DNA from: Oscillospiraceae bacterium
Lineage (GTDB): Bacteria; Bacillota; Clostridia; Monoglobales; WRAG01
Direction: 5' to 3'
Assembly (NCBI GenBank): GCA_009780345.1
Contig: WRAG01000005.1
Span: 2,377 to 66,376 of the forward strand
DNA: 64,000 bases
Shown here: in pieces, positions 1-64,000 of the stretch
How positions within the stretch are numbered: the stretch's first letter is position 1
How the letters are laid out: each line of letters begins with the position of its first letter
Translations under genes and position numbers: made by a program
The notes under the pieces: model-generated
The model's database searches: none
Told to the model about the DNA's origin: nothing
The model's input: only the letters and a program-made list of their open reading frames with translations

Positions 1-1080
1 AACTTCCGCACTTGTTGTGCTTGAGGCAACACCATCTGACCACCTCATTTGGAATCCGTGAGTCGAGTTTGCAGCCAAACCTCCGAAATTTGCAGTCGTT
101 CCCCAGGCGCCCCACACTCCGTTCTGAGGACGTCTTCGGAATTCAGCGGTCCAGCCGACATGTGATGCAATAGTATTCAAATTTATTGCACTTTGTGTCC
201 TAGTGCTCATCGTTGGGTTCTGCGGTGTGGCATGACGATAAAACACCACATTCATCGACGTTGTCGCACCTGACACCCCCGGTCGTCCGGGTGCTGTCCA
301 CGTCCACCTAAACGCCGGCTGCTGCTGATTCACCCAATGGATGCGCTCGCCCAACACCGTAAACGGCCAAGTCATGGGTCCCGACGTGTTATTTGTGACT
401 GTCGTATAAGCGTTACCCCCGCCCCAAGGATTGCTAGGACTAAAATTCATCAAATTTCCCGGGATCGACGCACCCGTGTGAGAGTGCACACCCGAACCCC
501 ACACCCTCACGCCACTAGCCTCCCCCACACCAACGGGCACCCCAGGGGGCATGTGGACTCTCATATTCGCCGGTCGTGCAAAATTCAACGGCATTATCCC
601 TATATAGGCCGGTGAAATCCCTACCGACTCTTCACCCTCTTCAAGAAAGGTTATATATAATGTGCTTGTTACAGGGTCATAGCGACGCGTATACCCTCCT
701 GTCCAAACATCATGTTCATCATTATAATTCTCAAAATAATTCTCAAAATCCCATTCGTCCGGAAATTCGGGAAATCCGTCAAAATCAGACCAATCCATAT
801 CGGGCAAATCGGGCAATTCCGGCTCGATTTCGTCATTTTCCCCGAAAATATTATCTTCTTCGACAATTTCATCATCTATATTAACTTCATTTTCCTCATT
901 TATGTCTGTTTCGTCATCTAAATCAAAATAAACCTCATCATCGACGATTTCTGTTTCGTCAACGTAAGGCTCCTCGTATGTAGGCATAGCAAATCCCGGT
1001 AAAACCGAAAAAAGCATAGCGAAAGCAATCACCAATGCTAAAGACTTGCTTAAAATCCCACCTCTAAATCGTAACTCCAT
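1..1080 (-). CDS. Secreted surface protein. The 5' end is complete and the 3' end runs off the window. It has a signal peptide, an Asp/Glu-rich linker and an FN3-like distal part.
   Basis: Absent from the ORF track because it has no stop codon in the window. The reverse complement from the ATG at 1078-1080 reads MELRFRGGILSKSLALVIAFAMLFSVLPGFAMP... and stays open to position 1 (360 codons). The N-terminus is hydrophobic. A D/E-rich tract follows. The segment ...INLNTIASHVGWTAEFRRRP...GFQMRW resembles the FN3-like repeats of the 939-aa protein. Confidence 0.6.
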   Translation of the reverse strand, partial: MELRFRGGILSKSLALVIAFAMLFSVLPGFAMPTYEEPYVDETEIVDDEVYFDLDDETDINEENEVNIDDEIVEEDNIFGENDEIEPELPDLPDMDWSDFDGFPEFPDEWDFENYFENYNDEHDVWTGGYTRRYDPVTSTLYITFLEEGEESVGISPAYIGIMPLNFARPANMRVHMPPGVPVGVGEASGVRVWGSGVHSHTGASIPGNLMNFSPSNPWGGGNAYTTVTNNTSGPMTWPFTVLGERIHWVNQQQPAFRWTWTAPGRPGVSGATTSMNVVFYRHATPQNPTMSTRTQSAINLNTIASHVGWTAEFRRRPQNGVWGAWGTTANFGGLAANSTHGFQMRWSDGVASSTTSAEV

Positions 1081-1228
1081 TTTTACATCATTCCTTTTCC
1101 TTTTAAGATTTTTAAGGCTCCTTTGGCAAAGGAGCTGTCAGCTTTGCTGACTGAGGATTGTTTTCCTCTATATATCAACTTTCACCGCAAAACCTCGCCG
1201 TGAAAAAATTGTTTTTTGTTGTTTGTTT

Positions 1229-2416
1229 TTACATTCGCGCGAACCAGTCGGCAATATCTTCGTCGGTTATCGGCAATCGTTCGTCTGTTACCTCAAACAC
1301 AACGCGAAACCCGGCTTGTTGGTTTTCGGTATAACCGAGATAGATGAATCTGTTCGGCTCTTCGAGATAGTAAAGCTCCATATTTTCTCTATCGCCAAAC
1401 CGCGACCCGCCCAAAAGCAAAAATCCGAATAAGTCAACGAATTCGTCGAACTCGGCTCGGCTTTCGATTTCCTGTATAAGCGCCACGATGTCAAAAGCGT
1501 CGTAATCTTCAATTTCCGCGACAATCGCGGGCGGCGGATTGATAAATGTGTCATTCACATAAAGACCGAGATACACAACTCCCGCAACTACCACGGCACA
1601 AGCTACTCCAATACCTATATTAGCGAAAACGCCTGCCGTTTTTACGCTCTCGGCAACAACAACTTCCGCGGCAACAGTTCCCGCGCTTGCGGCTCCGCTA
1701 ATTTCAATCCCGGCACACACACCTTGCCAAACAATTGCTCCAACTTCTGCGGTTACAATCGCGTTTGCCTCTTCCATCAAAATTTTCGTAATAATCGGAA
1801 CAGAAACAATAACCATAGGAATAGTTAACGCCCCTTTCTCTATAAGTACTTCCGCCCGTTCCCGCAAAGATTTCCTTGCACGAAACAGGCTGTTTTTTAC
1901 CGCGCTAATTTCACTATCCGTAATTTCGGCAATTTCGGCAATTGATAAATCGTCATAATAAAAATACAATATCGCCTCACGCTGTTTTGACGGTAAAGTT
2001 TCAATCATTTTTGCGAGTTCATTCCTTACATCTTCTCTGTCATACGCCTCACTCGGTAGAAATTCGGGATTATCTTCTTCCGCCGTTTCGTGAGATTCAA
2101 TATCGTCAACGTCGGTGTGCAATTTCGCGCCACGCATTTTTGATTTAAGAATTTCAGAACAAGTATAGGTTATAATCGTGTGCATAAATTTGTTAAACGC
2201 ATTCGGTGATAGCAAATTCTCAAATTTATTGTGCAATCGCAAAAAAATCATTTGTGTTGCGTCTTGTGCGTCCCGTTTATCTCCAAGGATTTTATAGCAG
2301 CGGAAATAAACGTTACGCCACGATGCTTCGTACAGTTTCTCAAAATAAAGTTCTTTATTTCCTTGAACTTTCTCTACCAACATTGCAATTTCTGCATTAC
2401 TCATAAGCTCCTCCAC
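1229..2416 (-). CDS. Sigma-70 family (ECF-like) sigma factor fused to a hydrophobic/transmembrane segment and a ~110-aa C-terminal domain
   Basis: A region-2-like motif (DAQDATQMIFLRLHNKF) and a region-4 HTH (LPSKQREAILYFYYDDLSIAEIAEITDSEISAVKNSLFRARKSL) are present. They are followed by an Ala/Gly/Val-rich stretch with a clear TM helix (GVFANIGIGVACAVVVAGVVYLGLYV) and an acidic tail. AAAGGAG lies 9 nt upstream of the GTG start. Confidence 0.7.
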   Translation of the reverse strand: MEELMSNAEIAMLVEKVQGNKELYFEKLYEASWRNVYFRCYKILGDKRDAQDATQMIFLRLHNKFENLLSPNAFNKFMHTIITYTCSEILKSKMRGAKLHTDVDDIESHETAEEDNPEFLPSEAYDREDVRNELAKMIETLPSKQREAILYFYYDDLSIAEIAEITDSEISAVKNSLFRARKSLRERAEVLIEKGALTIPMVIVSVPIITKILMEEANAIVTAEVGAIVWQGVCAGIEISGAASAGTVAAEVVVAESVKTAGVFANIGIGVACAVVVAGVVYLGLYVNDTFINPPPAIVAEIEDYDAFDIVALIQEIESRAEFDEFVDLFGFLLLGGSRFGDRENMELYYLEEPNRFIYLGYTENQQAGFRVVFEVTDERLPITDEDIADWFARM

Positions 2417-2670
2417 ACTCTATTTCTCCTTTTAGTGTTTTTTTGCTCACATACATAAATGGTCTGAAAACAACAAAAGGTTAGTTTTTTTTGAAAAATA
2501 ATTTTAATTTTTTTTAGAAATTTTAATTTTTAACTTGTATCATACATTTTTACCACCCTATTCGCGTAATATTTATCAATTATTTTTGTTATTATATAAA
2601 AAATTTTTCGATAAAGCAAATTTTTTCACGACTCGTGGAAGCAGTCATCGAAAATGTAAAATATTTTTTC

Positions 2671-2699
2671 TTGAAAAATGAAAAACTATGTGATATAAT
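2671..2699 (+). promoter_or_regulatory. Sigma-A type promoter upstream of the 664-aa surface protein gene
   Basis: TTGAAA, a 17-nt spacer, then TATAAT with a TGn extended -10 (tgaTATAAT), about 130 nt upstream of the ATG at 2828 in an AT-rich spacer. Confidence 0.4.
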
Positions 2700-2827
2700 G
2701 ACCGAAAACGTCATTGAAACGCATAGATGAAGAAAAATTTTCTAAAGTCGAAAATTTTTCCTGTGATTGCGTTATAATGACGAAAATCGTATTATAAATT
2801 TTTTGTTGCAAAGGAGGTTTGGAGACG

Positions 2828-4813
2828 ATGAGGCTAAAAAACATTTTTTCAATTCTGATAATTTTATCTATATTATTGTTACCAATATCGGCAATGGGCG
2901 ATGACCTGCCAGGCGACGACAGTTCTAATATAATTACAGAAAATGAAACAATCTCTCAATCGGAATCAAACCCCGAAACAAATACAAACAACGAACCTTC
3001 CGATACAGATAATATAGAATCCGGCGCGGACAACGCGGAAGCTGAATCGCTGCCCGATATAAACGAAAGTGCAAATAACGACGAAACCGCTGATACTGAC
3101 AATTCAAACAATGAATCTGATATTCCGGAAAACGAATCGAACGGAGGCAATGATGAATCAAGCGATTATGAAGATATTGACGCTTTAAGCGGTCCCGGCG
3201 ACTTCATTAACCGAGGAACTATCACATACAACTTAACAGGCGGAACAGACGGACCTACACCGAACCCTGAATTTGCGTTAGTAGGCACGGGAAGACCGTT
3301 AAGCGAAACGGAACCGATACACGACCAAGCAGACTTAAGCGGTGAAATGACCGATGTAATATTTGTTGGTTGGAGCTTAACCGAGCCGAGTGGTATATTT
3401 ACAATATCTGACGAGTTACCCGAGTTGGTAACGAGCGTTACTATCGTATTAAATGAAAACGTAACGGTATATGCGGTTTGGAAATTTAACATCCCTTTGA
3501 CGCACGAAATAACCTTTAACCTAAACGGCGGAAATATCGCAGGCGACGCCGAGGCGGTTATAATTTCTGTTGTAGACGGCGAAACAATCGGCAATGCGAT
3601 TCCCGTGCCTGTGCGAACTAACCACCGATTTAACGGCTGGCGCGAAAACGGAACGGAACCTTTGAAAACTTCCGATTATATTGCAGAATTAACTATTTAC
3701 GAACCTCGTTCATTTACGGCGTCATGGACGCGGATAAATACAGGCGGTGGAGGCGGTTGGATTCCAATTCCACCACCAATTCCCCATGAATCGGAAGATG
3801 CGGAAGAACTACCGGAAGAACCCGAACCGCCGGAGGAAACACCACCCGTGGAAGAACCGCCAACAGAAGAAATTATACCGGAAGAAATACCACCTATCGA
3901 AGAAATACCCGAAATCGAATATCCGCCTTACGAACCATACGAGCCGGAAGAAGAAATATCTATATTTGAACCCGAACCCAAGATTGAAGAAGAATATATT
4001 GAAACTGAAGAACCGCAAGAGGAAGACGAAAACGAGGAAATCGCCTCGGTTATTGTTTCGTTTACTTTGACCGATATCGGTAATCCTTTCAACGGCGATG
4101 TTCGACGTTTTAGAATAATCAACAATTCGTCTGCGGGACTTCGATTTGTGTCCGGTACAATTCCGGCGTTTAGGTTCGGAAATGGTATTACCTATATAGT
4201 AAGATACCGAACCAACTTTAACAATTCACTTCGTATTATGGCAAGTAATATCCCCGCTGACAGACCGTTCACACTCTTACCGCCGCCGTTAACGAACGGC
4301 GAGGTTATTACCGAAATAAAAATTGAGTTTGACGTTGTGCCTGTCGGGTTCGGCGTTGGCGATAATATTATATATAGGTTTGAAGTCTTGTACGAAAACA
4401 ACGCGACCAATCAATATGGAATTATGTTTGGCGAAATCAATCAGCGAAATTTCTTCATAGGCGCGACGTTTCATAATATAGACAGACTTTCAAACCGCGA
4501 GAATATATACGACGAAGCATCGTGGAAAAACTTACAGTATACTATTGAATATGCACAAGGAATTATAAGCAATCCGAATTCTACAACCGAAGAAATTGAG
4601 GCGGCTTATTTTCTATTGCAACAAGCGATTAGCGAGTTAAACCCTATATATTCAGCCGCGGCAACCACGACAGCACCACCTTTCGCGCTCGGTAGATTAT
4701 TTATCGCATTTACTGTTCTTGCATTAGTTATGGGGGCATTTTTTGCAATAATAAAGTTGTTGAAGTATAAAAAGCGGATTGCAATAAATCTACCCAAACG
4801 AGCGTTAACGTAA
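2828..4813 (+). CDS. Cell-surface protein with an acidic N-terminal region, Listeria-Bacteroides-type repeats, a Pro/Glu-rich linker, a FIVAR-like helix bundle and a C-terminal TM anchor
   Basis: AAGGAGG lies 10 nt before the ATG at 2828, and a signal peptide (IFSILIILSILLLPISAMG) follows. Repeat motifs are ITYNLTGGTDGP...VGWSL and ITFNLNGGNIAG...RFNGWRENG. The linker is of the type PEEPEPPEETPPVEEPPTEE. The C-terminus reads ...EIEAAYFLLQQAISEL followed by LFIAFTVLALVMGAFFAIIKLLKYKKR. Confidence 0.65.
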   Translation: MRLKNIFSILIILSILLLPISAMGDDLPGDDSSNIITENETISQSESNPETNTNNEPSDTDNIESGADNAEAESLPDINESANNDETADTDNSNNESDIPENESNGGNDESSDYEDIDALSGPGDFINRGTITYNLTGGTDGPTPNPEFALVGTGRPLSETEPIHDQADLSGEMTDVIFVGWSLTEPSGIFTISDELPELVTSVTIVLNENVTVYAVWKFNIPLTHEITFNLNGGNIAGDAEAVIISVVDGETIGNAIPVPVRTNHRFNGWRENGTEPLKTSDYIAELTIYEPRSFTASWTRINTGGGGGWIPIPPPIPHESEDAEELPEEPEPPEETPPVEEPPTEEIIPEEIPPIEEIPEIEYPPYEPYEPEEEISIFEPEPKIEEEYIETEEPQEEDENEEIASVIVSFTLTDIGNPFNGDVRRFRIINNSSAGLRFVSGTIPAFRFGNGITYIVRYRTNFNNSLRIMASNIPADRPFTLLPPPLTNGEVITEIKIEFDVVPVGFGVGDNIIYRFEVLYENNATNQYGIMFGEINQRNFFIGATFHNIDRLSNRENIYDEASWKNLQYTIEYAQGIISNPNSTTEEIEAAYFLLQQAISELNPIYSAAATTTAPPFALGRLFIAFTVLALVMGAFFAIIKLLKYKKRIAINLPKRALT

Positions 4814-4814
4814 T

Positions 4815-5660
4815 TTTTAATTTTCTCTTTCAAAATCGCAACTTCCAATTGCTCCTTGCGTTCTTGCAACTCGTCAAGCCGTGCCTTTGTAAAGTCGTTC
4901 AAAATACCTTGCTGTATAGCATTGACATAGCAATGTTTCTTGCCTAATTTGCCCGTACCGCTCTCGCCCGCCATAAATGCACCGCATTTCCCGCAAAACA
5001 GCTTGGTTATAAGGATAAAACTCTCGTTCTCGTCTTTTTTCCGTGCAGGGGCTTTCTTATTCTTTTCCATTTTGGTTTGAACGCTGTCAAACAATTCCGG
5101 AGATACAATAGGCTCAAAAGCGTTCTCCATAACAACATCTTTGAAACGGTCCTCTCCCAAGTAACGGCGATTTTTCAGCAGATGCGTAACCGTATTTATA
5201 GTAATCTTACCGCCTTTGGCTGTTCTAATGCCTTTATTGTTAAGGTCGTCAACGATTGCTTTAATGGACGAACCGTTCACATAATCAACATAAACTTCCC
5301 GCACCACAGGGGCTAAAATGGTGTCAACTTGGAAATGCTGTTGTTCGTTAACCTTATATCCTATACCCTCAAATATACTTTCCATCAACTGCCCCTCAGG
5401 GCTATCGTCAATCGGTTCTGTCGCTGAAATCAACTTGACATTATTCTGTTTTAGAATAAATTTGCAATGTGCGCTGTCGTACTTGTCACGGCTAAATCGG
5501 TCAATCTTCCAAACCACAATGACATCAAACAAGCCCTTCTTACAATCAGCAATCATACGTTGAAAATCAGGACGGTTGTCGTTCTTGCCTGATTTCACTC
5601 GGTCTGTGTAAGCTTGAATGACCGTCAATCCTTTTCGCTCGGCAAAAGCGTTGTAATCTA
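4815..5660 (-). pseudogene. Large serine recombinase (resolvase/invertase domain, recombinase domain, zinc ribbon), body only and internally deleted
   Basis: Family motifs are present: ...YNAFAERKGLTVIQAYTDRVKSGKNDNRPDFQRMIADCKKGLFDVIVVWKIDRFSRD..., IVSPELFDSVQ and LFCGKCGAFMAGESGTGKLGKKHCY. Expected stretches between motifs are missing (EGIGYKVNEQQHF; HCYVNAIQQGI). The first 55 and last ~65 residues of the 403-aa track ORF are read-through of non-homologous DNA, including the antisense of the neighbouring gene. Confidence 0.7.
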
Positions 5661-5676
5661 CGAATGATGCACCTGC

Positions 5677-5704
5677 AAGGCACTTATGACCACATAAGTG
5701 CCTT
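5677..5704. repeat. Perfect palindrome (12-bp arms, 4-nt centre)
   Basis: AAGGCACTTATG-ACCA-CATAAGTGCCTT, read directly. It lies about 20 bp from the point where recombinase homology breaks off. Confidence 0.8.
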
Positions 5705-5810
5705 GTATAGCTGTTGACAAAAAAATAATTCGTTCGCAAGCACGGCATAACGCTATACAGCGTTATACATTTCTTGTTTGGAATTATTCCCAAGCCCTTG
5801 CCGAAACCAT

Positions 5811-5839
5811 TTGACATTTCCGTTCGTTTAAGTTATACT
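5811..5839 (+). promoter_or_regulatory. Near-consensus promoter in front of the orphan recombinase 5' fragment
   Basis: TTGACA, a 17-nt spacer, then TATACT, 27 nt upstream of the ATG at 5866. Confidence 0.45.
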
Positions 5840-5865
5840 AATTTTATAAACCGATGTGAAGCCCA

Positions 5866-5943
5866 ATGAATGCAGTCATATATGCACGGTATTCAAGCGA
5901 TAATCAACGTGAAGAAAGCATAAAGGGGCAACTCCGAGATTAT
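5866..5943 (+). pseudogene. Orphan 5' fragment of a serine recombinase gene carrying the catalytic-serine motif, on the opposite strand from the body
   Basis: Translates to MNAVIYARYSSDNQREESIKGQLRDY, the canonical N-terminus of large serine recombinases. The minus-strand body resumes at ..DYNAFAERKG, so the two pieces join conceptually at GAT TA(T/C). Confidence 0.6.
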
Positions 5944-6228
5944 ATCACTAAAAATTTGCTCGTCAGCTATGGCTCGAAGTCTATTCTGCCATTGTACTCT
6001 TTCCATATAATCATCGCTCGGTGGCAGGATTGATTTTCCCAATTGCTCCATAATCCGCTCGAACATTTTCCCTGCTCGTTCGTCAAGTTCATTAAGGTGC
6101 GGAATTAGATTGCCTTCTGCTTGCAACTGATGATACTCGTCCTGACGGTAGTTTTTTAGAAATTCACGCCGTGACATTCCCCATTTGCCGTAATTAGGGG
6201 CCACATTCTGCACCTCCAAACATCTCAA
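5893..6228 (-). CDS. TnpV-like transposon accessory protein, probably N-terminally truncated or decayed
   Basis: ...NYGKWGMSRREFLKNYRQDEYHQLQAEGNLIPHLNELDERAGKMFERIMEQLGK...WQNRLRAIADEQIFSDII matches my memory of TnpV proteins that accompany clostridial serine-recombinase elements. It starts at a TTG directly after an in-frame TGA, and its 3' end reads into the recombinase fragment. Confidence 0.45.
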   Translation of the reverse strand: MRCLEVQNVAPNYGKWGMSRREFLKNYRQDEYHQLQAEGNLIPHLNELDERAGKMFERIMEQLGKSILPPSDDYMERVQWQNRLRAIADEQIFSDIISELPLYAFFTLIIA

Positions 6229-6530
6229 TCATAAACTTAACACCATATCTAACTCCCGCTACAAAATTATCGCTTGCACGTTGGCTTGAAAGCAAATCAT
6301 TATCATCTATTATGATGCGGAGCAAGATTTTCTTCTGCCGCTTATTAAAGTTTTTTGAGCATGTCCTCATTTTATGCTATGCGTTGTAATATAGCGGGGT
6401 CACGCTTATTTAACAAAAATTCCATATCGTGCTTGTAGAATAATTCTTGTAAAATGTTCTCCATATCGTACCTCCTCAAATTTTTCTTGATTTTCGTAAA
6501 GTCAAGAGGTTTTTGAAAAATTTTTAGGAG

Positions 6531-7133
6531 ATGATGTTCGTGAAAAGGATAATCAGCATAATGTTATGTCTTGCAATGATTGCTACTTTGGTCGGTTGCG
6601 GTGGAATATCTGCGAGTGTTGCAGATAACTCTTTCACGGCTATTTCTGCCGAGCAAGCTTTTGAGATGATGAACGATTTGGACGATTTTATTCTTATTGA
6701 CGCGCGAACATACAATGCCTTTAGATTGTGGCGAATCGCCGGAGCAATTTTGATTCCGCATGACGAGATTGCCGAGCGTGCGGCGAATGAATTACCGGAC
6801 AAAGATGCGATGATTTTTGTTTATTCTTTAGGCGGATACGGAAGCGAGCAAGCCGCGCAAACGCTTGAAAATTTAGGATACACAAACGTATATGAATTTA
6901 GAACTATGAGGTCTAACCTAACAAAGATAGGATTTGAAATTATCAATGATAACGCGGATATTATTGCGGAATATTTCGCAAACGCGATTTCGGTTGAAAC
7001 ACGTGACGGATTTTGGGGCATCACGCATACAATTGAGCCGTCTGAAAGAGAAAATGTTGAGCCGTGGTGGGAATTTGATGGCACAATTATGGTAAATGGC
7101 GATATTATTGACGCAGAGGCGATTTCTGCATAA
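6531..7133 (+). CDS. Rhodanese-homology-domain lipoprotein whose active-site Cys is replaced by Ser
   Basis: A lipobox is present (MIATLVGCGG). The rhodanese pattern is ILIDARTYNAFRLWRIAGAILIP...IFVYSLGGYGSEQAAQTLENLGYTNVY, where the usual CxxGxRS loop reads SLGGYGS. Confidence 0.65.
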   Translation: MMFVKRIISIMLCLAMIATLVGCGGISASVADNSFTAISAEQAFEMMNDLDDFILIDARTYNAFRLWRIAGAILIPHDEIAERAANELPDKDAMIFVYSLGGYGSEQAAQTLENLGYTNVYEFRTMRSNLTKIGFEIINDNADIIAEYFANAISVETRDGFWGITHTIEPSERENVEPWWEFDGTIMVNGDIIDAEAISA

Positions 7134-7881
7134 TCGAGACGGTCTCCGTTCCCTCGGATATTACAATGCTGACGAAGTTTATGTGCTGACATATCTTCCG
7201 ACCATTATGGTTCCACTTCGTGCGATTGCGGAAGCGTTTGGGTGGGCTGTCACTTGGAACGGCAAAGAACAATCAATAACGGTTGACACGCGCACAATTT
7301 GGATTGGCGAAAACGAGGGGTTTAATCCGGAACAGGAATGGCGAGAAGGTATGTTTCACCTCGCCGCTGCGCCTGTAATTATTGATAATTTAACTTTCGT
7401 TCCCGCAAGTTTCTTCCCTGCGCAGGTGTTTGAGGGACAACTTGTAATCGGCGGAGATTGCCTAAATCGCGCCGCTGGAATTGTAATCGGAGTTGGTTCT
7501 GCAACCGAGGAACGATTGAGTAACTATGATTCATATGTTAGATTCGCTGACCCGATCGGAACAGGTTTTAGCGAGATTATAATCGTTCCTCACGCGCCCC
7601 TCCGCGATTTTTGGTGGTTTGAGCTTGGTACGAATTGGGGTGAACCGTTTTATTTTTATATCGAAGAAGTACTATCCGCCCCCGGCGATATAACACCTGC
7701 CCGTCCATTTGTTGTAAATTGGGGGCATATGGGAACTGCGGCGTATCGAGGAATTTCGTTCCTTGATGAATATGGCGAGAGAAGATATTTTGTAATAAAT
7801 GATAGTCAAGCGGATTTTGAGGAAAGCTTGGGCGGATTTGTGATGATTTATGAATTTACGCCCGGCGTTTCGCCGTGGTAG
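7096..7881 (+). CDS. Protein with a copper-amine-oxidase-N-terminal-like (stalk) domain. It may be the frameshifted continuation of the preceding ORF.
   Basis: ...TIMVPLRAIAEAFGWAVTWNGKEQSITV... is the stalk-domain core. The ORF overlaps 6531-7133 by 38 nt in a different frame and has no convincing RBS or start of its own. Confidence 0.5.
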   Translation: MAILLTQRRFLHNRDGLRSLGYYNADEVYVLTYLPTIMVPLRAIAEAFGWAVTWNGKEQSITVDTRTIWIGENEGFNPEQEWREGMFHLAAAPVIIDNLTFVPASFFPAQVFEGQLVIGGDCLNRAAGIVIGVGSATEERLSNYDSYVRFADPIGTGFSEIIIVPHAPLRDFWWFELGTNWGEPFYFYIEEVLSAPGDITPARPFVVNWGHMGTAAYRGISFLDEYGERRYFVINDSQADFEESLGGFVMIYEFTPGVSPW

Positions 7882-7915
7882 AATGTAAACTATTGAATTT
7901 TAGGAGTTGATAGCT

Positions 7916-10135
7916 GTGAAAAAATTGGTTAGTATGGCAATGATTTGCTGTATGTTGCTTACGTTTTGGTCGTTAAACACAGCCGAGGCGAGAGCAGAAG
8001 AAAGGCAGATTAGCATAACACGCCCAACTATTGCGGCGGGAAGAAGTACAAGCTTTGTCATACAAGAGAACGGAAGTTTGTGGGGTTGGGGCTGGAACTC
8101 CGAGGGGCAAGTTGGCTTTGGCATAGCCGGAGGAAATCAATCATACCCTGTATGGATAATGGACGATGTTGTTGCTGTTTCTGCCGGAGATAGCCATACA
8201 ATGGCTATTAGAAGTGATGGCACTTTGTGGGGTTGGGGCAATAACGAACACGGACGAATTGGCGATGGCACAGTAACAATACGAGAAAGCATAAATATTA
8301 TAGAAAATAACAACCGTTATTATCCTGTTTTCATTATGGATAATGTAATTGCCGTTTCTGCTTGTATTAGAGCTACGTTGGCGATTAGAAACGATGGAAG
8401 TTTATGGCATTGGGGAAACTATGGTTGGAGTGGTGGCAGAGGCTCAATTTTACCTGTTAGAATAGCAAGTGATGCAGTTTCGCTTACTGCTTGCGGTTCT
8501 GCAATTATGGCAGACGGTAGCATACGAGGGCGTATAAGAACTACTGAAATGCCTGATAATGCGATTTATTTTTCGACAGGATATTGGCAAGCACATTCAA
8601 TGGCAATCACAGCCGATAATAACCTTTGGGGTTGGGGCAGTAATCAGTTTGGCAGAATTGGTGATGGTACGGCAACGATATACGGAGAGCCTATTAACAA
8701 CAGAGTTAATGTACTTGAAAATAACGACCGTGATTATCCTGTGAGAATAATGGACGATGTAGCTATTGTTTCAACAGGAAATCAGCATACAGTAGCGATT
8801 AGATACGATGGAACTCTTTGGTCTTGGGGCGATGGGCGGCTAGTTGGTAACGGCGATGATGAAGACCAACACAGTCCTGTGAAAATTATGGAAAATATGG
8901 TTGCTGTTGTAACTGGAGAAATCTATACAATGGCGCTTAGAAATGACGGCGCACTTTGGGGTTGGGGCGCAAATGGATTGAGCCAACTTGGCACGGATAC
9001 AATCGGACACAGCGATAGTCCAATGCTCATTATAGAAAACGTTATGTTGCCACACATCGAAATTATTACTCTTGTTCCTCCTGCGCCAATAGTTGCAGAA
9101 CCAACTGCCTCACGCGTTCTTATAAATAACGAAGAAGTGGCATTCCAAGCATATCATATCGAGGGTCACAACTTTTTCCGACTTCGTGATATTGCTTATG
9201 CTCTAAACGGCACAGTATCACAGTTTAATGTCGGTTGGGACGGAGTGAATAACGCAATCACGCTGACCACAGGCGAGGCTTACGAGCCTGTTGGCGGCGA
9301 AATGGTTAATACAAGCACAGTAGCAACAATTGCCATATCTACAAATGCGGCAATATTTGTTGACGGTGTAAGAATGAATTTTACTGCATACCATATCAAT
9401 GGCAATAACTATTTTATGCTCCGTGACCTCGGACGAGAATTAGATTTCTTTGTTCAATGGGACCATGAAGAAAATGCCATAAATATATTCACACCAAATT
9501 GGTGGGGGGATTTATGGGCTGAACAGTTGCAGGAGGAAGCACGAGCAGAGGCATATGCAATAGGGGAATTTTTGAGGGAGTTAGAAGAAATGTTATCCGC
9601 TCCTGAATATGGCGAGTCTGTTGTTCTTGTGAACGGCTATACCGCTGTTACTCGTAGAAGTGTTGAGCGTTCAAAACGAACACTTGAACATTTTACGCAT
9701 ATGACCATTACATTAGAAGAAAGCATATTTACGATGATTAGAGATGAAGTTGCGCTCCAAGAGGCACGGCGATTAGGATTACAACCGTCGCAAGAGCGAA
9801 TTGACGAATATTTGGCAATGATTACTGAGATGTTAGACGATGCTGACGACTGGGAGTTAGCTATGTTTATTGGGCAAGGAGTAACAAGAGAAGAGTTTTT
9901 AGCCGCACAGAAAGAATTGGCATATGATATGTTTTTGAGAGAGGCGTTGTGGTTGCTTGTTTATGAGGAGCAACAAACAATCATAGATGACGATACACTT
10001 TTTGGGCTTATCTATAATATGAACGCTATGGACGAATTATGGGATATATTCACTCGTGAATTGATAAGCAGGGCGAATATTGAGTTTTTATGTCCTGAAA
10101 TTCGCGCGATTTTCCCTGATGATTATTTTAGATAA
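7916..10135 (+). CDS. Secreted RCC1-repeat (beta-propeller) protein with two stalk (CuAO-N-like) domains and a helical C-terminal domain
   Basis: At least five RCC1-type repeats are visible (GSLWGWGWNSEGQVG, GTLWGWGNNEHGRIGDG, NNLWGWGSNQFGRIGDG, GTLWSWGDGRLVGNGD, GALWGWGANGLSQLG). They are followed by FQAYHIEGHNFFRLRDIAYALN and FTAYHINGNNYFMLRDLGREL. A signal peptide is present. TAGGAG lies 9 nt upstream of the GTG at 7916 (the track start is a TTG at 7907). Confidence 0.75.
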   Translation: MKKLVSMAMICCMLLTFWSLNTAEARAEERQISITRPTIAAGRSTSFVIQENGSLWGWGWNSEGQVGFGIAGGNQSYPVWIMDDVVAVSAGDSHTMAIRSDGTLWGWGNNEHGRIGDGTVTIRESINIIENNNRYYPVFIMDNVIAVSACIRATLAIRNDGSLWHWGNYGWSGGRGSILPVRIASDAVSLTACGSAIMADGSIRGRIRTTEMPDNAIYFSTGYWQAHSMAITADNNLWGWGSNQFGRIGDGTATIYGEPINNRVNVLENNDRDYPVRIMDDVAIVSTGNQHTVAIRYDGTLWSWGDGRLVGNGDDEDQHSPVKIMENMVAVVTGEIYTMALRNDGALWGWGANGLSQLGTDTIGHSDSPMLIIENVMLPHIEIITLVPPAPIVAEPTASRVLINNEEVAFQAYHIEGHNFFRLRDIAYALNGTVSQFNVGWDGVNNAITLTTGEAYEPVGGEMVNTSTVATIAISTNAAIFVDGVRMNFTAYHINGNNYFMLRDLGRELDFFVQWDHEENAINIFTPNWWGDLWAEQLQEEARAEAYAIGEFLRELEEMLSAPEYGESVVLVNGYTAVTRRSVERSKRTLEHFTHMTITLEESIFTMIRDEVALQEARRLGLQPSQERIDEYLAMITEMLDDADDWELAMFIGQGVTREEFLAAQKELAYDMFLREALWLLVYEEQQTIIDDDTLFGLIYNMNAMDELWDIFTRELISRANIEFLCPEIRAIFPDDYFR

Positions 10136-10247
10136 TACTCAAATACAGCCGAGTTAATTATCCAACCACTAAAAAATATATTAAATATCCACTCTGCTTG
10201 TCTACAAACGAGCGTTATTCAGAAAACACCCCTCAAACCGCCTAATA

Positions 10248-10541
10248 TCAAGATTTTGAACAAATAAAATTGCAAATCCCCACAATCCTTACTCTCATAT
10301 TGAACTTCTTGCCTTGCGGGTTCTCCGTCCGACCAAATAAGTAATCGAGCGACACATCATAATAATCTGCCAATGATACAACGACTGCAAACGGAGCCTC
10401 CGAAAAGCCGTGTTCGTAGCGATTGACCGCCGCTTGTGATACGTTCAAAATTCCTGCCATTTTCACTTAGGTAAGTCCCACGCCTTTCCTTAATTGCGTG
10501 ATGCGATAAGCAAATTCGAGATTTGGTGTTAATTTTATCAA
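10248..10541 (-). pseudogene. XRE-family HTH regulator with an in-frame nonsense codon (mobile-element type)
   Basis: From the TTG at 10541 it reads MIKLTPNLEFAYRITQLRKGVGLT-TAA-VKMAGILNVSQAAVNRYEHG...DYLFGRTENP. The TAA at 10467-10469 sits where the HTH consensus has Gln (CAA). Confidence 0.6.
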
Positions 10542-10561
10542 ATTCCATCACTATTTTTCTA

Positions 10562-10589
10562 TTGACAATATTTTGGGCTATGATAAAAT
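10562..10589 (+). promoter_or_regulatory. Promoter divergent from the XRE pseudogene
   Basis: TTGACA, a 16-nt spacer, then TGaTAAAAT (extended -10), upstream of the small ORF at 10613. Confidence 0.4.
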
Positions 10590-10612
10590 ATTATGTGGGA
10601 GGAGGGCAAAAT

Positions 10613-10744
10613 TTGAAAATACCGCAACACGAAATGGCAAGATTAGCCCGCTGCTTATTGCCGGAGATACATAAATTTTTCCAAAGTGAAGAGGGCAAGC
10701 GGGAATTTGAAGAATGGGAGGAGGCGCAAAAAGAGAAGAAATAA
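10613..10744 (+). CDS. Small acidic protein typical of clostridial integrative-element cargo
   Basis: GGGAGGAGGG lies 6 nt upstream of the TTG start. The product is (M)KIPQHEMARLARCLLPEIHKFFQSEEGKREFEEWEEAQKEKK. The upstream part of the 73-aa track ORF is non-coding read-through. Confidence 0.4.
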   Translation: MKIPQHEMARLARCLLPEIHKFFQSEEGKREFEEWEEAQKEKK

Positions 10745-10860
10745 CGAAAAAGAACGGTAAATATCTGAATATATATATCATCTGTATGGGTTGCCGTTCC
10801 TTTTCGTTATTTCACTCATTTGTAGCGGATTTAGGTTTATAGCGTGGAATATAATAGAAA

Positions 10861-10890
10861 AACCGTAAGCGTAATACTTACGGCTTTTCT
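10861..10890 (+). terminator. Rho-independent-like hairpin, possibly bidirectional
   Basis: ccgtaag-N7-cttacgg, flanked by an A-run upstream and cttttctt downstream. Confidence 0.4.
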
Positions 10891-10981
10891 TCGTTTAGCT
10901 TTACAAAATGGGTGAGTTTGCCGCAACGCATTCCCAATAATTAACTGAGCCGTTAACTATTTTAATCTGGCTCAAAACAGT

Positions 10982-12289
10982 TTACGGTTTGTAAACAAAT
11001 ACATCAACCACAGCCGCCAAACTGCCCGTATTCGCGACAGAAAATGGAGTATCTTCAGCTATTATAATATAGCCACCTACAGTTGTTATAGGCGCGCCGT
11101 TTACCGTTACTGCGCCCGAGACTAACTCAACCCTAACTTGGCGAGCAAAGCTGAAAACACTCGGGTTATTATCATACACCGGATTTCTCGCTACCACTGC
11201 CGTACGCGTAATGCTATCTCCAGCAGGCACAGTAATTGCTCCGACAACAGGAGTACCACCTGTAAGTTCCAAAAGATAAATCGGAATTATATTCCAACCG
11301 TCAGCTCGGTCGGTAATAGCAAAATGTATTTGGCTGCCGTTAAAGTTGTTTGCACCTACAGTTGCAAGAGAGTTAAGAGTTGAAACATTTGTCGGCGCAT
11401 ACAAAATTGCAGCAGCGGCCGCTGCGATACCGGTTCTGAAATTATTAAAAGTATTATCTTCTACCGTTACAACCGAGTTATCCCAAATAACAACTCCGTT
11501 AGGAACATAACCCAATGCAGGATCCATTGATAGCGTGTAATTCGCATTGAATTCAGAGTCAACAACACTTCCGGTAGAAGTTCCGTAGAACGCAACACCG
11601 CGTCTTGATGTATTTTCAATAAGAGAATCAGTAACGTTAACTTCACTATTGACTACAAATATACCTGCCGAGCTTTGTTCATTCGGGTGACCCGGATTAA
11701 CGATATTTCTAACAATAACGTTAGCCATGTCTACTTCTGAATTGCCGTCAACAGCTATACCGGCTATACCGATTGACGGTATTTGGTTAAAGTTTGACGC
11801 ACCCTCAATAGTGATTCCGTCAAGAACGACGCCTGTCGCATTTCTGATTAACAACATAGGCGTAACTACGTGCGTTGGAGTTCCTGCCACAGCTGTGCCA
11901 TTTGTAGCCGTTAACGGAGAAGCTCCGAAACCGTCAAATACAATAGTTGCAACCGCGGTCGCACTATATGCTCCGATTGTAATCCAATCATTATCAATTA
12001 CAAATTGTGTGCCCGCAAATGCGTCAGGGTCAGCCGCTCCGTTATACACGCCGCCAACTCTTCCGTCCAATAAAATAACAAACGGATTCGTCGCTGTTCC
12101 TTGTGTTGCTTCCGGCGAAGCCAAAGCCGCAGTTAACTGTGCCGCATTATGCACAACTGTCGCATTTGTTTCAAACGTTACCGTAATAACATTTGAAACC
12201 CTAAGCGCGTGCGCATTCACTCCAAGCACCATTACCAACGCAACTACAAATGCTAATAACCTTACTGTTCTTTTTACTGTTCTTTTCAT
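10982..12289 (-). CDS. Secreted right-handed parallel beta-helix repeat protein
   Basis: A signal peptide is present (LLAFVVALVMVLGVNAHA). Periodic beta-helix rungs are visible (NVIVRNIVNPG..AGIFVVNSEVNVTDSLIENTSRRGVAFYGTSTGSVVDSEFNAN...VVIWDNSVVTVEDNTFNNF). Confidence 0.55.
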   Translation of the reverse strand: MKRTVKRTVRLLAFVVALVMVLGVNAHALRVSNVITVTFETNATVVHNAAQLTAALASPEATQGTATNPFVILLDGRVGGVYNGAADPDAFAGTQFVIDNDWITIGAYSATAVATIVFDGFGASPLTATNGTAVAGTPTHVVTPMLLIRNATGVVLDGITIEGASNFNQIPSIGIAGIAVDGNSEVDMANVIVRNIVNPGHPNEQSSAGIFVVNSEVNVTDSLIENTSRRGVAFYGTSTGSVVDSEFNANYTLSMDPALGYVPNGVVIWDNSVVTVEDNTFNNFRTGIAAAAAAILYAPTNVSTLNSLATVGANNFNGSQIHFAITDRADGWNIIPIYLLELTGGTPVVGAITVPAGDSITRTAVVARNPVYDNNPSVFSFARQVRVELVSGAVTVNGAPITTVGGYIIIAEDTPFSVANTGSLAAVVDVFVYKP

Positions 12290-12349
12290 TTGATTACCTC
12301 TTTCTTTCTTAAAAATTTATTATAATTTTTTATTTTTGCAATCTTTGAT

Positions 12350-13693
12350 CTACCTGTCAATATGTACGTCAAATTCATATGTTCCCAGAGTATTAAAGTT
12401 TACAGTAAGCGGAATGCTGATATAAGCTCCTGTAATGTTAAAATTGCTTGTGGTAAATATTCCATTTAAGAACAGCAAGGGCGTACTTTCCGACATAATT
12501 GCCACATCATAAGAAGTAACAGGATTTCCTGCCAATGTAACGCGTATTACAAACCTCAAATTAGTGAAAATACCGTCAAATCCTTGTAAGTGACTAAGCT
12601 CGCTATGTCTTGGAATGTCCGCGCGAATGCTCCAAGCGTATTTCTCGCCGTAATTGTATATTCTTGTTGTGATATTGTTCGCTTCAAGCAATTCTATAGA
12701 CGGTATGCCGACAAATGCAGCCGAGCCGCTTGTTGATGATAATCTCATCCTATATTGTTCGCCAACATACATTGGCGTAATAAGCACAATAACAGAACTG
12801 CCGCCGGATTCGATATGTATGGCTAATATTTGAACTTCCGCGCCGACTTCCGACTCAAAATTAATTGTCGGTAAATTCGCGGTCGTCAAATTTCTATCGA
12901 ACGTTATCCTAATCGCATATCCGGTCATCACTTCAAAGCCCGTCATAACCGCCGGTTGCGCAGAAGGTGGTTGTTGCTGTTGCCCGCCTCCGCCGCCCGC
13001 ATTTCCGCCTCCACCGCCTAGTATGGGTGGCAATATCACCGGTGGCGTGGCGTCATTGTTGGTCATTTCCAAAGCGGAAAATCTCATCAAAAACGCAACT
13101 ACCTCTGCACGGGTGATATAACTGTCCATACGCAATGTCGCGTCATAAAAGCCTCTGAGCACATCTAATTCCACAAAATGTGATACATGTCTGTTGTACG
13201 GATAAGATATGTAAGCCGCGTCTTCAAACAATGTATATAGCACCGATGTATCAGTATCGATATCGGGAGATATGATACGATATGTCATAGTTGTAAGCCG
13301 TAATCTCGTCAAGTTTGTATTTGGTCCGAAACTTCCGTCGCCGAATCCTACGATATATCCGTAATTCGTGGCAACCATTACATAATTATAAAACCAGTCG
13401 TATTCAGAAACATCTGTAAAACCGCGTTCTCCTTCAGCGAACAGATTAAAGAACCTGTTTAAAATTACCACCATTTCAGCGCGCGTAATGTTACCGTCCG
13501 GTCTGAACGTATTATCGTAGTATCCTACAACTATCTGATTTTCCATAGCTGCGATTATATAATTTTCCGCCCAATGTCCGGATATATCGCTAAATGTGAT
13601 ATCAGCATTAGCAAATGTCGGCATTGGAACCGTTAGCGTAAACAAAAATCCAAGCAATATCAGCACAATTTTGTTTCTCATTTCAACTTTCAT
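12350..13693 (-). CDS. SLH-domain cell-wall-anchored protein with three N-terminal SLH repeats, a Gly/Gln linker and an Ig-like C-terminal region
   Basis: SLH motifs are FSDISGHWAENYIIAAMENQIVVGYYDNTFRPDGNITRAEMVVILNRF, FTDVSEYDWFYNYVMVA..GFGDGSFGPNTNLTR and ...LRMDSYITRAEVVAFLMRF. The linker is GGGGGNAGGGGGQQQQPP. The start is placed at the Met preceding the signal peptide. Confidence 0.75.
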   Translation of the reverse strand: MKVEMRNKIVLILLGFLFTLTVPMPTFANADITFSDISGHWAENYIIAAMENQIVVGYYDNTFRPDGNITRAEMVVILNRFFNLFAEGERGFTDVSEYDWFYNYVMVATNYGYIVGFGDGSFGPNTNLTRLRLTTMTYRIISPDIDTDTSVLYTLFEDAAYISYPYNRHVSHFVELDVLRGFYDATLRMDSYITRAEVVAFLMRFSALEMTNNDATPPVILPPILGGGGGNAGGGGGQQQQPPSAQPAVMTGFEVMTGYAIRITFDRNLTTANLPTINFESEVGAEVQILAIHIESGGSSVIVLITPMYVGEQYRMRLSSTSGSAAFVGIPSIELLEANNITTRIYNYGEKYAWSIRADIPRHSELSHLQGFDGIFTNLRFVIRVTLAGNPVTSYDVAIMSESTPLLFLNGIFTTSNFNITGAYISIPLTVNFNTLGTYEFDVHIDR

Positions 13694-13815
13694 CTCATTT
13701 CTATACCAGATTTGCGAATATGGGGCATAGCCAGCCGGTCGTGTCTTGCTGCCTCGCTCTGTTGTCTGATTTTCCGTCAAGCTTTACGAAAATATAGCCC
13801 TATTCTATCTTTCTA

Positions 13816-16800
13816 TTAATAAATAGTAATTTCAAGCCTTTCCATTGGGCCTATACTTGCCCTAACTGCCGCAAGGTCAGCGCCATCAATGCCATCTCTT
13901 TCATTGATATCCATCGCCATCGCCATACCGCCTGTCACTGCGAAATTAGTTGCAGCACCTCTAATCATTATGTAGTCAAAAATACCAATTGCATTCGCAT
14001 CCCCAAACGCGCCGGGGAACAACCAAAATACATCGGTATTTGGTTGGCCGTGCTGCGGCTGCGCTTCATATGATGAAAGCGTAATCTCTCCCGCGGCATA
14101 AGCAGGTAATGTAAGCCGCACTTGAAGATCGCGATACAATTCATAACGTAATGTTCCGCCGTTGTCGTATCTTCTTGCCATACGGATGTAGAATATTGTT
14201 TCTTCATTAATTTCATCACGAATGGGAAGCTCAAATCTGCCGTCGTTATTAGTGTAAACTGCTGCTTCTAGCGGAGTTCTTGCATTAAACGCTGCTGCAT
14301 TCGCATAAACAGTAACTCTGATTCCATAATCAACATCAGGCCTCACACCACTTCCGCCGGACGATACACGCAATTTGTGCGCAAGGCGAACAGTTCCGAC
14401 AATTACCAGAGGTCCCGTCGCAGCTTCTCTTAGGACAACGTTCAAACGCTGCGCTCTTTCCGCGTCCGCCGCCGGCACCGCTACACTTCGATTCAAATAC
14501 CCACTTGAATTTACCATTACGCTTCCTGTAAACGCGCGCTCACTTTCCGCTATCCATACGTTTTCTGCGTTCGTAAACTCTGTCGTACCATGTGTTACCT
14601 CAGAATTTACAACCGCGCTTGCCGGCGTGACGCTTACTATCAATATATATCCAAGATTTATATCACTCGCACTAAGCTCAATATTCGTATGTGCCGTTTC
14701 ATTCGCAACTACCGGTGAACTCACTGTTGCCGCATGGAAATACGGTGCTCTCGCTATCAATGTATATGTGCCGGGAACTACGTTCACAAAATGGTAAAAT
14801 CCGTTAGAATCCGCTATCGCTACTGCTTCACTTCCATCTGCGCTAACTTTCGTTACTATTGCTCCGCCCAGCCCTGCAACCGTTCGACTTCCCGTCTCTG
14901 CAGCTGTGACGCGCCCAACAATACTGCCATAGCCTTCATTACTCTCTACCACCGACAACGGAATTTCTACAAATGCAATCAAGCCATTCTCACTGAAATG
15001 AGCCTCGGTCAGCCGCACACTATTTTGGAAGAAATCCGGCGCATAGGCTCCAAAAACAACTGCTTCATCATCGCTTAAAGTGCCTGTCCAAAACTGTCCG
15101 GTTGCTCTCGACAAAGCTCCGTCCACCGTCCATACAGACGCATTCGGAACCTGCGCTCCATTTGCCGCATTTACAACATTGGCAATCAACATAAAACTGT
15201 CGTCCACAACATAATTTGCAGGATTAAGGAACACATTCGCCGTTGTAACCTTGCCCTCTTCAACTCTTGCAGGGTTCACCACCGACGTTCCTATCAATAT
15301 ATAACCATTTCCCAGGTCGTGCCGCGCAACAACTGTATAATACCCTTCCGCAAGATCTGCAACCTCAAAGTGTCCGTACACGTTTGTAGTTGTAGAAGTC
15401 GCAGTCCCCGGCGCAGATATAACCATAACATCCGCATTATTAATCGGATTTGTGGTCACGCCATTTGCGCCCAAAAATACCTGTCCGCTAATAATGCCCG
15501 AATAATCGTCAACCTCAATGGGTACAAGATTCATATTTATAAGAGCAAAATTTTCTGCGCCAAATCCAGCAACCGCAACATTATACCTAACTGGTCTATA
15601 TCCCGCCGCAGTCACCCAAACATATCCTAACAAATTCGCCCTATCAACAGACGTTCCTACAAACGTCCGATTATTTGCCGCGCTTGCTGCAATCGAATCT
15701 CCGTTAAGCGTTACCGAAATCGCCGTAGAAGCTGTGCCTTTAACAAACACTATAAGCGAATATATCGTCTGCGCGTCATTTGGCGCTAAGTAAATATTCG
15801 CAATTGCGCCCTCGTCCGCTTTCAACCCTACAACACTTTGCGGCGACACGCCCGAAATAAACCAGTCTGCCTCCGCCATAATAATATATCTTCCCGTCGG
15901 CAAAGTGCCAACCTCATAGCTATATTCCTCGCCATATTCATCTTCGCCGACGTTTATAATAACGCCCGCCCTAAAAAATCCGGTCGTATCCGCAGTCGCA
16001 GTTGTAACAACTTCACCGGTGACTTCATTAATAATAACAACGCGCGCATTCGAAATTCCGCCGCCCTCATAAATTGTCGGCGTTCGGTAAGTGTTGTCAG
16101 CCGTAGCCAAAACAAACCCTTGAATCGTTCCACTCATCGGAACTTTTCTATAAAGATACATGGTAACATAATTTTCATCATGATCCTCGGGCAAAATAAG
16201 TTTACCTCCAACAAACCCCGGCGCAGTCGCAGCGATTGTTTGCTCCGCCGCAACCCGAACATAAAATGTTCCGGGCATCGTACTCGTGCCAACCAAACGC
16301 GCAGGCCTTTCATTTACATACAAATTAGCATTCGGCAAAGGTAATTCCAAATATGTACCGTCCGGCAATTGCGTTCGACCCACAACCCGAACTTCCTGGA
16401 TTATCGCAGGTTCCAAAATAATATCAATAGGATAAAATCCGGGAGCATCTTCAAATTCTTCAAGCAAATCACCCAACACAAACGGATCGGAATCAACCCA
16501 CGAATTATTATGTGACTCAACCCAAACCGTCGAATTCAACGTAAGAAGTGTCGCGGTAAATACATTCGTCGCACGATTAACTGCGCCCGGTGTAATTTCA
16601 GAGTCGGCAATCATCAAATCAAACCGTTGATTAGCTCCCTCCGCCAAAACATTAATCGGATTAATCGGCACGCCATCATTATTCACTCCACCCCATGTAC
16701 GGAACTGAATATTCTGCACATGCAAGTCAGTTATGTCAATATCCAGCTCAAAATTTCCGCCGATAAGCATTAGGTCAGCCGAATTAAAGTAAAAATCCGT

Positions 16801-19800
16801 TCCAACAAATCCGGGCATTGTAACAACAATTCTATCGCCCACCATCACTCCGTTTAGCGCAAACCACGAAATGGTCGCCGCATTTGCATTACGTGCAAGC
16901 GGCGGTCGCGAACTTCCGTCGGTCGTAATTTCCCAACCTGTTCCCTCAGTATAAGCATATCTGATATCAGTTACAACAACGCTCGGAATATAAGAACCCG
17001 TCCAAGGCGCAGTTCCCAAAACCGAAATTCCGCGCGCCGCATCAGGATCAGGATTTTCCGACCGCACCCAAACACGAATATCCATAGCAACCCGCGTCAT
17101 TGGAATTTCCAACGTCACCTCTTCTCCTGCTTCCGCCGCCGCAATTTCGGCAAGCGTAAGGGAGCGTCCATTTACAGGCGCATAACCCACAGCGGTCACA
17201 CTCAACGCCGAAGCGTTTGCCGAAGGCGCACCTGTCATCCCCGCAGTTTCAGCGATAAAAATTCCCGGAGCATTTATAATATTCGCCGCTGCTGTAAAAT
17301 TAGTATGTGTAAATATCGCATGTCCAAGGGTTTCTCCCGTCACTTCGTCAACCGCAGTAATCGCAATTCTGTCACTAACCTCCATTGCGCTAAATCCAAC
17401 AACCCCTTGCGCGTTGATAACTCCCATAGAAGTGGTCGTGCTTGCCCCTTGATTAACGTCATTTGTGGTGTTGTTAGCAATATTTCGCGCCGCATGTGTA
17501 AAGTTTCCCGCATTTGGAATAGCAGGATGTCCCGCAGTCGCGGCAACATTACTATTTGCCGCAGCGCCTGTTGCGATATGATGAGGGTTAAAAACTCTTG
17601 TTCCCGTTCCAAGAGGTGAGCCCGGCGCACCTGAAACTCCGGCAAAATGCGCATGACTGCCGGCCCCTGTCCCATTCGTCCCCAACATAGGCGCATCCAT
17701 AGCAAACGCATGCGTGTTCGTGCTTCCGCCAATCCGAATTGAATTAAAAAACGGAAGCGGATGAACACCGCCCGTTTGCCAAGCTAAAAACGGATAAGTT
17801 CTTCTATATTCGCCATCTAAATCTCCTGCAAAATTAAGCAACCAAGTTGGATTTCCATCAATTACTGAAGTCCCGTCAAATCCGGGAATCAATCCGCTGG
17901 TAAGCAACTCTGTGCTAACCGCATTAATCCCTGTCCGCGCCTGTTGTCTCCTCACGTCCGCACGAGCACGGTTCAGAATCGTAGTAGTTGTTCCTGTTTG
18001 CGGCGTTCGCGGTGTAGTTGTAGTATCGACATAAACATCTGAAAATGACAATCCGGAAACAGGACGTGACGTACCGTTACCGCTTACTGCAACAGCAACG
18101 CCGCCGTCATTGGCAGAGCCGCTTGCGCGTCCGCCCCACGAGCCCGAAACAAACGCACGGCGAATCGTTGTCGGCCCACTTGAATTCATTCCAAGGATAC
18201 CCGCACCCGCACGACCATTCTCAGCAGTTCGCACGCTGCTAACCGCGCCGATATTATACACATCTTCTATTATCATAGAACCTTCGTTCCGTCCCACAAG
18301 ACCGCCGACATTAAATCCGGGCTGACTCACATATCCCGAGTTAAAACTCTCGCGGATAACCGACCCCGCTGTCACACTTCTTCCCACAAGGCCACCAACC
18401 GCCGTATTCGTTACTGTCGTTCCGCGCAACCCACGAATTACACCGGTATTTCCGCTTCGTTCAAGCAAAAATCCCGTCTGTGCCGTTCGACCGACAATAC
18501 CACCGGCATTCATAGCAGCGCCGGGTTCAACAATAGTAATCCGCCCATGATTCATCGCATATCGAATTCTAACATCCGGCGAATTTGACCAACCGATAAT
18601 GCCGCCGGCAAGTCTGTTCGCACGAACATTCCCCATATTGGTCGCATGCGTTATATACGTTCTCGCGCTAGCAACATTTCCGATAACGCCAACAATTCCG
18701 CCCGCCTGACGAGTAGCCGTGCCCCTTCCCGCCACAGTATTCGCTGTATTAGTATCATTTCCAATCGTTCCGCTATTCGAAACATTCGTCAAATGCGCGC
18801 GCCGTTGCGACGCCGCAACCGTCGTGGGCCATGCAATATACCCGACAATGCCGCCAAGACGATTTGAATTTGACCTGCCAAGCGCCGCCGAAGCGTTACT
18901 TCCCTCACCTCGATTAATAATATTGGCAAAATTGTGCGCATTTGTAATAGTTACATTATTTGCCGTCCGTCCGACAATCCCGCCGACATTCGAAATTCCT
19001 GCAGGATGGTTATGCGTAACCATCCCTTGGTTCCACGCCCCGTCAATAGTCGTCGGACCTTCAATAACCCCAACAATACCACCGATAAAGTTCCCGTTAT
19101 CTACCAAATGTTCGATATTCGCTCTATTCCGAACATTAGTAAGCGTGGCTGTCGTCCCAATCCGCCCGACAATACCTCCCGCTCGTGCATTGGCTATGTG
19201 CGTTGTCAAAGTTCCAAGTCTTTCGCCCACCGCTGCGTCCGCCAATCCCGTATTCGAATCGATAATGGTAAGCGATCCGGTAGTACCTGTCCATCCGACA
19301 ATCCCTCCCGCAAACTCACGTGCACGGATTTGTGTTCCGCGAACGGTAGTGTCTGCTATACTGGTATTCCCCGCTTCCATACGTCCAAGAACTCCGCCCG
19401 CTGACGTCGCCATATTTGCGTTACTTGTATTCCCTGACCCGCGAATTTGTATGTTAACAGTATTTGTCTCTTGATTGTATGTCGTAATATTAAGCGTTCC
19501 ATTTGACGAGCCGACAAGTCCGCCAACGCTTTGCGTTCGTCCCGCCTGATTGTGCATATCAAGGTTCGCAACCGAAACGTCAATAATGTCAAGTCTTGCC
19601 CCCGAATCAACTCCGCCGACAAGTCCGCCGATATGCTTGTTGGTCGTAGTACTCGCACGATTCATGCGCATAACTGTCATTCCCGTAAGGTGAACATTTT
19701 CTACAATAACAGGGAATCCTGAAGCATTCGGAACAACACGTCCGATAACCATACCAATTCGCCCCTGAGCCGCGTCCCAACCACCGGTGTTATTCGCGGC

Positions 19801-20295
19801 AACATCTAAGTACGCTTCGGTTCCCGAAGCATTCACAAAAACAACATCGCGAATTTCCGCGCCACTTCCCGCAATGCGAATAAACCCGATGTTGTTATCA
19901 TCTAAATCATTTCCGGTTGTTGAAACGCGTGGCCGCAAAGTCAAACCGGTAATGGTATTGCCTTGTCCGTCAAACGTTCCGGTAAACGGCTGTCCATCTA
20001 CCAATCCGCGACCCAACCTATTCCCCGAAATAGTAAACGAGCCCTGTAATACGAAATTATCATGGTTGGACCCAAGTTCACCGTCCAAAAATAACTCTAA
20101 ATCCTCCGAGCTGCTTATATATATGGTAGGCGCACTAAGCGGCACAATACCGGGCACGTTTGAAGCCTGTTCATACTCCAATTCCGCCATAATAATCAGC
20201 TCTACCGAATTATTCGCAACAATCTGTGTCGGCATTGCAAACAACGTAAATGCAAGTGCCACAGCAATCAAAATACTCATCTTTTTTCTTAACAC
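13816..20295 (-). CDS. Giant secreted GLUG-motif repeat protein with multiple CarboxypepD_reg/Cna-B-like beta-sandwich domains and a dockerin-like C-terminal module
   Basis: More than ten repeats of the (A/V/I)GG(I/L)VG(R/W/V/Y) type occur at roughly 25-residue spacing (AGGIVGWTGTTGSL, AGGIVGRIGTTATL, VGGIVGRTANNVTI, VGGLVGRNEGSMII...). Several G.I.G.V...G..I.NA.V......G......T...G.F-type domains follow. The C-terminus reads ...MDINERDGIDGADLAAVRASI. AAAGGCGGA lies upstream of the GTG at 20295 and precedes the signal peptide MSILIAVALAFTLFAMP. Confidence 0.8.
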   Translation of the reverse strand: MLRKKMSILIAVALAFTLFAMPTQIVANNSVELIIMAELEYEQASNVPGIVPLSAPTIYISSSEDLELFLDGELGSNHDNFVLQGSFTISGNRLGRGLVDGQPFTGTFDGQGNTITGLTLRPRVSTTGNDLDDNNIGFIRIAGSGAEIRDVVFVNASGTEAYLDVAANNTGGWDAAQGRIGMVIGRVVPNASGFPVIVENVHLTGMTVMRMNRASTTTNKHIGGLVGGVDSGARLDIIDVSVANLDMHNQAGRTQSVGGLVGSSNGTLNITTYNQETNTVNIQIRGSGNTSNANMATSAGGVLGRMEAGNTSIADTTVRGTQIRAREFAGGIVGWTGTTGSLTIIDSNTGLADAAVGERLGTLTTHIANARAGGIVGRIGTTATLTNVRNRANIEHLVDNGNFIGGIVGVIEGPTTIDGAWNQGMVTHNHPAGISNVGGIVGRTANNVTITNAHNFANIINRGEGSNASAALGRSNSNRLGGIVGYIAWPTTVAASQRRAHLTNVSNSGTIGNDTNTANTVAGRGTATRQAGGIVGVIGNVASARTYITHATNMGNVRANRLAGGIIGWSNSPDVRIRYAMNHGRITIVEPGAAMNAGGIVGRTAQTGFLLERSGNTGVIRGLRGTTVTNTAVGGLVGRSVTAGSVIRESFNSGYVSQPGFNVGGLVGRNEGSMIIEDVYNIGAVSSVRTAENGRAGAGILGMNSSGPTTIRRAFVSGSWGGRASGSANDGGVAVAVSGNGTSRPVSGLSFSDVYVDTTTTPRTPQTGTTTTILNRARADVRRQQARTGINAVSTELLTSGLIPGFDGTSVIDGNPTWLLNFAGDLDGEYRRTYPFLAWQTGGVHPLPFFNSIRIGGSTNTHAFAMDAPMLGTNGTGAGSHAHFAGVSGAPGSPLGTGTRVFNPHHIATGAAANSNVAATAGHPAIPNAGNFTHAARNIANNTTNDVNQGASTTTSMGVINAQGVVGFSAMEVSDRIAITAVDEVTGETLGHAIFTHTNFTAAANIINAPGIFIAETAGMTGAPSANASALSVTAVGYAPVNGRSLTLAEIAAAEAGEEVTLEIPMTRVAMDIRVWVRSENPDPDAARGISVLGTAPWTGSYIPSVVVTDIRYAYTEGTGWEITTDGSSRPPLARNANAATISWFALNGVMVGDRIVVTMPGFVGTDFYFNSADLMLIGGNFELDIDITDLHVQNIQFRTWGGVNNDGVPINPINVLAEGANQRFDLMIADSEITPGAVNRATNVFTATLLTLNSTVWVESHNNSWVDSDPFVLGDLLEEFEDAPGFYPIDIILEPAIIQEVRVVGRTQLPDGTYLELPLPNANLYVNERPARLVGTSTMPGTFYVRVAAEQTIAATAPGFVGGKLILPEDHDENYVTMYLYRKVPMSGTIQGFVLATADNTYRTPTIYEGGGISNARVVIINEVTGEVVTTATADTTGFFRAGVIINVGEDEYGEEYSYEVGTLPTGRYIIMAEADWFISGVSPQSVVGLKADEGAIANIYLAPNDAQTIYSLIVFVKGTASTAISVTLNGDSIAASAANNRTFVGTSVDRANLLGYVWVTAAGYRPVRYNVAVAGFGAENFALINMNLVPIEVDDYSGIISGQVFLGANGVTTNPINNADVMVISAPGTATSTTTNVYGHFEVADLAEGYYTVVARHDLGNGYILIGTSVVNPARVEEGKVTTANVFLNPANYVVDDSFMLIANVVNAANGAQVPNASVWTVDGALSRATGQFWTGTLSDDEAVVFGAYAPDFFQNSVRLTEAHFSENGLIAFVEIPLSVVESNEGYGSIVGRVTAAETGSRTVAGLGGAIVTKVSADGSEAVAIADSNGFYHFVNVVPGTYTLIARAPYFHAATVSSPVVANETAHTNIELSASDINLGYILIVSVTPASAVVNSEVTHGTTEFTNAENVWIAESERAFTGSVMVNSSGYLNRSVAVPAADAERAQRLNVVLREAATGPLVIVGTVRLAHKLRVSSGGSGVRPDVDYGIRVTVYANAAAFNARTPLEAAVYTNNDGRFELPIRDEINEETIFYIRMARRYDNGGTLRYELYRDLQVRLTLPAYAAGEITLSSYEAQPQHGQPNTDVFWLFPGAFGDANAIGIFDYIMIRGAATNFAVTGGMAMAMDINERDGIDGADLAAVRASIGPMERLEITIY

Positions 20296-20324
20296 AATAA
20301 TTCCGCCTTTCAAATTATACTGGT

Positions 20325-21881
20325 TCACATTGCTAATCTCTTTTCGTTTACCATTTCCTCTCTGCACAGCGCATCGGCATAACCAAGCAATCGACCTTGT
20401 CCAACCGATGATAACATTTCAAAAAGTGCGAAGAGATAATTTTTTGTTCCAACCTCAACATTATTTGCTTTTTTCGCTAGAGTTTCAATATTTTCAACTG
20501 AACTTACTTCCGAAGTTGGAAGTTCCACAATTTCAGTCGTGCTAAAAGCAGTATTCTCACTTTCAAGTGTATCATTTTCTTGTGACGTTTCTTCTGTTGC
20601 ATTATTAACAATCAGAAGAGACGCTTCAGCTATATCAGAAGTACTTAAAAACCAATCCGGCTGTAAATTAAAAACTTCTGTGATTTGATTTAAGTAAGAT
20701 TGTGATGGCAGATGCATTCCTTTTTCCCATCGAAATACTGTGTTTCCGGCCACTTTAATTTTAGCTCCGAACTCTCGTTGTAATAGGTTGAGTCTTTTGC
20801 GCAAAGCTTTTATATTTTGAGCAATTAACATAGATGTGTCAGTTGTTTGAGGAAATTCGCCGTCATGCCCTTTATCAATATCAATAAGTTTATCTCCAAA
20901 ACTACCATTTTCTAAATCGATACCGTGCCTTAACCAAAACTTTGACACGTTAAAGAACTCTGCGACTTTGTTCAGGTTAGCTTCCGATGGCATATAATTT
21001 TTTTCCCAACGAGTGGAAATACTTGAAGATACACCAATTTTAGACGCAAACATTCTATGCGAAATTTTACTGCGCTCTCGCAAAAATTTTATTCTTCCGC
21101 CGAAAGTAGAGGTGTCAGTATTTTGAGATGTTTCGTCGTCGCAACCACTCAAGATCCATTTCAAAGACACTCCAAACTTTTCAGCCATTTTCATTGCTTT
21201 TGGTCCCATTGGTTTAGATTTGTCAGCTTCCCAATTCGATACGCTTATTTCTAGCACAGCAAATTCTGCTGCAAATTCAGAAATTGACATTTCATTATTT
21301 GCACGCAAAAATTTTATTCTTCCGCCCATTGTAGAGATATCAATACTTCTGAGAAGTTCATTTTTAGCGGACAAATCAAACATTTCGGTGTCAAGCACTT
21401 CAATAAACCAATCTTGCGGAACACTAAATATTTCAATTATTTTCTTTGCATGAGGTTTCGACGGCTTGCGCTTGCCTTTTTCCCAATGTGACACGGTGCT
21501 TTCTGAGATACCAATTTTAGCCGCGAATTTGCCTTGTGACAGATAATTTTCTTTACGTATATATTTTATTTTCTCGCCAATAGTTTTTGCGGCAACGGAA
21601 TCGTTCGCCGTTGCTACATCACCATGGTGAATAGTGAGTTCGTCTTTGATAGCAGCGTTAAACGGTTTAATTTCAGCTTCAGCATCTTCTAAAAACCAAT
21701 CAGGTTCAACGTTAAATACTTCGGCAATTTTTTTAAATTGATTATCCGAGGGAGTGACTAAGTTATTTTCCCAATGGCACATCAAAGCTTTAGACACGCC
21801 AACTTTAACTGCTAAATTAAGTTGTGACATATTAAAGCTTTCACGTGTTATTTGTATTTTTTCGCCTACTGTGCCGTACAT
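20325..21881 (-). CDS. Transcriptional regulator with five tandem XRE/Cro-C1 HTH domains and an acidic C-terminal tail
   Basis: Five units of about 62 aa each carry an HTH and end in a (D/K)W(F/I)(L/I) motif: GEKIQITRESFNMSQLNLAVKVGVSKALMCHWE..PDWFLE; GEKIKYIRKENYLSQGKFAAKIGISESTVSHWE..QDWFIE; GGRIKFLRANNEMSISEF..SVSNWE..LKWILS; GGRIKFLRERSKISHRMFASKIGVSSSISTRWE..KFWLRH; AQNIKALRKRLNLLQREFGAKIKVAGNTVFRWE..PDWFLS. AAAGGAGG precedes the ATG ATG start. Confidence 0.8.
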   Translation of the reverse strand: MYGTVGEKIQITRESFNMSQLNLAVKVGVSKALMCHWENNLVTPSDNQFKKIAEVFNVEPDWFLEDAEAEIKPFNAAIKDELTIHHGDVATANDSVAAKTIGEKIKYIRKENYLSQGKFAAKIGISESTVSHWEKGKRKPSKPHAKKIIEIFSVPQDWFIEVLDTEMFDLSAKNELLRSIDISTMGGRIKFLRANNEMSISEFAAEFAVLEISVSNWEADKSKPMGPKAMKMAEKFGVSLKWILSGCDDETSQNTDTSTFGGRIKFLRERSKISHRMFASKIGVSSSISTRWEKNYMPSEANLNKVAEFFNVSKFWLRHGIDLENGSFGDKLIDIDKGHDGEFPQTTDTSMLIAQNIKALRKRLNLLQREFGAKIKVAGNTVFRWEKGMHLPSQSYLNQITEVFNLQPDWFLSTSDIAEASLLIVNNATEETSQENDTLESENTAFSTTEIVELPTSEVSSVENIETLAKKANNVEVGTKNYLFALFEMLSSVGQGRLLGYADALCREEMVNEKRLAM

Positions 21882-21920
21882 CATACTGCCTCCTTTAACT
21901 ATCATGAAATAATTCCCATA

Positions 21921-22076
21921 CTACAACTTTGGTTCGAAAGCTCGACAATTTTCATTCAATTTTGCAAGCAAGTCGCAAATGTCTCGCCAAACATGTTCAT
22001 ATATTTCGGGTGTGGCGACTCGCTCTGATTCTTCAAGCAAAATTTTTGTAATAATCGGAATAGTTGCAATATCCAT
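21921..22076 (-). CDS. 51-aa protein, below the ORF-track length cut-off
   Basis: AAGGAGGAG lies 7 nt before the ATG. The product is MDIATIPIITKILLEESERVATPEIYEHVWRDICDLLAKLNENCRAFEPKL. It shares the segment IPIITKIL(L/M)EE, and about 30 nt of DNA, with the sigma fusion protein at 1229-2416. Confidence 0.4.
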   Translation of the reverse strand: MDIATIPIITKILLEESERVATPEIYEHVWRDICDLLAKLNENCRAFEPKL

Positions 22077-22132
22077 AGTGCGCTCCTCCTTGCATATTCG
22101 TGTCTGTTGTAAAATTTCTATAAAATGTTAAG

Positions 22133-22180
22133 TAAAAAAAGGTATGCGGCAACACACTTAAATATAAGATGTTGCCGCAT
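22133..22180 (-). terminator. Rho-independent terminator
   Basis: On the minus strand, ATGCGGCAAC-N17-GTTGCCGCAT is followed by a T-run (CCTTTTTTTAC). Confidence 0.5.
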
Positions 22181-22392
22181 CGAAGTGTAGATATAAAAGC
22201 GAGGGAGAAAGCAAGGGGTTGCGAAAGGAGAATCGCAACAAATAACCCTCAAAAATCACACTTCCATGAAAAAGTTTTTAATTGGCTATAGAGCTCCATA
22301 ACTAAATTTGAAAAAAGGAATCCTATAGCCGACTATAGTCCAAATCTTATCACCAAATTCGCGGTTTAGGACTTGGAAGAAAATAAGCAAAA

Positions 22393-22449
22393 TTAAAGTT
22401 GCAGCACCAACATTCCATAAATAATCCGTGCCGCTTGCGCACGTGTTGC
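22393..22449 (-). pseudogene. Orphan 3' remnant of an SLH-protein gene
   Basis: Encodes ATRAQAARIIYGMLVLQL-stop. The DNA is about 36/43 identical to the last codons of the 550-aa cohesin-SLH gene at 23150-23205 (NATRAQAARIIYGMLAL-stop). Confidence 0.5.
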
Positions 22450-22451
22450 AT

Positions 22452-23003
22452 TTAGTTTTCTATCGGCATTTCAACGTTACCACGCAACACCGCGCCCTCC
22501 TGCATATTAATACTTTTCGTTATAATATTTCCGTCCACAAAAGCTCCGGATTTTAATGTTACGGTCTTTGAAATCTTCATATCGCCTTTGATTTCGCCGT
22601 TAAATTCTAAAGATTGACTATCAATATTACCGTTAATTATAGACATCTCACTTACTTGGACACCACCAATACAGTTAAGATGTCCGTCTATTGTACCTTT
22701 ATTTACATGTATTGATTTTGCTTGAATATTTCCCTCAACTTTTCCGGTAATGGTAATATTATTTTCGCTTACAACGTTACCTCTGACAAATCCGTCAATC
22801 AACAAATTCGCCTTGGTGGAAATCGAGCCTTCAATAATAGTATCTTTAGGTATACACGCTTCCTCTCTATTGGGGAACCGTTCGAAATCCGGCGCGAGCG
22901 TTTTGCTCGCGTTAACGTTTGATTCTATTTCATCTGACGATGAAGATAAAATTTCTTGCGACTCATATTTTTTCATCTGATGATTGCCCCTAATTTCTTT
23001 CAT
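22452..23003 (-). CDS. Bactofilin-family (polymer-forming cytoskeletal) protein
   Basis: The beta-helical bactofilin pattern is present (IIEGSISTKANLLIDGFVRGNVVSENNITITGKVEGNIQAKSIHVNKGTIDGHL..GNIDSQSLEFNGEIKGDM..VDGNIITKSINMQEGAVLRGNV). GGGGG lies upstream of the ATG at 23003. The longer track ORF has no RBS. Confidence 0.7.
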   Translation of the reverse strand: MKEIRGNHQMKKYESQEILSSSSDEIESNVNASKTLAPDFERFPNREEACIPKDTIIEGSISTKANLLIDGFVRGNVVSENNITITGKVEGNIQAKSIHVNKGTIDGHLNCIGGVQVSEMSIINGNIDSQSLEFNGEIKGDMKISKTVTLKSGAFVDGNIITKSINMQEGAVLRGNVEMPIEN

Positions 23004-23149
23004 CTCATAACCCCCAAAAAACATTTTCGTCTTGGTTTTAAATCGAATCCACGCGCTGTCGCTCATTAAATCGTCAAAATAATTGTGTTCCACCGCCGTC
23101 TTCAAATTTATCAACCCTTCCTTAGTGTTATTAGAGCAAACATCCACTT

Positions 23150-24757
23150 TTATAACGCCAACATTCCGTAGATAATCCTTGCGGCTTGCGCGCGGGTCGC
23201 GTTGTCAAGCGGTCGGAAAGTTCCGTCCTCAAAGCCGTTTATAATCCCCGCCTGTTGCATTACTGAAACCGCGTCAGCCGCCCAAAATGCAATATCGTCA
23301 TTATCAATAAATTCTTGCGGCGCGTTTGTTTGTGGCAAGCTGTCAATTGCTCTTTGTACCATAACCGCCATTTCTTGACGAGTGATATTGTTGCCCGTTC
23401 CAAAAGTTCCATCGTAATGCCCTAAGATAATTCCCGCGTTTACCGCGCTCGCAACCGACGTGAACGCCCAATGCGAAGTTGCTAAATCAGGGAAGCTTGC
23501 TGTTGCGGTTTCATCGTAAATTCCGAGCGCAAGAACCAACATTCTTGCGAATTGTTCACGGGTGACGTTGTAATCGGGCGCAAAATGTGTTGCGCTGATT
23601 CCATTCAAAATTCCGCGTTCAACAAGCGACATGATATAGTCATACGCCCAATGTGACGGCGGAAGGTCAGCAAAGTCTGTGCGCTGTTCTCCGTTCGGTT
23701 CCTGCCATTCACTATCAATCGGAACGCCGTCAATGGTAACGCTTCTTTCGGTTGCGGAAATTGTTACAATAACAAATTGTGATGTTGGCGTTGCTCTTGC
23801 CAAAATTTCTTGATGGTTAAATGAAACATTTCCTAAGTCGGTGAAAAACGTAGTGTCAAACACCCAATTCGCAAGTGCATTCGCTATTGTAGAAACACTC
23901 ATTCGAAATTCAAAGTTGTCTGCATTTGCGTCAACTCGAATTCTCATAACGTTGTCTGTTTCCGCTTCTGCGCGCGCAAACGCGTTTTCAAGTTGTCTGT
24001 CGTTCAGCGTGTAATTTACCGCGCCATTAACAACAGGAGGTCGAATTGTAAGAGTGTATAAATTCGGAACATTTGTTCCTGTTTCACTATCTATTGGCGG
24101 TCGAGTGCCGGGGTTTACATCTTCACCCACTACAGTTATAGCCGGCACATTCGCTTGCAAAACCATAAACTGCGCGTCGCCATAAACATAACTGAACCCA
24201 TCTGGCGAAGTCAAATCGTAAGCGTTATCGCCTTCCACCGCAAACCGTATATCCGCGTTTCCTGCGGCAATTGCAACAAACCGTATTGTTAAAAGAGTTT
24301 CGTACACTATCGCTCGCTCATGGCTGTTGAATAAAAACAGTCTGTAAAACCCATTTTCGTTATCTAAGCGAGGAAACTGCGGATTGCTGAAAATTGCGCC
24401 GTTCCAATATAAGGGGTTCCAGTCGTCGTCAAAAGCATCTTCATCCACCGCTTGTCCGGGGATAATTCCAGCTAAACCGCCGCGCACCTCTGCTAGTGTT
24501 TTCAACCCGCTTGGCAAAATTCTGCCATCAACGTCTGCAACCCTTACCACGTCAGGGTTAAAGTGAATAGGCAAAGTCATAGATACAGCCGAAATATTTC
24601 TAACTGAAATAGTGGCTTCGATTATATCACCGGTAGTTGCGGTTGTTGTGTTAAAAGTTATATTAACTTCCCCGTTTGTTGCAAATACAGGGATTGTTGC
24701 TGCAAGTAATGTTGTCAGCATTGCAATTGTTATTACTATTGATATTATTTTCTTCAT
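23150..24757 (-). CDS. Cell-wall-anchored protein with an N-terminal cohesin-like module and three C-terminal SLH domains (anchoring-scaffoldin-like)
   Basis: TGGAGG is the RBS and a signal peptide is present (KKIISIVITIAMLTTLLAATIPVFA). The cohesin-like pattern is GEVNITFNTTTATTGDIIEATISVRNISAVSMTLPIHFNPDVVRV...LLTIRFVAIAAGNADIRF. The SLH motifs are FADLPPSHWAYDYI..., FPDLATSHWAF... and ...GFEDGTFRPLDNATRAQAARIIYGML. Confidence 0.7.
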   Translation of the reverse strand: MKKIISIVITIAMLTTLLAATIPVFATNGEVNITFNTTTATTGDIIEATISVRNISAVSMTLPIHFNPDVVRVADVDGRILPSGLKTLAEVRGGLAGIIPGQAVDEDAFDDDWNPLYWNGAIFSNPQFPRLDNENGFYRLFLFNSHERAIVYETLLTIRFVAIAAGNADIRFAVEGDNAYDLTSPDGFSYVYGDAQFMVLQANVPAITVVGEDVNPGTRPPIDSETGTNVPNLYTLTIRPPVVNGAVNYTLNDRQLENAFARAEAETDNVMRIRVDANADNFEFRMSVSTIANALANWVFDTTFFTDLGNVSFNHQEILARATPTSQFVIVTISATERSVTIDGVPIDSEWQEPNGEQRTDFADLPPSHWAYDYIMSLVERGILNGISATHFAPDYNVTREQFARMLVLALGIYDETATASFPDLATSHWAFTSVASAVNAGIILGHYDGTFGTGNNITRQEMAVMVQRAIDSLPQTNAPQEFIDNDDIAFWAADAVSVMQQAGIINGFEDGTFRPLDNATRAQAARIIYGMLAL

Positions 24758-24786
24758 TTTAAAGCCTCCATTTTCTAATTTCCATT

Positions 24787-26964
24787 TCAATTCGGCAACC
24801 ATAGTTGCTCGCCAAAGTCAACATCCTCGCCCGGTCCCAACCAACGTTTAAGCATGCTATAAGTTTCAGGATATCTTCGCTCAAATGCGTTTGAAACGGT
24901 TGCTTCCTGCACGTTGTAAAATCCCCAATGTCCACGCGGCAAGTCAGGCCAATCAACAATCATTTCCTCTAAAATTCCGTAATGGTCTAAATAGCGGTCA
25001 AGCACACGATTGATAAGCGTCATTGCCTCAACCCTTGTTATAGATTGGTCCGGACGGAATGTTCCGTCGGGATAACCGACAATCCAACCACGTTGTGCCG
25101 CCGAGGCGATATATCTTTCACCCCAATGTCCTGATACATCATGAAAATCATGCGCCGCATTAGGGTCTAAATTTTCAAACCTCATTGCGATTGCCGCAAA
25201 TTCCGCGCGGGTTATATTGGCTGCGGGATCAAAAGTGCCGTCAGGACGACCTTGTATAGTTCCTGCGTTTTGTTTTGTAGAAATTTGCTGATTCGACCAT
25301 CTATACGCGTCAACATCGGCAAATGTGTTCGAGAATGCGCGGAATCTGTTTCGGGAATCATCTTCCAAAAGTCGGAAAAATATTGTCGCGACTTCCTCAC
25401 GTGTAATCGGATTATCAGGGCGCATTGTACCGTCCTCAAATCCAAAAATAAATCTGAAATGGTCATCTCTTGCAAGTTGAGGACCATCATCATCCGGTAG
25501 TGGTGGTAGTGGCGGTAAAATAATGACTGGTGGAGGACGAATGGGGTCTCGAATAATCGGATCCCGATTATCATTACCGCCTGCGGCCGTAAATGTCCAA
25601 GTTCCCACAAACATAACGTTTGCGCTCGGCATTGTAAAAGTGCCGCCGATAATTGTTACGTTTACCGGAATCGGAGCCCAGCCGTTAAATGTCCAAGTTC
25701 CTCTAACTCCGTTGTGAGTATTTGAAGTTGTCGTTAAATTGCTTGCCACAGTTACGGTAGCGCCCGCCAAAAATTGCGCCGACGCCGGAATTGCAGAATG
25801 GTTCGGCGGCCTGATTCCCGTTACTGTATAATGCACCTCGAAAATAGCCTGTCCCGGATCCGGAGTAAAAGTCCAGGTTCCTGCAAACACAACATCGCTG
25901 TCCGGCATTATAAATTCACCATCTGTAACCATTACATCATTGGTCCCCCAACCGTTAAATGTCCAAGTTCCTGTAATGCCGTTATGTGTGGTTTCGGTAG
26001 TTGTTAAATCATCAGCTACAGTCAACTCATCACCGGGTGATTGCGGCGAGTTCGGCGGAATTGGATATGGCGCAAAAGTCGAAGGCGCAATTCCTGTAAC
26101 CATATAACGCACTTCAATACGACGCCATTGCGCCGTAAGATAAAAATCTTCATCTATATCAGGTATAACATCGCCGGGTTGATGTATAGCTCCGTCGCGG
26201 CTATCTTCCCAACCGTCAAATGTATATCCCGGGTTGCGATTAAATTCATTTTCCGGCACAGTAAAATCTTCACCGTCAGGCACTTTCGTAGGCGGCATTA
26301 ATGTCGGATCTTCATCCGTTCCATTGTCGCCGGGTCTAAAAGTGATTGTATGCTGCCTTTGGCGAATTTCAAAAGGGTGCACACTCCAAATCGGGAATAT
26401 CGGCATAAAAGCATCTACGGTGCCCCAGCTTTCGTTATCAATCAGAACAACTCCTGTAGGAACAGGCGCAGTCGGATTAAACGCCTCAAATCCAAATCCG
26501 GTACTGGCGCTACCTAATATCCATCCCGATGCCACAGCTTCGTATGTAAGTGTGGCAAGTAAAGTCGGCTCAAAATCTAAGGTAATCCCGCCGCCCACTT
26601 CGTGCGGATACGCCAAAAGCATAATGTTTGTAGTTCCCGGAATATATTGCGGATTATCTATATGCTCAAATCCGGGGGCAGCAACAACAGATTCTAATGT
26701 CGCACGAATCGGATCGTCAAGCACAGGCAAAGTGATATTTACAATATTTCTCACATTTTTTATCCAAATTTCAACTATAAAAATTTCGCCTATATAACAA
26801 TAATCCTGCAAATTGCCATCTACACGCGTTACAAAAAATACCGTTGGAGTGTCGTTCTGCATTTCTTCCGAATTATCTGCCGTGGCTAATGGCAAAGTAA
26901 CCCCTGTCAATAGAATGGACATAACAAACAATATTGATAAAAGTTTTAATCTTGTTTTGTGCAT
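24787..26964 (-). CDS. Cell-wall-anchored multidomain protein with a cohesin-like module, a Listeria-Bacteroides repeat, two SHIRT-like repeats, a Pro-rich linker and three SLH domains
   Basis: The N-terminus reads ...YIGEIFIVEIWIKNVRNIVNITLPV. The Listeria-Bacteroides-type repeat is ITFRPGDNGTDE..GYTFDGWED...LTAQWR. The two SHIRT-like repeats have the form V.Y.VTGI.P.......P....GD..TVA..LTT...THNG..GTWTFNGW......MP...V.F.GTWTF. The SLH motifs are FIFGFEDGTMRPDNPITREEVATIFFRLL, FADVDAYRW..GRPDGTFDPAANITRAEFAAIAMRF and FHDVSGHWGERYI..GYPDGTFRPDQSITRVEAMTLINRVL. Confidence 0.7.
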   Translation of the reverse strand: MHKTRLKLLSILFVMSILLTGVTLPLATADNSEEMQNDTPTVFFVTRVDGNLQDYCYIGEIFIVEIWIKNVRNIVNITLPVLDDPIRATLESVVAAPGFEHIDNPQYIPGTTNIMLLAYPHEVGGGITLDFEPTLLATLTYEAVASGWILGSASTGFGFEAFNPTAPVPTGVVLIDNESWGTVDAFMPIFPIWSVHPFEIRQRQHTITFRPGDNGTDEDPTLMPPTKVPDGEDFTVPENEFNRNPGYTFDGWEDSRDGAIHQPGDVIPDIDEDFYLTAQWRRIEVRYMVTGIAPSTFAPYPIPPNSPQSPGDELTVADDLTTTETTHNGITGTWTFNGWGTNDVMVTDGEFIMPDSDVVFAGTWTFTPDPGQAIFEVHYTVTGIRPPNHSAIPASAQFLAGATVTVASNLTTTSNTHNGVRGTWTFNGWAPIPVNVTIIGGTFTMPSANVMFVGTWTFTAAGGNDNRDPIIRDPIRPPPVIILPPLPPLPDDDGPQLARDDHFRFIFGFEDGTMRPDNPITREEVATIFFRLLEDDSRNRFRAFSNTFADVDAYRWSNQQISTKQNAGTIQGRPDGTFDPAANITRAEFAAIAMRFENLDPNAAHDFHDVSGHWGERYIASAAQRGWIVGYPDGTFRPDQSITRVEAMTLINRVLDRYLDHYGILEEMIVDWPDLPRGHWGFYNVQEATVSNAFERRYPETYSMLKRWLGPGEDVDFGEQLWLPN

Positions 26965-26985
26965 TTAGCTTATACCTTCTTTCAA

Positions 26986-28002
26986 CTAATTATAAACTAC
27001 TGCTTTTCTGAGAAAAATACTTGGCACATAAGGCGCCATCGTATTCGCATTCCAAATAAATATTTTTATATATTCAACCCCCAAAGCGGAGGGCTTGTAT
27101 TCAAAGTTAATCTCATCTCTCGTTTGAGTGTATATTACACGGCGGCGCACTGTGCTTTCAAGAAGTCTGCCTTTTTCGTCATAAGCCGCCACAATCACCA
27201 TAACATCCATATCATAATCCTGAATATTTCTAATTGTTGTCAGTATTGTCAGATACTTGTCAAGTTGTAAAATCCCGTCTGCGGGTATTCCGTCATAGTA
27301 AAGATCTATCGTTATATTTTCCAATGTATTAAATGTCGGCATAATACCGTTATATCTGTTGTTTCTAAGGAATGTGTCGCTGTTAATAGGTCCATGATGC
27401 ACAAACCAAAAACTGCCGCGCGCAAATATTGCCCAGTCATACCACTCTTGCGGATTATTTTTGCCATATCCATCACTTCTGCAAGTTAGCCGAATATCCG
27501 GATTCCCTGCGGCAATGGCTACCATATATACCGAATACACAAGTTGTCTATCTGTTAAATTACGAGGTTGATTATTGAAAGTGGTAAACGTCATTCCAAG
27601 TAATCCGGTTCGGTTATTCAAAAATGGATGAGGCCCAACCGGAACATGTACTCCACGCCATAACCCATATGGATTGCCTATTGCGTTGCCTGTTCTAAAA
27701 AAATTAGGCGCTTGATTTCCAAATCCTGTCGGAAGAATATCTCCATCACGATTAGACACTTGCGCTATTTCCGCATTAAAATGCAATGATGGCGAAACCC
27801 ATAATAAATCATCAAAATTTGAAAGGTATACATTCACCCTAAAAACTTCGCCAATATGTGCAGTTGTTATTTCGTTGCCTTCTAAATCTGTGATTACAAT
27901 TTCTATTGTTTCAATGTTGCTTTGCGCAAAAACAGGCAATAAACTAATGATGCTTATCAATATTGATATTGTAATAAAAATATTAAATATTCGTTTTAGC
28001 AT
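26986..28002 (-). CDS. Secreted protein with one cohesin-like module and a C-terminal beta-rich domain
   Basis: GAGGTG lies upstream of the ATG at 28002 and a signal peptide is present. IEIVITDLEGNEITTAHIGEVFRVNVYLSNFDDLLWVSPSLHFNAEIAQV...VYSVYMVAIAAGNPDIRL is paralogous to the N-terminal module of the 550-aa protein. Confidence 0.6.
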   Translation of the reverse strand: MLKRIFNIFITISILISIISLLPVFAQSNIETIEIVITDLEGNEITTAHIGEVFRVNVYLSNFDDLLWVSPSLHFNAEIAQVSNRDGDILPTGFGNQAPNFFRTGNAIGNPYGLWRGVHVPVGPHPFLNNRTGLLGMTFTTFNNQPRNLTDRQLVYSVYMVAIAAGNPDIRLTCRSDGYGKNNPQEWYDWAIFARGSFWFVHHGPINSDTFLRNNRYNGIMPTFNTLENITIDLYYDGIPADGILQLDKYLTILTTIRNIQDYDMDVMVIVAAYDEKGRLLESTVRRRVIYTQTRDEINFEYKPSALGVEYIKIFIWNANTMAPYVPSIFLRKAVVYN

Positions 28003-28087
28003 CCTTTTGCTTTCACCTCGTTTAATATTATTCAAGCAATATATTGGGGCGAGCGAACTCGCCCCAATATATTAAAGTTAAGTACGA

Positions 28088-30457
28088 TTAGTCAATTTCG
28101 ATTTCAATTGTTTCCATACCTAATATACTTGCTCTAACTGCCGCAAGGTCAGCGCCGTCGATACCATTAACTTCATTGATATCCATAACTGCTGTGCCGC
28201 CAACTCCTGCCAAACCTACAGCACCTCTAATTGCTTGGTAATCTGTAATAAGAGTTGCATTCGCTCCGGCAAACGCTCCCGGGAACAACCAGAATACGTC
28301 GGTAGTCGGTTGAAAGTAATTACCTGATGAAAGCGTAACTTCTCCATCAGCATCAGCGGCTACAATAAGTCTCACTTGAAGATCACGATATGCCTCATCA
28401 CGAGTTCCGCCGTCTCTTCTTGCCATACGGATGTAGAATGTTGTATCTACATCAATTTCAGGAAGTGAAAGTTCGAAATTACCGTCGTTATCAGTATAAA
28501 CTGCCGCTACCGTTGCAATCGGAGTTCTTGCATCAAACGCTGCTGCGTTCGCATAAAGTGTAACTCTGATATCTGCGTCAACGTCAGCTCTTACGCCGGC
28601 GCCGCCTGCTACTGTACGCAATTTGTGCGCCAAACGAATTGTTCCAACTACTGTAACATTCAGAGGGAAAGTAATTTCTTCATCTGTGATTCTTATCAAA
28701 ATTTCGTCATACGGACGATATCCGTCTTGGTTTGGCCACAGATCAGTTGTGCCCCAAACAAATTGAGTCGGGTTATCATTAACCGATGTCGCTCTTACCA
28801 AAATGTCGCCTTCCCAATCAGCGTCAACCATTGAAAATACTCCTGTGTTAGGATCGATTACCGCGATATTTCCAGGTACAGGGTCGCCGTTAGGCAATCT
28901 TATGCTCCAAACAACCTCTTGGTCTACCGGTCTTGAAAGAATTTCAGGGTTTCTTCCCGGAGGGCAATCCCAAAGTACAACATGAGCGAAAGTTACATCT
29001 TCGTCTCTGTCAACCGGAATTGTCGGTGTAGAACCTGTGATTTCAACGATTCTATACGGATCCCAAACTTCTTCAGTAGTGATGATGATTTCATCCCACG
29101 GACGATCAGGATTTGTTAATCTGTCAGCACCGAAGTTATTGTTGTACTCAGCATACACACGTACAAGAACTGAACCTTCAAATCCTTCCGGAAGAACTAA
29201 CTGACCTTGTGCATTGAAATGCGGAGAAGCTGTAGCTGTAGAACCATCTCCCGGTGTGTAGTTCACAACTATCCACTCGTAGTGATTGTCAGGAATCGGC
29301 GCACAATCATCATAGTTCACAAACGTTACTTCATAAGTGAAATCAATATATGTGTTTCCTGTTGTGTTCATAGTAACCGGTGTTCCACCAGTCGGAGTCA
29401 AAATAGTGATTTCCGCAATATCTACAAACTCAGTAGGAACTTGAACCAATCCTGCTACCGAGAAACGCTCTCTGCCGCCAAACGCGTCAGGCGCACCCGC
29501 CGCAAAAGCGAATTCTATCAAATCAGATGTGTCCCAACCTGTTGCCGTTGCATGGTATACAGTTGGCACTACCGGACTTAAAACAACTCTCCAAAAAGCT
29601 GTCGGATTTGCTGTTGTTCCGCCTATGCTTGCAATATCGGCACCCGCTTCAGCTACAGCCGCCCATAAATCAACGCGACCACCGACTATACCTGAACCGG
29701 GAAGCTGAACGAATGCTGCCGGCCCCATCCACTCAAAGCGAACAATTTCAACATAATCAAGGTCAAACTCAAGTCCAACATTTAAGTTGTGAATATCAGC
29801 CAAATCATGCGCTGACACGATTAGGGAGAATTCTTCGCCTACCAATACATTTGCAGGCGTATCCGCCGCCGGTCTGATGAATACATGACCGTCGCCGCCG
29901 GGACCGGGGCCCGGCTCATCATCTTCAACCGTTACAGTTGCATTAGATGTAGAACCCGGCATGCCCGGAAGAACCATTGTGCCTGGATTCATCGGCATCC
30001 ACCAATCACCTAAAAATCCATCAAGGTGTGCATAAGTAATATTTAAATTAATATCTTGGCTGGCATCTTCCACTCTCAAAACCATAGTTCCGATCATTCC
30101 GCCAATTCCACCTTCATAAATACCTGCTACTGAACCTCCAACACGAACTCCATTAAGTCCTGCCGGAGTTGACGCACCTATTCCAACGTGCGCAAAAGCC
30201 GGGGCACCAAAACTTGCACTTACAAACGACAATGCGCCTGCCGGCCAATTAAGGTCGAACTGATAAGCAGAAAGCACTCCTCCATCTGCAAAGTTAAAAC
30301 TGAATTCAACAGTGAACTCGTCTCCAACTTCAAAGTCAGAACCAATTACATTTACAACCAACTCAACGCGACCATCTGTCGCAAACGCAGGAACTGCAAA
30401 CATTCCTAAAACCATTGCTATTGCCAATATCATTGACAATACTTTGCTTAACTTCAT
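28088..30457 (-). CDS. Secreted adaptor-like protein with two cohesin-like modules, Ig-like domains, a CarboxypepD_reg-like domain and a dockerin-like C-terminus
   Basis: AAGGAG is the RBS and a signal peptide is present (KVLSMILAIAMVLGMFAVPAFA). The cohesin-like segments are GRVELVVNVIGSDFEVGDEFTVEFSFNF..LSAYQFDLNWP and VFIRPAADTPANVLVGEEFSLIVSAHDLADIHNLNVGLEFDLDYVEI. The last ~190 aa are collinear with the C-terminus of the 2183-aa protein and end in MDINEVNGIDGADLAAVRASI. Confidence 0.7.
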   Translation of the reverse strand: MKLSKVLSMILAIAMVLGMFAVPAFATDGRVELVVNVIGSDFEVGDEFTVEFSFNFADGGVLSAYQFDLNWPAGALSFVSASFGAPAFAHVGIGASTPAGLNGVRVGGSVAGIYEGGIGGMIGTMVLRVEDASQDINLNITYAHLDGFLGDWWMPMNPGTMVLPGMPGSTSNATVTVEDDEPGPGPGGDGHVFIRPAADTPANVLVGEEFSLIVSAHDLADIHNLNVGLEFDLDYVEIVRFEWMGPAAFVQLPGSGIVGGRVDLWAAVAEAGADIASIGGTTANPTAFWRVVLSPVVPTVYHATATGWDTSDLIEFAFAAGAPDAFGGRERFSVAGLVQVPTEFVDIAEITILTPTGGTPVTMNTTGNTYIDFTYEVTFVNYDDCAPIPDNHYEWIVVNYTPGDGSTATASPHFNAQGQLVLPEGFEGSVLVRVYAEYNNNFGADRLTNPDRPWDEIIITTEEVWDPYRIVEITGSTPTIPVDRDEDVTFAHVVLWDCPPGRNPEILSRPVDQEVVWSIRLPNGDPVPGNIAVIDPNTGVFSMVDADWEGDILVRATSVNDNPTQFVWGTTDLWPNQDGYRPYDEILIRITDEEITFPLNVTVVGTIRLAHKLRTVAGGAGVRADVDADIRVTLYANAAAFDARTPIATVAAVYTDNDGNFELSLPEIDVDTTFYIRMARRDGGTRDEAYRDLQVRLIVAADADGEVTLSSGNYFQPTTDVFWLFPGAFAGANATLITDYQAIRGAVGLAGVGGTAVMDINEVNGIDGADLAAVRASILGMETIEIEID

Positions 30458-30501
30458 ATCCTTTTCTCCTTTTTAATATGTAATTTTTAATTATGTTACT
30501 G

Positions 30502-33321
30502 TTATAAAACGCTATCGTTCGCTATATTCAATATCGGAAGTAGGTTCCTCGGATGTCCCGTGTTTACATATTGGAAAATAACACTCGGAAGCGCTACATT
30601 CGATATGTTTGCTACAAACGGTCCAACCGCAAATACTGCCGCTGAAACTCTACCAATTGGCTGTATGCCTGCAACCGACAACGCGCCTGTTTGTAATGCA
30701 AGCGCCTGAGACGGCGCTGCAAACCCCGGCAATGCATTACCGCCCATTGGATTTCCGTATATTACTACCGTATTCGCAGTAACTTCTCCGCCGATTGGCG
30801 CAAAATAGAAATCAGTAACAGCCATAGGTACATCCGAATTGTTGCGCAATACTGCAAACACCCAATTCGTCTCATTCGAACGCTCCGACGAGAAGAATAT
30901 ATAAACGCCCGCAAGATTGCTTCTTAACGCAAACTCTGTTGTCAAGTTCGGGAACGCTTCTCGCGATACTAAAACAGTTCCCAAAACGCCGATGTTTCCG
31001 ATTCCGTCTTGACGATAGCGGAACTGACCTTGTATCGGCTCTGTCGGTCCGTCTGCGCCTACTGTAACAGTCGCAGTGCCAACTACTCCACTACCATCTG
31101 CCGCAGTCGCTGTAATTGTAACAGTTCCTGCCGCAACGCCTGTAACAACACCTGTTTCAGCGTTTACCGTTGCAATCGCCGCATCGCTTGACGTCCAAAC
31201 AACTGCTCGATTTCGAGCATTTTCCGGCAATACTGTCGCTGTTAACGTACGAGTTGCGTCAATTTCAACCGCGCCCGCATTTCCAACAGCAATCGATGCC
31301 ACACGAATCGCATGAACCACGATAATCCACTCCGGATATTCGCAATCACACGGGTCGTCGCATACGCAAGTGTCGCAAACTATACATCTCACGCACCAAG
31401 TATAACCGTCCGGCAACGGAAGAAGTCCTTCAGGCAAGTCGCCTTCCGGCCATGTCCAGTCGCCCGGCGGAACAATCACGATACAATCGCAATCGTAATC
31501 ACAACCGCAATCGCCTTCATCGCCTTGTCCCCACGGATAACCCGGAATATTGATAACCGTTTCTTCCGACGTCGTAACAACCAACGAACCGCTCGCAGCA
31601 GTCGTCACATGCGTCGCTTCGTTAATCGCAGCGAATCGTGCGCGAACCACATACGTCGTTTCAGCAGTCAAACCGCTGAAAATACGCGATGTTACCCAAT
31701 CGCTAATCGGCGTAACGCCGTCAGCAGCATATAATCTGAACTCTGTTCTCCAACCTGCTTCCGCAGTAATCGCATTCACCGCGAACGATGTCGTTCTAAG
31801 CGAACCCGCAGTCATAACAGGCGCAGCCGGCGCATTTGTCGTCAACAACGGCGGAATTTCTGACGTTCTCACGTTCAAAGTCGCTTCAGGGCTCATTGCA
31901 TGCGTTGCCGCGTTAATCGGCGCGAATCGTGCGCGAACAACATACGCAGTATCCGCAGTCAAGCCTGTAAAAGCAGTTCCCACAGCCCAATCGCGAATCA
32001 CAGTTGAGCCGTCTGCCGCAAACAACGCATATTGCGTCGTCCAACCGCCTGGCGCAGTAATCGCGTTTACGCTGAACGAAGTTTGCGCCAACGTGCTCGG
32101 CGCAACCGCCAAACCTGTCGGAGCTTCCGTCGTTTCAAGCGGCGGTAAACGATATCCGCCCGCATCCAAATTCACGTAAATGCGGCGATACGCATGATCC
32201 CATCCGCCCAAAGTCGACGGCATAAATCCTGTCGCAACCAAGTGATAACCCGACCCAACTTGGTCGCCTGTGCGCGTTACAACAACTTCGTCGCCGTCAA
32301 GCGCAACAGCCCAATCTGGTTGTGCCGAAACCATGCCTGTTTCAACCCATCTTGTTTCGCCGCCGAAAGTCATTGCTTGCGGCAATCTTACCGTGTCGTT
32401 CGCGATCATACCTGTCCACGGCACTTCGCGCTCGATAACAATCGCGTCGCCTGTCGGTTCAGCTGTCTCCATCCAACCTACAGTAAAGAAAGCGTCAAAC
32501 GTCATCGGATTTCCTGTTGAATTATTAATTACAAACGTATGGTCATACGTTCCAACACGCAATCCTTGACGCGGTCTGATTGTAAACTCACGAGCTTGGT
32601 TGTGCGGCAACGGCGTTCCCGTCCAATACGGAGGCAATACGATTTCCCACGCCGGATGTGGCGGCAACGGTGACAAAGTCACAGGTGCGCCTGTTGTGTT
32701 TCTTACACTAACCGTCGCAGACTGACCGATTACGTAGTCCGGTGTACGCCATCCGAATGTAATCGCGTTACTCCTTGCACCCGCCCACGTCAAGGTCGAG
32801 GTTCGGCGAGACTGATTTGTGTTCCCCACGTTCGAGCGCGATAAAACGTACATGTGCCCGGTTGTCCCCCCGCTTTGCCTTACGATCCACCCTTGTCGAG
32901 TATGAGGGACTTGTGAAAACAAATTTATCGGGTGTGGGATACCCCACCCGGTGTCCCCAATCTCAGGAAAGGTGGCCGCATCCCCCCAGCCTGTGTTAGC
33001 GCCGACATTCGACCAACCATTGATAGATCCTCCCGGGGCTAGTGGGGGACTCTTCCTGTGTCTAGCGACGAAAATCCGATCCCCTCCTAACCAGGTGCCA
33101 CCCATACCGAGAATGTGGTAGCCATTGCCCGCGGGAACCACGTCATTGCCTATTTGTCCCGACCGGCTTAGCCTAATTAGGCTCACCGGCTCACGTCGTG
33201 TGACCGTCACGGCAAGACCCGGGGCGTTTGCTTCTGCCGGCGTCGGCGCGGCGATTAATGTCACCGTGCTAAAAACTACTGCTAGCGCTATCATAAATGA
33301 CAGCATTTTTTTAATAACCAT
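30502..33321 (-). CDS. Large secreted multidomain protein with an N-terminal domain of atypical codon usage, Ig-like domains, two tandem FN3-like repeats, a Cys/Asp-rich segment, a Big_2 domain and an unknown C-terminal domain
   Basis: A signal peptide is present (MLSFMIALAVVFSTVTLIAAPTPAEA). The ~95-aa tandem repeats are ..TSFSVNAITAPGGWTTQYALFAADGS..FTGLTADTAYVVRARFAPINAATH and ..TSFAVNAITAEAGWRTEFRLYAADGV..FSGLTAETTYVVRARFAAINEATH. The Big_2 pattern is LTATVLPENARNRAVVWTSSDAAIATVNAETGVVTGVAAGTVTITATAADGSG. Confidence 0.7.
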   Translation of the reverse strand: MVIKKMLSFMIALAVVFSTVTLIAAPTPAEANAPGLAVTVTRREPVSLIRLSRSGQIGNDVVPAGNGYHILGMGGTWLGGDRIFVARHRKSPPLAPGGSINGWSNVGANTGWGDAATFPEIGDTGWGIPHPINLFSQVPHTRQGWIVRQSGGTTGHMYVLSRSNVGNTNQSRRTSTLTWAGARSNAITFGWRTPDYVIGQSATVSVRNTTGAPVTLSPLPPHPAWEIVLPPYWTGTPLPHNQAREFTIRPRQGLRVGTYDHTFVINNSTGNPMTFDAFFTVGWMETAEPTGDAIVIEREVPWTGMIANDTVRLPQAMTFGGETRWVETGMVSAQPDWAVALDGDEVVVTRTGDQVGSGYHLVATGFMPSTLGGWDHAYRRIYVNLDAGGYRLPPLETTEAPTGLAVAPSTLAQTSFSVNAITAPGGWTTQYALFAADGSTVIRDWAVGTAFTGLTADTAYVVRARFAPINAATHAMSPEATLNVRTSEIPPLLTTNAPAAPVMTAGSLRTTSFAVNAITAEAGWRTEFRLYAADGVTPISDWVTSRIFSGLTAETTYVVRARFAAINEATHVTTAASGSLVVTTSEETVINIPGYPWGQGDEGDCGCDYDCDCIVIVPPGDWTWPEGDLPEGLLPLPDGYTWCVRCIVCDTCVCDDPCDCEYPEWIIVVHAIRVASIAVGNAGAVEIDATRTLTATVLPENARNRAVVWTSSDAAIATVNAETGVVTGVAAGTVTITATAADGSGVVGTATVTVGADGPTEPIQGQFRYRQDGIGNIGVLGTVLVSREAFPNLTTEFALRSNLAGVYIFFSSERSNETNWVFAVLRNNSDVPMAVTDFYFAPIGGEVTANTVVIYGNPMGGNALPGFAAPSQALALQTGALSVAGIQPIGRVSAAVFAVGPFVANISNVALPSVIFQYVNTGHPRNLLPILNIANDSVL

Positions 33322-33467
33322 TTTCTTTTTAATCCTCCTAATAAAAATTTTGCGTTACTCATTCTCTCTTCCAAATGATCCTTGTTCATCACACCTTTCC
33401 AAAAACACAGTTTAATTTTTATATGTAAAATTTCGTTTTTGCCATTTTTAAAAAAACATGAAATGTT

Positions 33468-33497
33468 TTGTATATTTGTTGAACTTTGTGTTATAAT
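33468..33497 (+). promoter_or_regulatory. Sigma-A promoter (P1) just outside the left inverted repeat. It currently points antisense into the recombinase gene.
   Basis: TTGTAT, an 18-nt spacer, then TGtTATAAT (extended -10). No plus-strand gene lies downstream. Confidence 0.45.
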
Positions 33498-33527
33498 GAA
33501 ATATAGGGTAAATTGTCGGCACAAATG

Positions 33528-33558
33528 TTTCACAAAATTCGCAATTTTGCGAAAAGTA
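33528..33558. repeat. Left arm of the inverted repeat flanking the recombinase cassette
   Basis: AAATTCGCAATTTTGCGAAAAGTA (33535-33558) is the exact reverse complement of 34946-34969. With the extension the match is 31/34. The core is TTCGCAA-TT-TTGCGAA. Confidence 0.8.
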
Positions 33559-33596
33559 ACGTTCAAACCATTGATAATGCTATATTTTGCGCTCCC

Positions 33597-33627
33597 GATT
33601 TGACGGCTTATTGACGGACTAAAAATT
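33597..33627. promoter_or_regulatory. Direct TTGACGG repeats (candidate arm-type recombinase binding sites), 3' side of int
   Basis: gatTTGACGGcttaTTGACGGactaaaaatt resembles gattTTGACGGtaaatTTGACGGcttaaaaatt at 34769-34801 in the same orientation. Confidence 0.4.
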
Positions 33628-33643
33628 TTCGGGAGTTTATTAA

Positions 33644-34750
33644 CTATGCCCGTTTTAAGCTCCGCATTGCTTCTTGTTTTTGCTCCATAAGCGGATGAAC
33701 ATATCTATCAAGCGTTAACTTTACCGTGGCGTGTCCTAAAATTTCGCTTAGTATCTTAACATCAATGCCGCATTCGACACATCTTGTCGCGAAGGTGTGC
33801 CGCAGATTATGAAAGTTGACATCACGCACGTTTGCCCGCCTTAATGCGGACTTAAAACGGTATTGCAACGTGCGATTATCCAAATAGCTGTTGTTTTCGC
33901 AAAGCACATACCCGTTTGATCGTCTTATGCGTCTTAGCAAATCTGATATTGCTTGCGGCATTGGAACTTGTCTTGACGAGTTTGTGCTTTTAGGCTTGTC
34001 CATGATCATCATTGTTTTATTTCCTGTTTGTTCAAATGTGGTAATACGCTGTATTGTGTGATTTATATTGATAAGATTTCTGTCGAAGTCGATATCTTCC
34101 CATCGAAGAGCGCAAACCTCGCCGATACGAAGTCCGGCGTAAAGTGAAAGCATAATTGCGGTGTGCGTATTCTCGTCAAATTCTCGCGATTTGCGTTCGA
34201 GCCGCTTTTGTTCGTCGCGGCTGAGAACTTCAACCTTTTCATATCTGACCGAAGGCGTAATAACATCGTCGCACGGATTCGACGGAATTTCTTTAAACCG
34301 CCGCGCCGCTTTCATGCAAGCCGACAAAACGCGAAATATATTTTGGATGGTTGCGGGCGAAAGCTCGGCGCGGCTTAAATCGGTGACGAAATCTTGAATC
34401 TCGAAAGACGTTATTTCTATCAATTTTATATGACTTAATCGTGGAAGAATATGTCGTTTCATGTGTCCGTGATAGCTTGAAAACGTAGATGGTTTTACGT
34501 TCGGCTTTGAGAGTTTGTAGAGCCAATGTTGCGCCCAAACGTTAAACGTATGTCCGGCAAAAACGCCGATATGACAATTTTGTTTAGCCGTTGTCGCCTT
34601 TAAAGCAATCAATGATTGTTTGACATTGCTATACTTCGATCCATATATATATTTGTAGATTGAACGTCCGTCGTCATGTTTACCGACTACGCAACGCCCC
34701 TCCCAACGGCCGTCCTTTCTTTTATAGATGTTTTCTCCTCGTCGTGCCAC
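33644..34750 (-). CDS. Tyrosine-type site-specific recombinase/integrase with an Arm (AP2-like) N-terminal DNA-binding domain
   Basis: The N-terminus is ..NIYKRKDGRWEGRCVVGKHDDGRSIYKYIYG. A SAM-like core-binding region is present. The C-terminal catalytic region reads ..LYAGLRIGEVCALRWEDID...HNLRHTFATRCVECGIDVKILSEILGHATVKLTLDRYVH. AAAGGAG lies upstream of the GTG start. Confidence 0.85.
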   Translation of the reverse strand: MARRGENIYKRKDGRWEGRCVVGKHDDGRSIYKYIYGSKYSNVKQSLIALKATTAKQNCHIGVFAGHTFNVWAQHWLYKLSKPNVKPSTFSSYHGHMKRHILPRLSHIKLIEITSFEIQDFVTDLSRAELSPATIQNIFRVLSACMKAARRFKEIPSNPCDDVITPSVRYEKVEVLSRDEQKRLERKSREFDENTHTAIMLSLYAGLRIGEVCALRWEDIDFDRNLININHTIQRITTFEQTGNKTMMIMDKPKSTNSSRQVPMPQAISDLLRRIRRSNGYVLCENNSYLDNRTLQYRFKSALRRANVRDVNFHNLRHTFATRCVECGIDVKILSEILGHATVKLTLDRYVHPLMEQKQEAMRSLKRA

Positions 34751-34768
34751 TTTATCATCTCCTTTGTT

Positions 34769-34801
34769 GATTTTGACGGTAAATTTGACGGCTTAAAAAT
34801 T
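34769..34801. promoter_or_regulatory. Direct TTGACGG repeats (candidate arm-type sites), 5' side of int
   Basis: See 33597-33627. The two TTGACGG copies are 12 bp apart and begin 19 bp upstream of the int start codon. Confidence 0.4.
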
Positions 34802-34883
34802 CACAAATTGTTGTAATTCTAGTCAAATTAATGTAATTGTTGAACATTGTAATAAAAATGATTGCTAAATGCAAATTTTTTTC

Positions 34884-34912
34884 TTGACATTGTGAATAAA
34901 ACGTGTTATACT
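34884..34912 (+). promoter_or_regulatory. Strong sigma-A promoter (P2) inside the cassette, firing outward through the right inverted repeat
   Basis: TTGACA, a 17-nt spacer, then TATACT preceded by TGt (extended -10). Confidence 0.5.
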
Positions 34913-34945
34913 TATATTCGTTTATGTGATATGGGGGTCAAAAAC

Positions 34946-34976
34946 TACTTTTCGCAAAATTGCGAATTTCACGAAA
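34946..34976. repeat. Right arm of the inverted repeat flanking the recombinase cassette
   Basis: TACTTTTCGCAAAATTGCGAATTT (34946-34969) is the reverse complement of 33535-33558. The central dinucleotide is AA here and TT on the left, so the copies are truly inverted. Confidence 0.8.
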
Positions 34977-35008
34977 AGGCAACTGCTACAATTTAATAAT
35001 GATATATC

Positions 35009-35050
35009 AAAAGGTTTTTTGGAGACTTCTTCAAAAAGCCTTTTATTTTT
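35009..35050 (+). terminator. AT-rich hairpin plus T-run about 130 nt downstream of P2
   Basis: aaaaggtttttt-N12-aaaaagcctttt followed by attttt. Confidence 0.35.
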
Positions 35051-35142
35051 GTAATTTAATCATATTAACATTATAATCTAAAAATATTTCGCAAATAATG
35101 CCCTGATTTAATCAAATTTCATTCACAAAACTACATCCCCTC

Positions 35143-35171
35143 TTGCAAAATGCTTATAAATGTGATATAAT
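35143..35171 (+). promoter_or_regulatory. Own promoter (P3) of the MalT/LuxR regulator gene
   Basis: TTGCAA, a 17-nt spacer, then TATAAT with TGa (extended -10), 48 nt upstream of the ATG at 35219. Confidence 0.45.
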
Positions 35172-35218
35172 ATAGGCATAAAATATAATGTAGTTATCAT
35201 AACAAGGAGGATGTGGCT

Positions 35219-37762
35219 ATGAACGAAAACACAACTTCTTTACCGCAATCAAACTCTCCCGAGCATATTATCCGACCAAGAATGAATGCGCTTTTGGAAA
35301 AGGCTATCGAAAAGCCTTTAGTTGTCATCGAGGCTGGCACAGGCTATGGCAAAACCCGTGCGGTTGCTGACTTTGTGCAACAATGCGATATTCCTGCTAT
35401 GTGGATGCAGCTTTCCAAGTCAGACAATGTCGGCACGCGTTTTTGGGAAAGCTTTGCCAATTTAGGTATACATGTAGGAGAAAATGTAGTAAAACAATTT
35501 TTAGAGTTCGGTTTTCCCGATACAGAAAATAGATTGAAACAGCTTTTTGAAATGAGGTTTGATTTTATAGCGAACCGGCGCTTTATCCTTGTGTTTGATG
35601 ATCTTCATCTTATAAATAACCCGGCTGTGCTTAGATTTATAGAACGGGATGCAAATGAGCTTCCGAGTAGCTGCACAATGATTATGATTTGCCGGGAGAT
35701 GCCGCAAATTAATATTGCAAACTTAGAAGTTCGAGATATGGTATATCACATAAATGAGGAAGATTTAAATTTTACTGAACGCGAATTGGATAATTATTTG
35801 CAATTGCAAGAAGTATCGCCAAAGCCGCAAACTCTGCACAAAATTTTTCAAGATACACGCGGTTGGGCTTTCTCCGTGAACCTTATCGCGCGATCACTAA
35901 AAAAATCGCCGGCATATCCGGGTTATACCCGACCGGCGATAAAACATAATATCTTTAAATTAATTGAAGCAGAAGTGTGGAGCGTGGCGTCCGAACGATT
36001 GCAACGTTTCTGGCTGTGCCTTTCATTGATTGAACATCTTTCTATAGACTTGGTCACTATGCTGGCAAACGGTGATGAAGAATTGCTGACCGAACTTCAA
36101 CAACAAAGCGCATATGTGCGTTATGACAACGAGATAGGCGCGTACTTAATCCATCATCTGTTCTTGGATTTTCTTCACACGAAGCAAGACATGCTCACTG
36201 AATATGAAAAGTGTGAGACATATAAAATTTCCGCAGACTGGTGCAAGCTAAATGACTTTAGTATTGACGCGCTGAGATATTATGAAGAAATCAAGGATTA
36301 TGAATCAATTGTATCAATTATGTGGAAACTGCTTGAGTATACATCAAGTGAAATTCCACTTTATCTCATTGGTATTTTTGAGCGCGCGCCGACGGAAGTG
36401 TTTAATAATATAAATTTTTTCGCAGCCATGCATTTACACGCTTTACTTCGTTTAAATCGCTGGAAAGACTTTTTATCAATGGCAAAAAACTATGAAAAAA
36501 GGTTTCTTGGCCTGCCTGAGGATAATGCTTTCCGAAACCATACATTAAGCCTTATATATTTTTTCTGGTGTTGGGAGCGATTTTTAATGAGCGGAGCAGA
36601 CAATAGATATGATTTTGATGTGTATTTAGAAAAAGCCGTTAGTTGCTTGGAAAAATCGCCTAAAAATTTGATTCCAACCATTATAATGCCGCTAGGGCCA
36701 TGGGCCAGCGCAGTGAGAAGCGCAAAATCAGGAGTTCCTCGCGAATTCGCAGAAGCCGCGAGCCGAATGATAAATTGTGCTTGTAATGCTTCTATTTGTT
36801 TTTGCCATATAAGGGGATTAGATGATTTGCTTTGGGGTGAGCTTAATTTCTATCAAAACAACCTTGCCGACGCAGATTCTTTTTTGCTTTCGACGATTGA
36901 GCAAGCGCGTAAGTGTGGGCAATTTGAAGCTGAGCACAGAGCACTGTTTTACACCATGCGCACAGCCGTCATGCAGGGAAATTATCAAAAAGCTAAGCAG
37001 TCGCTAAACGACATAAAAACAATGATTGATATAAGCGGTTATTCTCGCCGTTTTCTCACACATGACATTGCTCATGGATGGTATTACTATCTCTTGCGAC
37101 AACCGGAAATGATTCCGAATTGGCTTAAAGAAAATTTTACTTCATATGATCATTCGTATTTTATCGAAAATTTCTGCAATCAAATGAAGGCCCGTTATCA
37201 CTACCTAACAAGGAACTATCAACCCCTGCTCACCTATATTGATGAAATGAAACATCGCGAGTCCATATTATATGGCAGAGTGGAAATGTTGGCGATTGAA
37301 GCTTGTGTATATTACCAAATGAACGATAAAAAAGCCGCGTTTGATGCTCTGTGGAATGCTTACGAAACGGCGGCGCCAAATAATATTGTGATGCCATTTA
37401 TCGAGCTGGGGAAAGATATGCGTACTCTTACCATGGCTGCTATAAACAACACAGATTGTGCAATTCCGAAGGAGTGGTTGGAAAACATCAAACGCAAGTC
37501 AGCTCTATATGCTAAATATCAGTCAACAATTATTTCTAAATATGAAAAAGAAAACAACATGAGCGGCATAAAAGCTTTATCCGCCAGAGAAACCGAAATT
37601 CTGCGCGATATGTGCAAAGGGCTTTCGCGCCAAGAAATTGCCACCAATCAGGAAATATCCATCAGTACAGTGAAAATGAATATGAATCATATTTATGAAA
37701 AACTAAACGCAAATTCAATGGCCGATGTCATTCGTATCGCAACAGAGTATAAGTTGGTGTAG
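35219..37762 (+). CDS. MalT/LuxR-family large ATP-binding transcriptional regulator (P-loop NTPase, helical/TPR-like repeats, C-terminal LuxR HTH)
   Basis: The Walker A motif is VVIEAGTGYGKTRAV and the Walker B-like motif is ILVFDDLHL. The C-terminal HTH reads LSARETEILRDMCKGLSRQEIATNQEISISTVKMNMNHIYEKLN. AAGGAGG lies 8 nt before the ATG at 35219. Confidence 0.8.
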   Translation: MNENTTSLPQSNSPEHIIRPRMNALLEKAIEKPLVVIEAGTGYGKTRAVADFVQQCDIPAMWMQLSKSDNVGTRFWESFANLGIHVGENVVKQFLEFGFPDTENRLKQLFEMRFDFIANRRFILVFDDLHLINNPAVLRFIERDANELPSSCTMIMICREMPQINIANLEVRDMVYHINEEDLNFTERELDNYLQLQEVSPKPQTLHKIFQDTRGWAFSVNLIARSLKKSPAYPGYTRPAIKHNIFKLIEAEVWSVASERLQRFWLCLSLIEHLSIDLVTMLANGDEELLTELQQQSAYVRYDNEIGAYLIHHLFLDFLHTKQDMLTEYEKCETYKISADWCKLNDFSIDALRYYEEIKDYESIVSIMWKLLEYTSSEIPLYLIGIFERAPTEVFNNINFFAAMHLHALLRLNRWKDFLSMAKNYEKRFLGLPEDNAFRNHTLSLIYFFWCWERFLMSGADNRYDFDVYLEKAVSCLEKSPKNLIPTIIMPLGPWASAVRSAKSGVPREFAEAASRMINCACNASICFCHIRGLDDLLWGELNFYQNNLADADSFLLSTIEQARKCGQFEAEHRALFYTMRTAVMQGNYQKAKQSLNDIKTMIDISGYSRRFLTHDIAHGWYYYLLRQPEMIPNWLKENFTSYDHSYFIENFCNQMKARYHYLTRNYQPLLTYIDEMKHRESILYGRVEMLAIEACVYYQMNDKKAAFDALWNAYETAAPNNIVMPFIELGKDMRTLTMAAINNTDCAIPKEWLENIKRKSALYAKYQSTIISKYEKENNMSGIKALSARETEILRDMCKGLSRQEIATNQEISISTVKMNMNHIYEKLNANSMADVIRIATEYKLV

Positions 37763-37888
37763 ATAAAGGTTAGATAACTAATGATTCGACTTGTTTGATA
37801 ACAAAAAATACAACAGAAATTTAGCAATTGCACTTTTTCAAAAAAGTTGGACAAAAGTTGGACGTTTCGATAATTTTAAGATAAAAAC

Positions 37889-37920
37889 AAGGGTTTCGCT
37901 TTTTGCGAAACCCTTATTTT
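37889..37920 (+). terminator. Rho-independent terminator, bidirectional in appearance, between the regulator gene and ssrA
   Basis: aagggtttcgc-ttttt-gcgaaaccctt followed by atttt. Confidence 0.6.
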
Positions 37921-37925
37921 ATAGA

Positions 37926-38273
37926 TGGTGGAGATGACGGGAGTTGAACCCGTGTCCGAAAATACATTCCCTATTGGCGCTACGAGCGTAGTTTATTGTT
38001 TAAATTCCCCTCAATATCACACAATAAACAAAGCAATATATCAGGTAGCCTCTGGTTCATGGGAAGATCGAGACACTTCTTCCTCACGTTCACCGCTAAA
38101 TTTGACGCCCACCCTCATCCCGCGGTTCGGATAAGTTAGGACGGCTACCTAATTAGGCAGCGTAAGCTAAATTTTTGTTAGCGTTTAATTTAAGTTTGGT
38201 CGCAGATTTAGGTGTTGCCCGACACCGCTCGCTCCCCTAAGTTCAATATTCCCGTCGAAACCATTTCATCCCC
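37926..38273 (-). ncRNA. ssrA: tmRNA (SsrA)
   Basis: The minus strand starts GGGGATGAAATGGTTTCGACGGG and ends GGACACGGGTTCAACTCCCGTCATCTCCACCA, a tRNA-Ala-like acceptor/T-arm with an encoded CCA. The internal tag frame is ...GCT AAC AAA AAT TTA GCT TAC GCT GCC TAA (..ANKNLAYAA-stop). smpB lies 570 bp upstream on the same strand. Confidence 0.9.
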
Positions 38274-38282
38274 GTCTTTTGC

Positions 38283-38650
38283 GCCTGCGGGCGCAACTCT
38301 TTTCGGGTCCGTCCCGAGGGCATGCGTCCTGCCGGACGGGCGATAAGGGCTCTGCCCTTACGGTAGGTTTCAGACAATCAAACTTCGTCAAAGTACGACT
38401 CGTTTTCTTGGGAAACCCTCAAGGGCGAACCATTAGCGAAATCAAGATTTCGATGGTTCAGCCTCAATCCCGGTCGCCTATGATCGCAAACGCCCGACTC
38501 GCTTCGCTTACTGGATAATTCGACTACGATTTTGCAAAAATCAGCAAAATCAAGTCTCATTTACAAAAAACGCGATTTGCGCCAAAGCCGGCGACAAAAA
38601 ACATAGATAACCGCATTCGCGGAAAAAATACCGAGTGCGAACACCGTTTT
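38283..38650. repeat. Intergenic mosaic repeat, family A copy 1
   Basis: It shares ordered blocks with 45716-46035 and 48722-48900: GTCCTGCCGGACGGGCG.TAAG.GCTCTGCCCTTACGGTAGGTTTCA; CTTGGGAAACCCTCAAGG.CGAACC.TTAGC; GGTTCAGCC.CAATCCCGGTCGCCTATG; CGCGATTTGCGCCAAAGCCGGCGACA.AAAAAC; CCGCATTCGCGGAAA. Confidence 0.7.
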
Positions 38651-38660
38651 AGTCTACTGC

Positions 38661-38843
38661 CTACCCCTTATCAATCATCGGTTTGCCATCGCTGTCGAGC
38701 AGCGGCGTCAATCCGCCGCCATAACCTGCTTGACTAAACAAATAATGTATGCCTGTATGTTTATCGCGAAGAATCATCGTCCCAATCGCCATACCATGAG
38801 ATTCCTTTGTCACTATTTCAAACCTTTTGTCTTTTTTACTCAC
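38661..38843 (-). CDS. Small conserved protein (DUF6440-like)
   Basis: [55 protein letters not shown]. The GTG start overlaps the smpB stop. The family assignment is from memory only. Confidence 0.5.
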
Positions 38844-39304
38844 CTAATCCGCTCCTTCATTACCCGCTCCATCTTTCGTTTGGCATCTCTTTCCGCCGTC
38901 GTATGCCGTTTGTCGTAGTTTTTCTTTCCTCTACACAGCCCAATCTCCAATTTCACCTTTGAACCAAGAAAATAAACTTCCAACGGAATAAGCGAATAGC
39001 CCTCCTGCTGCGTCAACCCAATCAGCTTGTTAATCTCCCGCCGATGAAGCAGCAACTTCCGCGTCCGAAGCGGATCTTTGTTAAAAATATTCCCCTTTTC
39101 GTAAGGGCTGATATGCATACCAATCAGCATTGCCTCGCCGGTTTTGCAAGAAATATAACTATCCTTTAAGTTCACCTTTTTATCGCGAATAGACTTCACT
39201 TCGGTTCCCGCAAGCGCGATTCCCGCCTCATATTTGTCCTCGACAAAATAATCGTGATACGCTTTTCGGTTGGTGGCAATTATTCGTTTTTGATTTTGTT
39301 CCAT
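38840..39304 (-). CDS. smpB: SsrA-binding protein SmpB
   Basis: [32 protein letters not shown]....[33 protein letters not shown]...[31 protein letters not shown]. Confidence 0.9.
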
Positions 39305-39676
39305 AATTTCTTCCTTTTTGCGCCAATAGGCGCGGGGTTTTGCGCGGGCGCGCGCGACGCGTCAAGGACCAGTCCTTGACAATCCAGCAAGTTTTTGCGC
39401 GTCAAAAACTTGACTAAAACCGTCGCCCTCCCCGCCACGACCCACGCACAAAACGCGCGGGTGCCCCGTTTGGCGGAACCGCGGGCGAAAGTTAGTACAA
39501 ACATAACACTTTAACCAAACAATATCTCGCGCTTTTAGGCGCGGGCTGCTCTCGAACGAGCGCAGTGCTGTATCTCGTTACTTTTCCACGAACGCAGTTC
39601 GCTTCTTAACAAACACCCGTCACGCAGGGCGGGTGTTTTGAAACGAAATCCGCGGAGGGTGTTTCAGAGCTTCGCC
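39305..39676. repeat. Intergenic mosaic repeat, family B copy 1
   Basis: 39361-39427 (GTCAAGGACCAGTCCTTGACAATCCAGCAAGTTTTTGCGCGTCAAAAACTTGAC..) matches 47150-47215. ATCTCGCGCTTTTAGGCGCGGG occurs at 39523 and 47291. The terminal CCGCGGAGGGT..TTCGCCCTA block also lies next to secA. Confidence 0.7.
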
Positions 39677-41062
39677 CTAAAACTGAATCCTCTCCCTTAA
39701 ATAATTAACCAAATCTTCCATCTTTATTCGCTCTTGCTCCATACTGTCGCGATGACGCACGGTAACCGCGCCGTCTTCCTGGCTATCAAAATCGTAAGTT
39801 ATGCAAAACGGCGTTCCGATTTCGTCTTGGCGTCGATAACGTTTCCCGATACTTCCCGCCTCGTCATATTCGCACATAAATTCTTTGTTGAGCGTCTCGA
39901 AAACCTTGAAAGCACCTTCCGAAAGCTTCTTCGACAACGGCAAAACCGCCGCCTTAATCGGCGCAAGCGCCGGATGCAAACGTAACACCGTTCGGCTGTC
40001 GTCACCTTCCAATTGCTCCTCGTCATACGCGTCAACCAAAAACGCAAGCGCGACTCTGTCCGCGCCAAGCGACGGCTCAACACAATACGGAATGTATCGC
40101 TCGTTGGTTTCCGGGTCGATGTACTCCATTTTCTCGCCCGAATGCTCGCTGTGCTGTTTCAGGTCGAAATCAGTTCGGTCGGCGATTCCCCAAAGTTCGC
40201 CCCAGCCGAACGGGAACAAAAATTCGATGTCGGTCGTCGCCTTGCTGTAATGCGACAGCTCTTCCGCCGCATGGGCGCGCATTTTTATGTTTTCCGGCTT
40301 AATTCCAAGGTCAATCAGCCAGTTTTGGCAGAATTTTTCCCAATAATCGAACCATTCCAAGTCGGTTCCCGGCGCGCAGAAGAACTCAAGTTCAAGTTGC
40401 TCGAACTCGCGCGTTCTGAACACAAATTGCCCCGGCGTAATCTCGTTTCGGAACGATTTTCCGACCTGCGCAATTCCGAACGGAATTTTTTTGCGCATCG
40501 AACGCTGCACATTTTTAAAGTTCACAAATATTCCTTGCGCCGTTTCGGGACGGAGGAAAAGTTCGCTTTGACTGTCCTCGGTTACGCCTTGGAACGTCTT
40601 AAACATCAAGTTAAACTTGCGAATATCGGTAAAATTTTGCTTTTTACAACTCGGGCAAACGACGTTATTGTCCCTGATAAATTCCATCATTTTCTCGTTG
40701 CTCCAACCGTCCGCGCTCTCGTGCGTGATGTCTTCAATCAGTTTATCCGCGCGGTGACGGGTTTTACACTCCTTGCAATCCATAAGCGGGTCAGCGAATC
40801 CGCCAACGTGGCCGCTTGCAACCCAAACTTGCGGGTTCATCAAAATCGCCGCGTCCAATCCAACGTTGTACGGACATTCTTGCACAAACTTTTTCCACCA
40901 CGCACGTTTGACGTTATTTTTAAACTCAACCCCCAAAGGTCCATAGTCCCAAGTGTTAGACAGCCCGCCATATATCTCCGAACCGGCAAACACAAACCCG
41001 CGCCCCTTACAAAGCGCGACAATTTTATCCATAGTTTTTTCTGTATTAATCATTGATATCAT
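39677..41062 (-). CDS. glyQS: Glycine--tRNA ligase (class II, alpha2 type)
   Basis: [50 protein letters not shown]..., [25 protein letters not shown] and [14 protein letters not shown]. Confidence 0.9.
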
Positions 41063-41120
41063 TCCTTTTAAAATTATATTCGGTTAAGTATACCACTTTA
41101 ACTAAAATATGTCAAGCGAG

Positions 41121-41150
41121 TAAAACAAAAACCGCCTTTCGGCGGTTTCT
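41121..41150 (-). terminator. Rho-independent terminator after the 254-aa gene
   Basis: On the minus strand, AACCGCC-GAAA-GGCGGTT is followed by TTTTGTTTT. Confidence 0.6.
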
Positions 41151-41171
41151 GGTTGTATGATATGCGAAATA

Positions 41172-41936
41172 TTAGTCAACTAATACATAGCTAAACGTCA
41201 AACCGGGAACTTGATTGCTTGTTATCGTAAATATGTCATTTTCGATAGTATAGCTCCAACTTTCGGTCATAATACCGCCTGTTATATTCATCATTATATG
41301 ACCCGCTTCCGGAATCGACCATTCGAAGTTCTCCATCATCCCCGGTATGCCGCGCGTTCCCGTGCCATCTGCATTGAACGTGTATACATACTCAGTCGCG
41401 CTATCCCAAGCCCATGAAGTGTCAAGTAACTGATGCCCCGCAGGAATTCCTTCAACAAATTCCGTGCCGAAATCTCCAAAACCAAAACCTCCAAGCATTT
41501 CGGCAATAAGCGCGCCGAAATCCATCTCGTTAAACAAGTCCATCATCTCGTCCCAATCAACACCCTGAAGCTCGCCCATAATTTCGTTCCAGCTTACGTC
41601 AAGTCCCATTGCTTCAAACATTGACTCATATATAGGTCGAAACATAACCATTAATTGCTCCATCAGGTGAGGCTGGCTCAACAATACCGTGTTCGTCTCT
41701 TCATCGAAATCAACGTCAACGCCTAACGCTTCCGCGATTGCGCGAACCGGCAAAAACGTTCTGCCGTCTACAATAAACGGCGTCATATCTTCGTCAAAAT
41801 TTTGAACTTCGCCATTTACGCTAACTTGAACGCCAAAAAACACCTCACGCATTACGCCGCTGCTTGCAAAAACCGCTGTCAACAGCATAACGCAAGTTAA
41901 AATTCCCGCTATGTAACCTTTAATACCGTTTTTCAT
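41172..41936 (-). CDS. Secreted stalk-domain (CuAO-N-like) protein with a C-terminal beta-rich domain
   Basis: A signal/TM segment is followed by VSVNGEVQNFDEDMTPFIVDGRTFLPVRAIAEALGVDVDFDEETNTVLL. The C-terminal ..YTFNADGTGTRGIPGMMENFEWS.. is paralogous to the next gene. Confidence 0.6.
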   Translation of the reverse strand: MKNGIKGYIAGILTCVMLLTAVFASSGVMREVFFGVQVSVNGEVQNFDEDMTPFIVDGRTFLPVRAIAEALGVDVDFDEETNTVLLSQPHLMEQLMVMFRPIYESMFEAMGLDVSWNEIMGELQGVDWDEMMDLFNEMDFGALIAEMLGGFGFGDFGTEFVEGIPAGHQLLDTSWAWDSATEYVYTFNADGTGTRGIPGMMENFEWSIPEAGHIMMNITGGIMTESWSYTIENDIFTITSNQVPGLTFSYVLVD

Positions 41937-41985
41937 TTAAATTTCCTCCTATTATTTTAAATTTAATTTTTTATAATCAACAATA

Positions 41986-42810
41986 TTAATCAGCTCTCAT
42001 AAAATCCTGCGGGAATCCCGGAGTTGTCATACTCTCCAAAGTAAGCACATTTCCATCTTCGCTTATAGAATATCTGTGTTGCCAGGCAAACTCCCAACCG
42101 GCTCCAATCATATCCATCAACAAATAACCATCCGCAGATGTCATCCATGTGAAATCCTGCATAAGCGCAGAAATGCCGCGGCTTCCTGTCATATCAGCGT
42201 TAAAAAACACTCTATAATTGCCTTCAAAATCACCTAATAACGGAACATACCAATACCATTCGCCAACTAACACGCCTATAGAATCATTGCCTTCTCCGCT
42301 TGCAGGCGGTTCCGTTGCCGGCACATCACCTGTGCTTAAAATAACAGTTTGCGTGTCAACGTTCCATTCAACGTTTACGCCAAAGCTTTCCGCAACCGCG
42401 CGCGCCGGAACAAGCGTGCGGTTATCAATAATCAACGGCGGAACATCAAGTTCAAAATCTTGACTTGACGAAAACACGTCAGGGCGAGGTTCGTTTGTCG
42501 GCATTCCAATCCACAAATAAAATGTTTCAACCGTCATGATATTACTTCCGACTTGAAGCGTAACCACCGTTCTATGAACCGAAGTTTGTTCAGCGACAAT
42601 GGTTTGCGTATAATTGTCAAAATCAACTTCCGCGCCAAGCGCTTCAAAAATCGCGCGCAACGGAACCATTGTGCGATTGTCGATAATCTGCGGCGGAACG
42701 TCGAAATCAATTTGCACACCATCTAACGTAACGCTAATGTTCGCAAACGCCGCCGGAACAATTGCGAAAACAACTAATATTGCCAAAACTCCACTTAAAA
42801 TCTTTTTCAT
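41986..42810 (-). CDS. Secreted protein with two stalk (CuAO-N-like) domains, paralogue of 41172-41936
   Basis: The stalk domains are VTLDGVQIDFDVPPQIIDNRTMVPLRAIFEALGAEVDFD and FELDVPPLIIDNRTLVPARAVAESFGVNVEWN. The C-terminus reads ..FFNADMTGSRGISALMQDFTWM.. Confidence 0.6.
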   Translation of the reverse strand: MKKILSGVLAILVVFAIVPAAFANISVTLDGVQIDFDVPPQIIDNRTMVPLRAIFEALGAEVDFDNYTQTIVAEQTSVHRTVVTLQVGSNIMTVETFYLWIGMPTNEPRPDVFSSSQDFELDVPPLIIDNRTLVPARAVAESFGVNVEWNVDTQTVILSTGDVPATEPPASGEGNDSIGVLVGEWYWYVPLLGDFEGNYRVFFNADMTGSRGISALMQDFTWMTSADGYLLMDMIGAGWEFAWQHRYSISEDGNVLTLESMTTPGFPQDFMRAD

Positions 42811-42849
42811 TTATATCTCCTCCTCTAATTTTTTTGCCTTTTGATACTA

Positions 42850-43205
42850 ACATATCTATACTGAAATTGCAAGATATTTTAAAAAGATTTCCAAGGGAAT
42901 GACGGGTATCTACCTCAGGGTGAACCCTGAGCTCGCGCGCCATAAGGCACGCGTTCCGAGGCAAGCCTCGGAGTAATTACCCGGCTGTCGGCACAAAAAA
43001 GCCCTTGCATTTGAGACTTCGTTTGCGTGTTTTTTCGCAAGCGGTAGCCGGTAACGGCGGCTCGCGCTTGCGCGTAGCAATTACATTACGCCGTTTTGAC
43101 GCGTATTTTGCGTCCAAAGTGTCGGGGCGTAAGATTCGCTAAGCGAATCCACAGCCATCTACCAAGCAAGCATTTTTGTTACTCGAATAAATCCCTTGGA
43201 AACCG
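42850..43205. repeat. Hairpin-rich intergenic mosaic region
   Basis: It contains CCGGTAACGGCGGCTCGCGCTTGCGCGTAGCAATTAC, whose reverse complement recurs near 53250-53290 (GGTAATTGCCACGCGCTAAAGCGCGGGCTACCGTTACCG). Many short GC stems are present. Confidence 0.5.
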
Positions 43206-43209
43206 TGTG

Positions 43210-44202
43210 TTATTTATACCTATCAATATCGCCGAGCCCTATTCCCTCATGAAGCGAAATATTAATCCCGTTCGCCACAACGGCGGCAATATCATCAATA
43301 TCCGAATCTATATCCTTCGGCGCAACAATCATATCACCCACAATCGGTGAGATAACCTTTTTTATCAGCTCATACCTATCTTCCCGCCTCATCGAGTCTA
43401 TAAACGCAAATCCCGCGACTTTATCCGAACTGGTATGTTCCAATTCGTCCCGCAAAAGGGATAAAACTAGCTCAATACTATCATCCGCAATGGTCGCCGC
43501 GTCAACAACGGTCGGAACTCCAACCGCAATCACCGGAACCCCCAACGTCTTTTCGTTAAGCGCCATTCGTTTGTTTCCAATTCCCGAACCGGGCGTAATT
43601 CCTGTGTCCGCAATCTGTATGGTGGTGTTAATCCGCTCCATATTTCGTGAGCAAAGCGCGTCAATGGCGATTACCATAGCGGGTTTAACCCGCTCGACCA
43701 ACCCAAGCGTAATCTCGCTCGTTTCAACTCCGGTAAGCCCAAGTACGCCGGGCGAAATGGCGCAAACAGGGCGAACGCCGTCTTGCACTTCCTCCGGCAT
43801 ATGCTCTAAAAGGTGGCGCGTGACCATAACCTCCTCAACAACTTTCGGTCCGAGTGAATCAGCGGTTATATTCCAATTCCCAAGACCGACCACCAATACC
43901 GTATCGCCCGCTTTCAGGCGAATAATCCGCGCAAGTTCCCGCGCAACGGCGCGGCAGATAGCCTCATAAACTTTCTGTTCATGCGACATATGCCGCGGAA
44001 TTTCAAGGGTGATGTAATTCCCTTTTTCCTTGCCAAGCGCGTCCGACGCGTCGTCAGAATCAATTCTCACCCGCGTAATTTTTATACTGTCCTCAACAAC
44101 TTCGTCCTCTACCCGAATCCCGGGAATACTTTCATTCACCTCGGAACTGTTAATCAATATATCATGCGCCTCTATTGCCAAATCCGTTCTGGAACTATAC
44201 AT
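43210..44202 (-). CDS. gpr: Germination protease (GPR endopeptidase)
   Basis: RTDLAIEAHD..., VLVVGLGNWNITADSLGPKVVEEVMVTRHL, VIAIDALCSRNMERINTTIQIADTGITPGSGIGNKR and LGVPVIAVGVPTVVDAATIA are collinear with Bacillus Gpr as I remember it. Confidence 0.85.
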   Translation of the reverse strand: MYSSRTDLAIEAHDILINSSEVNESIPGIRVEDEVVEDSIKITRVRIDSDDASDALGKEKGNYITLEIPRHMSHEQKVYEAICRAVARELARIIRLKAGDTVLVVGLGNWNITADSLGPKVVEEVMVTRHLLEHMPEEVQDGVRPVCAISPGVLGLTGVETSEITLGLVERVKPAMVIAIDALCSRNMERINTTIQIADTGITPGSGIGNKRMALNEKTLGVPVIAVGVPTVVDAATIADDSIELVLSLLRDELEHTSSDKVAGFAFIDSMRREDRYELIKKVISPIVGDMIVAPKDIDSDIDDIAAVVANGINISLHEGIGLGDIDRYK

Positions 44203-44396
44203 ATGCGTTCATCCTTTCACATATGTAAATCTTCCCAAAACACCGATTTTTTATTCATAATTCAGCGCTAATTCAACTCTGTAACGCAAATTTAATTTGA
44301 CAAAATATTACAAAATGCAGTATAATATAATTTAAGCAGAATTAAAAACGGCAAATAGCCGGATGGTTACGTTCACTTCCGAAAGGAGGTGATTTT

Positions 44397-44474
44397 ATGG
44401 AGATTGTATACATAGTTTCAATTACTATCGTGTCAATCATTGCGATACTCGCAATCAGAAATATAAAAAAGTAA
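44397..44474 (+). CDS. 25-aa hydrophobic micro-ORF
   Basis: GAAAGGAGGTG lies 6 nt before the ATG. The product is MEIVYIVSITIVSIIAILAIRNIKK, followed by the hairpin gtaaccgc-N15-gcggttac. Confidence 0.35.
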   Translation: MEIVYIVSITIVSIIAILAIRNIKK

Positions 44475-44591
44475 CCGCCCCTCGTCAAAAGTAGCGGTTA
44501 CTTAACTTGCGTACTTGGGCGTAACCGTTTAAGGTTCTGCCTTTTTATGTCTTTATTATACAACGATATTTCTAATTTGTCAAGGCTTTTC

Positions 44592-45713
44592 TCAATTTTC
44601 CCCCGCCGCTTTATAAAGCCGATTTCGAACCGCCGCCCACATTCCGTTTTCCGGAATTTTCGGCGCGTATATCAAATCAACCTCAAGCGTATCAAATTTG
44701 CGCAACTTTCCAAACAAATTCCGCGCGGCGGATTCAGCGTCGTTCACGCTTCCAAGCGATAGAACGTACTTAACTCCCACAAACTCGTCCAAATATTCGT
44801 CAAAAATCAGAACTCCAACTTTCCCGCCTTGATTCCTGATGTTTTCAGCGTTTTCTAAGATGTCGCATATTATAATTTTCGCGTTCGGCGCGTAATGTTT
44901 ATATTTCATGCCGGGCGAAGCGGGTTTATCGTTACTTTCTATTTTCGTAACTACATCTACCTGCCCAATCACCGCCTCGATTTCCTCACGACTCACGCCG
45001 CCGGGTCGAAGTATAATCGGAACTTCCCGCGTCATATCGATTACCGTGCTTTCCAGTCCAACGTCGCAGCTTCCGCCGTCAATAATCACGTCAACTTTTC
45101 CGAAAAGATCGTGTTTTACGTGTTCAAACGCCGTCGGGCTCGGCTTTCCCGAAACATTCGCGCTCGGCGCGGCAATCGGAACTCCCGCCGCGCGTATAAG
45201 CTCTAACGCAATCTCGTTCGCCGGCATACGCACCGCAACCGTGTCAAGACCCGCCGTAACTATGTCGGGGACACACGCTTGCCGCTTCAATATAAGCGTC
45301 AACGGCCCGCCCCAAAATTGATCCATCAACAGTTTCGCCGCCTCGCTAACTTCGCGCGCGACTTTGTAAACATCATCCCGTTCGGCAATATGCACTATCA
45401 GCGGATTATCGCTCGGGCGCCCCTTTGCGGCGAATATCTTCGCCACAGCCGCCTCGTCTAGCGCGTTCGCGCCCAATCCGTACACCGTTTCGGTCGGAAA
45501 CGCAACCGTCCCGCTGTTGCGGAGGATTTTCGCCGCATTTTTAATATCAAAATTACTTGAATATAAAATTTGCGTTTTCGAATACAAATTAGATTTATTA
45601 GATTTAACAAGCCAAACAATTAGAAGCACTATCAAAGATATGGGGATGCCATAGACTATAAAGAACAATCCAAAAAACATTACATTAGTTTCCATAGCTC
45701 CCATTTCAGTCAC
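44592..45713 (-). CDS. tsaC: L-threonylcarbamoyladenylate synthase (Sua5/YwlC/TsaC type) with an unusual N-terminal hydrophobic extension
   Basis: FPTETVYGLGANALDEAAVAKIFAAKGRPSDNPLIVHI, WGGPLTLIL, VAVRMP and a Sua5 C-terminal domain (ILRPGGVSREEIE) are present. The first ~45 aa (..FFGLFFIVYGIPISLIVLLIVWLV..) are not part of the usual family. Confidence 0.8.
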   Translation of the reverse strand: MTEMGAMETNVMFFGLFFIVYGIPISLIVLLIVWLVKSNKSNLYSKTQILYSSNFDIKNAAKILRNSGTVAFPTETVYGLGANALDEAAVAKIFAAKGRPSDNPLIVHIAERDDVYKVAREVSEAAKLLMDQFWGGPLTLILKRQACVPDIVTAGLDTVAVRMPANEIALELIRAAGVPIAAPSANVSGKPSPTAFEHVKHDLFGKVDVIIDGGSCDVGLESTVIDMTREVPIILRPGGVSREEIEAVIGQVDVVTKIESNDKPASPGMKYKHYAPNAKIIICDILENAENIRNQGGKVGVLIFDEYLDEFVGVKYVLSLGSVNDAESAARNLFGKLRKFDTLEVDLIYAPKIPENGMWAAVRNRLYKAAGEN

Positions 45714-45715
45714 TC

Positions 45716-46035
45716 CTTTTTTGCGCCGGCGGACGCGGGCTTTTTTGCCGCTGAGACGGCGAGCTTATGTCCTGCCGGACGGGCGGTAAGAGCTCTGCCC
45801 TTACGGTAGGTTTCAACCAATCGAGCGTCGGCAACGAACGCCTTGCTCTCTTGGGAAACCCTCAAGGACGAACCGTTAGCCAAAACAAGTTTTGGACGGT
45901 TCAGCCCCAATCCCGGTCGCCTATGGACGCAAACGCCAAAAAACGGCGATTTGCGCCAAAGCCGGCGACAGAAAAACATTGGTTAACGAGCCGCATTCGC
46001 GGAAAGATTAACAAGATAAAACACCGCGCACCGAC
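45716..46035. repeat. Intergenic mosaic repeat, family A copy 2
   Basis: Collinear with 38283-38650 (blocks listed there). Confidence 0.7.
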
Positions 46036-46040
46036 GCAAC

Positions 46041-47132
46041 TTATTCTTCTATTGTCTTCAACTTCTCCGCCTGATCGGTGGTAGTCAAAGCATCAATAAT
46101 CTCATCTATATCGCCGTTCATAATCGCTTCGATTTTATAAAGCGTCAAGCCGATTCGATGGTCGGTCACACGCCCCTGCGGAAAATTATAGGTGCGAATC
46201 CGCTCGCTTCGATCGCCCGTTCCGACTTGGCTCTTTCTATCCGCCGCAATGGACTCGCTCCGCTCCCGCTCGGCAACTTCATACAGCTTCGAGCGCAGCA
46301 TTTTCATCGCCGCATTCTTATTTTTGCCCTGCGACCGCTCGTCTTGACAAGCGACCACAATCCCGCTCGGAATATGCGTAATCCGAATCGCCGATTCGGT
46401 TTTGTTAACATGCTGTCCGCCCGCGCCGCCCGCACGGTAAGTATCAATCTTCAAATCCTCGGTATTTATGTCGATGTCCACTTCCTCAACCTCGGGAAGC
46501 ACAGCAACCGTAACGGTTGACGTATGAATTCGCCCCTGCGACTCGGTTTCGGGAACCCGCTGAACCCTATGAACGCCGCTTTCGAATTTCAATCGGCTAT
46601 ATGCGCCGTGACCGTTGATCTCAAAGCAAACTTCCTTAAATCCGCCGATTCCGATTTCGCTGGCGCTCAAAATTTCGGTTTTCCACCGACGACTATCGGC
46701 GTACATCGAATACATTCGAAACAAGCTGTTCGCGAACAACGCCGCCTCGTCACCGCCCGCACCGCCGCGAATCTCGACAATAACGTTTTTATCGTCGTTC
46801 GGATCTTTCGGAAGCAAAAGCACCTTCAACTCTTCTTCAAGCGTCTCAATATTGTCCCGCGCGGCGTAAAATTCTTCCTCTGCCATATCGCGGAAGTCCT
46901 TATCCTGCGAAGAATCGTCCATAATCTGACGACTCTCTTCCATAGTTTCAACGTTTTTCTTATACTCGCGATATTTCTCAACGACCGGCGAAATCGCCGA
47001 ATGCTCACGGCAAAGTTTTTGCCACACCTCTTGGTCGGCAATAACATCCGGATCGCTGATTTTTCGTGAAAGTTCCTCATACTGCGTTTCGATAAATGAT
47101 AATTTGTCAAACAATTTTTTCACCACTTTCAA
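46041..47132 (-). CDS. prfA: Peptide chain release factor 1
   Basis: A PET tripeptide context ([17 protein letters not shown]) and the GGQ motif ([35 protein letters not shown]) are present. Confidence 0.9.
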
Positions 47133-47572
47133 AAATTAAATTTCACTTTGTCAAGGACTAGCCCTTGACAATCCCACAAGTTTTTGCGCGCCAAAAACTT
47201 GATCAAAACCGCCGCGCTCATGCACGTGCTTAAAAACCAAGCACACATGGCGCGGAAGCAAGTACAAACAACTCGCCCCTACCACAAAACATCTCGCGCT
47301 TTTAGGCGCGGGTCGCTCTCAAATTGAAGCAGCGTTTGTACACACCAATCTTTCCGCGAACGCGGCTCGCTAACTTTTGTCGCCCTCATGCCAGACGGGG
47401 CACCCGCCCGACGCTTTTTGTCGGGAAGGGTCGGCGGCATAGCGGCGACGGTTTTGTAAAACTTTTGCCGTCAAAAGTTTTTTGGGGATTGACAAGGGTG
47501 TCAATACACCCTTGTCGTCCTGCCCTGACAAGGGCAAATGCAGCGGCGACTCGCTCTGAAAAAAGGTTCGCC
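47133..47572. repeat. Intergenic mosaic repeat, family B copy 2 (a composite of modules seen at 39305-39676 and 53524-53765)
   Basis: A 69-bp block at 47473-47541 is identical to 53655-53723. About 235 bp (47338-47575) is collinear with 53524-53765. The 5' part matches 39361-39427. Confidence 0.75.
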
Positions 47573-48683
47573 CTAAACGCCCTGCGCAGCAGCCTTCAAA
47601 TACGCATTAATAAACCCGTCCAAATCGCCGTCCATCACCGCGCCGGTGTTGCCCATTTCAAAATTTGTGCGATGGTCCTTGACCATATTATACGGATGAA
47701 AAACATACGACCGAATCTGACTTCCCCACCCGATTTCCATTTGAACGCCTTTGATATCCTCAATTTTCTCTTTTTGCTCCCGCTCGGCAATCTCAACAAG
47801 CTTAGATTTCAACATTTTCATAGCGGTATCACGATTTTTATGCTGCGACCGCTCGCTTTGGCAAGCAACAACAACCCCGCTCGGAATATGCGTAATCCGA
47901 ATCGCCGACTCGGTTTTGTTGACGTGCTGCCCACCCGCGCCGCTCGCGCGGTAGGTGTCAACCTTTAAATCCTCGGGATTGATATTGATTTCAATATCAT
48001 CATCAATCTCCGGCATAACGTCTACCGACGCGAACGACGTATGCCGCCGCCCTGATGAATCAAACGGGGAAATCCGCACCAATCGATGAACACCCTTTTC
48101 GCACCGCGCGTAACCATAAGCGTTCAGTCCTTCAACCTGAATGGTAACGCTCTTCACACCCGCTTCCTCGCCGTCGAGATAGTCAAGCGTCGTCACCTTA
48201 AACCCCCGACGTTCCGCCCAGCGCGTGTACATTCTAAGCAACATTTCACACCAATCTTGCGCCTCGGTTCCGCCCGCACCCGAATGAAGCGTAATAATCG
48301 CGCTATTCTTATCATACGCGCCTGTAAGCAGCGTTTCAAGCCGCATATTCTCCAAATCATCAGTCAATTTCCTAAATCCGGCTTTAACTTCAGGCAAAAC
48401 GCTCTCGTCACTTTCCTCAATTGCCAACAAAACAAGAGTGGAAATATCTTCCCACTCTGATTTAAGCGCGTCAAACCGCGCAACTTTATCTTTCAAACCT
48501 TTAATCTGTTGCATAACACGGCTCGCCGCTTCCATATCGTTGTAAAAATCCGATTGCATGGAAACCTCTTCAAGCCGCAACGTTTCCGCCTCAGTCGCTT
48601 CTATGTTAAAGTGAATCCCTCAAATCGTTAATTTCACTTTCCATTCCGTCGAGTTTTAGTCGAATATCGTTGAATTCCAGCAT
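47573..48683 (-). CDS. prfB: Peptide chain release factor 2, with a programmed +1 frameshift
   Basis: ORF0 is ATG(48683)...GAT TCA CTT TAA C. A +1 shift after CTT (48609-48611) continues as NIEATEAETLRLEEV... into the 335-aa track ORF. The SPF motif (RISPFDSSGRRHTS) and the GGQ motif are present. An SD-like GAGGGA lies 3 nt before CTT. Confidence 0.85.
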
Positions 48684-48721
48684 TTTTTCACTTCCTTGAA
48701 ATAATATTTCATTTTAAAACC

Positions 48722-49088
48722 CTTTTTCAGAGCGAGGCTCTGTGGGCATATGACCTGCCGGTCGGGCATTAAGGGCTCTACCCTTAATAATCCCGGTCGC
48801 CTGGCGGTCACAAACGCCAAAAACACGATTTGTGCCGCAAGCGGCGACAGAAAAACCGGGTTAGCGAACCGCGTTCGCGGAAAGATTAGTAAGATAAGCC
48901 GCCGCTCTCAACCATAATTTTGTGGTTAGAGAAGGGAGGCAGATTGCCGACCGCCTGATTTTCGTCAGCCCTTGAAAAATTTTTTGAAGCGAAGCGACAA
49001 AAAATTTTAAAATACCCCACTCCACCCGAGGCACTCCGCTTCAATGCAGTAGCCCCCCGCGCCCGCGGAGGGTCATAGGGCATTCGCC
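48722..49088. repeat. Intergenic mosaic repeat (short family A copy 3 plus additional modules)
   Basis: 48722-48900 has the family A blocks 1, 3, 4 and 5 but lacks the middle block. 49055-49091 carries CCGCGGAGGGT..TTCGCCCTA, as seen next to glyQS. Confidence 0.65.
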
Positions 49089-51863
49089 CTATTCCTCCTC
49101 TAACCCACAACACTTCTTATATTTCTTCCCGCTGCCACAGGGGCAAGGGTCATTCCGTCCAACTTTTTCTTTCTTCACAATCGGCTTTTTCTCCACCGTT
49201 TTATCGCTCGCGCCGCCAAAGCTAAGTCCCGCGCGCCCTGCAAACATAGGTCTTGCAACCGCTTTCCGCTCAATCTCGCTTTGCGGCTGCGCTTTAAATA
49301 TAAACCTAACGGTATCTTCCTTAATGTTATAAACCATTTCCTCGAACATATCCATGCCCTCGAACTTATATTCCACAACCGGATCTCGCTGCGCATAGGC
49401 GCGCAGGTTAATCCCCTGACGCAACTGCTCCATTCCGTCAATATGCGCCATCCATTTTTGGTCTACCATTCGAAGCAAGATAACCCGCTCAAGCTCCCGC
49501 ATATTTTCGCCGAATAACTCTTCTTTAGCATCATATTGGCGGTTTATAATTTCCATAATATTCTCACGCAACCACGCGCGGTCCATGTAATCCATCTCAT
49601 GCCCGCTGAATTTCAACTCGTCATCTTCAAAGGGCATAAATATAGTCTGCAAATGTTCACGCAATCCCACGAAATCCCAATCTTCCGCGTGTGACGCCTC
49701 GCCGGTGTAAATCTCAATGGCTTTATCAACTACAGACCCCGCCATATTAAGGATATTATCCCGCAAATTCTCGCCCTCAAGCACAGAATTCCGCTGTTTG
49801 TATATCATTTCACGCTGCTGATTATTCACATCGTCATACTGCAAAACATGCTTCCGAATATCAAAGTTTCGTCCCTCAACCCGCTTTTGCGCCGTCTCAA
49901 TAACGCCCGAAACCATGCGGCTTTCAATCGGCTCGTCGTCCGCGACTTTCAAAACATTCATAACGTTCGCGATTCTGTCCGACCCGAACAGACGCATCAA
50001 ATCGTCTTCCAACGATAGGTAAAATCTCGACGTACCTTTATCTCCTTGACGCCCCGCGCGCCCGCGAAGCTGATTATCAATCCGTCGGCTCTCGTGCCGT
50101 TCGGTTCCCATGATGTAAAGCCCGCCCGCTTCAAGCACCTTTTCAACATCCGGCGCGTTCGCGGCTTTATATTTCGCTTCAAGTTCACGAAATTTCGATC
50201 TCGCCTCCAAAATTTCGGCGTCGTCCGTTTCGCTGAACCCTGTTGATTGCGCGATTAACTCATCGCTGTAACCAAGCTTTGCCATTTCCTTTTTCGCCAT
50301 AAATTCGGCGTTTCCGCCAAGCACAATGTCGGTTCCACGCCCCGCCATATTAGTGGCGATTGTAACCGCGCCGCTTTTCCCCGCCTGCGCAACAATTTCC
50401 GCCTCTTTTTCATGGAATTTAGCGTTCAAAACCTCATGCTTAATCCCGCGGCGTTTAAGCATAGATGATAACTGCTCCGACTTCTCAATCGAAATGGTAC
50501 CAATCAAAACAGGCTGTCCTTTCTTGTGCGCCGCCTCAACTTCGTCAATCACCGCGTTAAATTTCGCAATCTCATTTTTATAGATAACATCCGCAAAATC
50601 CTCACGCGCAAGATCCTTGTTCGTCGGAATTACGATAACGTCCAGCTTGTAAATCTCTTGAAACTCGTCTTCTTCCGTCTGTGCCGTTCCCGTCATGCCC
50701 GACAGTTTCTCATACAACCTAAAATAATTCTGAAACGTAATGGTCGCAAGGGTTCTGCTCTCGTTTTCAACTTTTACTCGCTCTTTCGCCTCAATCGCCT
50801 GGTGCAAACCGTCGCTGTACCGTCGCCCGAACATCATACGCCCGGTAAACTCGTCAACAATAACGATTTGACCGTCTTTCACGACATAATCAACGTCTTT
50901 TTTCATGAATCCGTTCGCCTTAATCGCCTGATTGATATGATGCGAAAGCGTCAAGTTCTCAGGATCGGTAAGATTTTCAACATTAAACGCGGCTTCCGCT
51001 TTTTTGACGCCCCTAGGCGTAAGTGTCGCGCTTCGCGACTTTTCGTCAACAACATAATCAACGTCGGCATGAACTTCCTCATCGTCAGCCTTCGAATCGG
51101 TTTCAACCACCTTTTTATGCTTCAAAGTTTTCGCGAATCTATCCGCCTGCTCGTATAAAACGTTCGCTTTATCGCCCTGCCCGGAAATAATAAGCGGCGT
51201 TCTCGCCTCGTCCACCAAAATGCTGTCAACCTCATCGACAATCGCGTAATAATGCCCGCGCTGAACCTTTTGATCCTTATAAATTACCATATTATCACGA
51301 AGATAGTCAAATCCCATCTCGTTATTGGTTCCGTAAGTAATATCGGCGCCATAATTCGCCTTCCGCTCTTCCGGTTTTATATCATGGATTATCAATCCAA
51401 CGCTTAGTCCAAGGAAAGTATAAACTTTCCCCATCCACTCACTATCACGCTTAGCAAGGTAGTCATTCACCGTTACAACGTGAACTCCTCTGCCGGTCAA
51501 CGCGTTAAGATACGCCGGCAAAGTTGCGACCAACGTTTTACCTTCTCCCGTTTTCATCTCGGCAATTCTGCCTTGATGCAAAACAATCCCGCCGATAATT
51601 TGCACAAAGAAGTGCTTCATACCAAGCGCGCGCCACGACGCCTCGCGGCACACCGCGAACGCCTCAGGCAATATATCGTCAAGAGTTTCGCCCGCGTGCA
51701 ACCGCGCTTTAAACGCAGAGGTCATGGCACGCAATTCGCTGTCCGATTTTTGTTCCATAACCGATTCAAACTCCATAACTTTATTAGCGATAGGAATAAT
51801 CCGCTTTAATTCCCTATCACTATATGTTCCTACAAATTTTTCAACCATACTTTTGATACTCAT
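49089..51863 (-). CDS. secA: Preprotein translocase ATPase SecA
   Basis: [49 protein letters not shown] and a C-terminal zinc finger ([14 protein letters not shown]) are present. Confidence 0.95.
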
Positions 51864-52049
51864 ATCGTCGCAACACCCTTCACTTATTCGTTTTGTGGCA
51901 AAAGGCGCCCCAAAAGCTCATTAGCTTCGGGGTTGCTCCTCTTTCCCAAAAAATCAGAGCTTAAGCTCAAACTTTTTGGGAGCCCTAACCGCTAGCGCGG
52001 TTTATGCCTCCAACTTTAGTAGTATACCACGTTTGGAAAAATAATGCAA

Positions 52050-52078
52050 CAAAAAAGTGGGCATAGCCCACTTTTGTT
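52050..52078 (-). terminator. Rho-independent terminator after abrB
   Basis: On the minus strand, AAAGTGGGC-TAT-GCCCACTTT is followed by TTTGTTG. Confidence 0.6.
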
Positions 52079-52091
52079 TACAATCTCTTAA

Positions 52092-52331
52092 TTATTGTTT
52101 CAACTCTTTTTTACATCCGCCGCAAATGTTCTTCCCTTTAAATTGGGTAACATTGTTTCCGTTTCCACAAAATACACAAGTGGGTTCATACTTTTTAAGA
52201 ACAACGCAATTCCCTTCCACAAAAATTTCAAGCGCGTCCTTTTCAGAAACATCAAGCGTTCTTCTAAGCTCGATAGGTAGAACAACACGTCCCAAGCTGT
52301 CCACTTTTCTAACAATCCCCGTAGACTTCAT
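52092..52331 (-). CDS. abrB: AbrB-family transition-state regulator with a Cys-rich C-terminus
   Basis: AGGAGG is the RBS. The product MKSTGIVRKVDSLGRVVLPIELRRTLDVSEKDALEIFVEG..VVLKKY is nearly identical in pattern to the AbrB N-domain. The tail is CVFCG...CGGC. The longer track ORF has no support. Confidence 0.85.
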   Translation of the reverse strand: MKSTGIVRKVDSLGRVVLPIELRRTLDVSEKDALEIFVEGNCVVLKKYEPTCVFCGNGNNVTQFKGKNICGGCKKELKQ

Positions 52332-52559
52332 ACAATCTTTCCTCCTAATAAAATGGCAATATTTTTTTAATTCCTGATCTATTCTACCATAGTATTGCCA
52401 AAAAGTCAACAGGGAAAAAGCTAATTTTTTACATATTATATCAAATATTCCCTTTTTATATTGGAATAGCTTGGTTTGGTTGATAATATTTATTAATGTA
52501 AACAAATTTGTATCAAATTGCATGATTTCACGCAAACCGAAAGGAGGCGTTGTATATTG

Positions 52560-53141
52560 ATGAATTATATCTGGGCGGGACTTATCTTATTATCGTTCGC
52601 AACCGCAGTATTTACAGGCAATCTAGACGCCACAACCGCCGCCGCGTTCGACGGAACCCGCGCGGCAATCGAAATGTGCATTTCTCTCCTCGGAATTATG
52701 GCGCTTTGGACCGGCATAATGAAAATCGGCGAAAAATCTGGGCTAATCGAAAAATTCGCGAAATTGCTATCTCCGCTAACCCGCATACTTTTCCCGAAAC
52801 TCAAAAAAAATTCCGCCGCAATGAACGCCATCGTAATGAATATGATGGCAAACATGCTCGGAATGAGTAACGCGGCAACTCCGCTGGGACTCAAAGCAAT
52901 GACCGAACTCGATAAACTCAACAACGGCTCAAAAGTCGCGTCAAACGAAATGGTCATGTTCGTTGTGATAAATACCGCGTCGATACAGCTTATTCCATCA
53001 ACGTTAATCGCGTTGCGTTTAAACGCAGGCTCGGCGAATCCCGGCGAAATTATCGTTCCGATATGGATTGCAAGCTTAGCGACACTCATCGTCGGCGTAA
53101 CCTGCGTGAAAATTTTTCAACGGATTAAACGAAGCACGTAG
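52560..53141 (+). CDS. spmA: Spore maturation protein A (nucleoside-recognition-domain membrane protein)
   Basis: GAAAGGAGG is the RBS. The product reads MNYIWAGLILLSFATAVFTG...IEMCISLLGIMALWTGIMKIGEKSGLIEKFAKLLSPL. Confidence 0.8.
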   Translation: MNYIWAGLILLSFATAVFTGNLDATTAAAFDGTRAAIEMCISLLGIMALWTGIMKIGEKSGLIEKFAKLLSPLTRILFPKLKKNSAAMNAIVMNMMANMLGMSNAATPLGLKAMTELDKLNNGSKVASNEMVMFVVINTASIQLIPSTLIALRLNAGSANPGEIIVPIWIASLATLIVGVTCVKIFQRIKRST

Positions 53142-53781
53142 GACGGCTTTTTTGCGTTGACAAGCGCGGCTTAAAACCATTTTAGGGTATGCTTAGGGCA
53201 TAACCGCCAAGGGTGTTGGAACGGCAAAAAGCGCCGTTGAAACGGTATAAGGTAATTGCCACGCGCTAAAGCGCGGGCTACCGTTACCGAACACCCTTAT
53301 CAATCCCCGAAAATTTTTTCACAAAAATGATGAAACTCCTCGCACAAGACGCTTCGGAGGGCTAAATCTCTAAGCATTAAACTGCTAAGAAATTTATGCC
53401 AACCTTGCGGCGCACACGCGCTATAGCGCTATCGTAAACGCGCCGCTAAAAGATGTGCAAACATCTACGTATTAGTCAAGTACTTACGGCGGCAAAAGCC
53501 GCAGTCTCACTGAAACTGTATTAGTACACACTAATCTTTCCGCGAATGCGGTTCGCCATACTTTTTCGAATTCATACGCCAGGCGGGGTACCCGTTCGTC
53601 GTTTTTTGACGAATGGGTCGACGGCGTTGAATGAGGTTTTGGTAAAACTTTTTTAAAAGTTTTTTGGGGATTGACAAGGGTGTCAATACACCCTTGTCGT
53701 CCTGCCCTGACAAGGGCAAATGCCACAGCGACTTCGCTGAAAAAAGGGTTCTAGGGTAACGCCCTAACGAAAGGAGCCACC
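53142..53781. repeat. Intergenic mosaic repeat block (family B copy 3 plus other modules) separating spmA from spmB
   Basis: 53524-53765 is collinear with 47338-47575, including a 69-bp identical block. 53250-53290 is the reverse complement of a module at 43055-43095. Confidence 0.75.
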
Positions 53782-54303
53782 ATGCAATACATATCCACTT
53801 TCGCCGTCCCAATCATGCTGTGCGGAATTATCTGTTACGGCTTATTTAAGCGCGTAAACGTATACGAAACCTTTATCGACGGCGCAATGGACGGAATCAA
53901 AAGTTTAGTCAAAATTATCGCGCCGCTCATCGGTTTAATGGTGTCCATTTCAGTTTTCCGCGCCTCGGGATTGCTTGATCTTTTCACTTACGCCCTAACT
54001 CCGGTAACTAACCTTATAAACATGCCGGGCGATATATTGCCCCTCGCCCTTCTTCGCCCCATTTCAGGAAGCGGCTCGCTCGCAATCGTCAGCGATATAT
54101 ACCAAACCGCCGGACCCGATTCAATCTCAGGCAGAATCGCGTCGGTCATGATGGGCGCAAGCGAAACCACATTCTATACTTTGACGGTATACTTTGGAAG
54201 CGTTGGAATCCGAAAAGTACGTCACACCTTAAAAGCCGCGCTCTTCTCCGATTTAACCGCGATTATCGCGTCGGTCATAGTCGTGCAACTTCTGCTACGC
54301 TAA
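53782..54303 (+). CDS. spmB: Spore maturation protein B
   Basis: MQYISTFAVPIMLCGIICYGLFKRVNVYETFIDGAMDGIKSLVKIIAPLIGLMVSISVFRASGLLD... GAAAGGAG is the RBS. Confidence 0.8.
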   Translation: MQYISTFAVPIMLCGIICYGLFKRVNVYETFIDGAMDGIKSLVKIIAPLIGLMVSISVFRASGLLDLFTYALTPVTNLINMPGDILPLALLRPISGSGSLAIVSDIYQTAGPDSISGRIASVMMGASETTFYTLTVYFGSVGIRKVRHTLKAALFSDLTAIIASVIVVQLLLR

Positions 54304-54567
54304 CATTTTCCCCACAAAATAATCGCATAGTACATCTCTAAGCGATACCGCCAAAACCGTATGATTCGCAAGAATCATCACAAACTCTTCGGCACAGCTT
54401 TGCGTCGGAAAAATATCATACACAACGTCAACAACAGCTTCTTCAACTTTTCCGTCAGGCCCGAATTCACAAATCCCAACGCCGAAAGCTTTCCCCTCAA
54501 CCACAAAATACTCGACATTTAAACCGTCAACTTCCTCCATTCTAAAATATACTTTTTTTGTTTCCAT
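54295..54567 (-). CDS. Hypothetical small protein
   Basis: A 90-aa ORF with ordinary codon usage, convergent with spmB. No motif was recognised. Confidence 0.4.
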   Translation of the reverse strand: METKKVYFRMEEVDGLNVEYFVVEGKAFGVGICEFGPDGKVEEAVVDVVYDIFPTQSCAEEFVMILANHTVLAVSLRDVLCDYFVGKMLA

Positions 54568-54876
54568 AACGGGTAATTCCTTTCTTCATTTTATTTTCAT
54601 TTATAATTATTTTTAATAATATTCGTCCCACCATAATCACACACTTTGTTAAACAGGAGGGAACATGATAATATCACAACGCCGTAACCCCTGTCAACAT
54701 TAATTTTTCCCACATTTCATCTCCATCGCAATTTTCGCCATAATTCGACAAATAGAATGTCGCTTTGATACGATTCGCGGAAATTTGCCCTATTATTTTA
54801 GGGGAAAATCCCCTGAATCAATAGGGCTGTTGCCCCTATCATGATAATATGTAAATCTAATAGAGGTGATTGTGTT

Positions 54877-55110
54877 ATGAGCAAACTAAAAGAACTACGA
54901 AAAGAAAAAGGCTATTCGCAAATTCAAGTTCAAATGAAAATAGGAATCGACCAAAGTGAATATTCGAAAATGGAACGCGGCGTTCGAAATTTAAGTTACG
55001 AAAATTGCCGCCTGTTAGCTGTGCTGTTCGGCACAAGCATGGATTACCTGGCTGGCTTAACTGACGTGAAAGAACCATACCCCCGCGCCGACAATATCAT
55101 AGAAATATAG
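54877..55110 (+). CDS. XRE-family HTH transcriptional regulator
   Basis: MSKLKELRKEKGYSQIQVQMKIGIDQSEYSKMERGVRNLSYENCRLLAVLFGTSMDYLAGLTD. Confidence 0.75.
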   Translation: MSKLKELRKEKGYSQIQVQMKIGIDQSEYSKMERGVRNLSYENCRLLAVLFGTSMDYLAGLTDVKEPYPRADNIIEI

Positions 55111-55114
55111 ATTT

Positions 55115-57268
55115 TCAACTTACGCTTTCAATTTCATTTGAAATCGCCGCGTTAACTTGAATCACTATGCACATCATGTCGTCCGAACGTTGGCTATTTT
55201 CCAAATTTTTCGCCTGTTTGATTATCTTATCCGCAAGCACTTGCGGCGGCATATCCGAATTAGATTCCAAAATAAATTGCTTCACCCAATTTCCCGCGCC
55301 GCTCAATACGCCGTCGCTTATCATAACAATATAATCTCCAACACGCAGCGCGCGGCGATACGTTTCGATTTCCATATTCGGCAAAACACCGACCGGAAGC
55401 GACGGAACGCAAACCGATTCAACTTTGTTCTTAGCCTTAATATACGCCGCTGCCGCGCCAATCTTGATAAACTCAACCCCGCCGTTTTCACTATCCAAAA
55501 TACAAATATCCGCGGTAGAATACCTATCCTTCGCTTTCAACCCCATAATCGAATTAATCATTTTCACCGCAATCGCTTTGTCGAACCCGTTTTTCAAAAT
55601 ATTGCGCAAAATTTCGATTATAACGCCGCTTTCCTCCGCGGCAAGGTTGCCGTGCCCCATTCCATCGCTTAAAATTACAGCATACTTCCCATTTCCTATC
55701 GGCACAAAGCAATGACTATCGCCGTTTTGTTCGAACAAACTTAATCCCCGCGCCGACGCCGCAACCTCAAACGAAAATTTTTCGTTTACTTCCCGGTCGG
55801 CTCGCACGCGCGGGCGGCACTCGATTTCCTTAATCAAATCGTTCAACATATGCGAGATTCCGCGATACTGCTCGCCTAACAGTTCACGATTCTCCGCCAT
55901 CTTATTTTTCCAAATACAATTCACACGATAAATCTCATAAAGCGCGTTAAGCTCGCCCAGAAATTCGGGAAGTCTTATACACTTTTCACGAAAATGCTGC
56001 GGCGCGTCAGCAACGGCAACGCCTCCGCTCGATTCCATAGCCGCAAGCAGTTTAAAGCAAACGTCGTAAGTCGAGCTAAAATCTCTCGTCCAACAAAGCG
56101 GCGCCTTTTTGCATTTACGGCAAACCCTATCCGCCGCCGTGTCGAACAATTGCGAAATATCTTCTTTATTTTCTATCTTATTCGGATCTTGTCTTTCGAA
56201 TATTTTCCCATACGCGGCGGCAAGCCCATGAAACATCGCCGCCGCCGAGTTTAGCCGCTCGCTTATAAGCGTTGCCGCGCTTTCATCGCTCGCTTTATCG
56301 GAAACATCGGCAATTTCACGCTCCTTTTCAGCGGTGACAAACCAGCCCGCATACTCAAACATCGATCTCGGCAATATCATGATAACTCCCGCCGACGCGG
56401 CAAGTTCAAAAAACGTCAGAAGATTTATTCCTCGAATCACATACGTCGCAAGCAATATATACGACACAGAAAACCCCGCCGCGGCAACAAGTTTCTTTAT
56501 AATCTGCGAATTACTAACCCTCCGACTTACCGACGCTCCATATCCCGCAATAAACGAGCAAACACCAAAAACCGCGATATAAAGAAGCATATCAAAACTT
56601 CCGAATCCGCATATAATTCCTAAAACTATTCCCGCGCCGGCGGTGGTGGTGGCTTTGCTTTGCCCCTCCCGCGGTTCGGTAGCACCCAACGCTAAAATCA
56701 AAATAATAACCACCGCCAAAAAGTTTGACGCCAAAAATATATTCCCAATCTCGATATAACCGAGGCTTATCACCAACACACACGCCATAACGACAATGCG
56801 CAATTTCTTATTGCCAAAATTCCTATCAAATACATAAACGCTTAAAAACACCACCGCCGCCTCAATCACCGCAAACATAAAATCGTTCAACCGCGGTTCT
56901 CCCACCCAAATAAGAAGCGCGCTAGATGAAATAAAAACACTTCCCGCGGCAACCAACCCCGCCGCGCTTACAGACAATTCTTCCTCCTGCACCAAAAAAT
57001 AAAGCATGGCAACGTAAAGCAAAAGCGCCATCGCATACTTTATCATGACATATATATCGCCTATAAGAAGCGTTCCAACCAAAGTGAGTGCAAGCGAAAC
57101 CAACGTTCGCCAACCAAATTTTCGATTCATCGCAAGATGTGCAATCCCAAACGGCGCGAACCCGAACAATGTTACCCGCGCGAACAAAATCCCGGACATA
57201 TAAAACGCAATGCCAAGAATGTTAGGTTTAAGCTTGTCCACTTTTTGCGCAAGTTGTATTTTTGTCAC
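55115..57268 (-). CDS. spoIIE: Stage II sporulation protein E (membrane-bound PP2C phosphatase)
   Basis: About 10 N-terminal TM helices are followed by a central regulatory region and a C-terminal PP2C domain (AVILSDGMGHGNLAAEES..., TADICILD, GDYIVMISDGV). Confidence 0.85.
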   Translation of the reverse strand: MTKIQLAQKVDKLKPNILGIAFYMSGILFARVTLFGFAPFGIAHLAMNRKFGWRTLVSLALTLVGTLLIGDIYVMIKYAMALLLYVAMLYFLVQEEELSVSAAGLVAAGSVFISSSALLIWVGEPRLNDFMFAVIEAAVVFLSVYVFDRNFGNKKLRIVVMACVLVISLGYIEIGNIFLASNFLAVVIILILALGATEPREGQSKATTTAGAGIVLGIICGFGSFDMLLYIAVFGVCSFIAGYGASVSRRVSNSQIIKKLVAAAGFSVSYILLATYVIRGINLLTFFELAASAGVIMILPRSMFEYAGWFVTAEKEREIADVSDKASDESAATLISERLNSAAAMFHGLAAAYGKIFERQDPNKIENKEDISQLFDTAADRVCRKCKKAPLCWTRDFSSTYDVCFKLLAAMESSGGVAVADAPQHFREKCIRLPEFLGELNALYEIYRVNCIWKNKMAENRELLGEQYRGISHMLNDLIKEIECRPRVRADREVNEKFSFEVAASARGLSLFEQNGDSHCFVPIGNGKYAVILSDGMGHGNLAAEESGVIIEILRNILKNGFDKAIAVKMINSIMGLKAKDRYSTADICILDSENGGVEFIKIGAAAAYIKAKNKVESVCVPSLPVGVLPNMEIETYRRALRVGDYIVMISDGVLSGAGNWVKQFILESNSDMPPQVLADKIIKQAKNLENSQRSDDMMCIVIQVNAAISNEIESVS

Positions 57269-57386
57269 AAAATCAACCCCCTACGCAACCAGTATACAAA
57301 AAACCTACCGAATTGTTTGTCGCAATTTGGTAGGTTTTTCCAATTATTTTTTTCGAATTTTAGCTTACTTTGTCGTATATGCCCGG

Positions 57387-58151
57387 CTACGCTCTGTTCG
57401 CCATAATTTTTTGATCTATCTCATTTTTAAGTCCGGCGGCGTCAGGAACGAAACATTTATATTTTCCCTGCGCGGTATGAATAATAATCGCGCCCTGCTC
57501 AACAAATATACCCGTAATTTCGTTTAATCCAATATTAAAATTCATAAGATTCGTTTTGTTCCATCCCATTCCGACGAAAATCAAAAGAGGAACGGAAAGA
57601 TCCGCGTTAACAGCCGTCCCTACAAGTCTGTCGCCATTGATTGACGCCGCGGTTTTCTTAAACCTGTTGGAAAGAATATACGCCCAAACAAACCCCTGAG
57701 CGACATCGAACAATCCCGTGAAAAGGAAGAACCATGACCAAAAACCGAACCGCGTTATGGTGCGTCCAAGCCCCCAAATCCCCGGAATGTGAACTCTGGT
57801 TTGAGTGGCAAACGCAAGCGGCAAAAAGATAATAAGCAACGCTCCCACGTTGATCAACGCCCAAATCCACAATTTCGAAATCTGCGGATTTCCTCCGGTA
57901 AAAGATGACGTCGCTTGGTTAAACGCACCGCTGAAACCACTTTGTTGCCCTTGGTGTTGCGGCGGTTGTTGATATTGCGGTGGCTGTTGCGGCGGCGGTG
58001 GAGCTGCCTGCATTGGCTGTTGCGGTGGTGGCTGTTGCGGCGGCGCGGCAGGAGCCGGCGGCGGTGTTTGCGGCGCAGCTTCTGCTTTCGCTCCGCAGTT
58101 CGCGCAGAATTCGCTACCCGCTAAGTCTTTTCCACAATTTTTGCAAAACAT
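57387..58151 (-). CDS. Zinc-ribbon membrane protein with a Pro/Gln-rich linker
   Basis: MFCKNCGKDLAGSEFCANCG is followed by a PPPQQ-type low-complexity stretch, two TM helices and a C-terminal domain. Confidence 0.55.
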   Translation of the reverse strand: MFCKNCGKDLAGSEFCANCGAKAEAAPQTPPPAPAAPPQQPPPQQPMQAAPPPPQQPPQYQQPPQHQGQQSGFSGAFNQATSSFTGGNPQISKLWIWALINVGALLIIFLPLAFATQTRVHIPGIWGLGRTITRFGFWSWFFLFTGLFDVAQGFVWAYILSNRFKKTAASINGDRLVGTAVNADLSVPLLIFVGMGWNKTNLMNFNIGLNEITGIFVEQGAIIIHTAQGKYKCFVPDAAGLKNEIDQKIMANRA

Positions 58152-58208
58152 AAAAAATCATCCTCTCACATTATTATGCTTTCATTAATGATCGTATTTT
58201 AATATTTT

Positions 58209-58904
58209 CTAATCTAAAACTACCGTATCCGGCTCGCTCGGAGGCGGCGCAGGTGTATCATTCGCCGGCGTAGTGGTTTCGGTTGGAGGCGTAGTCTCAG
58301 CCGGTGGCGTAGTTTGGTTCGGCGTAGTACCGGTGCCGGTGCCTGTTCCCGTACCGGTGCCTGTCGGCGGAGTTGTCCCCGTGCCGGTAGTAGTTCCCCC
58401 GCCCGCAGGCGGATCAGCAGGCGGCGGATCAGGACGAACCGGCGCGTTGGTCGCTCCGGCAGTCGCGGCGGCTGTTGCGCCTGCCGCTTGATTTCGATCA
58501 AGCTGCGCCTCTAAACTCATAATTTGGTCTTGCAAAAGCCGAATTTCCGCGCTCGCGTCAAATCCATCCTGCAACATCAGCCGCAACTCGGCGTTCTCTC
58601 TTAAAATTCCGACTATATCGATGCCAAATTCTTCTTCCAAGTCTGCCATTTGCTCGATAAAGTCTTCATTTTCCATCAAATTTTCATAATCAACCATTAC
58701 CGGCGGCAAATTGCTTCCGCTTTCCAGTCCCAACATATGAAGAGATAAGAAAAACGAGCCGAAAAACATAGCCGCCAATAGTGCGATAAAAGCAAATACA
58801 AACAACGCATTCCGTCCGCCTCGTCCACGTTTCTTCCCCGGTTTTTGTTTCGATATTTTTATGTTAGTGCTTGTGTCAAAAGATAATCTCGCGCCTGATG
58901 GCAT
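58209..58904 (-). CDS. Membrane protein with a coiled-coil segment and a Pro/Thr/Gly-rich tail
   Basis: GGAGGA is the RBS. A basic N-terminus and a TM helix (ALFVFAFIALLAAMFFGSFFLSL) are followed by a coiled coil (..LLQDQIMSLEAQLDRNQ) and TGTGTGTGTGT/PPA repeats. Confidence 0.5.
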   Translation of the reverse strand: MPSGARLSFDTSTNIKISKQKPGKKRGRGGRNALFVFAFIALLAAMFFGSFFLSLHMLGLESGSNLPPVMVDYENLMENEDFIEQMADLEEEFGIDIVGILRENAELRLMLQDGFDASAEIRLLQDQIMSLEAQLDRNQAAGATAAATAGATNAPVRPDPPPADPPAGGGTTTGTGTTPPTGTGTGTGTGTGTTPNQTTPPAETTPPTETTTPANDTPAPPPSEPDTVVLD

Positions 58905-58916
58905 AAAAATTCCTCC

Positions 58917-60071
58917 TTAGAATTCTATCACTTTTTCCCAAGATAAATCCAAATCGTCTCGCCCAAAGTTGCCGTAAACCGACACAGGCTTGTAAATCGG
59001 ACGGCGCAAATCAAGCCGTTCGATAATCGCGTCGGGCCGCATATCAAATTTGGATTTTATAAGCTTTTCAATTTCCGAAACCGCAATTTTCTCAGTCCCG
59101 AAAGTGTCAACTCGAATTGAAACAGGGTGCGCCACACCAATCGCATACGCAACCTGCACCTCGCACATATCCGCAAGACCATTGGCAATCACGCTTTTCG
59201 CAATTTGACGCGCCGCGTAAGCCGCGCTTCGGTCAACTTTTGTCGGATCTTTCCCCGAAAACGCGCCGCCGCCGTGCCGAGCGTAACCGCCGTAAGTATC
59301 AACGATAATTTTCCGTCCCGTAAGTCCCGAATCGCCCGCCGGGCCGCCGATTATAAACTGCCCCGTCGGATTTATATGAATTTTCGTGCTTTCATCTATC
59401 ATTTCCTCGGGAATTATCGGCGCGATAACATGTTTTCGCAAATCCGCCGCAATTTGCTCTTGCGAAATCTGCGGACAATGCTGCGACGAAATAACAATGG
59501 TGTCAATCCCCGCAACCCGTCCCGCGTCGTCATATTTAACCGTCACTTGTGTCTTTCCGTCGGGACGCAAATAGTCCAACTTCCCCGATTTCCGCACATT
59601 CGACAACTCTTTCGCCAATTTTTGCGAAAGATACGCCGGCATAGGCATAAGAACGTCGGTTTCGTTACACGCGAAACCAAACATCATTCCCTGGTCGCCC
59701 GCGCCGGTGTTCAGCCCATCGTTGTCAAGACGAAGCTTCGCCTCGAAAGATTTATCAACACCCATAGCAATGTCGGGCGACTGTTCGTCCAACGACACCA
59801 AAACGGCGCAATTGTCGCCGTCGAATCCATACTTCGCGCGGTCATATCCGATTTCACGAATCGTGTCCCGCGCAATTTTTTGAATATCCACATACGCGGT
59901 GGTGGTAATTTCGCCTATCACAAGCACAAGCCCCGTAGTAACCGCCACTTCGCAGGCAACTCGCGCCATCTTATCATCTTTTAGTATCGCGTCAAGAACA
60001 CCGTCCGATATTTGGTCGCAAACCTTATCGGGATGCCCTTCCGTAACTGCTTCTGAAGTAAATAATCGCAT
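58917..60071 (-). CDS. metK: S-adenosylmethionine synthase
   Basis: [30 protein letters not shown]..., [19 protein letters not shown] and [19 protein letters not shown] are present. Confidence 0.95.
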
Positions 60072-60108
60072 AAAAACACCTCTTAATATATACAAAAATA
60101 CATATTAA

Positions 60109-60138
60109 ATAATACCACAAAAGAAAATATATTGTCAA
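60109..60138 (-). promoter_or_regulatory. metK promoter
   Basis: On the minus strand, TTGACA, an 18-nt spacer, then TATTAT preceded by TGg. The leader is only ~35 nt. Confidence 0.45.
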
Positions 60139-60209
60139 GCCTTCATTAAATAATTTGTGTTATTTAAAATATTATTGTCCTATTTTGTTGAATTTTCATA
60201 ATAAAAAAA

Positions 60210-60236
60210 CTCGCAAACATTTAAAATGTTTGCGAG
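60210..60236. terminator. Bidirectional-looking terminator hairpin between tRNA-Thr and metK
   Basis: ctcgcaaacatt-taa-aatgtttgcgag, flanked by an A-run and a T-run. Confidence 0.6.
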
Positions 60237-60246
60237 TTTTTCTTCT

Positions 60247-60321
60247 TGGAGCTGCTGAGCGGAGTCGAACCGCCGATCTCCTCCTTACCAAGGAGGTGCT
60301 TTGCCTCTAAGCCACAGCAGC
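60247..60321 (-). tRNA. tRNA-Thr (anticodon GGT), CCA encoded
   Basis: The minus strand folds by eye as acceptor GCTGCTG, TG, D-stem GCTT, D-loop AGAGGCA, AAGC, A, anticodon stem CCTCC, loop TTGGTAA, GGAGG, variable AGATC, T-stem GGCGG, T-loop TTCGACT, CCGCT, CAGCAGC, T, CCA. It is a 75-nt cloverleaf. Confidence 0.85.
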
Positions 60322-60386
60322 ACACGAGCCGCGAACGCGGCGAGTGAACTTTGTTATTTTACCAAAATTTACGGAACTTGTCAACA

Positions 60387-61583
60387 TCAAATTTCTATTC
60401 CGAAATATTTCTTCGCGTTATCAAAGCAAATCCCTCTTACAATCGTTGAAAGCGTCTCCCAATCCCCGGGAAACTTGCCGCCCTCAACCCAGTTTCCGAT
60501 TATATCGCACAATATCCGCCGAAAATAATCGTGCCGCGGATAAGATAAAAAGCTCCGCGAGTCGGTTAACATTCCGATAAATGTATTCAACGCGCCCAAG
60601 TTCGCAAGGGTTTTCATCTGCTCGGTCATTCCGTCGATATGATCGTTAAACCACCACGCGCTTCCGTGCTGAACATTCCGAAAATTCCCGGTTACGCTCG
60701 CCAAAACGGCGTTATGCGCAGGGTTCAGCGAATACAAAATCGTCTTCGGCAAGTTCTCAACGCTCCCAAGCAAGCCGTTGATCTCCGCCGCAATATTCAT
60801 ATCATTCACGCTGTCGTACCCAATATCCCCGCCCAGCCGCGCAAACTCCGCCACATTATTATTCCGAAGCGCGCCGATATGAAGCTGCATTACCCAACCG
60901 CGCCGCCCATACTCCTCCGCCAAAATTCTCAGCGTATTCATCGAATCATCGTCAAACGCGTCAAGCCCATGGTCGGACAGCCTGCAACCACTTCGGTGAA
61001 AAAATTCTATCCGCTCCAACAAATAATCTATATCCACGTTCCGCAAACTCGGACGAAACGTCGGCAAAACCTTAGTGCCAAAACCGTTCCGCAAATTATG
61101 ATATTTCAAATCGCTCTCCGGCGCGTCGGTCGTGCAAATTACCGCCACATTTGACATTTCTATCAACTTTTGCGGCGTATATTTGAATTTCGCACACTGC
61201 TCCCAAATCACCTTGATATTTTCCTTTTTCAAAATCAAATCGCAATCAAAATATCGCCGCAATTCCATATGACACCAATGATACAGCGGATTCCCGATCG
61301 CAAATTCAACGCACTCCACAAATTTTTCGAATTTCTCGAAAAAACTTGCGCCACCGGTGATAAAATATTCGTCCACACCGTTCTGCCGCATAAGCCGCCA
61401 CTTATAATGGTCGTGCTTCAGCCACATTTCCCCGATGTCGGTAAACTCCTTATTTTCATATATCTCCCGCGCGTCCAAATGGCAATGATAATCATAAATC
61501 GGCAAATTTTTCGCAACGTCATCATACAACTTTCTCGCCGTTTCGGTGGATAGCAAAAAATTCTCGCACATAAATTTTTTCAT
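60387..61583 (-). CDS. uxaC: Glucuronate isomerase (shorter than the E. coli-type enzyme)
   Basis: FMCENFLLSTETARKLYDDVAKNLPIYDYHCHLDAREI...WLKHDHYKWRLMRQNGV, GNPLYHWCHMELRRYF, GWVMQLHIGALRNNN and MLTDSRSFLSYPRHDYFRRILC are present. Confidence 0.8.
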   Translation of the reverse strand: MKKFMCENFLLSTETARKLYDDVAKNLPIYDYHCHLDAREIYENKEFTDIGEMWLKHDHYKWRLMRQNGVDEYFITGGASFFEKFEKFVECVEFAIGNPLYHWCHMELRRYFDCDLILKKENIKVIWEQCAKFKYTPQKLIEMSNVAVICTTDAPESDLKYHNLRNGFGTKVLPTFRPSLRNVDIDYLLERIEFFHRSGCRLSDHGLDAFDDDSMNTLRILAEEYGRRGWVMQLHIGALRNNNVAEFARLGGDIGYDSVNDMNIAAEINGLLGSVENLPKTILYSLNPAHNAVLASVTGNFRNVQHGSAWWFNDHIDGMTEQMKTLANLGALNTFIGMLTDSRSFLSYPRHDYFRRILCDIIGNWVEGGKFPGDWETLSTIVRGICFDNAKKYFGIEI

Positions 61584-61675
61584 GATAACACCTCAAACAT
61601 ATATTACCATAAATGTTGACAATAGTCAAAAAAAATTATATAATGAAAGATAAATTATCGAAAGGAACGAAACCC

Positions 61676-61948
61676 ATGAAAAATATTGATATTACTTACT
61701 TCGCAAAGCTGGCGCACATCGCGGTATCCGCCGAGGAATTGCCAAAATTCCAACAAGATATTGAGCAAACGCTTGAAAGCTTCGGCAACCTGCCCGAATT
61801 CGACGATGTGAAAATCGAAATCGACACGACAAACCCAATACGTCTGCGGGACGACAAAGTCGCGCAAACGTTTACGCAAGAAGAAATTCTCGCAAACGCA
61901 CCGAAACAATCGGGCGGGTGTATCGTAATACCTAAAACTGTCGAGTAG
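61676..61948 (+). CDS. gatC: Asp/Glu-tRNA amidotransferase subunit C
   Basis: MKNIDITYFAKLAHIAVSAEELPKFQQDIEQTLESFGNL...LRDDKV. Its TAG stop lies inside the first bases of the downstream repeat element. Confidence 0.75.
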   Translation: MKNIDITYFAKLAHIAVSAEELPKFQQDIEQTLESFGNLPEFDDVKIEIDTTNPIRLRDDKVAQTFTQEEILANAPKQSGGCIVIPKTVE

Positions 61949-62096
61949 GGGCGGCATTCTGCCGCCCGCAAATTATATATCTGTTTCGGCAGGCGGCTTC
62001 TGCCGCCCGCAAATTATATATCTGTTTCGGCAGGCGGCATTCTGCCGCCCGTAAATTATATATCTGTTTCGACGGGCGGCAAAATGCCGCCCCTAC
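61945..62096. repeat. Hairpin-terminated element containing three tandem units of about 41 bp
   Basis: The left end is GTAGGGGCGGCATTCTGCCGCCCGC and the right end is GGGCGGCAAAATGCCGCCCCTAC. The two ends are mutually reverse-complementary. The internal unit GGCGGCATTCTGCCGCCCGCAAATTATATATCTGTTTCGGCA occurs three times. Confidence 0.8.
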
Positions 62097-62112
62097 AAGA
62101 AAGGATGTTTTC

Positions 62113-63117
62113 ATGAAAACTATTTCAATTAAAGACGATATCTGCATAAAAGGCGAGCTTACCACCTGCGGTTCGAAAATGCTCGCCAATTTCAAGCCGC
62201 CGTATAACGCAACCGTAGTGGACAAGCTCGCCGCGGCGTGCTTTAACGTAATCGGCGGAAATACAATGGACGAAAATTCAAGCATTGACGCCGACTTCGC
62301 GCTTTGCTCTGACCATGCCGGATTGGCGCGACGATTTGCGATGGCAAACAGCCTTATCGCCCTCAAACCGACCTACGGCTCGGTTTCACGCTACGGACTG
62401 ATAACGCCCGCGCCGTCCCTCGACCAAATCAGCCCTATCGGCAAAACCGTCCGCGACGTTGCCGAGCTTTACAGCGTGATTTGCGGCATGGACGAACGTG
62501 ATTCGACAACGGTTGAACGCGATTATCCGAATTTTTGCGAAAATTTGGATAAAGGAATAGAGGGAATAATTGTAGGGACGGCATTTTGCCGCCCGCAACA
62601 AAACATATTGGGCGGCAAAATGCCGCCCCTACAGAAAACTATTCCCATCGAGCTACCCTCCATCGAATACGCGTCTACTGTATTTCAAATCATCGCTTAC
62701 GCCGAAACATTTTCCAACCTTGCTCGATACGACGGAATAAAATTCGGCTATCGCAGCGAAAACGCGGCAACGCTCGCCGAACTGTATGAAAATACCCGCG
62801 CCGAGGGCTTTGGATATGACACTAAAAAGCAAATTATCACCGGCGCGATTGCGCTAAGCCGCGACAATCGGCACCTCTACTACGACCGCGCAATCCGCGG
62901 GCGTGCAAAGCTGTGCGCCGAACTGGACAACGCGTTCGCGCAAAGCGACGTTATCATTACACCGCTTGACGATAGTTGGACTGTAATCCCCAACCTTACA
63001 GGCTGTCCGGCAATCGCAGTCGGCGGAATCCAAATCATCGCGCCGAAATTCAGCGAAGAACTTCTGTTCCGCGCGGCTCGGACGATAGAAATTGCAGGAG
63101 GTGACAGCAATGCTTAA
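62113..63117 (+). CDS. gatA: GatA-like amidotransferase subunit A. It is N-terminally truncated and internally deleted, lacks the amidase-signature serines, and remains an intact open frame.
   Basis: Homology is clear (IKDDICIKGELTTCGSKMLANFKPPYNATVVDKL, LKPTYGSVSRYGLITPAPSLDQISPIG, FSNLARYDGIKFGYR, TRAEGFGYDTKK). The GGSSGGS block is absent, and the nucleophile region reads SDHAGLAR instead of SDTGGSIR. The protein is 334 aa against about 485 aa expected. Confidence 0.65.
   Translation: MKTISIKDDICIKGELTTCGSKMLANFKPPYNATVVDKLAAACFNVIGGNTMDENSSIDADFALCSDHAGLARRFAMANSLIALKPTYGSVSRYGLITPAPSLDQISPIGKTVRDVAELYSVICGMDERDSTTVERDYPNFCENLDKGIEGIIVGTAFCRPQQNILGGKMPPLQKTIPIELPSIEYASTVFQIIAYAETFSNLARYDGIKFGYRSENAATLAELYENTRAEGFGYDTKKQIITGAIALSRDNRHLYYDRAIRGRAKLCAELDNAFAQSDVIITPLDDSWTVIPNLTGCPAIAVGGIQIIAPKFSEELLFRAARTIEIAGGDSNA
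62582..62642. repeat. Short copy of the hairpin element inside the gatA reading frame
   Basis: GTAGGGACGGCATTTTGCCGCCCG-N14-GGGCGGCAAAATGCCGCCCCTAC has the same termini as 61945-62096. It is translated as ..GTAFCRPQQNILGGKMPPLQ.. Confidence 0.75.
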
Positions 63118-64000
63118 CCCAAAATACGAAATGGTGATCGGCTTGGAAACCCACGCCGAATTATCCACCGAAAGCAAGATATTCTGCGCCTGCAAAAACG
63201 AATTCGGAAGCGAGGTTAACACCAACTGCTGCCCCGTTTGCATGGGAATGCCCGGAAGTTTGCCGCAACTTAACAAAATGGCTGTCGAATACGCAATTAT
63301 GATGGGGCACGCGCTGAATTGCGAGATAAATTTAGTGTCTAAAATGGACCGAAAAAACTACTTCTACCCCGATTTGCCGAAATCTTACCAAGTTTCGCAA
63401 GTCGAGCAACCAATTTGCGGAAAAGGTCATATCGACCTGTACGTCAACGGCGAAACCAAGCGAATCGGCATAAATCAGCTTCATATCGAAGAAGACACCG
63501 CAAAGCTAATCCACGAAGACGACGCAACGCTCATCGACTTCAACCGCGCAATGGTTCCGCTTATCGAAATCGTGTCCGCGCCAGATTTCCGCTCGCTTGC
63601 GGAAGTTGAGGCATATCTCGACAATATCAAAGCAATCCTTGAATACCTCGACATCTCCGACGCGAAAATGCAGGAGGGCTCCATCCGTTGCGACGTAAAT
63701 GTTTCAATAAACGAAGTCGGCGCAACCGAGTTTGGAACCCGTATCGAAGTCAAGAACGTCAGTACGTTCAGCGGCGCGCTCCGCGCCATAGAATACGAAG
63801 TCGCGCGCCATATCGAAATCTTAGAGCGCGGCGAAGAGGTGCAATCCGAAACCCGCCGCTGGGACGATATGAAAGGCGAAACAATCCCAATGCGCGGAAA
63901 AGAAGCGAACGACTACCTCGTATTCACCGATCCCGATTTCCTTCCGATTGTGCTGGAAAAATCATATGTAGACGAGCTTAAAACCCGAATCCCGACCTTG
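63110..64000 (+). CDS. gatB: Asp/Glu-tRNA amidotransferase subunit B (3' end off window)
   Basis: Not in the track because it has no stop in the window. The ATG at 63110 overlaps the gatA stop. It reads MLNPKYEMVIGLETHAELSTESKIFCAC...CPVCMGMPGSLPQLN...RKNYFYPDLPKSYQVSQ...HIEEDTAKLIH...PLIEIVSAPDFRS...GSIRCDVNVS. Confidence 0.8.
   Translation, partial: MLNPKYEMVIGLETHAELSTESKIFCACKNEFGSEVNTNCCPVCMGMPGSLPQLNKMAVEYAIMMGHALNCEINLVSKMDRKNYFYPDLPKSYQVSQVEQPICGKGHIDLYVNGETKRIGINQLHIEEDTAKLIHEDDATLIDFNRAMVPLIEIVSAPDFRSLAEVEAYLDNIKAILEYLDISDAKMQEGSIRCDVNVSINEVGATEFGTRIEVKNVSTFSGALRAIEYEVARHIEILERGEEVQSETRRWDDMKGETIPMRGKEANDYLVFTDPDFLPIVLEKSYVDELKTRIPTL

Follow-up and report, generated by a model that had tools for sequence, protein, structure and literature searches.

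In Clostridium thermocellum, the X module-dockerin (X-Doc) dyad of CipA is bound by the SLH proteins SdbA, Orf2p and OlpB (PDB 2b59, 3kcp, 5g5d, 5k39 and 5m0y), and SLH domains themselves bind non-covalently to a cell-wall polymer. The ScaA/ScaB/ScaC system of Acetivibrio cellulolyticus comprises an SLH anchor, an adaptor with cohesin and dockerin, and dockerin-bearing cargo (PDB 3l8q, 1qzn and 4u3s). When rumen metagenomes were surveyed, CAZy modules were found in 24.3% of 649 dockerin-bearing proteins, and the authors proposed that the cohesin-dockerin machinery has a wider role (PMC6487960). The modules in that survey were scattered, whereas the locus described here is one conserved cassette, apparently mobile and switch-controlled, in which a full set of predicted anchors, adaptor and cargo combines SLH anchors with X-Doc tails.

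The window (the whole 64-kb stretch of DNA that was analysed) comes from an uncultured, spore-forming member of the Clostridia. We consider it probable that its cassette is a surface-display system built from the anchoring half of a cellulosome, with enzymes not encoded nearby. As in C. thermocellum, SLH anchors carry N-terminal type II-like cohesins and the partner protein ends in an X module and a dockerin; the structures of that anchoring system are the best sequence or fold matches of both module types in the window. Unlike C. thermocellum, the window has no CBM3, type I cohesin array or enzymes nearby, its X-Doc tails are found on a giant GLUG protein and an Ig-rich protein and have a degenerate Ca loop 1, its cohesin and dockerin modules lie under the Pfam thresholds, and its genes lie together in a single compact cassette whose cargo is exchangeable. 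Homology and gene linkage also point to a putative anchor/adaptor/cargo hierarchy with the three-level logic of A. cellulolyticus, in which the type II cohesins of ScaB match the E550 family best by sequence. The differences from ScaA/ScaB/ScaC are that no more than one cohesin, with weak support, is present in the adaptor candidate B789 and that the cargo is non-enzymatic.

Gene organization

Six ORFs, all co-directional, occupy positions 22452-33321 of the minus strand (Table 1). Independently called starts left intergenic gaps of 44, 85, 21, 29 and 44 nt in operon order, in agreement with the six closely spaced genes of the initial annotation. The last gene, already recognized there as a bactofilin, matches Pfam Bactofilin (E 5.2e-24) and has an ortholog with 59% identity at the same position of the related locus L005. 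Its product is presumably cytoplasmic because a signal peptide is not evident.

The first gene product, A939, consists of fn3-like repeats, a Cys-rich stretch, Big_2 and a C-terminal module. The latter is kin to a module with a bona fide dockerin end in another locus, has lost its Ca-binding residues, and looks like a fully decayed dockerin.

Table 1 Features of the cassette, its upstream segment and its downstream neighbours
Feature	Position	Strand	Description
Distal inverted repeat (IR) arm	34946-34976	.	31 nt; 90% complementary to 33528-33558
Promoter-like site	34884-34912	+	TTGACA-17-TATACT, TG extension, 11/12 matches; within IR-flanked segment
Tyrosine recombinase	33644-34750	-	368 aa; Phage_integrase E 2.7e-28, Phage_int_SAM_3; within IR-flanked segment
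Proximal IR arm	33528-33558	.	207 nt upstream of first operon gene
A939	30502-33321	-	939 aa; secreted, multidomain
B789	28088-30457	-	789 aa; secreted
B789 module 1	29918-30379	-	residues ~27-180; cohesin-like sequence pattern only
B789 module 2	29390-29902	-	residues ~186-356; divergent cohesin-like
B789 Ig-like repeats	28673-29389	-	residues ~357-595; AF2 pLDDT 70-88, beta-rich
B789 X module and dockerin	28091-28672	-	residues ~596-789; type II-like dyad
C349	ORF 26986-28035	-	349 aa; 338 aa from called ATG at 28002
C349 cohesin	~27307-27930	-	kinship to E550 cohesin
D725	24787-26964	-	725 aa; secreted SLH wall anchor
D725 cohesin	~26347-26877	-	N-terminal; profile-profile match to E550 family
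D725 SLH x3	~24859-25476	-	Pfam E 4.4e-26
E550	ORF 23150-24802, called 23150-24757	-	550 aa; 535 aa as called; secreted SLH wall anchor
E550 cohesin	~24131-24688	-	N-terminal, type II-like; profile and AF2 model
E550 SLH x3	~23153-23686	-	Pfam E 1.8e-35
Bactofilin	ORF 22452-23147, called 22452-23105	-	231 aa; 217 aa as called
Multi-HTH regulator	20325-21881	-	five tandem HTH_3 domains (Pfam)
H2183	13816-20295/20367	-	giant secreted protein, ~2160 aa
H2183 GLUG-repeat region	within 17968-20190	-	N-terminal; Pfam Glug
H2183 X-Doc dyad	13819-14427	-	C-terminal
I476	12350-13780	-	SLH wall protein, SLH E 5.4e-27, with a further C-terminal half; directly downstream of H2183
Beta-helix protein	10982-12289		435 aa

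Cohesin modules and SLH anchors

A cohesin profile (A3) was made from E550, its 13 orthologs and C349. At E <=1, 17 PDB chains were matched by this profile, 16 of them cohesins, and the best match was a type II cohesin dyad of A. cellulolyticus (E 7.7e-12). The AF2 model of the E550 cohesin (pLDDT 85.6) was compared with the PDB using Foldseek, and the best 50 matches listed were all cohesins, with type II cohesins first (E 6e-8, TM up to 0.71). The C349 cohesin shares 29% identity with that of E550 (E 1.7e-13), and the N-terminal family of D725 matched the E550 family in a profile-profile comparison (98.7% probability, E 2.2e-16, 153 columns). Precomputed Pfam Cohesin matches exist for three E550 orthologs; among the window proteins none exceeds the Pfam Cohesin cut-off, and only E550 has a sub-threshold match (22.4 vs 24.1 bits). 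We concluded that E550, C349 and D725 carry real cohesin-family modules, with type II cohesins as the closest solved relatives.

The initial annotation had proposed one single-cohesin protein and two wall-anchored proteins with a cohesin and three SLH domains each, and all three assignments hold. Between its cohesin and SLH domains E550 has a conserved middle domain, and D725 contains Flg_new/SHIRT repeats. C349 is a secreted protein with one cohesin and a further C-terminal domain; the protein has neither SLH nor dockerin.

X-dockerin tails

B789 and H2183 share a C-terminal block with 64% identity over 206 aa (E 3.6e-59), as had been noticed at the outset, and within the window the tail was found in these two proteins only. 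It had been described as a dockerin-like tail of ~70 aa; the dockerin homology stands, and the extent has to be revised, the shared tail being ~200 aa long and consisting of an Ig-like X module followed by the dockerin. When the tail profile was compared with the PDB, the six best matches were all type II X-Doc chains. With the X-plus-tail profile, 6/6 matches were X-Doc chains (best E 3.8e-4), and the alignments covered the X module and the dockerin alike. The two best Foldseek matches of the B789 AF2 model were the CipA X-Doc chains 2b59_B and 5g5d_B (TM 0.65 and 0.67, respectively, over ~185 columns). The tail of B789 and H2183 is a homolog of type II X-dockerin dyads.

The Ca loops are AFAGANATLITD (loop 1, degenerate) and DINEVNGIDGAD (loop 2) in B789, and AFGDANAIGIFD and DINERDGIDGAD in H2183. 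A tail without Ca-binding F-hand geometry had been named beforehand as evidence against a dockerin, and this geometry is partly lost. In both tails loop 1 keeps only the last of five ligand positions, so Ca-dependent folding or binding could differ from that of canonical dockerins; loop 2 is largely kept. The Pfam searches proposed in the initial annotation detected SLH and Glug, with Cohesin remaining sub-threshold and Dockerin_1 giving no match in the window at E up to 10. Sub-threshold Dockerin_1 matches were observed for 4/14 tails, and one syntenic family member exceeds the Dockerin_1 cut-off (24.0 vs 22.9 bits).

Upstream of its tail, B789 had been credited with two cohesin-like modules. 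Module 1 found no match in Pfam or PDB searches and had an hhalign probability of 7%, and as a cohesin it is not supported. Module 2 is a weakly supported, divergent cohesin-like candidate: its best PDB match is the Ruminococcus flavefaciens ScaC cohesin (E 0.0037), hhalign against cohesin gave 80% (E 1.4e-5, 40 columns), and the same module type is present within X-Doc proteins of related loci. The N-terminal 345 residues, including module 1 and nearly all of module 2, were modelled by AF2 with pLDDT below 50. The Ig-like region that follows matched multi-Ig and cadherin-like chains in Foldseek.

As in B789, a single internal cohesin-like module precedes the X-Doc dyad by a few hundred residues in nearly every X-Doc relative. 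Such an arrangement could mean that the internal module binds the X-Doc of the next molecule, giving a head-to-tail surface fibre with its base on the SLH cohesins. We regard this as very unlikely, as a search of H2183, which has an X-Doc dyad, revealed no cohesin-like module, and the internal module is tied only weakly to cohesins.

Conservation in related loci

Six related metagenomic loci were compared (L001/L002, one locus identical in two records, and L003-L007). In all six, the two SLH-cohesin genes adjoin a protein with an X-Doc tail, and the cargo is swapped (LRR, beta-helix, DUF6273 or pectate-lyase-like). Conservation of the tail is strong in loop 2 and in the helices, and the motif DINE.xGIDGGDL is almost invariant.

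These data bear on whether the folds were kept and the pairing lost, in which case D725 and E550 would be common SLH proteins of the wall or S-layer, each bearing an Ig-like head, and the tail an independent wall-association or export-related domain. All cohesin and dockerin modules of the window being under the Pfam thresholds fits this reading, and the apparently decayed dockerin of A939 together with the degenerate Ca loop 1 indicates that dockerin-type decay does occur in the lineage. However, the tail proteins keep a tight, repeated synteny with the two cohesin anchors despite a tail-module identity of 27-36%, fusions of C349-like cohesins with SLH anchors recur (L003 and L006), and the near-invariant motif and conserved helices argue for purifying selection on the binding half of the dockerin. 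Loss of pairing is thus quite unlikely in our judgement.

Cargo and absence of enzymes

The assignment of the giant protein H2183 to GLUG proteins was corroborated by Pfam Glug (E 2.1e-8; 34.5 bits vs cut-off 20.5; six stretches). This match surfaced only in a separate scan of the N-terminal third and was absent in the full-length scan. H2183 also contains CarboxypepD_reg-like domains.

As the initial annotation had stated for GH and CBM in a 38-kb region, no GH, CBM, PL or CE Pfam family was found in the scanned ORFs of at least 150 aa across the window, whose 64 kb belong to a contig at least 165 kb long. The only borderline case for carbohydrate-active families is the beta-helix protein downstream of I476 (Beta_helix E 1.1e-5, below cut-off).

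The cassette could also be the anchoring locus of a divergent conventional cellulosome or amylosome, with CAZymes elsewhere in the genome and the GLUG protein as one of many dockerin components. Known anchoring scaffoldins have the same architecture, SLH with type II cohesin and cohesin with X-Doc, and the examined DNA is only the said part of the contig. The L004 cassette is headed by a protein of 1395 aa that is annotated as Pectate_lyase_5 and has a bona fide Dockerin_1 (31 bits), and a glucuronate isomerase gene is present in the window. Against this, GH, CBM, CE and PL domains were found neither in the window nor in the cassette cargo of the six loci (LRR, beta-helix, DUF6273, Big_2), and B789 has no CBM3-like module. 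The X-Doc tail family is moreover very small (13 non-self representatives at E <=0.001 among 1.84 billion representative proteins), which argues against a large enzyme repertoire on this tail. We therefore consider a conventional cellulosome unlikely.

In the preferred reading, a surface-display cassette, the SLH domains of D725 and E550 would hold type II-like cohesins at the cell wall, and the X-Doc dyads of B789 and H2183 would dock onto them by analogy with the CipA X-Doc. Docking would tether the adhesin-like giant and the Ig-rich stalk protein to the cell surface. The divergent cohesin-like module of B789 may make this protein an adaptor, and C349 may provide an additional cohesin, free here and SLH-fused in other genomes. 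The predicted cargo consists of non-catalytic proteins, with a GLUG beta-helix here and LRR, beta-helix or DUF6273 types at the other loci, so its function is likely to be adhesion or recognition and not the breakdown of polysaccharides.

Upstream recombinase segment and regulator

In Salmonella Hin/H the recombinase gene is itself part of the segment that inverts; in classical invertons a tyrosine recombinase is encoded next to the segment. The segment upstream of the operon is alike in that it is IR-flanked and has a recombinase gene and an outward promoter beside a surface-protein operon, which suggests that expression of the operon is phase-variable through inversion. It differs in that Salmonella Hin is a serine recombinase and the enzyme here a tyrosine recombinase. 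Unlike in known invertons, inversion within one strain was not observed, the orientation being identical in both assemblies covering the switch and a flipped-junction scan finding none.

The promoter-like site reads outward across the distal arm, in the direction opposite to the operon, and the segment seems to be switched OFF in the window; in L006 the equivalent promoter is directed toward the operon. The distal arm is a lox-like 10-7-10 site (TTTCGCAAAA-TTGCGAA-TTTCACGAAA) that is kept in L006, where the recombinase (37% identical to that of the window) is also IR-flanked. In L001, a 128-bp IR-flanked segment with a 12/12 promoter lies beside a recombinase. Multi-HTH genes are found in L005 at the position matching the regulator downstream of the bactofilin.

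Gene content of the region

A run of co-directional genes on the minus strand makes up the region; its ORFs are listed in the table below with the other features discussed here. When genes were called independently on the source contig, the products of C349, E550, F231, G526 and H2183 were slightly shorter than the ORFs (numbers in the names are ORF lengths in amino acids). With the independently called starts, the first six genes are separated by 44, 85, 21, 29 and 44 nt. Inspection of the translations revealed a signal-peptide-like N-terminus (basic, hydrophobic, then A-x-A) in all ten products except F231 and G526.

Table. Coordinates of features in the window and in related metagenomic loci (L001 and L004-L007)
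Feature	Position	Strand	Description
Gene run	10982-33321	-	co-directional genes
A939	30502-33321	-	ORF; Big_2 (Pfam)
A939 C-terminal module	30505-31029		residues ~765-939
B789	28088-30457	-	ORF; tail at C-terminus
C349	26986-28035	-	ORF; 338 aa by independent gene call
D725	24787-26964	-	ORF; three SLH stretches (Pfam)
E550	23150-24802	-	ORF; 535 aa by independent gene call; three SLH stretches
F231	22452-23147	-	ORF; Bactofilin (Pfam); 217 aa by independent gene call
Bactofilin at cassette end	22452-23105
G526	20325-21905	-	ORF; five HTH_3 domains (Pfam); 518 aa by independent gene call
Tandem-HTH_3 regulator at cassette end	20325-21881
H2183	13816-20367	-	ORF; CarboxypepD_reg-like domains and GLUG; 2159 aa by independent gene call
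I476	12350-13780	-	ORF; SLH (Pfam)
J435	10982-12289	-	ORF; beta-helix protein
Proximal repeat arm	33528-33558		31-nt inverted repeat
Recombinase gene	33644-34750		tyrosine recombinase
Predicted promoter	34884-34912		TTGACA-17-TATACT
Distal repeat arm	34946-34976		31-nt inverted repeat
Hairpin terminator	35009-35044		16-bp hairpin
LuxR/MalT-like regulator	35213-37762
tmRNA gene	37926-38273
smpB	38840-39304
Serine recombinase	4606-5817
Release-factor genes	46041-47132, 47573-48580		PCRF and RF-1 domains
Other secreted-looking proteins	2819-4813, 7096-10135, 41172-42810
L001 repeat-flanked promoter segment	2895-3072		25-nt inverted repeat
L001 X-Doc protein	3190-5955		internal cohesin-like module
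L004 dockerin protein	202-4389		1395 aa
L005 bactofilin and HTH genes	11685-14464
L006 recombinase segment	1194-2668		28-nt inverted repeats
L006 X-Doc protein	3068-6916		internal cohesin-like module
L007 beta-helix protein (P0019)	11705-15178		1157 aa, with tail

Pfam searches identified three tandem SLH domains in each of the wall proteins D725 (PF00395; E-value 4.4e-26) and E550 (1.8e-35), as the initial annotation had proposed, and E550 could be aligned with the Sap protein of B. anthracis at its SLH domains (E-value 3e-13). Its bactofilin assignment was borne out by F231. The GLUG assignment of the giant protein H2183 also held: the domain was invisible when the whole protein was scanned but clear once the N-terminal third was scanned alone (PF07581; E-value 2.1e-8; 34.5 bits against a cut-off of 20.5; six stretches). 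Scanning of the window ORFs revealed no GH, CBM, CE or PL family of Pfam, in agreement with the proposal that the cluster has no recognisable carbohydrate-active enzyme.

Cohesin modules of E550, C349 and D725

The only Pfam Cohesin (PF00963) signal in the window was a partial match in E550, which scored 19.7 bits for the whole protein and 22.4 bits for the module alone, below the cut-off of 24.1 bits. A single-sequence search of the PDB with E550 reached ScaB cohesins at an E-value of about 0.1, and the corresponding search with B789 returned no match. Because such single-sequence signals were weak, profiles were needed to confirm or refute the initial cohesin and dockerin assignments.

Thirteen full-length metagenomic orthologs of E550 were identified (37-47 % identity in the best local alignment), of which three carry precomputed Pfam Cohesin matches and one is labelled 'MAG: ... 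[Clostridiales bacterium]'. The N-terminus of C349 shares 29 % identity with the module of E550 (E-value 1.7e-13). When a profile of these 15 modules (A3; E550, its 13 orthologs and C349) was compared with the PDB, 16 of the 17 sequences retrieved at E-values up to 1 were cohesins. The top matches were the type II cohesins of A. cellulolyticus ScaB (E-value 7.7e-12 for a dyad and about 1.5e-6 for single modules), followed by type II cohesins of C. thermocellum.

The A3 alignment was also used for an AF2 model of the E550 module (pLDDT 85.6, pTM 0.83). The best 50 listed Foldseek matches of this model were all cohesins, with type II first; the top match was 5m0y_A (E-value 6e-8), and 4fl4_K gave a TM-score of 0.63 normalised to the query and 0.71 normalised to the target. 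Target-normalised TM-scores for single-cohesin chains were 0.6-0.71. Together, AF2 and Foldseek support the nine-stranded beta-sandwich (jelly-roll) cohesin fold for E550, the one module to which this applies.

Single-sequence hhalign comparisons of the D725 N-terminus and of B789 modules 1 and 2 with the E550 cohesin profile gave no signal. D725 was resolved by means of profile A6, built from orthologs gathered from syntenic loci, which matched the E550/C349 profile with 98.7 % probability (E-value 2.2e-16, 153 columns). The weak PDB matches of A6 (E-value about 0.15) were again ScaB type II cohesins, aligned over nearly their full length. E550 (residues ~40-230), C349 (37-245) and D725 (30-206) thus carry bona fide, though divergent, type II-like cohesins. 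This part of the initial cohesin assignment stands at the level of profiles; the Pfam threshold was not reached, however, and the first module of B789, also called cohesin-like, gave no signal.

When cohesin HMMs were run on the window ORFs, only B789, C349, D725 and E550 were matched. A scan of the genome collection with the E550 alignment returned mostly SLH-only matches, and only L009, L011, L044 and L062 reach the cohesin part. L062 is from Bacilliculturomica massiliensis; next to its related SLH-cohesin gene, a protein with a cohesin-like module is encoded.

X-dockerin dyads of B789 and H2183

The C-termini of B789 and H2183 are 64 % identical over 206 aa (68 % in pairwise alignment), and an HMM of this common region, or tail, matched no other protein among all six-frame ORFs of the window. 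Dockerin_1 (PF00404) gave no match in the window tails, even at E-values up to 10. A dockerin of only ~70 aa was ruled out as the common C-terminus, as the conserved unit (residues 596-789 of B789 and 1981-2183 of H2183) has a length of ~200 aa and an X-like Ig module forms part of it.

The tail family is rare. Word-indexed searches returned nothing with a 197-aa tail fragment, missing B789 itself, and only B789 itself with the full-length protein. The relatives came to light when 1.84 billion representatives were searched exhaustively with HMMER, which gave only 13 other proteins at E-values up to 0.001. The module is C-terminal in 12 of them, while P0029 matches through short internal repeats only. 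A metagenome scan with the tail alignment retrieved only the L007 contig. Sub-threshold Dockerin_1 matches were observed in four of 14 tails; in P0018 such a match (18.9 bits) runs across the tail. The tail of the 921-aa protein of L001 exceeds the Dockerin_1 cut-off (24.0 against 22.9 bits).

When the tail profile A4 was compared with the PDB, the six best matches were type II X-Doc chains, that is, dyads of an X module and a dockerin. Profile A11, which consists of 11 X-plus-tail modules and covers the whole 200-aa unit, gave six matches at E-values up to 10, and all six were X-Doc dyads (5k39_B, E-value 3.8e-4; CipA 2b59_B, 9.7e-4; then 5g5d_B, 3kcp_A, 4u3s_B and 4wi0_B). These alignments span X module and dockerin alike. 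AF2 modelled the C-terminal half of B789 with moderate confidence and predicted helices at residues 737-746 and 768-775. The top two Foldseek matches of the whole model were the CipA X-Doc chains 2b59_B (E-value 3e-5, TM-score 0.65) and 5g5d_B (TM-score 0.67), over ~185 columns.

The tails were also compared with the F-hand pattern of two segments, each having a 12-residue Ca loop with ligands at positions 1, 3, 5, 9 and 12, then a helix. Loop 2 (DINEVNGIDGAD in B789 and DINERDGIDGAD in H2183) retains D1, N3, D9 and D12, has V or R as its fifth residue, and is nearly invariant across the tail family. Loop 1 (AFAGANATLITD and AFGDANAIGIFD, respectively) retains D12 alone and is variably degenerate in the family, being near-canonical only in P0018 (DYDGNGTIASAD). 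The difference between the loops suggests that there is one mode of binding only, as type II dockerins have. The dockerin-like end described initially is homologous to type II X-Doc dyads, but it escapes Dockerin_1 and belongs to a unit of ~200 aa rather than ~70 aa. We are highly confident that the modules of E550, C349 and D725 are homologues of cohesins, and the tails of B789 and H2183 homologues of X-dockerins.

The C-terminal module of A939 is homologous (E-value 5e-8) to a region of the L004 protein that ends in a Pfam dockerin (31 bits). In the dockerin part of A939 every Ca-binding residue is replaced (YGNPMGGNALPGF... versus YGDVNNSGVANAAD... in the L004 protein). The end of A939 may have decayed from a dockerin, or it may be a dockerin of atypical form that would make A939 a cargo for B789.

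Internal modules of B789

Almost all relatives with the same tail contain an internal module of the family to which module 2 of B789 (residues ~186-356) belongs. When the profile of this family (A5) was compared with the PDB, cohesins accounted for four of the seven matches, the best being R. flavefaciens ScaC (E-value 0.0037). The hhalign comparison of A5 with the E550 profile gave 80 % probability (E-value 1.4e-5) over the first 40 columns only. A local iterative search seeded with the module of a relative recruited C349, E550 and B789 module 2, with E-values inflated by the small database. Module 2 is probably cohesin-derived.

The one possible relative detected for module 1 (residues ~27-180) is the N-terminal part of the L005 adaptor. 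Phmmer returned the self match only, a four-sequence alignment of N-terminal modules including this one was poor, and a two-sequence profile matched no PDB cohesin and reached an hhalign probability of 7 %. AF2 prediction of full-length B789 from a 13-row alignment gave a mean pLDDT of 55.7; residues 1-345, which include module 1 and most of module 2, could not be used (pLDDT below 50 for residues 57-345). Module 1 is kept as a putative, unverified cohesin-like module.

An internal cohesin-like module lies a few hundred residues upstream of the tail in almost every X-Doc protein (P0019-P0021, P0024-P0028, P0030 and the L001 and L006 proteins), with H2183 as an exception. Given this module in most X-Doc proteins, head-to-tail self-assembly is possible.

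Related cassettes in other loci

Orthologs of E550 sit in the same cassette of cohesin/SLH anchor genes and X-Doc protein genes in six other metagenomic loci, each described here in gene order. The closest, L005, encodes a DUF6273 protein, a 795-aa adaptor with the tail, a 321-aa cohesin, D725-like and E550-like SLH proteins, and then a bactofilin (59 % identical) and two multi-HTH genes. L003 carries a 1204-aa LRR protein with an internal cohesin-like module and the tail (P0025), a C349-like cohesin-SLH fusion, and D725-like and E550-like proteins. In L004, a 1395-aa protein annotated as Pectate_lyase_5 and ending in a bona fide Dockerin_1 (31 bits) is followed by an 887-aa adaptor (P0024) and two SLH cohesin proteins. 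L006 consists of a recombinase, a 1282-aa LRR protein with the tail, an SLH protein with C349-like and D725-like cohesins, and an E550-like protein. L007 begins with a small cohesin and two SLH cohesin proteins, after which comes a 1157-aa beta-helix protein bearing the tail (P0019). In L001/L002, a recombinase and a 921-aa LRR-like protein whose tail passes Dockerin_1 precede a small cohesin and two SLH cohesin proteins.

The cargo head changes between loci (LRR, beta-helix, DUF6273 or Big_2 in the related cassettes). The tail modules are merely 27-36 % identical across loci, yet they are repeatedly found with cohesin anchors, which is the strongest available argument that both module types function together.

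The bactofilin and the tandem-HTH_3 regulator keep their position at the cassette end in L005, where two genes correspond to the one five-domain HTH protein of the window. The bactofilin, encoded inside a putative surface-display operon, is a polymer-forming and presumably cytoplasmic protein. J435, encoded downstream of the giant protein and devoid of the tail, resembles the N-terminal beta-helix head of P0019 (30 % identity over 155 aa) and could be a cargo head that has become detached, or an alternative one.

Upstream recombinase segment

Directly upstream of the operon, the tyrosine recombinase gene is enclosed by 31-nt inverted repeats that are 90 % complementary. Each arm reads as a lox-like 10-7-10 site (TTTCGCAAAA-TTGCGAA-TTTCACGAAA). 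The predicted promoter inside the segment matches 11 of 12 positions, has a TG extension and lies 34 nt from the distal arm. It faces outward, away from the operon, into the hairpin terminator.

The orthologous recombinase of L006 (37 % identical) lies between 28-nt inverted repeats (93 %) of similar sequence, and the promoter there (TTGACA-17-TAGTAT with TG) faces the operon. Comparison of the window with L006 shows both the promoter and the site to be conserved. As the promoter points away from the operon in the former and toward it in the latter, the segment is in opposite orientation in the two loci. L001 has the classical arrangement, with a perfect 25-nt inverted repeat around 128 bp containing a 12/12 TG-extended promoter; this segment lies between recombinase and operon, and its promoter faces away from the operon. 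The inverton features (inverted repeats, a promoter segment and an adjoining site-specific recombinase) are thus present in the window, L006 and L001.

Two assemblies from the same strain as the window do not differ over the segment, and an exact-match scan of the metagenome collection for the flipped junction returned nothing. Since no inversion was seen within one strain, phase variation is something that we only infer; the inference is well motivated, and the arrangement suggests phase-variable expression of the cassette.

Interpretation and comparison with known systems

In the overall picture that we moderately favour, the X-Doc dyads of B789 and H2183 would dock on the SLH-anchored cohesins, B789 would serve as an adaptor or stalk, the cargo would be adhesive, and an invertible promoter would govern expression of the operon. 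The cellulosomes of C. thermocellum and A. cellulolyticus are anchored through a type II tier with the same parts and logic. One cellulosome feature, an SLH-anchored scaffoldin with a type II cohesin, is present as D725 and E550; dockerin-bearing enzymes and a CBM-bearing scaffoldin were not found among the window ORFs scanned, and the related cassettes have LRR, beta-helix, DUF6273 or Big_2 cargo.

A more far-reaching reading, a mobile and phase-variable 'plug-and-display' adhesin cassette, appears rather improbable as a whole. Here a fixed chassis (two SLH-anchored type II-like cohesins, a free cohesin, a bactofilin and multi-HTH regulators) would present swapped X-Doc-tagged heads (GLUG beta-helix, LRR, beta-helix or DUF6273), and recombinase-driven promoter inversion would turn it on and off. 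As most X-Doc proteins have an internal cohesin-like module, they may also daisy-chain into surface fibres.

Cohesins and dockerins outside cellulosomes have been documented before, as have dockerin proteins that lack CAZy modules; of 649 dockerin proteins in a rumen survey, only 24.3 % carried such modules (PMC6487960). In the literature, we found no paper combining cohesin, dockerin and GLUG, and no description of the complete package. That package is a conserved CAZyme-free cassette with SLH anchors and X-Doc-tagged variable adhesin-like cargo, combined with an internal cohesin-like module in most cargo, a bactofilin, multi-HTH regulators and a probable upstream recombinase switch.

Cohesin-dockerin pairing is almost always discussed as the assembly of polysaccharide-degrading enzymes. 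A compact conserved cassette that has all the elements for wall anchoring (SLH, type II-like cohesin and X-Doc) and only adhesin-like, non-catalytic cargo would be a concrete, testable case of this machinery used for cell-surface adhesion in gut-type Clostridia. If the upstream segment inverts, cohesin-dockerin display would be tied to phase variation, and the 'plug-and-display' reading, if true, would make this the first described cohesin-dockerin system for adhesion, not catalysis, under phase variation. Because the cohesin and dockerin modules of the window fall below Pfam thresholds, standard metagenome annotation will miss such systems. The divergent cohesin/X-Doc pairs could be new orthogonal parts in protein-scaffold engineering.

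Genomic surroundings

The window also encodes SecA, RF1/RF2, SpoIIE, a germination protease, MetK, SmpB and tmRNA, which indicates a spore-forming member of Bacillota. Four assemblies encode the same proteins (ENA ERZ27257297, Logan SRR5215140 and SRR10512952, and JGI 3300010369); the source contig is k141_2476930 of ERZ27257297 (165 kb). The cassette adjoins the tmRNA gene, the tyrosine recombinase and the LuxR/MalT-type regulator, with the serine recombinase further on. A location beside a tmRNA gene and between recombinase genes is frequent for genomic islands. To delimit an island, the 3' end of the tmRNA was searched for as a direct repeat; none was found, and consequently no island boundary was set.

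The two release-factor genes lie close together, and the second ORF begins within the PCRF domain; the break may be the usual prfB frameshift. Surface proteins are abundant in the region outside the cassette as well. Among the other secreted-looking proteins, one has Flg_new and FIVAR domains, one has RCC1 repeats with Cu_amine_oxidN1, and three are Cu_amine_oxidN1 proteins.

Follow-up and report, generated by a model that had tools for sequence, protein, structure and literature searches.

A candidate invertible promoter cassette that carries its own predicted lambda-like tyrosine integrase, next to a surface-protein operon of an Oscillospiraceae bacterium

Positions 33528-34976 of a 64-kb stretch of DNA from an Oscillospiraceae bacterium (hereafter the window) are probably an inverton, or invertible promoter cassette, that is self-contained and gates the surface-protein operon beside it. 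As read from the sequence, this segment has the parts by which an inverton is recognized: short inverted repeats flank a segment with a predicted promoter that, in one of its orientations, could drive the gene next to it. Approximately 110 related cassettes in Clostridia and Enterococcus share the architecture (counts of these loci include close relatives), and comparisons of assembled loci demonstrate natural inversion for the family, with the evidence coming from relatives of the window cassette. That the window cassette itself is still inverting, and that its outward promoter (P2) drives the operon, we infer.

The cassette is bounded by a perfect 24-bp inverted repeat, as an earlier note on this DNA had described: AAATTCGCAATTTTGCGAAAAGTA at 33535-33558 on the plus strand is found as its reverse complement at 34946-34969. 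No third copy was found in the 64-kb window with 3 mismatches tolerated (shuffled controls, 0/100). The earlier note had reasoned that an operator would recur upstream of many genes; within the window the 24-mer is undispersed. A repeat search extends the arms to 33528-33558 and 34946-34976 (31 nt, 90% identity) with 1387 nt in between; the match given previously as 31/34 is actually 28/31 or 28/34. The only substantial open reading frame (ORF) between the repeats is the recombinase gene (33644-34750, minus strand), again as described.

Two 27-bp cores can be placed within the repeats, in a register set by the family-wide pattern TTTCN-N17-NGAAA. The left core (33528-33554, plus strand) consists of an outer arm TTTCACAAAA (33528-33537), a spacer TTCGCAA (33538-33544) and an inner arm TTTTGCGAAA (33545-33554). 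The right core (34950-34976, minus strand) is inverted with respect to the left, with its inner arm at 34950-34959, a spacer TTGCGAA at 34960-34966 and an outer arm at 34967-34976 (reverse complement, TTTCGTGAAA). TTGCGAA is the reverse complement of TTCGCAA; the two spacers are identical and in inverted orientation. Each outer arm differs from the inner arm at 2/10 positions and the outer arms differ from one another at 3/10. This 10-7-10 core with an asymmetric 7-bp spacer replaces the 7-2-7 arrangement proposed before, in which TTCGCAA and TTGCGAA were half-sites around a 2-bp centre.

The gene at 33644-34750 encodes a three-domain tyrosine recombinase/integrase of 368 aa, as judged from the ORF, Pfam, alignment and predicted structure. 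It has a GTG start codon preceded by the ribosome-binding site AAAGGAGA. Pfam matches are to Phage_integrase (PF00589, E=2.7e-28) and SAM_3. The R..K..HxxR..Y catalytic set singled out for checking in the earlier note is complete: R208, K254, H314, R317, H340 and Y350 are present and are invariant in a 63-sequence alignment, and the protein has the C-terminal catalytic domain with R-K-H-R-H/W-Y residues that characterizes the tyrosine recombinase superfamily. Y350 falls one position off the Tn1549 nucleophile (Y379) in a pairwise alignment, and is the sole invariant Tyr there. All domain and structure matches are to tyrosine recombinases, and a serine-recombinase (resolvase) domain is absent. 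Scores against the FimB/FimE-type models NCBIfam NF007370 and NF007371 are 25.9 and 20.7 bits (cutoffs of 221 and 222, respectively), which places the window protein outside the NCBIfam 'tyrosine-type DNA invertase' family.

Three domains are recognized in this integrase: an N-terminal arm-binding fold (approximately residues 8-57), a SAM-like core-binding domain and a catalytic domain. The AlphaFold model (pLDDT 89.6) has strands at residues 8-10, 16-24 and 30-37 and a helix at 40-57, that is, a three-strand sheet plus helix; in 10-residue blocks over residues 1-50, pLDDT is 69-92 (91-92 for residues 11-20 and 31-50). The best PDB matches by Foldseek are Tn1549 Int (TM 0.76 on target) and full-length lambda Int (approximately 367 columns). 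Residues 5-22 are nearly invariant across the family. Because Pfam gives no match to the N-terminal domain, its assignment as arm-binding rests on predicted structure; by this model the integrase is heterobivalent, with an N-terminal arm-binding domain beside the core-binding and catalytic domains.

Putative sites for the N-terminal domain are present just inside each end of the segment. TTGACGG pairs occur at 33600/33611 and 34773/34785, all four on the plus strand. In the sense of the integrase gene (minus strand), these are a CCGTCAA-N5-CCGTCAA pair at 34773-34791, located 22-41 nt ahead of the start codon of the integrase gene, and a CCGTCAA-N4-CCGTCAA pair at 33600-33617, between the integrase stop codon and the left core, which is enclosed by a 7-bp stem (33592-33598 / 33629-33635). 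Family-wide, CCGTCA is found 132 times in sense versus 2 in antisense 30-50 nt before the integrase start, and 96 times in sense versus 2 in antisense 40-70 nt before the downstream core; the repeats stay constant while the core sequences vary. The suggestion of the earlier note that the TTGACGG arrays are arm-type sites agrees well with this strand and position bias and with the predicted arm-binding fold, and we infer that Int would bind the CCGTCA repeats.

Promoters and terminators were assigned by consensus matches. The best promoter match of the region is P2 (34884-34912, plus strand; TTGACA-17-TGtTATACT), a predicted sigma-70-type promoter that faces outward. It scores 11/12 with an upstream TG, which bears out its previous description as a near-consensus, rightward extended -10 promoter, and its -10 element ends 33 nt from the 31-nt repeat and 37 nt from the 27-bp core. 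No Rfam match at an E of 1 or better was obtained for the P2 leader. A hairpin plus T-run had been reported approximately 130 nt past P2, and a predicted intrinsic terminator is indeed found outside the right core (35009-35051, plus strand; approximately -15 to -17 kcal/mol), with a hairpin of 16 pairs at 35009-35044 followed by ATTTTTG. This terminator is shared by the window cassette, L003 and L007, the 3/3 members of their subfamily, and is universal in that subfamily only. As a feature of the whole family it was rejected: a simple finder detected it at 10/101 loci, near background, and the enrichment given by an energy-based finder (27/101 versus 10/106 on the target side) is real and modest.

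A second promoter-like site of the extended -10 type, P1 (33468-33497, plus strand; TTGTAT-18-TGtTATAAT), lies outside the left core and points into the cassette. It is under the -35 threshold of the promoter scanner, and a separate scorer gives it 10.5. A partly conserved version of P1 occurs in L003 and L007. P1 was rejected as a family feature, being found at 16/106 cassettes versus 2-14 at control positions, which is near background. The reciprocal promoter pair of the earlier note therefore stands as regards the presence of the site, not as a family-wide arrangement, and the role of P1 is uncertain and speculative.

The candidate target of P2 is the surface-protein operon (13816-33321, minus strand), which starts with a 939-aa gene beside the left core. 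Its products are the 939-aa Big_2 protein, proteins of 789 aa and 349 aa, a 725-aa SLH/SHIRT protein, a 550-aa SLH protein and a bactofilin; past a 547-nt gap after the bactofilin gene are genes for a 5xHTH protein and a 2183-aa protein. No minus-strand promoter-like site was found at 33322-33527, directly upstream of the operon (best score 8 with a second scorer). P2 at present faces the other side, where a MalT/LuxR-family (LAL-type) regulator gene is located (35219-37762, plus strand). The earlier note had expected inversion to make P2 face the 939-aa operon, and an in-silico flip has this outcome with sensible geometry: P2 moves to the minus strand at 33592-33620 and lies upstream of the 939-aa gene at a distance of 271 nt. 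The flipped junctions would read CAAATGTTTCACAAAATTCGCAATTTTGCGAAAAGTAGTTTTTGACCCCCATATCAC on the left and GCATTATCAATGGTTTGAACGTTACTTTTCGCAAAATTGCGAATTTCACGAAAAGGCAACTG on the right. The core hairpin, followed by TTTTGTG, is weakly terminator-like and would be in the path of P2 after the flip.

In the mechanism that we propose, the cassette would encode a heterobivalent lambda/Tn1549-like tyrosine integrase whose N-terminal domain binds the arm-type CCGTCA repeats that lie just within the segment ends and whose core-binding and catalytic domains bind the two inverted 27-bp cores. Arm-core bridging would lead to an intramolecular synapse, and strand exchange over the identical spacer TTCGCAA would invert approximately 1.42 kb. 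Inner arm, spacer and arm sites do not differ between the two ends, so the segment should be able to flip back. P2, the sole strong promoter of the segment, would point out through the integrase-upstream core. The sequenced orientation would be the parked, or OFF, state, with P2 directed toward the MalT-like gene and stopped at the terminator approximately 130 nt on, and the flipped orientation would be ON, with P2 supplying the 939-aa gene, which has no predicted promoter of its own, from its position 271 nt upstream. In the window, L003 and L007 the integrase gene lacks its own terminator. Transcription may consequently run on from it into the operon in the present orientation, so that the assignment of ON and OFF could be leaky or mistaken.

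It is possible, though unlikely, that the cassette inverts with a logic other than simple ON/OFF control of the operon. In a two-state toggle, P2 could serve the surface operon in one orientation and, where the terminator is conditionally read through, the MalT-like regulator in the other. Alternatively, the operon could be expressed in the present orientation, by transcription that continues out of the integrase gene. Integrase expression might also be biased by orientation through P1. Several observations are consistent with such a logic: transcription of both neighbours leads away from the cassette, as it does in 34/89 family members, the MalT-like neighbour is kept at L003, the locus of the 74% paralogue, Enterococcus cassettes have regulators on both flanks, and the terminator-less integrase gene and the partial conservation of P1 extend over the subfamily. 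Against this, the strong predicted terminator separates P2 from the MalT-like gene, which has promoter-like sites of its own (35143-35171), integrase-sense promoters inside cassettes are weak family-wide and P1-like sites are near background.

The reading as an operon-gating inverton draws on a family with closely shared features. Bracketing inverted repeats with a score of at least 17 are found at 50/72 genome loci with adequate flanks versus 1/130 displaced-window controls, and many metagenome loci are likewise bracketed (among the matches listed, which lack the window's own contig, the integrases of metagenome relatives are 35-44% identical to that of the window). Cassette sizes are approximately 1.4-1.6 kb. 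The family shares inverted 27-bp TTTCN-N17-NGAAA cores with identical 7-bp spacers: 77 arms have the N17 spacing, compared to no more than 4 at any other, and the spacer is identical between partner sites in 28/28 cassettes. An outward TTGACA-17-TAnnnT promoter equivalent to P2, approximately 35 nt inside the integrase-upstream core (typically 29-46 nt from the repeat), is predicted in 85/110 cassettes versus 10/110 on the other strand. The remaining promoter positions tested are at background level, with a fixed promoter facing the target in 2/106. CCGTCA repeats are at fixed positions on either side of a gene for a lambda/Tn1549-like three-domain integrase with complete catalytic residues. 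The repeats of the closest paralogues (74% and 67% identity) are spaced as in the window cassette and differ from it in sequence. The first gene on the target side encodes an OmpR-type winged-helix protein in 25/102 cassettes and an XRE-type protein in 17/102. Both neighbouring genes point toward the cassette in 0/89 loci. For three Enterococcus isolates, a contig is made up of nothing but the cassette, with its ends falling at the repeats; stand-alone cassette contigs were assembled for E. plantarum LMG 26214, E. ureilyticus LMG 26676 and Ca. E. moelleringii 669A. Many Enterococcus species carry several cassettes per genome, and those of one genome are paralogues of 40-60% identity with distinct cores.

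Inversion is evident in three sets of near-identical family loci from different samples. When L053, L056 and L057 are compared to L060, the interior is collinear and 99.8% identical, and the flanks are swapped and reverse-complemented (approximately 99% identity over 733-800 nt). The same inversion of interior versus flanks is seen for L046/L080 compared to L068 and for L058 compared to L079. The breakpoints lie within the repeats in all three sets, and the integrases of these relatives are 35-44% identical to the window integrase. The self-contained invertible switch of the earlier note has thus gained a recurring architecture and relatives in both orientations, and the window cassette itself has been seen one way.

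The window cassette is known in one orientation from L001 and L002, which are 100% identical re-assemblies of the same strain. A look-up of the other orientation through the 939-aa neighbour returned no record, and one through the MalT-like neighbour returned the same two contigs. The 74% paralogue has one orientation in all 4 contigs listed of the 5 that carry it. The complete Enterococcus raffinosus megaplasmids all have the same orientation. In E. raffinosus Er676, homology is lost approximately 220 nt before the repeat and no integrase is encoded in the next 5.7 kb; this locus can be counted neither as flipped nor as a cleanly empty site. Consensus assemblies give the majority orientation, so a single orientation is expected even for an active switch.

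The single orientation of the window cassette and of the 74% paralogue could also mean that the window cassette is a relic locked in one orientation in this lineage while its relatives still flip, a reading that we consider improbable. It would fit with L010, a related locus that has kept its integrase and lost both repeats and the promoter region, and with the mismatches of the outer arms to the inner arm and to one another. The integrity of the cassette argues otherwise: the integrase ORF is intact with all catalytic residues, the spacer and inner arms match perfectly over 24 nt, P2 is near consensus and both arm-type pairs are intact; the majority orientation reported by consensus assemblies would account for what was seen.

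Very improbable is a reading of the repeats as palindromic operators or hairpin attenuators for a DNA- or RNA-binding regulator, approximately 35 nt downstream of two similar promoters (P1 and P2), with the integrase an unrelated mobile-element remnant, for example from an island at the tmRNA gene or an IS-like element: each 24-nt copy does hold a 16-bp near-palindrome with a terminator-like score on the minus strand, the nearby tmRNA gene (37926-38273) is a classic island integration site, and contigs that terminate at the repeats, such as the stand-alone Enterococcus ones, are also typical of IS elements, but the repeat has 2 copies in 64 kb, the repeats of relatives differ in sequence and keep their positions with spacers always matched between partners, relatives have interiors flipped between fixed flanks, and neither a phage or plasmid integrase more than 41% identical to that of the window nor an Rfam match was found. 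An island at the tmRNA gene was rejected, as the window holds no att duplicate of the tmRNA 3' end. An IS-like element was rejected as well: target-site duplications of at least 4 nt occur in 1/28 cassettes and no near-identical copies are found within genomes, where the identity of 40-60% and the distinct cores show that paralogues are not recently transposed copies. The repeats are therefore not the ends of a multicopy transposon, a possibility that the earlier note had raised.

No account of this architecture for tyrosine integrases was found in the literature consulted, which included inverton surveys. The cassette family is apparently undescribed, and invertible promoter switches as such are already known. 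We are evenly divided on a broader reading, by which Clostridia and Enterococcus would hold a widespread, hitherto undescribed class of autonomous 'integrase-promoter flip cassettes'. A lineage of lambda/Tn916-type heterobivalent integrases would have been recruited to serve solely as invertases, the inversion topology would be dictated by the conserved CCGTCA arm sites within the segment, several mutually orthogonal cassettes would coexist per genome, and the usual targets would be transcription factors or large surface operons. If the cassettes work as their anatomy and natural variants suggest, they would form a sizeable and so far overlooked group of phase-variation switches of gut- and host-associated Firmicutes, and would show how an arm-binding integrase can be turned from integration/excision to reversible inversion. 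At approximately 1.4-1.6 kb, the cassettes probably lie outside the segment lengths on which the main inverton surveys concentrate; by the broader reading, much gut-Firmicute phase variation would accordingly have been missed. Because many cassettes would gate transcription factors, one DNA flip could reprogram a whole regulon. The diverged integrase/core pairs would be compact, self-contained and probably orthogonal switches for synthetic biology. In this organism, an operon of approximately 11-20 kb (S-layer-homology and Ig-like surface proteins) would be under stochastic ON/OFF control.

The Salmonella Hin H-segment resembles the window cassette in having a segment of approximately 1 kb between inverted sites, with the recombinase gene and an outward promoter inside and a surface-structure operon served in one orientation; Hin is given as an example of a recombinase inside its invertible segment (PMC5903667). 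Hin is a serine recombinase with a Fis-bound enhancer and 2-bp staggered cuts, whereas the window encodes a three-domain tyrosine integrase with putative arm-type repeats and a 7-bp spacer. The location of the recombinase inside the segment, called unusual in the earlier note, thus has a precedent, and it is the enzyme type and the arm sites that are unusual. In Escherichia coli fimS, as proposed for the window, a tyrosine recombinase (FimB or FimE) flips a promoter between short inverted repeats to turn a surface operon ON or OFF. FimB and FimE are two-domain proteins of approximately 200 aa without an arm-binding domain, and their genes are located outside the 314-bp segment; the three-domain, 368-aa window protein is encoded within its segment.

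Lambda Int, Tn916 Int and Tn1549 Int have the domain architecture, fold and R-K-H-R-H-Y residues of the window integrase, and their separate arm-type and core-type sites have putative counterparts in the window cassette. The reactions of these enzymes are integration and excision of an element by way of directly oriented att sites, with directionality factors, whereas the window cores are inverted and bracket the integrase gene and promoter alone, with no Xis-like ORF, and relatives show inversion. The marks of lambda/Tn916/Tn1549-type integration/excision were not found here: with the cores inverted, neither target-site duplications nor identical copies nor a tmRNA att duplicate turned up. 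The Clostridioides difficile RecV switches (cwpV, flgB and cmrRST) are, like the window cassette, Firmicute tyrosine-recombinase invertons for surface proteins or regulators, and a terminator is reported to set the OFF state of cwpV (PMC2784873, PMC5386303). RecV is one enzyme, encoded elsewhere, that serves many switches of approximately 150-200 bp; the window family, in contrast, has a dedicated recombinase per cassette and several apparently orthogonal cassettes per genome.

At the pneumococcal ivr locus, creX is positioned inside or between the inverting repeats. The Type I R-M hsdS invertons (pneumococcal ivr, PsrA/CreX) resemble the window cassette in this placement of a tyrosine recombinase gene, and hsdS 'epigenetic invertons' with an embedded tyrosine recombinase are reported (PMC7672463, PMC7096588). 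The hsdS inversions shuffle coding segments, whereas inversion of the window cassette would re-aim a promoter and leave coding sequence untouched.

The 24-nt sequence AAATTCGCAATTTTGCGAAAAGTA is found at 33535-33558 and as its exact reverse complement at 34946-34969, as an earlier note on this DNA had claimed; with up to 3 mismatches allowed, the 64-kb window contains no further copies (0/100 in shuffled sequence). Each repeat arm spans 31 nt when extended (33528-33558 and 34946-34976; 90% identity), with 1387 nt enclosed. The extended match, previously put at 31/34, is actually 28/34. Core sites in the family of related cassettes follow the 27-bp pattern TTTCN-N17-NGAAA: the N17 spacing occurs in 77 arms, compared to no more than 4 at any other spacing. 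The 7-2-7 palindrome of the earlier note is an off-register view of this 10-7-10 site. The window left core reads TTTCACAAAA-TTCGCAA-TTTTGCGAAA, and the right core, given as its reverse complement, TTTCGTGAAA-TTCGCAA-TTTTGCGAAA. In 28/28 cassettes with both arms matching the pattern, the central 7 bp are identical and inverted between partner cores, which meets the requirement of strand exchange by tyrosine recombinases. As the 7-bp spacer is asymmetric, the sites are truly inverted, and the original reading holds in this respect. The core hairpin itself is weakly terminator-like, a caveat for transcription from the cassette into its target. In two relatives, the bracketing inverted repeats far exceed the usual 20-36 nt, with lengths of 81 nt (L157:3332-3412 / 4834-4914) and 52 nt (L024:797-848 / 2514-2565).

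The sole real gene between the arms, as had been noted from the sequence, encodes the tyrosine recombinase (33644-34750, minus strand; 368 aa), with a GTG start codon and a good ribosome-binding site upstream. The protein has Pfam matches to Phage_integrase and a SAM-like domain. Its catalytic set, the possible lack of which had been raised earlier, is complete: R208, K254, H314, R317, H340, and Y350 are all there and do not vary among 63 aligned homologues. Sequence and fold comparisons both place the Tn1549 integrase and full-length lambda integrase closest among solved structures. No phage or plasmid integrase is more than 41% identical. In the confident AlphaFold model (pLDDT 89.6), a three-stranded sheet and helix precede the core-binding and catalytic domains; this predicted N-terminal structure shows an arm-binding fold. 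The N-terminal domain has no Pfam match, but residues 5-22 hardly vary among family members.

Pairs of TTGACGG repeats flank the integrase gene (33600/33611 and 34773/34785). Family-wide, CCGTCA is found upstream of the gene in integrase sense 132 times versus 2 in antisense, at a fixed 30-50 nt; in the stretch from the stop codon to the downstream core, the figures are 96 versus 2, at a fixed 40-70 nt. Its density is 5.5-9.9 per kb, compared to about 0.15-0.2 per kb in the flanks outside the cassettes. Both CCGTCA and the N-terminal domain are constant across the family while the cores and the remaining protein vary, a pattern consistent with arm-type recognition. The strand bias, fixed positions, and constancy support the earlier suggestion of arm-type sites, and the repeats fit as candidate sites of this type for the integrase N-terminal domain. 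TTGACGG is also in excess across the whole window (26 observed versus 10.5 expected), and most copies fall within minus-strand coding sequence. The excess probably stems from a codon or peptide-repeat bias in the surface proteins and would have nothing to do with the four copies in the arm-type pairs.

The top promoter match of the region is P2 (34884-34912; TTGACA-17-TGtTATACT), which lies inside the cassette and is followed by a terminator hairpin of 16 pairs with a T-run (35009-35051); both had been recognized previously. A TTGACA-17-TAnnnT promoter reads outward through the integrase-upstream core in 85/110 cassettes, versus 10/110 on the other strand, and its frequency at all other tested positions is at background. 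The end of its -10 element is usually 29-46 nt from the repeat (33 nt in the window cassette). A terminator lies in the P2 path in all three members of the window subfamily (the window cassette and its 74% and 67% paralogues) and in 27/101 cassettes overall, versus 10/106 on the target (integrase-downstream) side. Only 2/106 cassettes have a fixed promoter in the interval from the downstream core to the next gene. P1, a promoter-like site outside the left core (33468-33497, plus strand), exists as described and is partly conserved in the window subfamily; it is not shared by the family at large, and any role for it is speculative.

The gene on the target side reads away from the cassette in 82/102 cases, and is often a regulator (Trans_reg_C in 25, HTH_3 in 17); both neighbours pointing toward the cassette was observed in 0/89. 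In the window, the target side holds a minus-strand operon for Big_2, SLH, SHIRT, and bactofilin proteins, and on the right lies the gene of a MalT/LuxR-type regulator. As sequenced, P2 points at this MalT-like gene but would meet the strong terminator about 130 nt on. In the inverted allele, built in silico as the earlier note had proposed, P2 is on the minus strand at 33592-33620, and the operon ATG follows 271 nt downstream; no minus-strand promoter-like site was found from the left arm to the start of the 939-aa gene (33321). From this arrangement, we take the sequenced orientation to be the OFF, or parked, state of the surface operon. Transcription of the integrase gene could read through into the operon at a low level, because in the window cassette this gene lacks its own terminator.

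Related cassettes invert in nature. Among human-gut contigs from different assemblies, L053, L056, and L057 have interiors that are 99.8% identical to and collinear with that of L060, while the outside flanks are swapped and reverse-complemented (about 99% identity over 733-800 nt). Interiors are likewise inverted relative to flanks between L046/L080 and L068, between L058 and L079, and in several more distant pairs, and the switch points of inverted pairs fall within the repeats. In isolates of Enterococcus ureilyticus, E. plantarum, and Ca. E. moelleringii, cassette-only contigs of 1612-1636 nt end at the inverted repeats (L107, L128, and L147), as expected when a culture holds both orientations; this suggests mixed orientations in the sequenced cultures. 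Among the contigs listed as carrying the window cassette or its 74% paralogue, no orientation variants were found. An IS-like element as the origin of the repeats is disfavoured: target-site duplications are absent (1/28), and paralogues that share a genome differ in core and spacer and have just 40-60% identity. Overall, we judge it likely that the window cassette functions as an invertible promoter switch that carries its own integrase.

Functionally, the window cassette would be an invertible promoter switch, a kind already known. Closest in layout is the Salmonella Hin segment, which also holds both recombinase and outward promoter. Instead of a serine invertase, however, the window cassette encodes a three-domain lambda/Tn1549-type tyrosine integrase with putative arm-type sites. 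Nor is this enzyme a FimB-type invertase, scoring far under the cutoff of the FimB/FimE "tyrosine-type DNA invertase" models. Reviews state that recombinases may be "near or inside" invertible regions, with Hin as an example; in one large inverton survey the training segments were all <300 bp, and another treated invertases as inverton neighbours. Our literature search, incomplete in coverage, returned no account of an integrase-promoter cassette family, though an earlier description may exist.

Scans of metagenomes and one genome per species identified at least 160 loci, with integrases 35-44% identical among the matches listed. Hosts of the listed loci include many Enterococcus species (several loci per genome), Oscillospiraceae, Ruminococcus, Monoglobus, Lachnospiraceae, and other Clostridia. 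A bracketing inverted repeat scoring ≥17 was found at 50/72 genome loci with adequate flanks versus 1/130 displaced-window controls, and metagenome loci likewise have bracketing repeats. The family counts (about 110 cassettes) include close relatives. The 74% paralogue (L003), from the same samples as the window cassette, has its own, different 31-nt inverted repeat at equal spacing and the same order of MalT-like regulator, integrase, and giant surface protein. The 67% paralogue (L007) has a perfect 36-nt inverted repeat and a third, partial core-site copy within the segment (L007:1628-1647), which might allow alternative, shufflon-like inversion. In its orthologue L010:1310-2560 (also L011 and L012), both repeats have disappeared, along with about 430 nt that include the outward promoter, and the integrase sits immediately behind an outside promoter (TTGACA-17-TGcTATAAT); this locus may represent natural locking or decay of a cassette.

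The window also has a tmRNA gene (37926-38273, minus strand; tag ANKNLAYAA) immediately beyond the MalT-like gene, with smpB nearby. The tmRNA gene is a classic integration site of islands; no duplicate of its 3' end was found within the window. Farther along the operon's minus-strand gene array are a bactofilin (22452-23147) and, after a 547-nt gap, a 526-aa protein with five XRE-type HTH domains (20325-21905), unusual company for SLH/Big_2 surface proteins. Between megaplasmids of different E. raffinosus strains (L175 and L179), the upstream flank is 98.6% identical compared to 78-81% for the cassette and downstream target region, a module that seems to diverge or be exchanged far faster than its surroundings. 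The target side of L179 carries an HTH gene followed by secA2 of the accessory Sec system.

Follow-up and report, generated by a model that had tools for sequence, protein, structure and literature searches.

Among the extragenic repeats described in bacteria, REP/BIME elements and REPINs, which are associated with RAYT, are high-copy, strictly extragenic and hairpin-forming, occur as mosaics in both orientations without target-site duplications, conserve structure over sequence and have copies within operons, where an action on mRNA is possible (Nunvar, 2010, PMC2817692; Bertels and Rainey, 2011, PMC3116915). These traits are shared by the repeats analyzed here, which are likewise of high copy and strictly extragenic. 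IS200/IS605-derived miniatures (PATE-type, single-strand 'peel and paste') also resemble them in lacking terminal inverted repeats and target duplications, in inserting exactly, apparently beside a short T-rich target, and in relying on the hairpins of one strand. IS1397/ISKpn1 and IS110-family elements target REP hairpins (Tobes and Pareja, 2006, PMC1525189). Both these IS elements and the repeats at the present locus insert specifically into other repeated palindromes, in their loops or stems, and thereby give nested repeats; however, the IS elements are autonomous, 1-1.5 kb long and carry a transposase gene, whereas the inserts described below (X, Y, Z and C) are non-coding and 70-130 nt long. 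Finally, pneumococcal BOX, RUP and SPRITE and enterobacterial ERIC, which reside in Gram-positive or enteric genomes, are, like the repeats here, modular 100-300 nt repeats of transcribed regions, strongly folded by prediction and with internal modules that are optional. No sequence relationship to the present repeats is expected.

In the 64,000-nt stretch analyzed here (the window), the gaps between housekeeping genes are enlarged to 0.3-0.6 kb by small, tightly folded repeat elements. By our count, ~3.8 kb of the 15.5 kb at 38274-53781 (24%) is non-coding; the excess pointed out in an earlier note on this DNA is therefore real, while its figure of ~4.0 kb (26%) was slightly too high. Of this non-coding DNA, 2.6 kb is made up of modules that recur in the window itself and also in 30 or more other metagenome loci. 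In our judgement, the spacers probably consist of layered arrays of non-autonomous mobile elements that are specific to the lineage and need one strand to fold in order to propagate.

Enlarged spacers and the M1 superfamily

The gene order secA-prfB-prfA-sua5 is kept, with tiny spacers, in 80 related species. Across 29 related species, the median prfB-prfA gap is 18 nt versus ~450 nt here, and the remaining operon gaps of these species are small too. Short operon spacers are shown to be the ancestral state. The host is an uncultured gut Clostridia bacterium. In the window, all flanking genes but spmA (52518-53141, plus strand) and spmB lie on the minus strand; given these gene strands, the minus strand carries Family A and the plus strand Family B, and the M1 hairpin follows the same rule.

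Self-BLASTN of the window and a repeat search recovered all the repeat pairings listed earlier. Within Family A, 38326-38494 of A1 matches 45769-45937 of A2 (86%), 38564-38646 matches 45937-46026 (81%), and 45909-46027 of A2 matches 48789-48905 of A3 (80%). Within Family B, 39361-39430 matches 47150-47219 (87%), 39489-39556 matches 47256-47323 (76%) and 47335-47566 matches 53521-53747 (82%), including a 69-nt block identical at 47473-47541 and 53655-53723. The short module AATCTTTCCGCGAAYGCGGNTCG, claimed in both orientations, has four exact matches where none is expected by chance (plus strand, 47347 and 53533; minus strand, 45987-46009 and 48865-48887), while the further copy placed at 38610 carries more than three mismatches. 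The two orientations of CGGTAACGG...GCAATTAC were also found, exactly at 53252-53289 (minus) and with a loop 2 nt shorter at ~43050-43086, as were those of CCTTTTTTCAGAGCGAG (47550-47566, minus; 48720-48736, plus).

Every Family A and Family B copy is a member of one superfamily sharing the M1 hairpin AATCTTTCCGCGAAYGCGG. The layout combines a head hairpin, which is U1 or U2, with the M1 hairpin, a GTCGCC/GGCGAC closing stem and hairpins H4 and H5, and in the tail every GC hairpin precedes an A-run. A3 (48715..48909, minus strand) represents the canonical short M1-A form, supported by consensus fold and covariation (single-sequence fold z = -3.2), with M1 at 48865-48887, a body extending to 48751 and a tail running into the prfB ribosome-binding site. 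The A2 element (45715..46033, minus; self-BLASTN) fills the prfA-sua5 spacer, with M1 at 45987-46009 and a tail hairpin and A-run immediately upstream of the sua5 ribosome-binding site. The long-form element A1 (38274..38654, minus; self-BLASTN, with up to 30 other-locus matches covering it) occupies the gap from the DUF6440 gene (60 aa, 38661-38843, minus), which lies between smpB and A1, to the tmRNA 5' end at 38273; its M1 hairpin is degenerate (~38606-38632) and its last tail hairpin (38279-38296) stops 3-5 nt short of the tmRNA.

The three Family B elements are on the plus strand. In B1 (39313..39626; self-BLASTN and repeat search), tail hairpins (39320-39357) toward the smpB start are followed by B-left-type palindromes (39361-39415), a U1 hairpin (39526-39545) and a degenerate M1 (~39581-39603). 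B2 (47133..47572; self-BLASTN) fills the entire prfB-prfA spacer with B-left palindromes (47150-47215), a U1 hairpin (47293-47312), M1 (47347-47374), the GTCGCC...GGCGAC body (47379-47446), the B-right hairpin block (47473-47541) and a tail (47545-47566). B3 (53149..53767; self-BLASTN) fills the spmA-spmB spacer with a left inverted hairpin interrupted by a nested C module (53222-53292), a Z module (53328-53402), a U2 head (53404-53530), M1 (53533-53555), the body, the B-right hairpin block (53655-53723) and a tail running into the spmB ribosome-binding site. Among M1-A copies, six base pairs covary, and G-U outnumbers A-C on the M1 strand by 44 to 1, 31 of these 44 G-U cells being from two alignment columns.

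This architecture bears on whether the repeats are genuine REP/BIME elements (REPINs), in which a RAYT Y1 transposase, its gene lying elsewhere in the genome, mobilises short palindromes and inverted doublets. Besides their extragenic, high-copy, hairpin-based nature and the lack of target duplications, 9 of 35 spacers have a sequence left of M1 that is similar to the right side when reverse-complemented, direct similarity being seen in one of 35; in B2, the left arm and the reverse-complemented right arm share ~75% similarity (56 nt). Short GC palindromes (GCGCC-N4-GGCGC) as outward-facing ends also fit such elements. However, REP/BIME palindromes are ~35 nt long, whereas the conserved units here (X, 105 nt; M1 elements, ~140-250 nt) are multi-helix folds with conserved junction nucleotides rather than 20-40 nt palindromes, and no common 5' tetranucleotide was found among the short tail palindromes. 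REP/BIME also grow as alternating arrays, in contrast to the nesting within hairpins seen here. Among the top 25 families of 140 flanking ORFs, neither RAYT nor any recurring transposase or recombinase family was seen. REP/RAYT systems have been described mainly in Proteobacteria, whereas the host belongs to a Clostridia lineage. The mosaic likeness to BIME, BOX and REP suggested previously thus holds in general terms (extragenic, hairpin-rich, modular, both orientations) while none of the features that define REP/BIME or BOX membership was clearly seen, and we regard a genuine REP/BIME origin as improbable.

Nested insert modules

What had been taken for a "middle block" in A1 and A2 is an element in its own right, 105 nt long and named X here. 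Hence A3 is not a copy missing this block, as had been proposed: it shows the short form found in 21 of the 23 A-type copies, and A1 and A2 carry nested insertions. One X-b copy (38359..38463, minus; site GGGATTGA^TAAGGGC; covariance model R1, 109.3 bits; fold z = -3.7) sits in the H4 stem of A1 and another in A2 (45802..45906, minus; R1, 112.5 bits; fold z = -4.3), both supported by empty-site comparison. The latter site, GGGATTGG^TAAGGGC, was compared with uninterrupted paralogues along with TTGA^CAAGGG, CTT^TGATTTT and ACT^TGTTTT, X-b inserting at TTGR^Y or CTT^T; X-a lies downstream of a T-run, in T-rich loops such as GCGGCTTT^TGCCGCC. IS200/IS605-derived miniatures insert 3' of a fixed 4-5 nt target; no one such word emerged from these sites. 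Comparing filled with paralogous empty sites revealed exact insertion and no target-site duplication. X has no terminal inverted repeats, its termini being GGGAGTG.../...GTTGACNNC or GGCTGAAC.../...CTACCG. X lies within the hairpins of other repeats and even of other X copies, with triple nesting in three loci (L018, L016 and L004).

The X structure comprises 35 base pairs, 28 of which show compensatory double changes. The share of paired cells, 98.2%, exceeds that of shuffles (78%) and of slid controls (31-47%), and broken pairs amount to 1.8% of cells. A GCUAA bulge and tandem G-A internal loops are conserved unpaired motifs.

Several further modules are present. The Y module (GTAAATGAG...GCGAGTCGGG; 38493..38564, minus) is nested in A1, where it occupies the T-rich loop of the long bulged stem; it has 11 copies across nine loci and occurs reverse-complemented within M1 of another locus (L017). 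A C module lies within a B-right-type hairpin of the window. An array of lower-copy modules (42995..43180, no strand assigned) contains a C module (CGGTAACGG...GCAATTAC) and the end motif CCAAGCAAGCATTTTT, and a low-copy module with four copies in the sampled loci extends between secA and A3 (48910..49063, no strand assigned).

Without terminal inverted repeats or target-site duplication, X was rejected as a classical MITE. IS200/IS605 ends are similar subterminal hairpins, in contrast to the two end domains of X, which differ in architecture. Hairpin 1 of X begins at its very first base, and no Y1 transposase was found among the top 25 families of the flanking ORFs. IS200/IS605-type elements are also typically biased to one replication strand, whereas no strong bias was seen for M1 (16 to 11) or X (10 to 6), with GC skew as a proxy and in a small sample. 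BOX elements vary in the number of tandem boxB units (boxA-boxB(n)-boxC); the optional blocks here are single, independent elements inserted at defined points, and BOX was rejected on this architecture.

Dispersal, conservation and strain differences

The repeats are dispersed and lineage-restricted, are inserted exactly into one another, differ between strains and have a strongly conserved secondary structure. The exact M1 21-mer is present in 38 metagenome loci and is intergenic except for one chance match. Each window module recurs 4-26 times in ~350 kb of sampled loci, which were picked by M1 presence and mix strains. The X model has 41 matches in 355 kb of its own lineage, while 1.4 Mb of sequence from 80 related species contains none. 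In strain L002, X-a is present in B1 at the equivalent of ~39413-39416 and A1 is missing; L004 carries a ~400-nt array homologous to 42995-43180, at a site whose ortholog in L040 has no array; and the head differs at one orthologous site, being U2 in L022 and U1 in L030. The search beyond the window thus found further copies with covarying pairs, and the 38 M1 loci, the distribution of X, the exact nested insertions and the strain presence/absence differences support the earlier idea of a proliferating non-autonomous mobile family.

By our reading, M1 lies within 400 nt of a contig end in 12 of the 38 loci, as expected since repeats break assemblies. Contigs often stop in the repeats and some of their ends may be chimeric, the last 90 nt of one locus (L003) matching A2 (87/90) over A1 (80/90). 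An artefact or chimera of metagenome assembly nevertheless appears extremely improbable as the source of the arrays: window positions 28840-48151, which span four spacers, have a 99.7% identical counterpart in an independent ENA assembly, the same architecture occurs between intact genes in JGI contigs from several samples, and orthologous spacers are collinear with 88-96% identity.

Between strains, 85-94% of aligned non-coding positions are conserved versus 73-81% of third codon positions. By our count, one M1-A element is ~96% identical between L022 and L030, versus 74% at third positions. This high conservation, along with the rarity of broken pairs, is unlike decaying junk and counts against the mobile-element reading; it indicates that each copy is under selection or that gene conversion takes place among copies. 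The best reading is that, after their spread, copies were kept or homogenised faster than neutral drift.

Orientation, possible RNA-level roles and proposed propagation

Relative to genes, M1 and X are found in either orientation. M1 bodies are in the same orientation as both flanking genes in 14 cases and opposite to both in 12, a balance which argues against an obligatory sense-RNA role; X is opposite to the downstream gene in 20 cases and in the same orientation in seven. The GC hairpin and A-run modules located 5-8 nt before the Shine-Dalgarno sequences of smpB, sua5, spmB and many other genes are, by contrast, strongly oriented toward gene starts (25 sense versus 3 antisense). An independent small-RNA gene family was rejected, as no conserved sigma-70-like promoter (-35/-10) was seen in aligned heads and, on the folded strand, A-runs rather than U-run terminators follow the hairpins. 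The Rfam 15 scan proposed earlier gave no match to the repeats: in the window, only the tmRNA and one tRNA reach threshold and the repeats are unmatched even at E <= 5, as they are at E <= 1 in L004, L016 and L018.

These orientations also bear on the alternative that the repeats are primarily functional RNA modules which spread as a by-product of recombination, either as cis-acting leader hairpins by the ribosome-binding site, exonuclease barriers, partial terminators or RNase III sites, the latter from the inverted M1 copies around prfB and prfA, or as a paralogous family of small structured RNAs. The very strong covariation with nearly no broken pairs, the conserved unpaired motifs of X, the conservation of orthologous copies beyond third codon positions and the facing of gene starts by GC hairpin and A-run modules are all consistent with such a function, as is the 93-94% complementarity of the prfB- and prfA-flanking M1 copies over 28-31 nt. 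However, M1 bodies and X are antisense to neighbouring genes as often as sense, conserved promoters and U-runs are lacking in the aligned copies, and G-U pairs beyond fixed columns account for only ~1.5% of cells, which is low for RNA families. Nesting of X in X in X is foreign to functional RNA evolution, no Rfam family matches, and related species live without these elements, no DNA similar to the window repeats having been found among those compared. A primarily functional origin is thus rather unlikely. The RNA processing, stability or attenuation role suggested earlier for elements between presumably co-transcribed genes may still apply.

Read as layered mobile elements, the spacers would hold no fewer than two kinds of element, the M1 superfamily and the small insert modules (X-a, X-b, Y, Z and C). 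The lack of a recurring transposase or recombinase family and of a strong replication-strand bias weighs against this reading. The latter would integrate exactly, without target-site duplication, in T-rich loops or at fixed stem positions of resident elements. As every insertion would supply new hairpins, and thereby possible new targets, short ancestral spacers may have grown into 0.3-0.6 kb mosaics. Mobilisation would occur in trans, by an enzyme recognising folded single-stranded DNA (or RNA), such as an HUH/Y1, RAYT or IS200-like enzyme or another structure-guided recombinase. The host would tolerate these arrays because they would not abolish read-through, and in mRNAs they may secondarily serve as hairpin barriers or leader hairpins, a role described for REP/BIME. 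The elements are best read as REP/BIME- or MITE-like in being non-autonomous, structure-dependent mobile elements, while falling outside the definitions of those families. As a family they are new and lineage-specific, but bacterial 'junk/regulatory' repeats of this general kind are known in broad terms, and no new principle is involved.

Repeat modules in the spacers of a compact operon

The window derives from the genome of a spore-forming member of the Clostridia. Its positions 28840-48151 are 99.7% identical to an independent ENA assembly, and its smpB gene is also found on JGI metagenome contigs; the JGI sample numbers suggest that these are probably termite-gut metagenomes. Among 185,579 species representatives, the best PrfA match has just 76% identity, the closest PrfA relatives being MAGs of uncultured Clostridia, Oscillospiraceae or Monoglobaceae. 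On the minus strand, the tmRNA gene (ssrA, 37926-38273) is adjoined by a gene encoding a 60-aa DUF6440 protein (38661-38843), smpB (38840-39304), glyQS (39677-41053), two genes for Cu_amine_oxidN1 proteins (41172-41936 and 41986-42810), gpr (43210-44202), sua5 (44592-45704), prfA (46041-47114), prfB (47573-48683), secA (49089-51863) and an AbrB/MazE-like gene (52092-52535). The plus strand carries spmA (52518-53141) and spmB (53782-54303), which both encode Gate-domain proteins. An 18-nt overlap between the AbrB/MazE-like ORF and the predicted spmA start makes it probable that the start codon of one of these genes was misassigned. As is usual for this gene, prfB requires a +1 frameshift; its shift site (within 48590-48683, minus strand) has CTT TAA C, with UAA as the in-frame stop, in place of the canonical CTT TGA C, and a Shine-Dalgarno-like GAGGGA motif is located a few bases upstream.

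Self-BLASTN and a repeat finder recovered all the module pairings described in the earlier note, and the short modules it had reported as recurring do so far above chance. The non-coding share between ssrA and spmB is large as claimed, although at about 3.8 kb of 15.5 kb it falls slightly under the ~4.0 kb (26%) first estimated. Comparison with other loci of the lineage assigned 2.6 kb of this non-coding DNA to recurring modules, which cover the spacers and leave only a few bases free next to stop codons, ribosome-binding sites and the tmRNA 5' end.

In 29 related species, prfB and prfA are separated by a median of 18 nt, compared with about 450 nt in the window; the gene order secA-prfB-prfA-sua5 is kept in these species and the remaining operon gaps are small too. 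Likewise, spmA and spmB are normally an adjacent pair, and here they are 640 nt apart, the interval being filled with repeats. BLASTN found no DNA similar to the window repeats at the loci of related species, and the covariance model of X, a 105-nt insert element, had no match in 1.4 Mb of their sequence. The operon was compact ancestrally, and the repeats inserted into it.

The 389-nt sua5-gpr spacer (44203-44591) is devoid of repeat modules. It has a perfect promoter-like TTGACA/TATAAT site on each strand, at 44297-44326 on the plus strand and at 44583-44555 on the minus strand. Positions 1-37900, adjoining the tmRNA 3' end, resemble an acquired island with a tyrosine integrase (33644-34750) and a serine recombinase (4606-5817), both on the minus strand, a LuxR/MalT-type regulator, many SLH, RCC1 and Big_2 surface proteins and a GC content ranging from 0.33 to 0.54; no repeat module was found in these 37.9 kb. 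Another repeat (61945-62102), made of three ~42-nt tandem units (GGCGGCATTCTGCCGCCCGCAAATTATATATCTGTTTCGGCA), lies upstream of a gene starting at 62113 and has an inverted partner ~600 nt downstream (62570-62637). Its GGCGGCAAAATGCCGCC hairpin also precedes one gene at a metagenome locus of the lineage (L023).

Anatomy and dispersal of the M1 superfamily

The three copies of Family A (A1, 38274-38654; A2, 45715-46033; A3, 48715-48909) and of Family B (B1, 39313-39626; B2, 47133-47572; B3, 53149-53767), initially treated as two families, belong to one superfamily built on the same hairpin, M1, whose forward strand is the minus strand in Family A and the plus strand in Family B. M1 elements begin with an interchangeable head hairpin, either U1 (CTCGCGC-TTTTAG-GCGCGGG) or U2 (GCGGC-AAAA-GCCGC), followed by a ~30-nt linker and the M1 hairpin. 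The body has a closing stem (GTCGCC/GGCGAC) enclosing a variable interior, 3' of which are the H4 (..AAGGG...CCCTT..) and H5 hairpins, and the tail is a series of short GC hairpins with an A-run after each. The consensus fold of 21 distinct short A-type copies contains several covarying pairs (e.g., GC in 11 and AU in 9 copies; UA in 14 and CG in 7; five pair types at one position). On the M1 strand, these copies show 44 G-U cells vs a single A-C, two columns supplying 31 of these cells. A model in which whole spacers form quasi-palindromes was discarded, inverted similarity of the halves being present in just about a quarter of them.

The exact M1 21-mer, TCTTTCCGCGAAYGCGGYTCG, is present in 38 metagenome loci, in twelve of which it lies <400 nt from a contig end. 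It has no match in 185,579 species-representative genomes, and searches of viral contigs with M1, X-b and X-a patterns (X-a and X-b being the subfamilies of X) gave none either. Except for one chance match within an ORF, every copy is intergenic, lying between ordinary housekeeping genes. With respect to flanking genes, M1 is oriented same/same in 14 cases, opposite/opposite in 12, divergent in 3 and convergent in 0; this 50/50 orientation led us to reject M1 bodies as a shared promoter or leader of downstream genes. No clear replication-strand bias was found for M1 or X, nor any conserved signal indicating an element-borne sigma-70 promoter or intrinsic terminator.

The GC hairpin and A-run modules behave differently from M1 bodies, since they face gene starts in 25 cases vs 3 and, downstream of stop codons, point away from the gene in 15 vs 1. 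Oriented in this way, tail modules leave a distance of 5-8 nt to the Shine-Dalgarno sequence at smpB, sua5 and spmB, as they do at many other genes.

Oppositely oriented M1 copies also flank prfB and prfA: the copy at 47344-47374 is 93-94% complementary, across 28-31 nt, to those at 48860-48890 and 45982-46009. A polycistronic transcript could thus form long-range duplexes around each gene, which might be used by RNase III, for example.

The X element and its exact insertion into hairpins

A3 had been regarded as a copy missing a middle block. It is the canonical short form, shared by 21 of 23 A-type copies, and the "middle block" of A1 and A2 is a separate 105-nt X-b element (38359-38463 and 45802-45906). 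A1 contains in addition a 72-nt Y module (38493-38564). X-a and X-b share one architecture, a bulged hairpin followed by a long hairpin with two G-A-rich internal loops. Base pairing is intact in 98.2% of cells across 27 copies, compared with 78% in column shuffles and 31-47% with slid partners, and both sides have changed in 28 of 35 pairs. Covariation across copies, which the earlier note had proposed to look for, was thus found in X as well as in short A-type copies. The X model detects 41 copies in 355 kb of the lineage.

Host modules are repeats too, so paralogues free of an insertion can be used as empty sites. Comparing filled with empty sites showed that X is inserted inside other repeats exactly and without target duplication. 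X-b sites are located in the H4 hairpin of A (GGGATTGG^TAAGGGC), in B-right, a hairpin block of Family B (TTGA^CAAGGG), and in loops of other X copies (CTT^TGATTTT and ACT^TGTTTT). X-a occupies T-rich loops of U1, U2, the A stem and X itself, at times with a one-base difference. Triple nesting was seen at three loci (L018, L016 and L004), a reverse-complemented Y splits M1 at another (L017), and, between spmA and spmB, the small C module occupies a B-right type hairpin at its loop.

The repeats match no Rfam family: at gathering as well as permissive thresholds, only tmRNA and tRNA were returned. Weaker matches, to CRISPR-DR60 at 44415 (E 0.67) and L20 leader (E 3.1), fall outside the repeats, and one to permuted tmRNA overlaps the real tmRNA. 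A classical MITE was rejected for want of TIR and TSD, and the cognate transposase envisaged earlier (RAYT/IS200-like) did not emerge, no transposase recurring among 140 flanking ORFs. No defining feature places the elements among REP/RAYT, IS200/IS605 or classical MITEs. The window repeats are structured extragenic repeats, a kind already known, of which these elements are a new variety.

Strain differences, origin and possible roles

Related strains differ in their repeats. In L002, B1 harbors an X-a that is absent from B1 of the window. Between smpB (92% identical to that of the window) and tmRNA, L002 (908-1567) has a gene for a 148-aa CGGC-domain protein and an unrelated 213-nt spacer, in place of which the window has the DUF6440 gene and A1 (38274-38843). 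Family A is a dispersed element absent from this interval in L002, and it was therefore rejected as a duplicated tmRNA or leader RNA. L004 carries a 400-nt array bounded by a ~20-nt direct repeat, and the orthologous L040 site is without it. The head hairpin of one orthologous M1 element is U2 in L022 and U1 in L030, which shows exchange between copies. The 385 nt by which L016 and L036 differ are a small AT-rich gene and no repeat. At the end of the L003 contig, the final 90 nt (959-1048), in X-b of the A1 locus, match A2 at 87/90 positions vs 80/90 for A1; either one copy converted the other or the end of this contig is chimeric.

A mobile origin is the explanation best supported by the exact and nested insertion of the repeats, taken together with their dispersal, their confinement to one lineage and the differences between strains. 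As TIR and TSD are lacking and insertion depends on hairpins, mobilization would rely on a structure-recognizing, probably single-strand mechanism of HUH/Y1 or similar type. A bolder and rather unlikely reading is that X, perhaps with the whole M1 superfamily, belongs to a class of small, structured mobile elements not described before, whose 105-nt two-domain fold would enter hairpins of defined shape exactly and without target duplication, either through a new structure-guided recombination or by means of that fold itself, as RNA or DNA. The copies would then be selected in place as modular RNA structures in host operon transcripts.

Between strains, aligned non-coding positions are 85-94% identical vs 73-81% for third codon positions. 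Together with the rarity of broken pairs, this suggests selection for the fold on each copy or homogenization by gene conversion, and does not fit simple selfish decay. Because of this conservation and of tail orientation, a host-level RNA role is plausible, as leader hairpins, exonuclease barriers or partial terminators, functions described for REP/BIME and proposed here by likeness.

X offers a very clean, covariation-backed 105-nt fold and a case of exact hairpin insertion without target duplication; the responsible enzyme, once found, could have mechanistic or practical interest. The repeats break up metagenome assemblies of the lineage and could double as strain markers. The compact, essential secA-prfB-prfA-sua5 operon, like spmA-spmB and smpB-ssrA, shows that every gap can take up 0.3-0.6 kb of highly structured DNA without loss of function, which bears on how selfish repeats are tolerated or used in operon polarity, mRNA processing and translation initiation.
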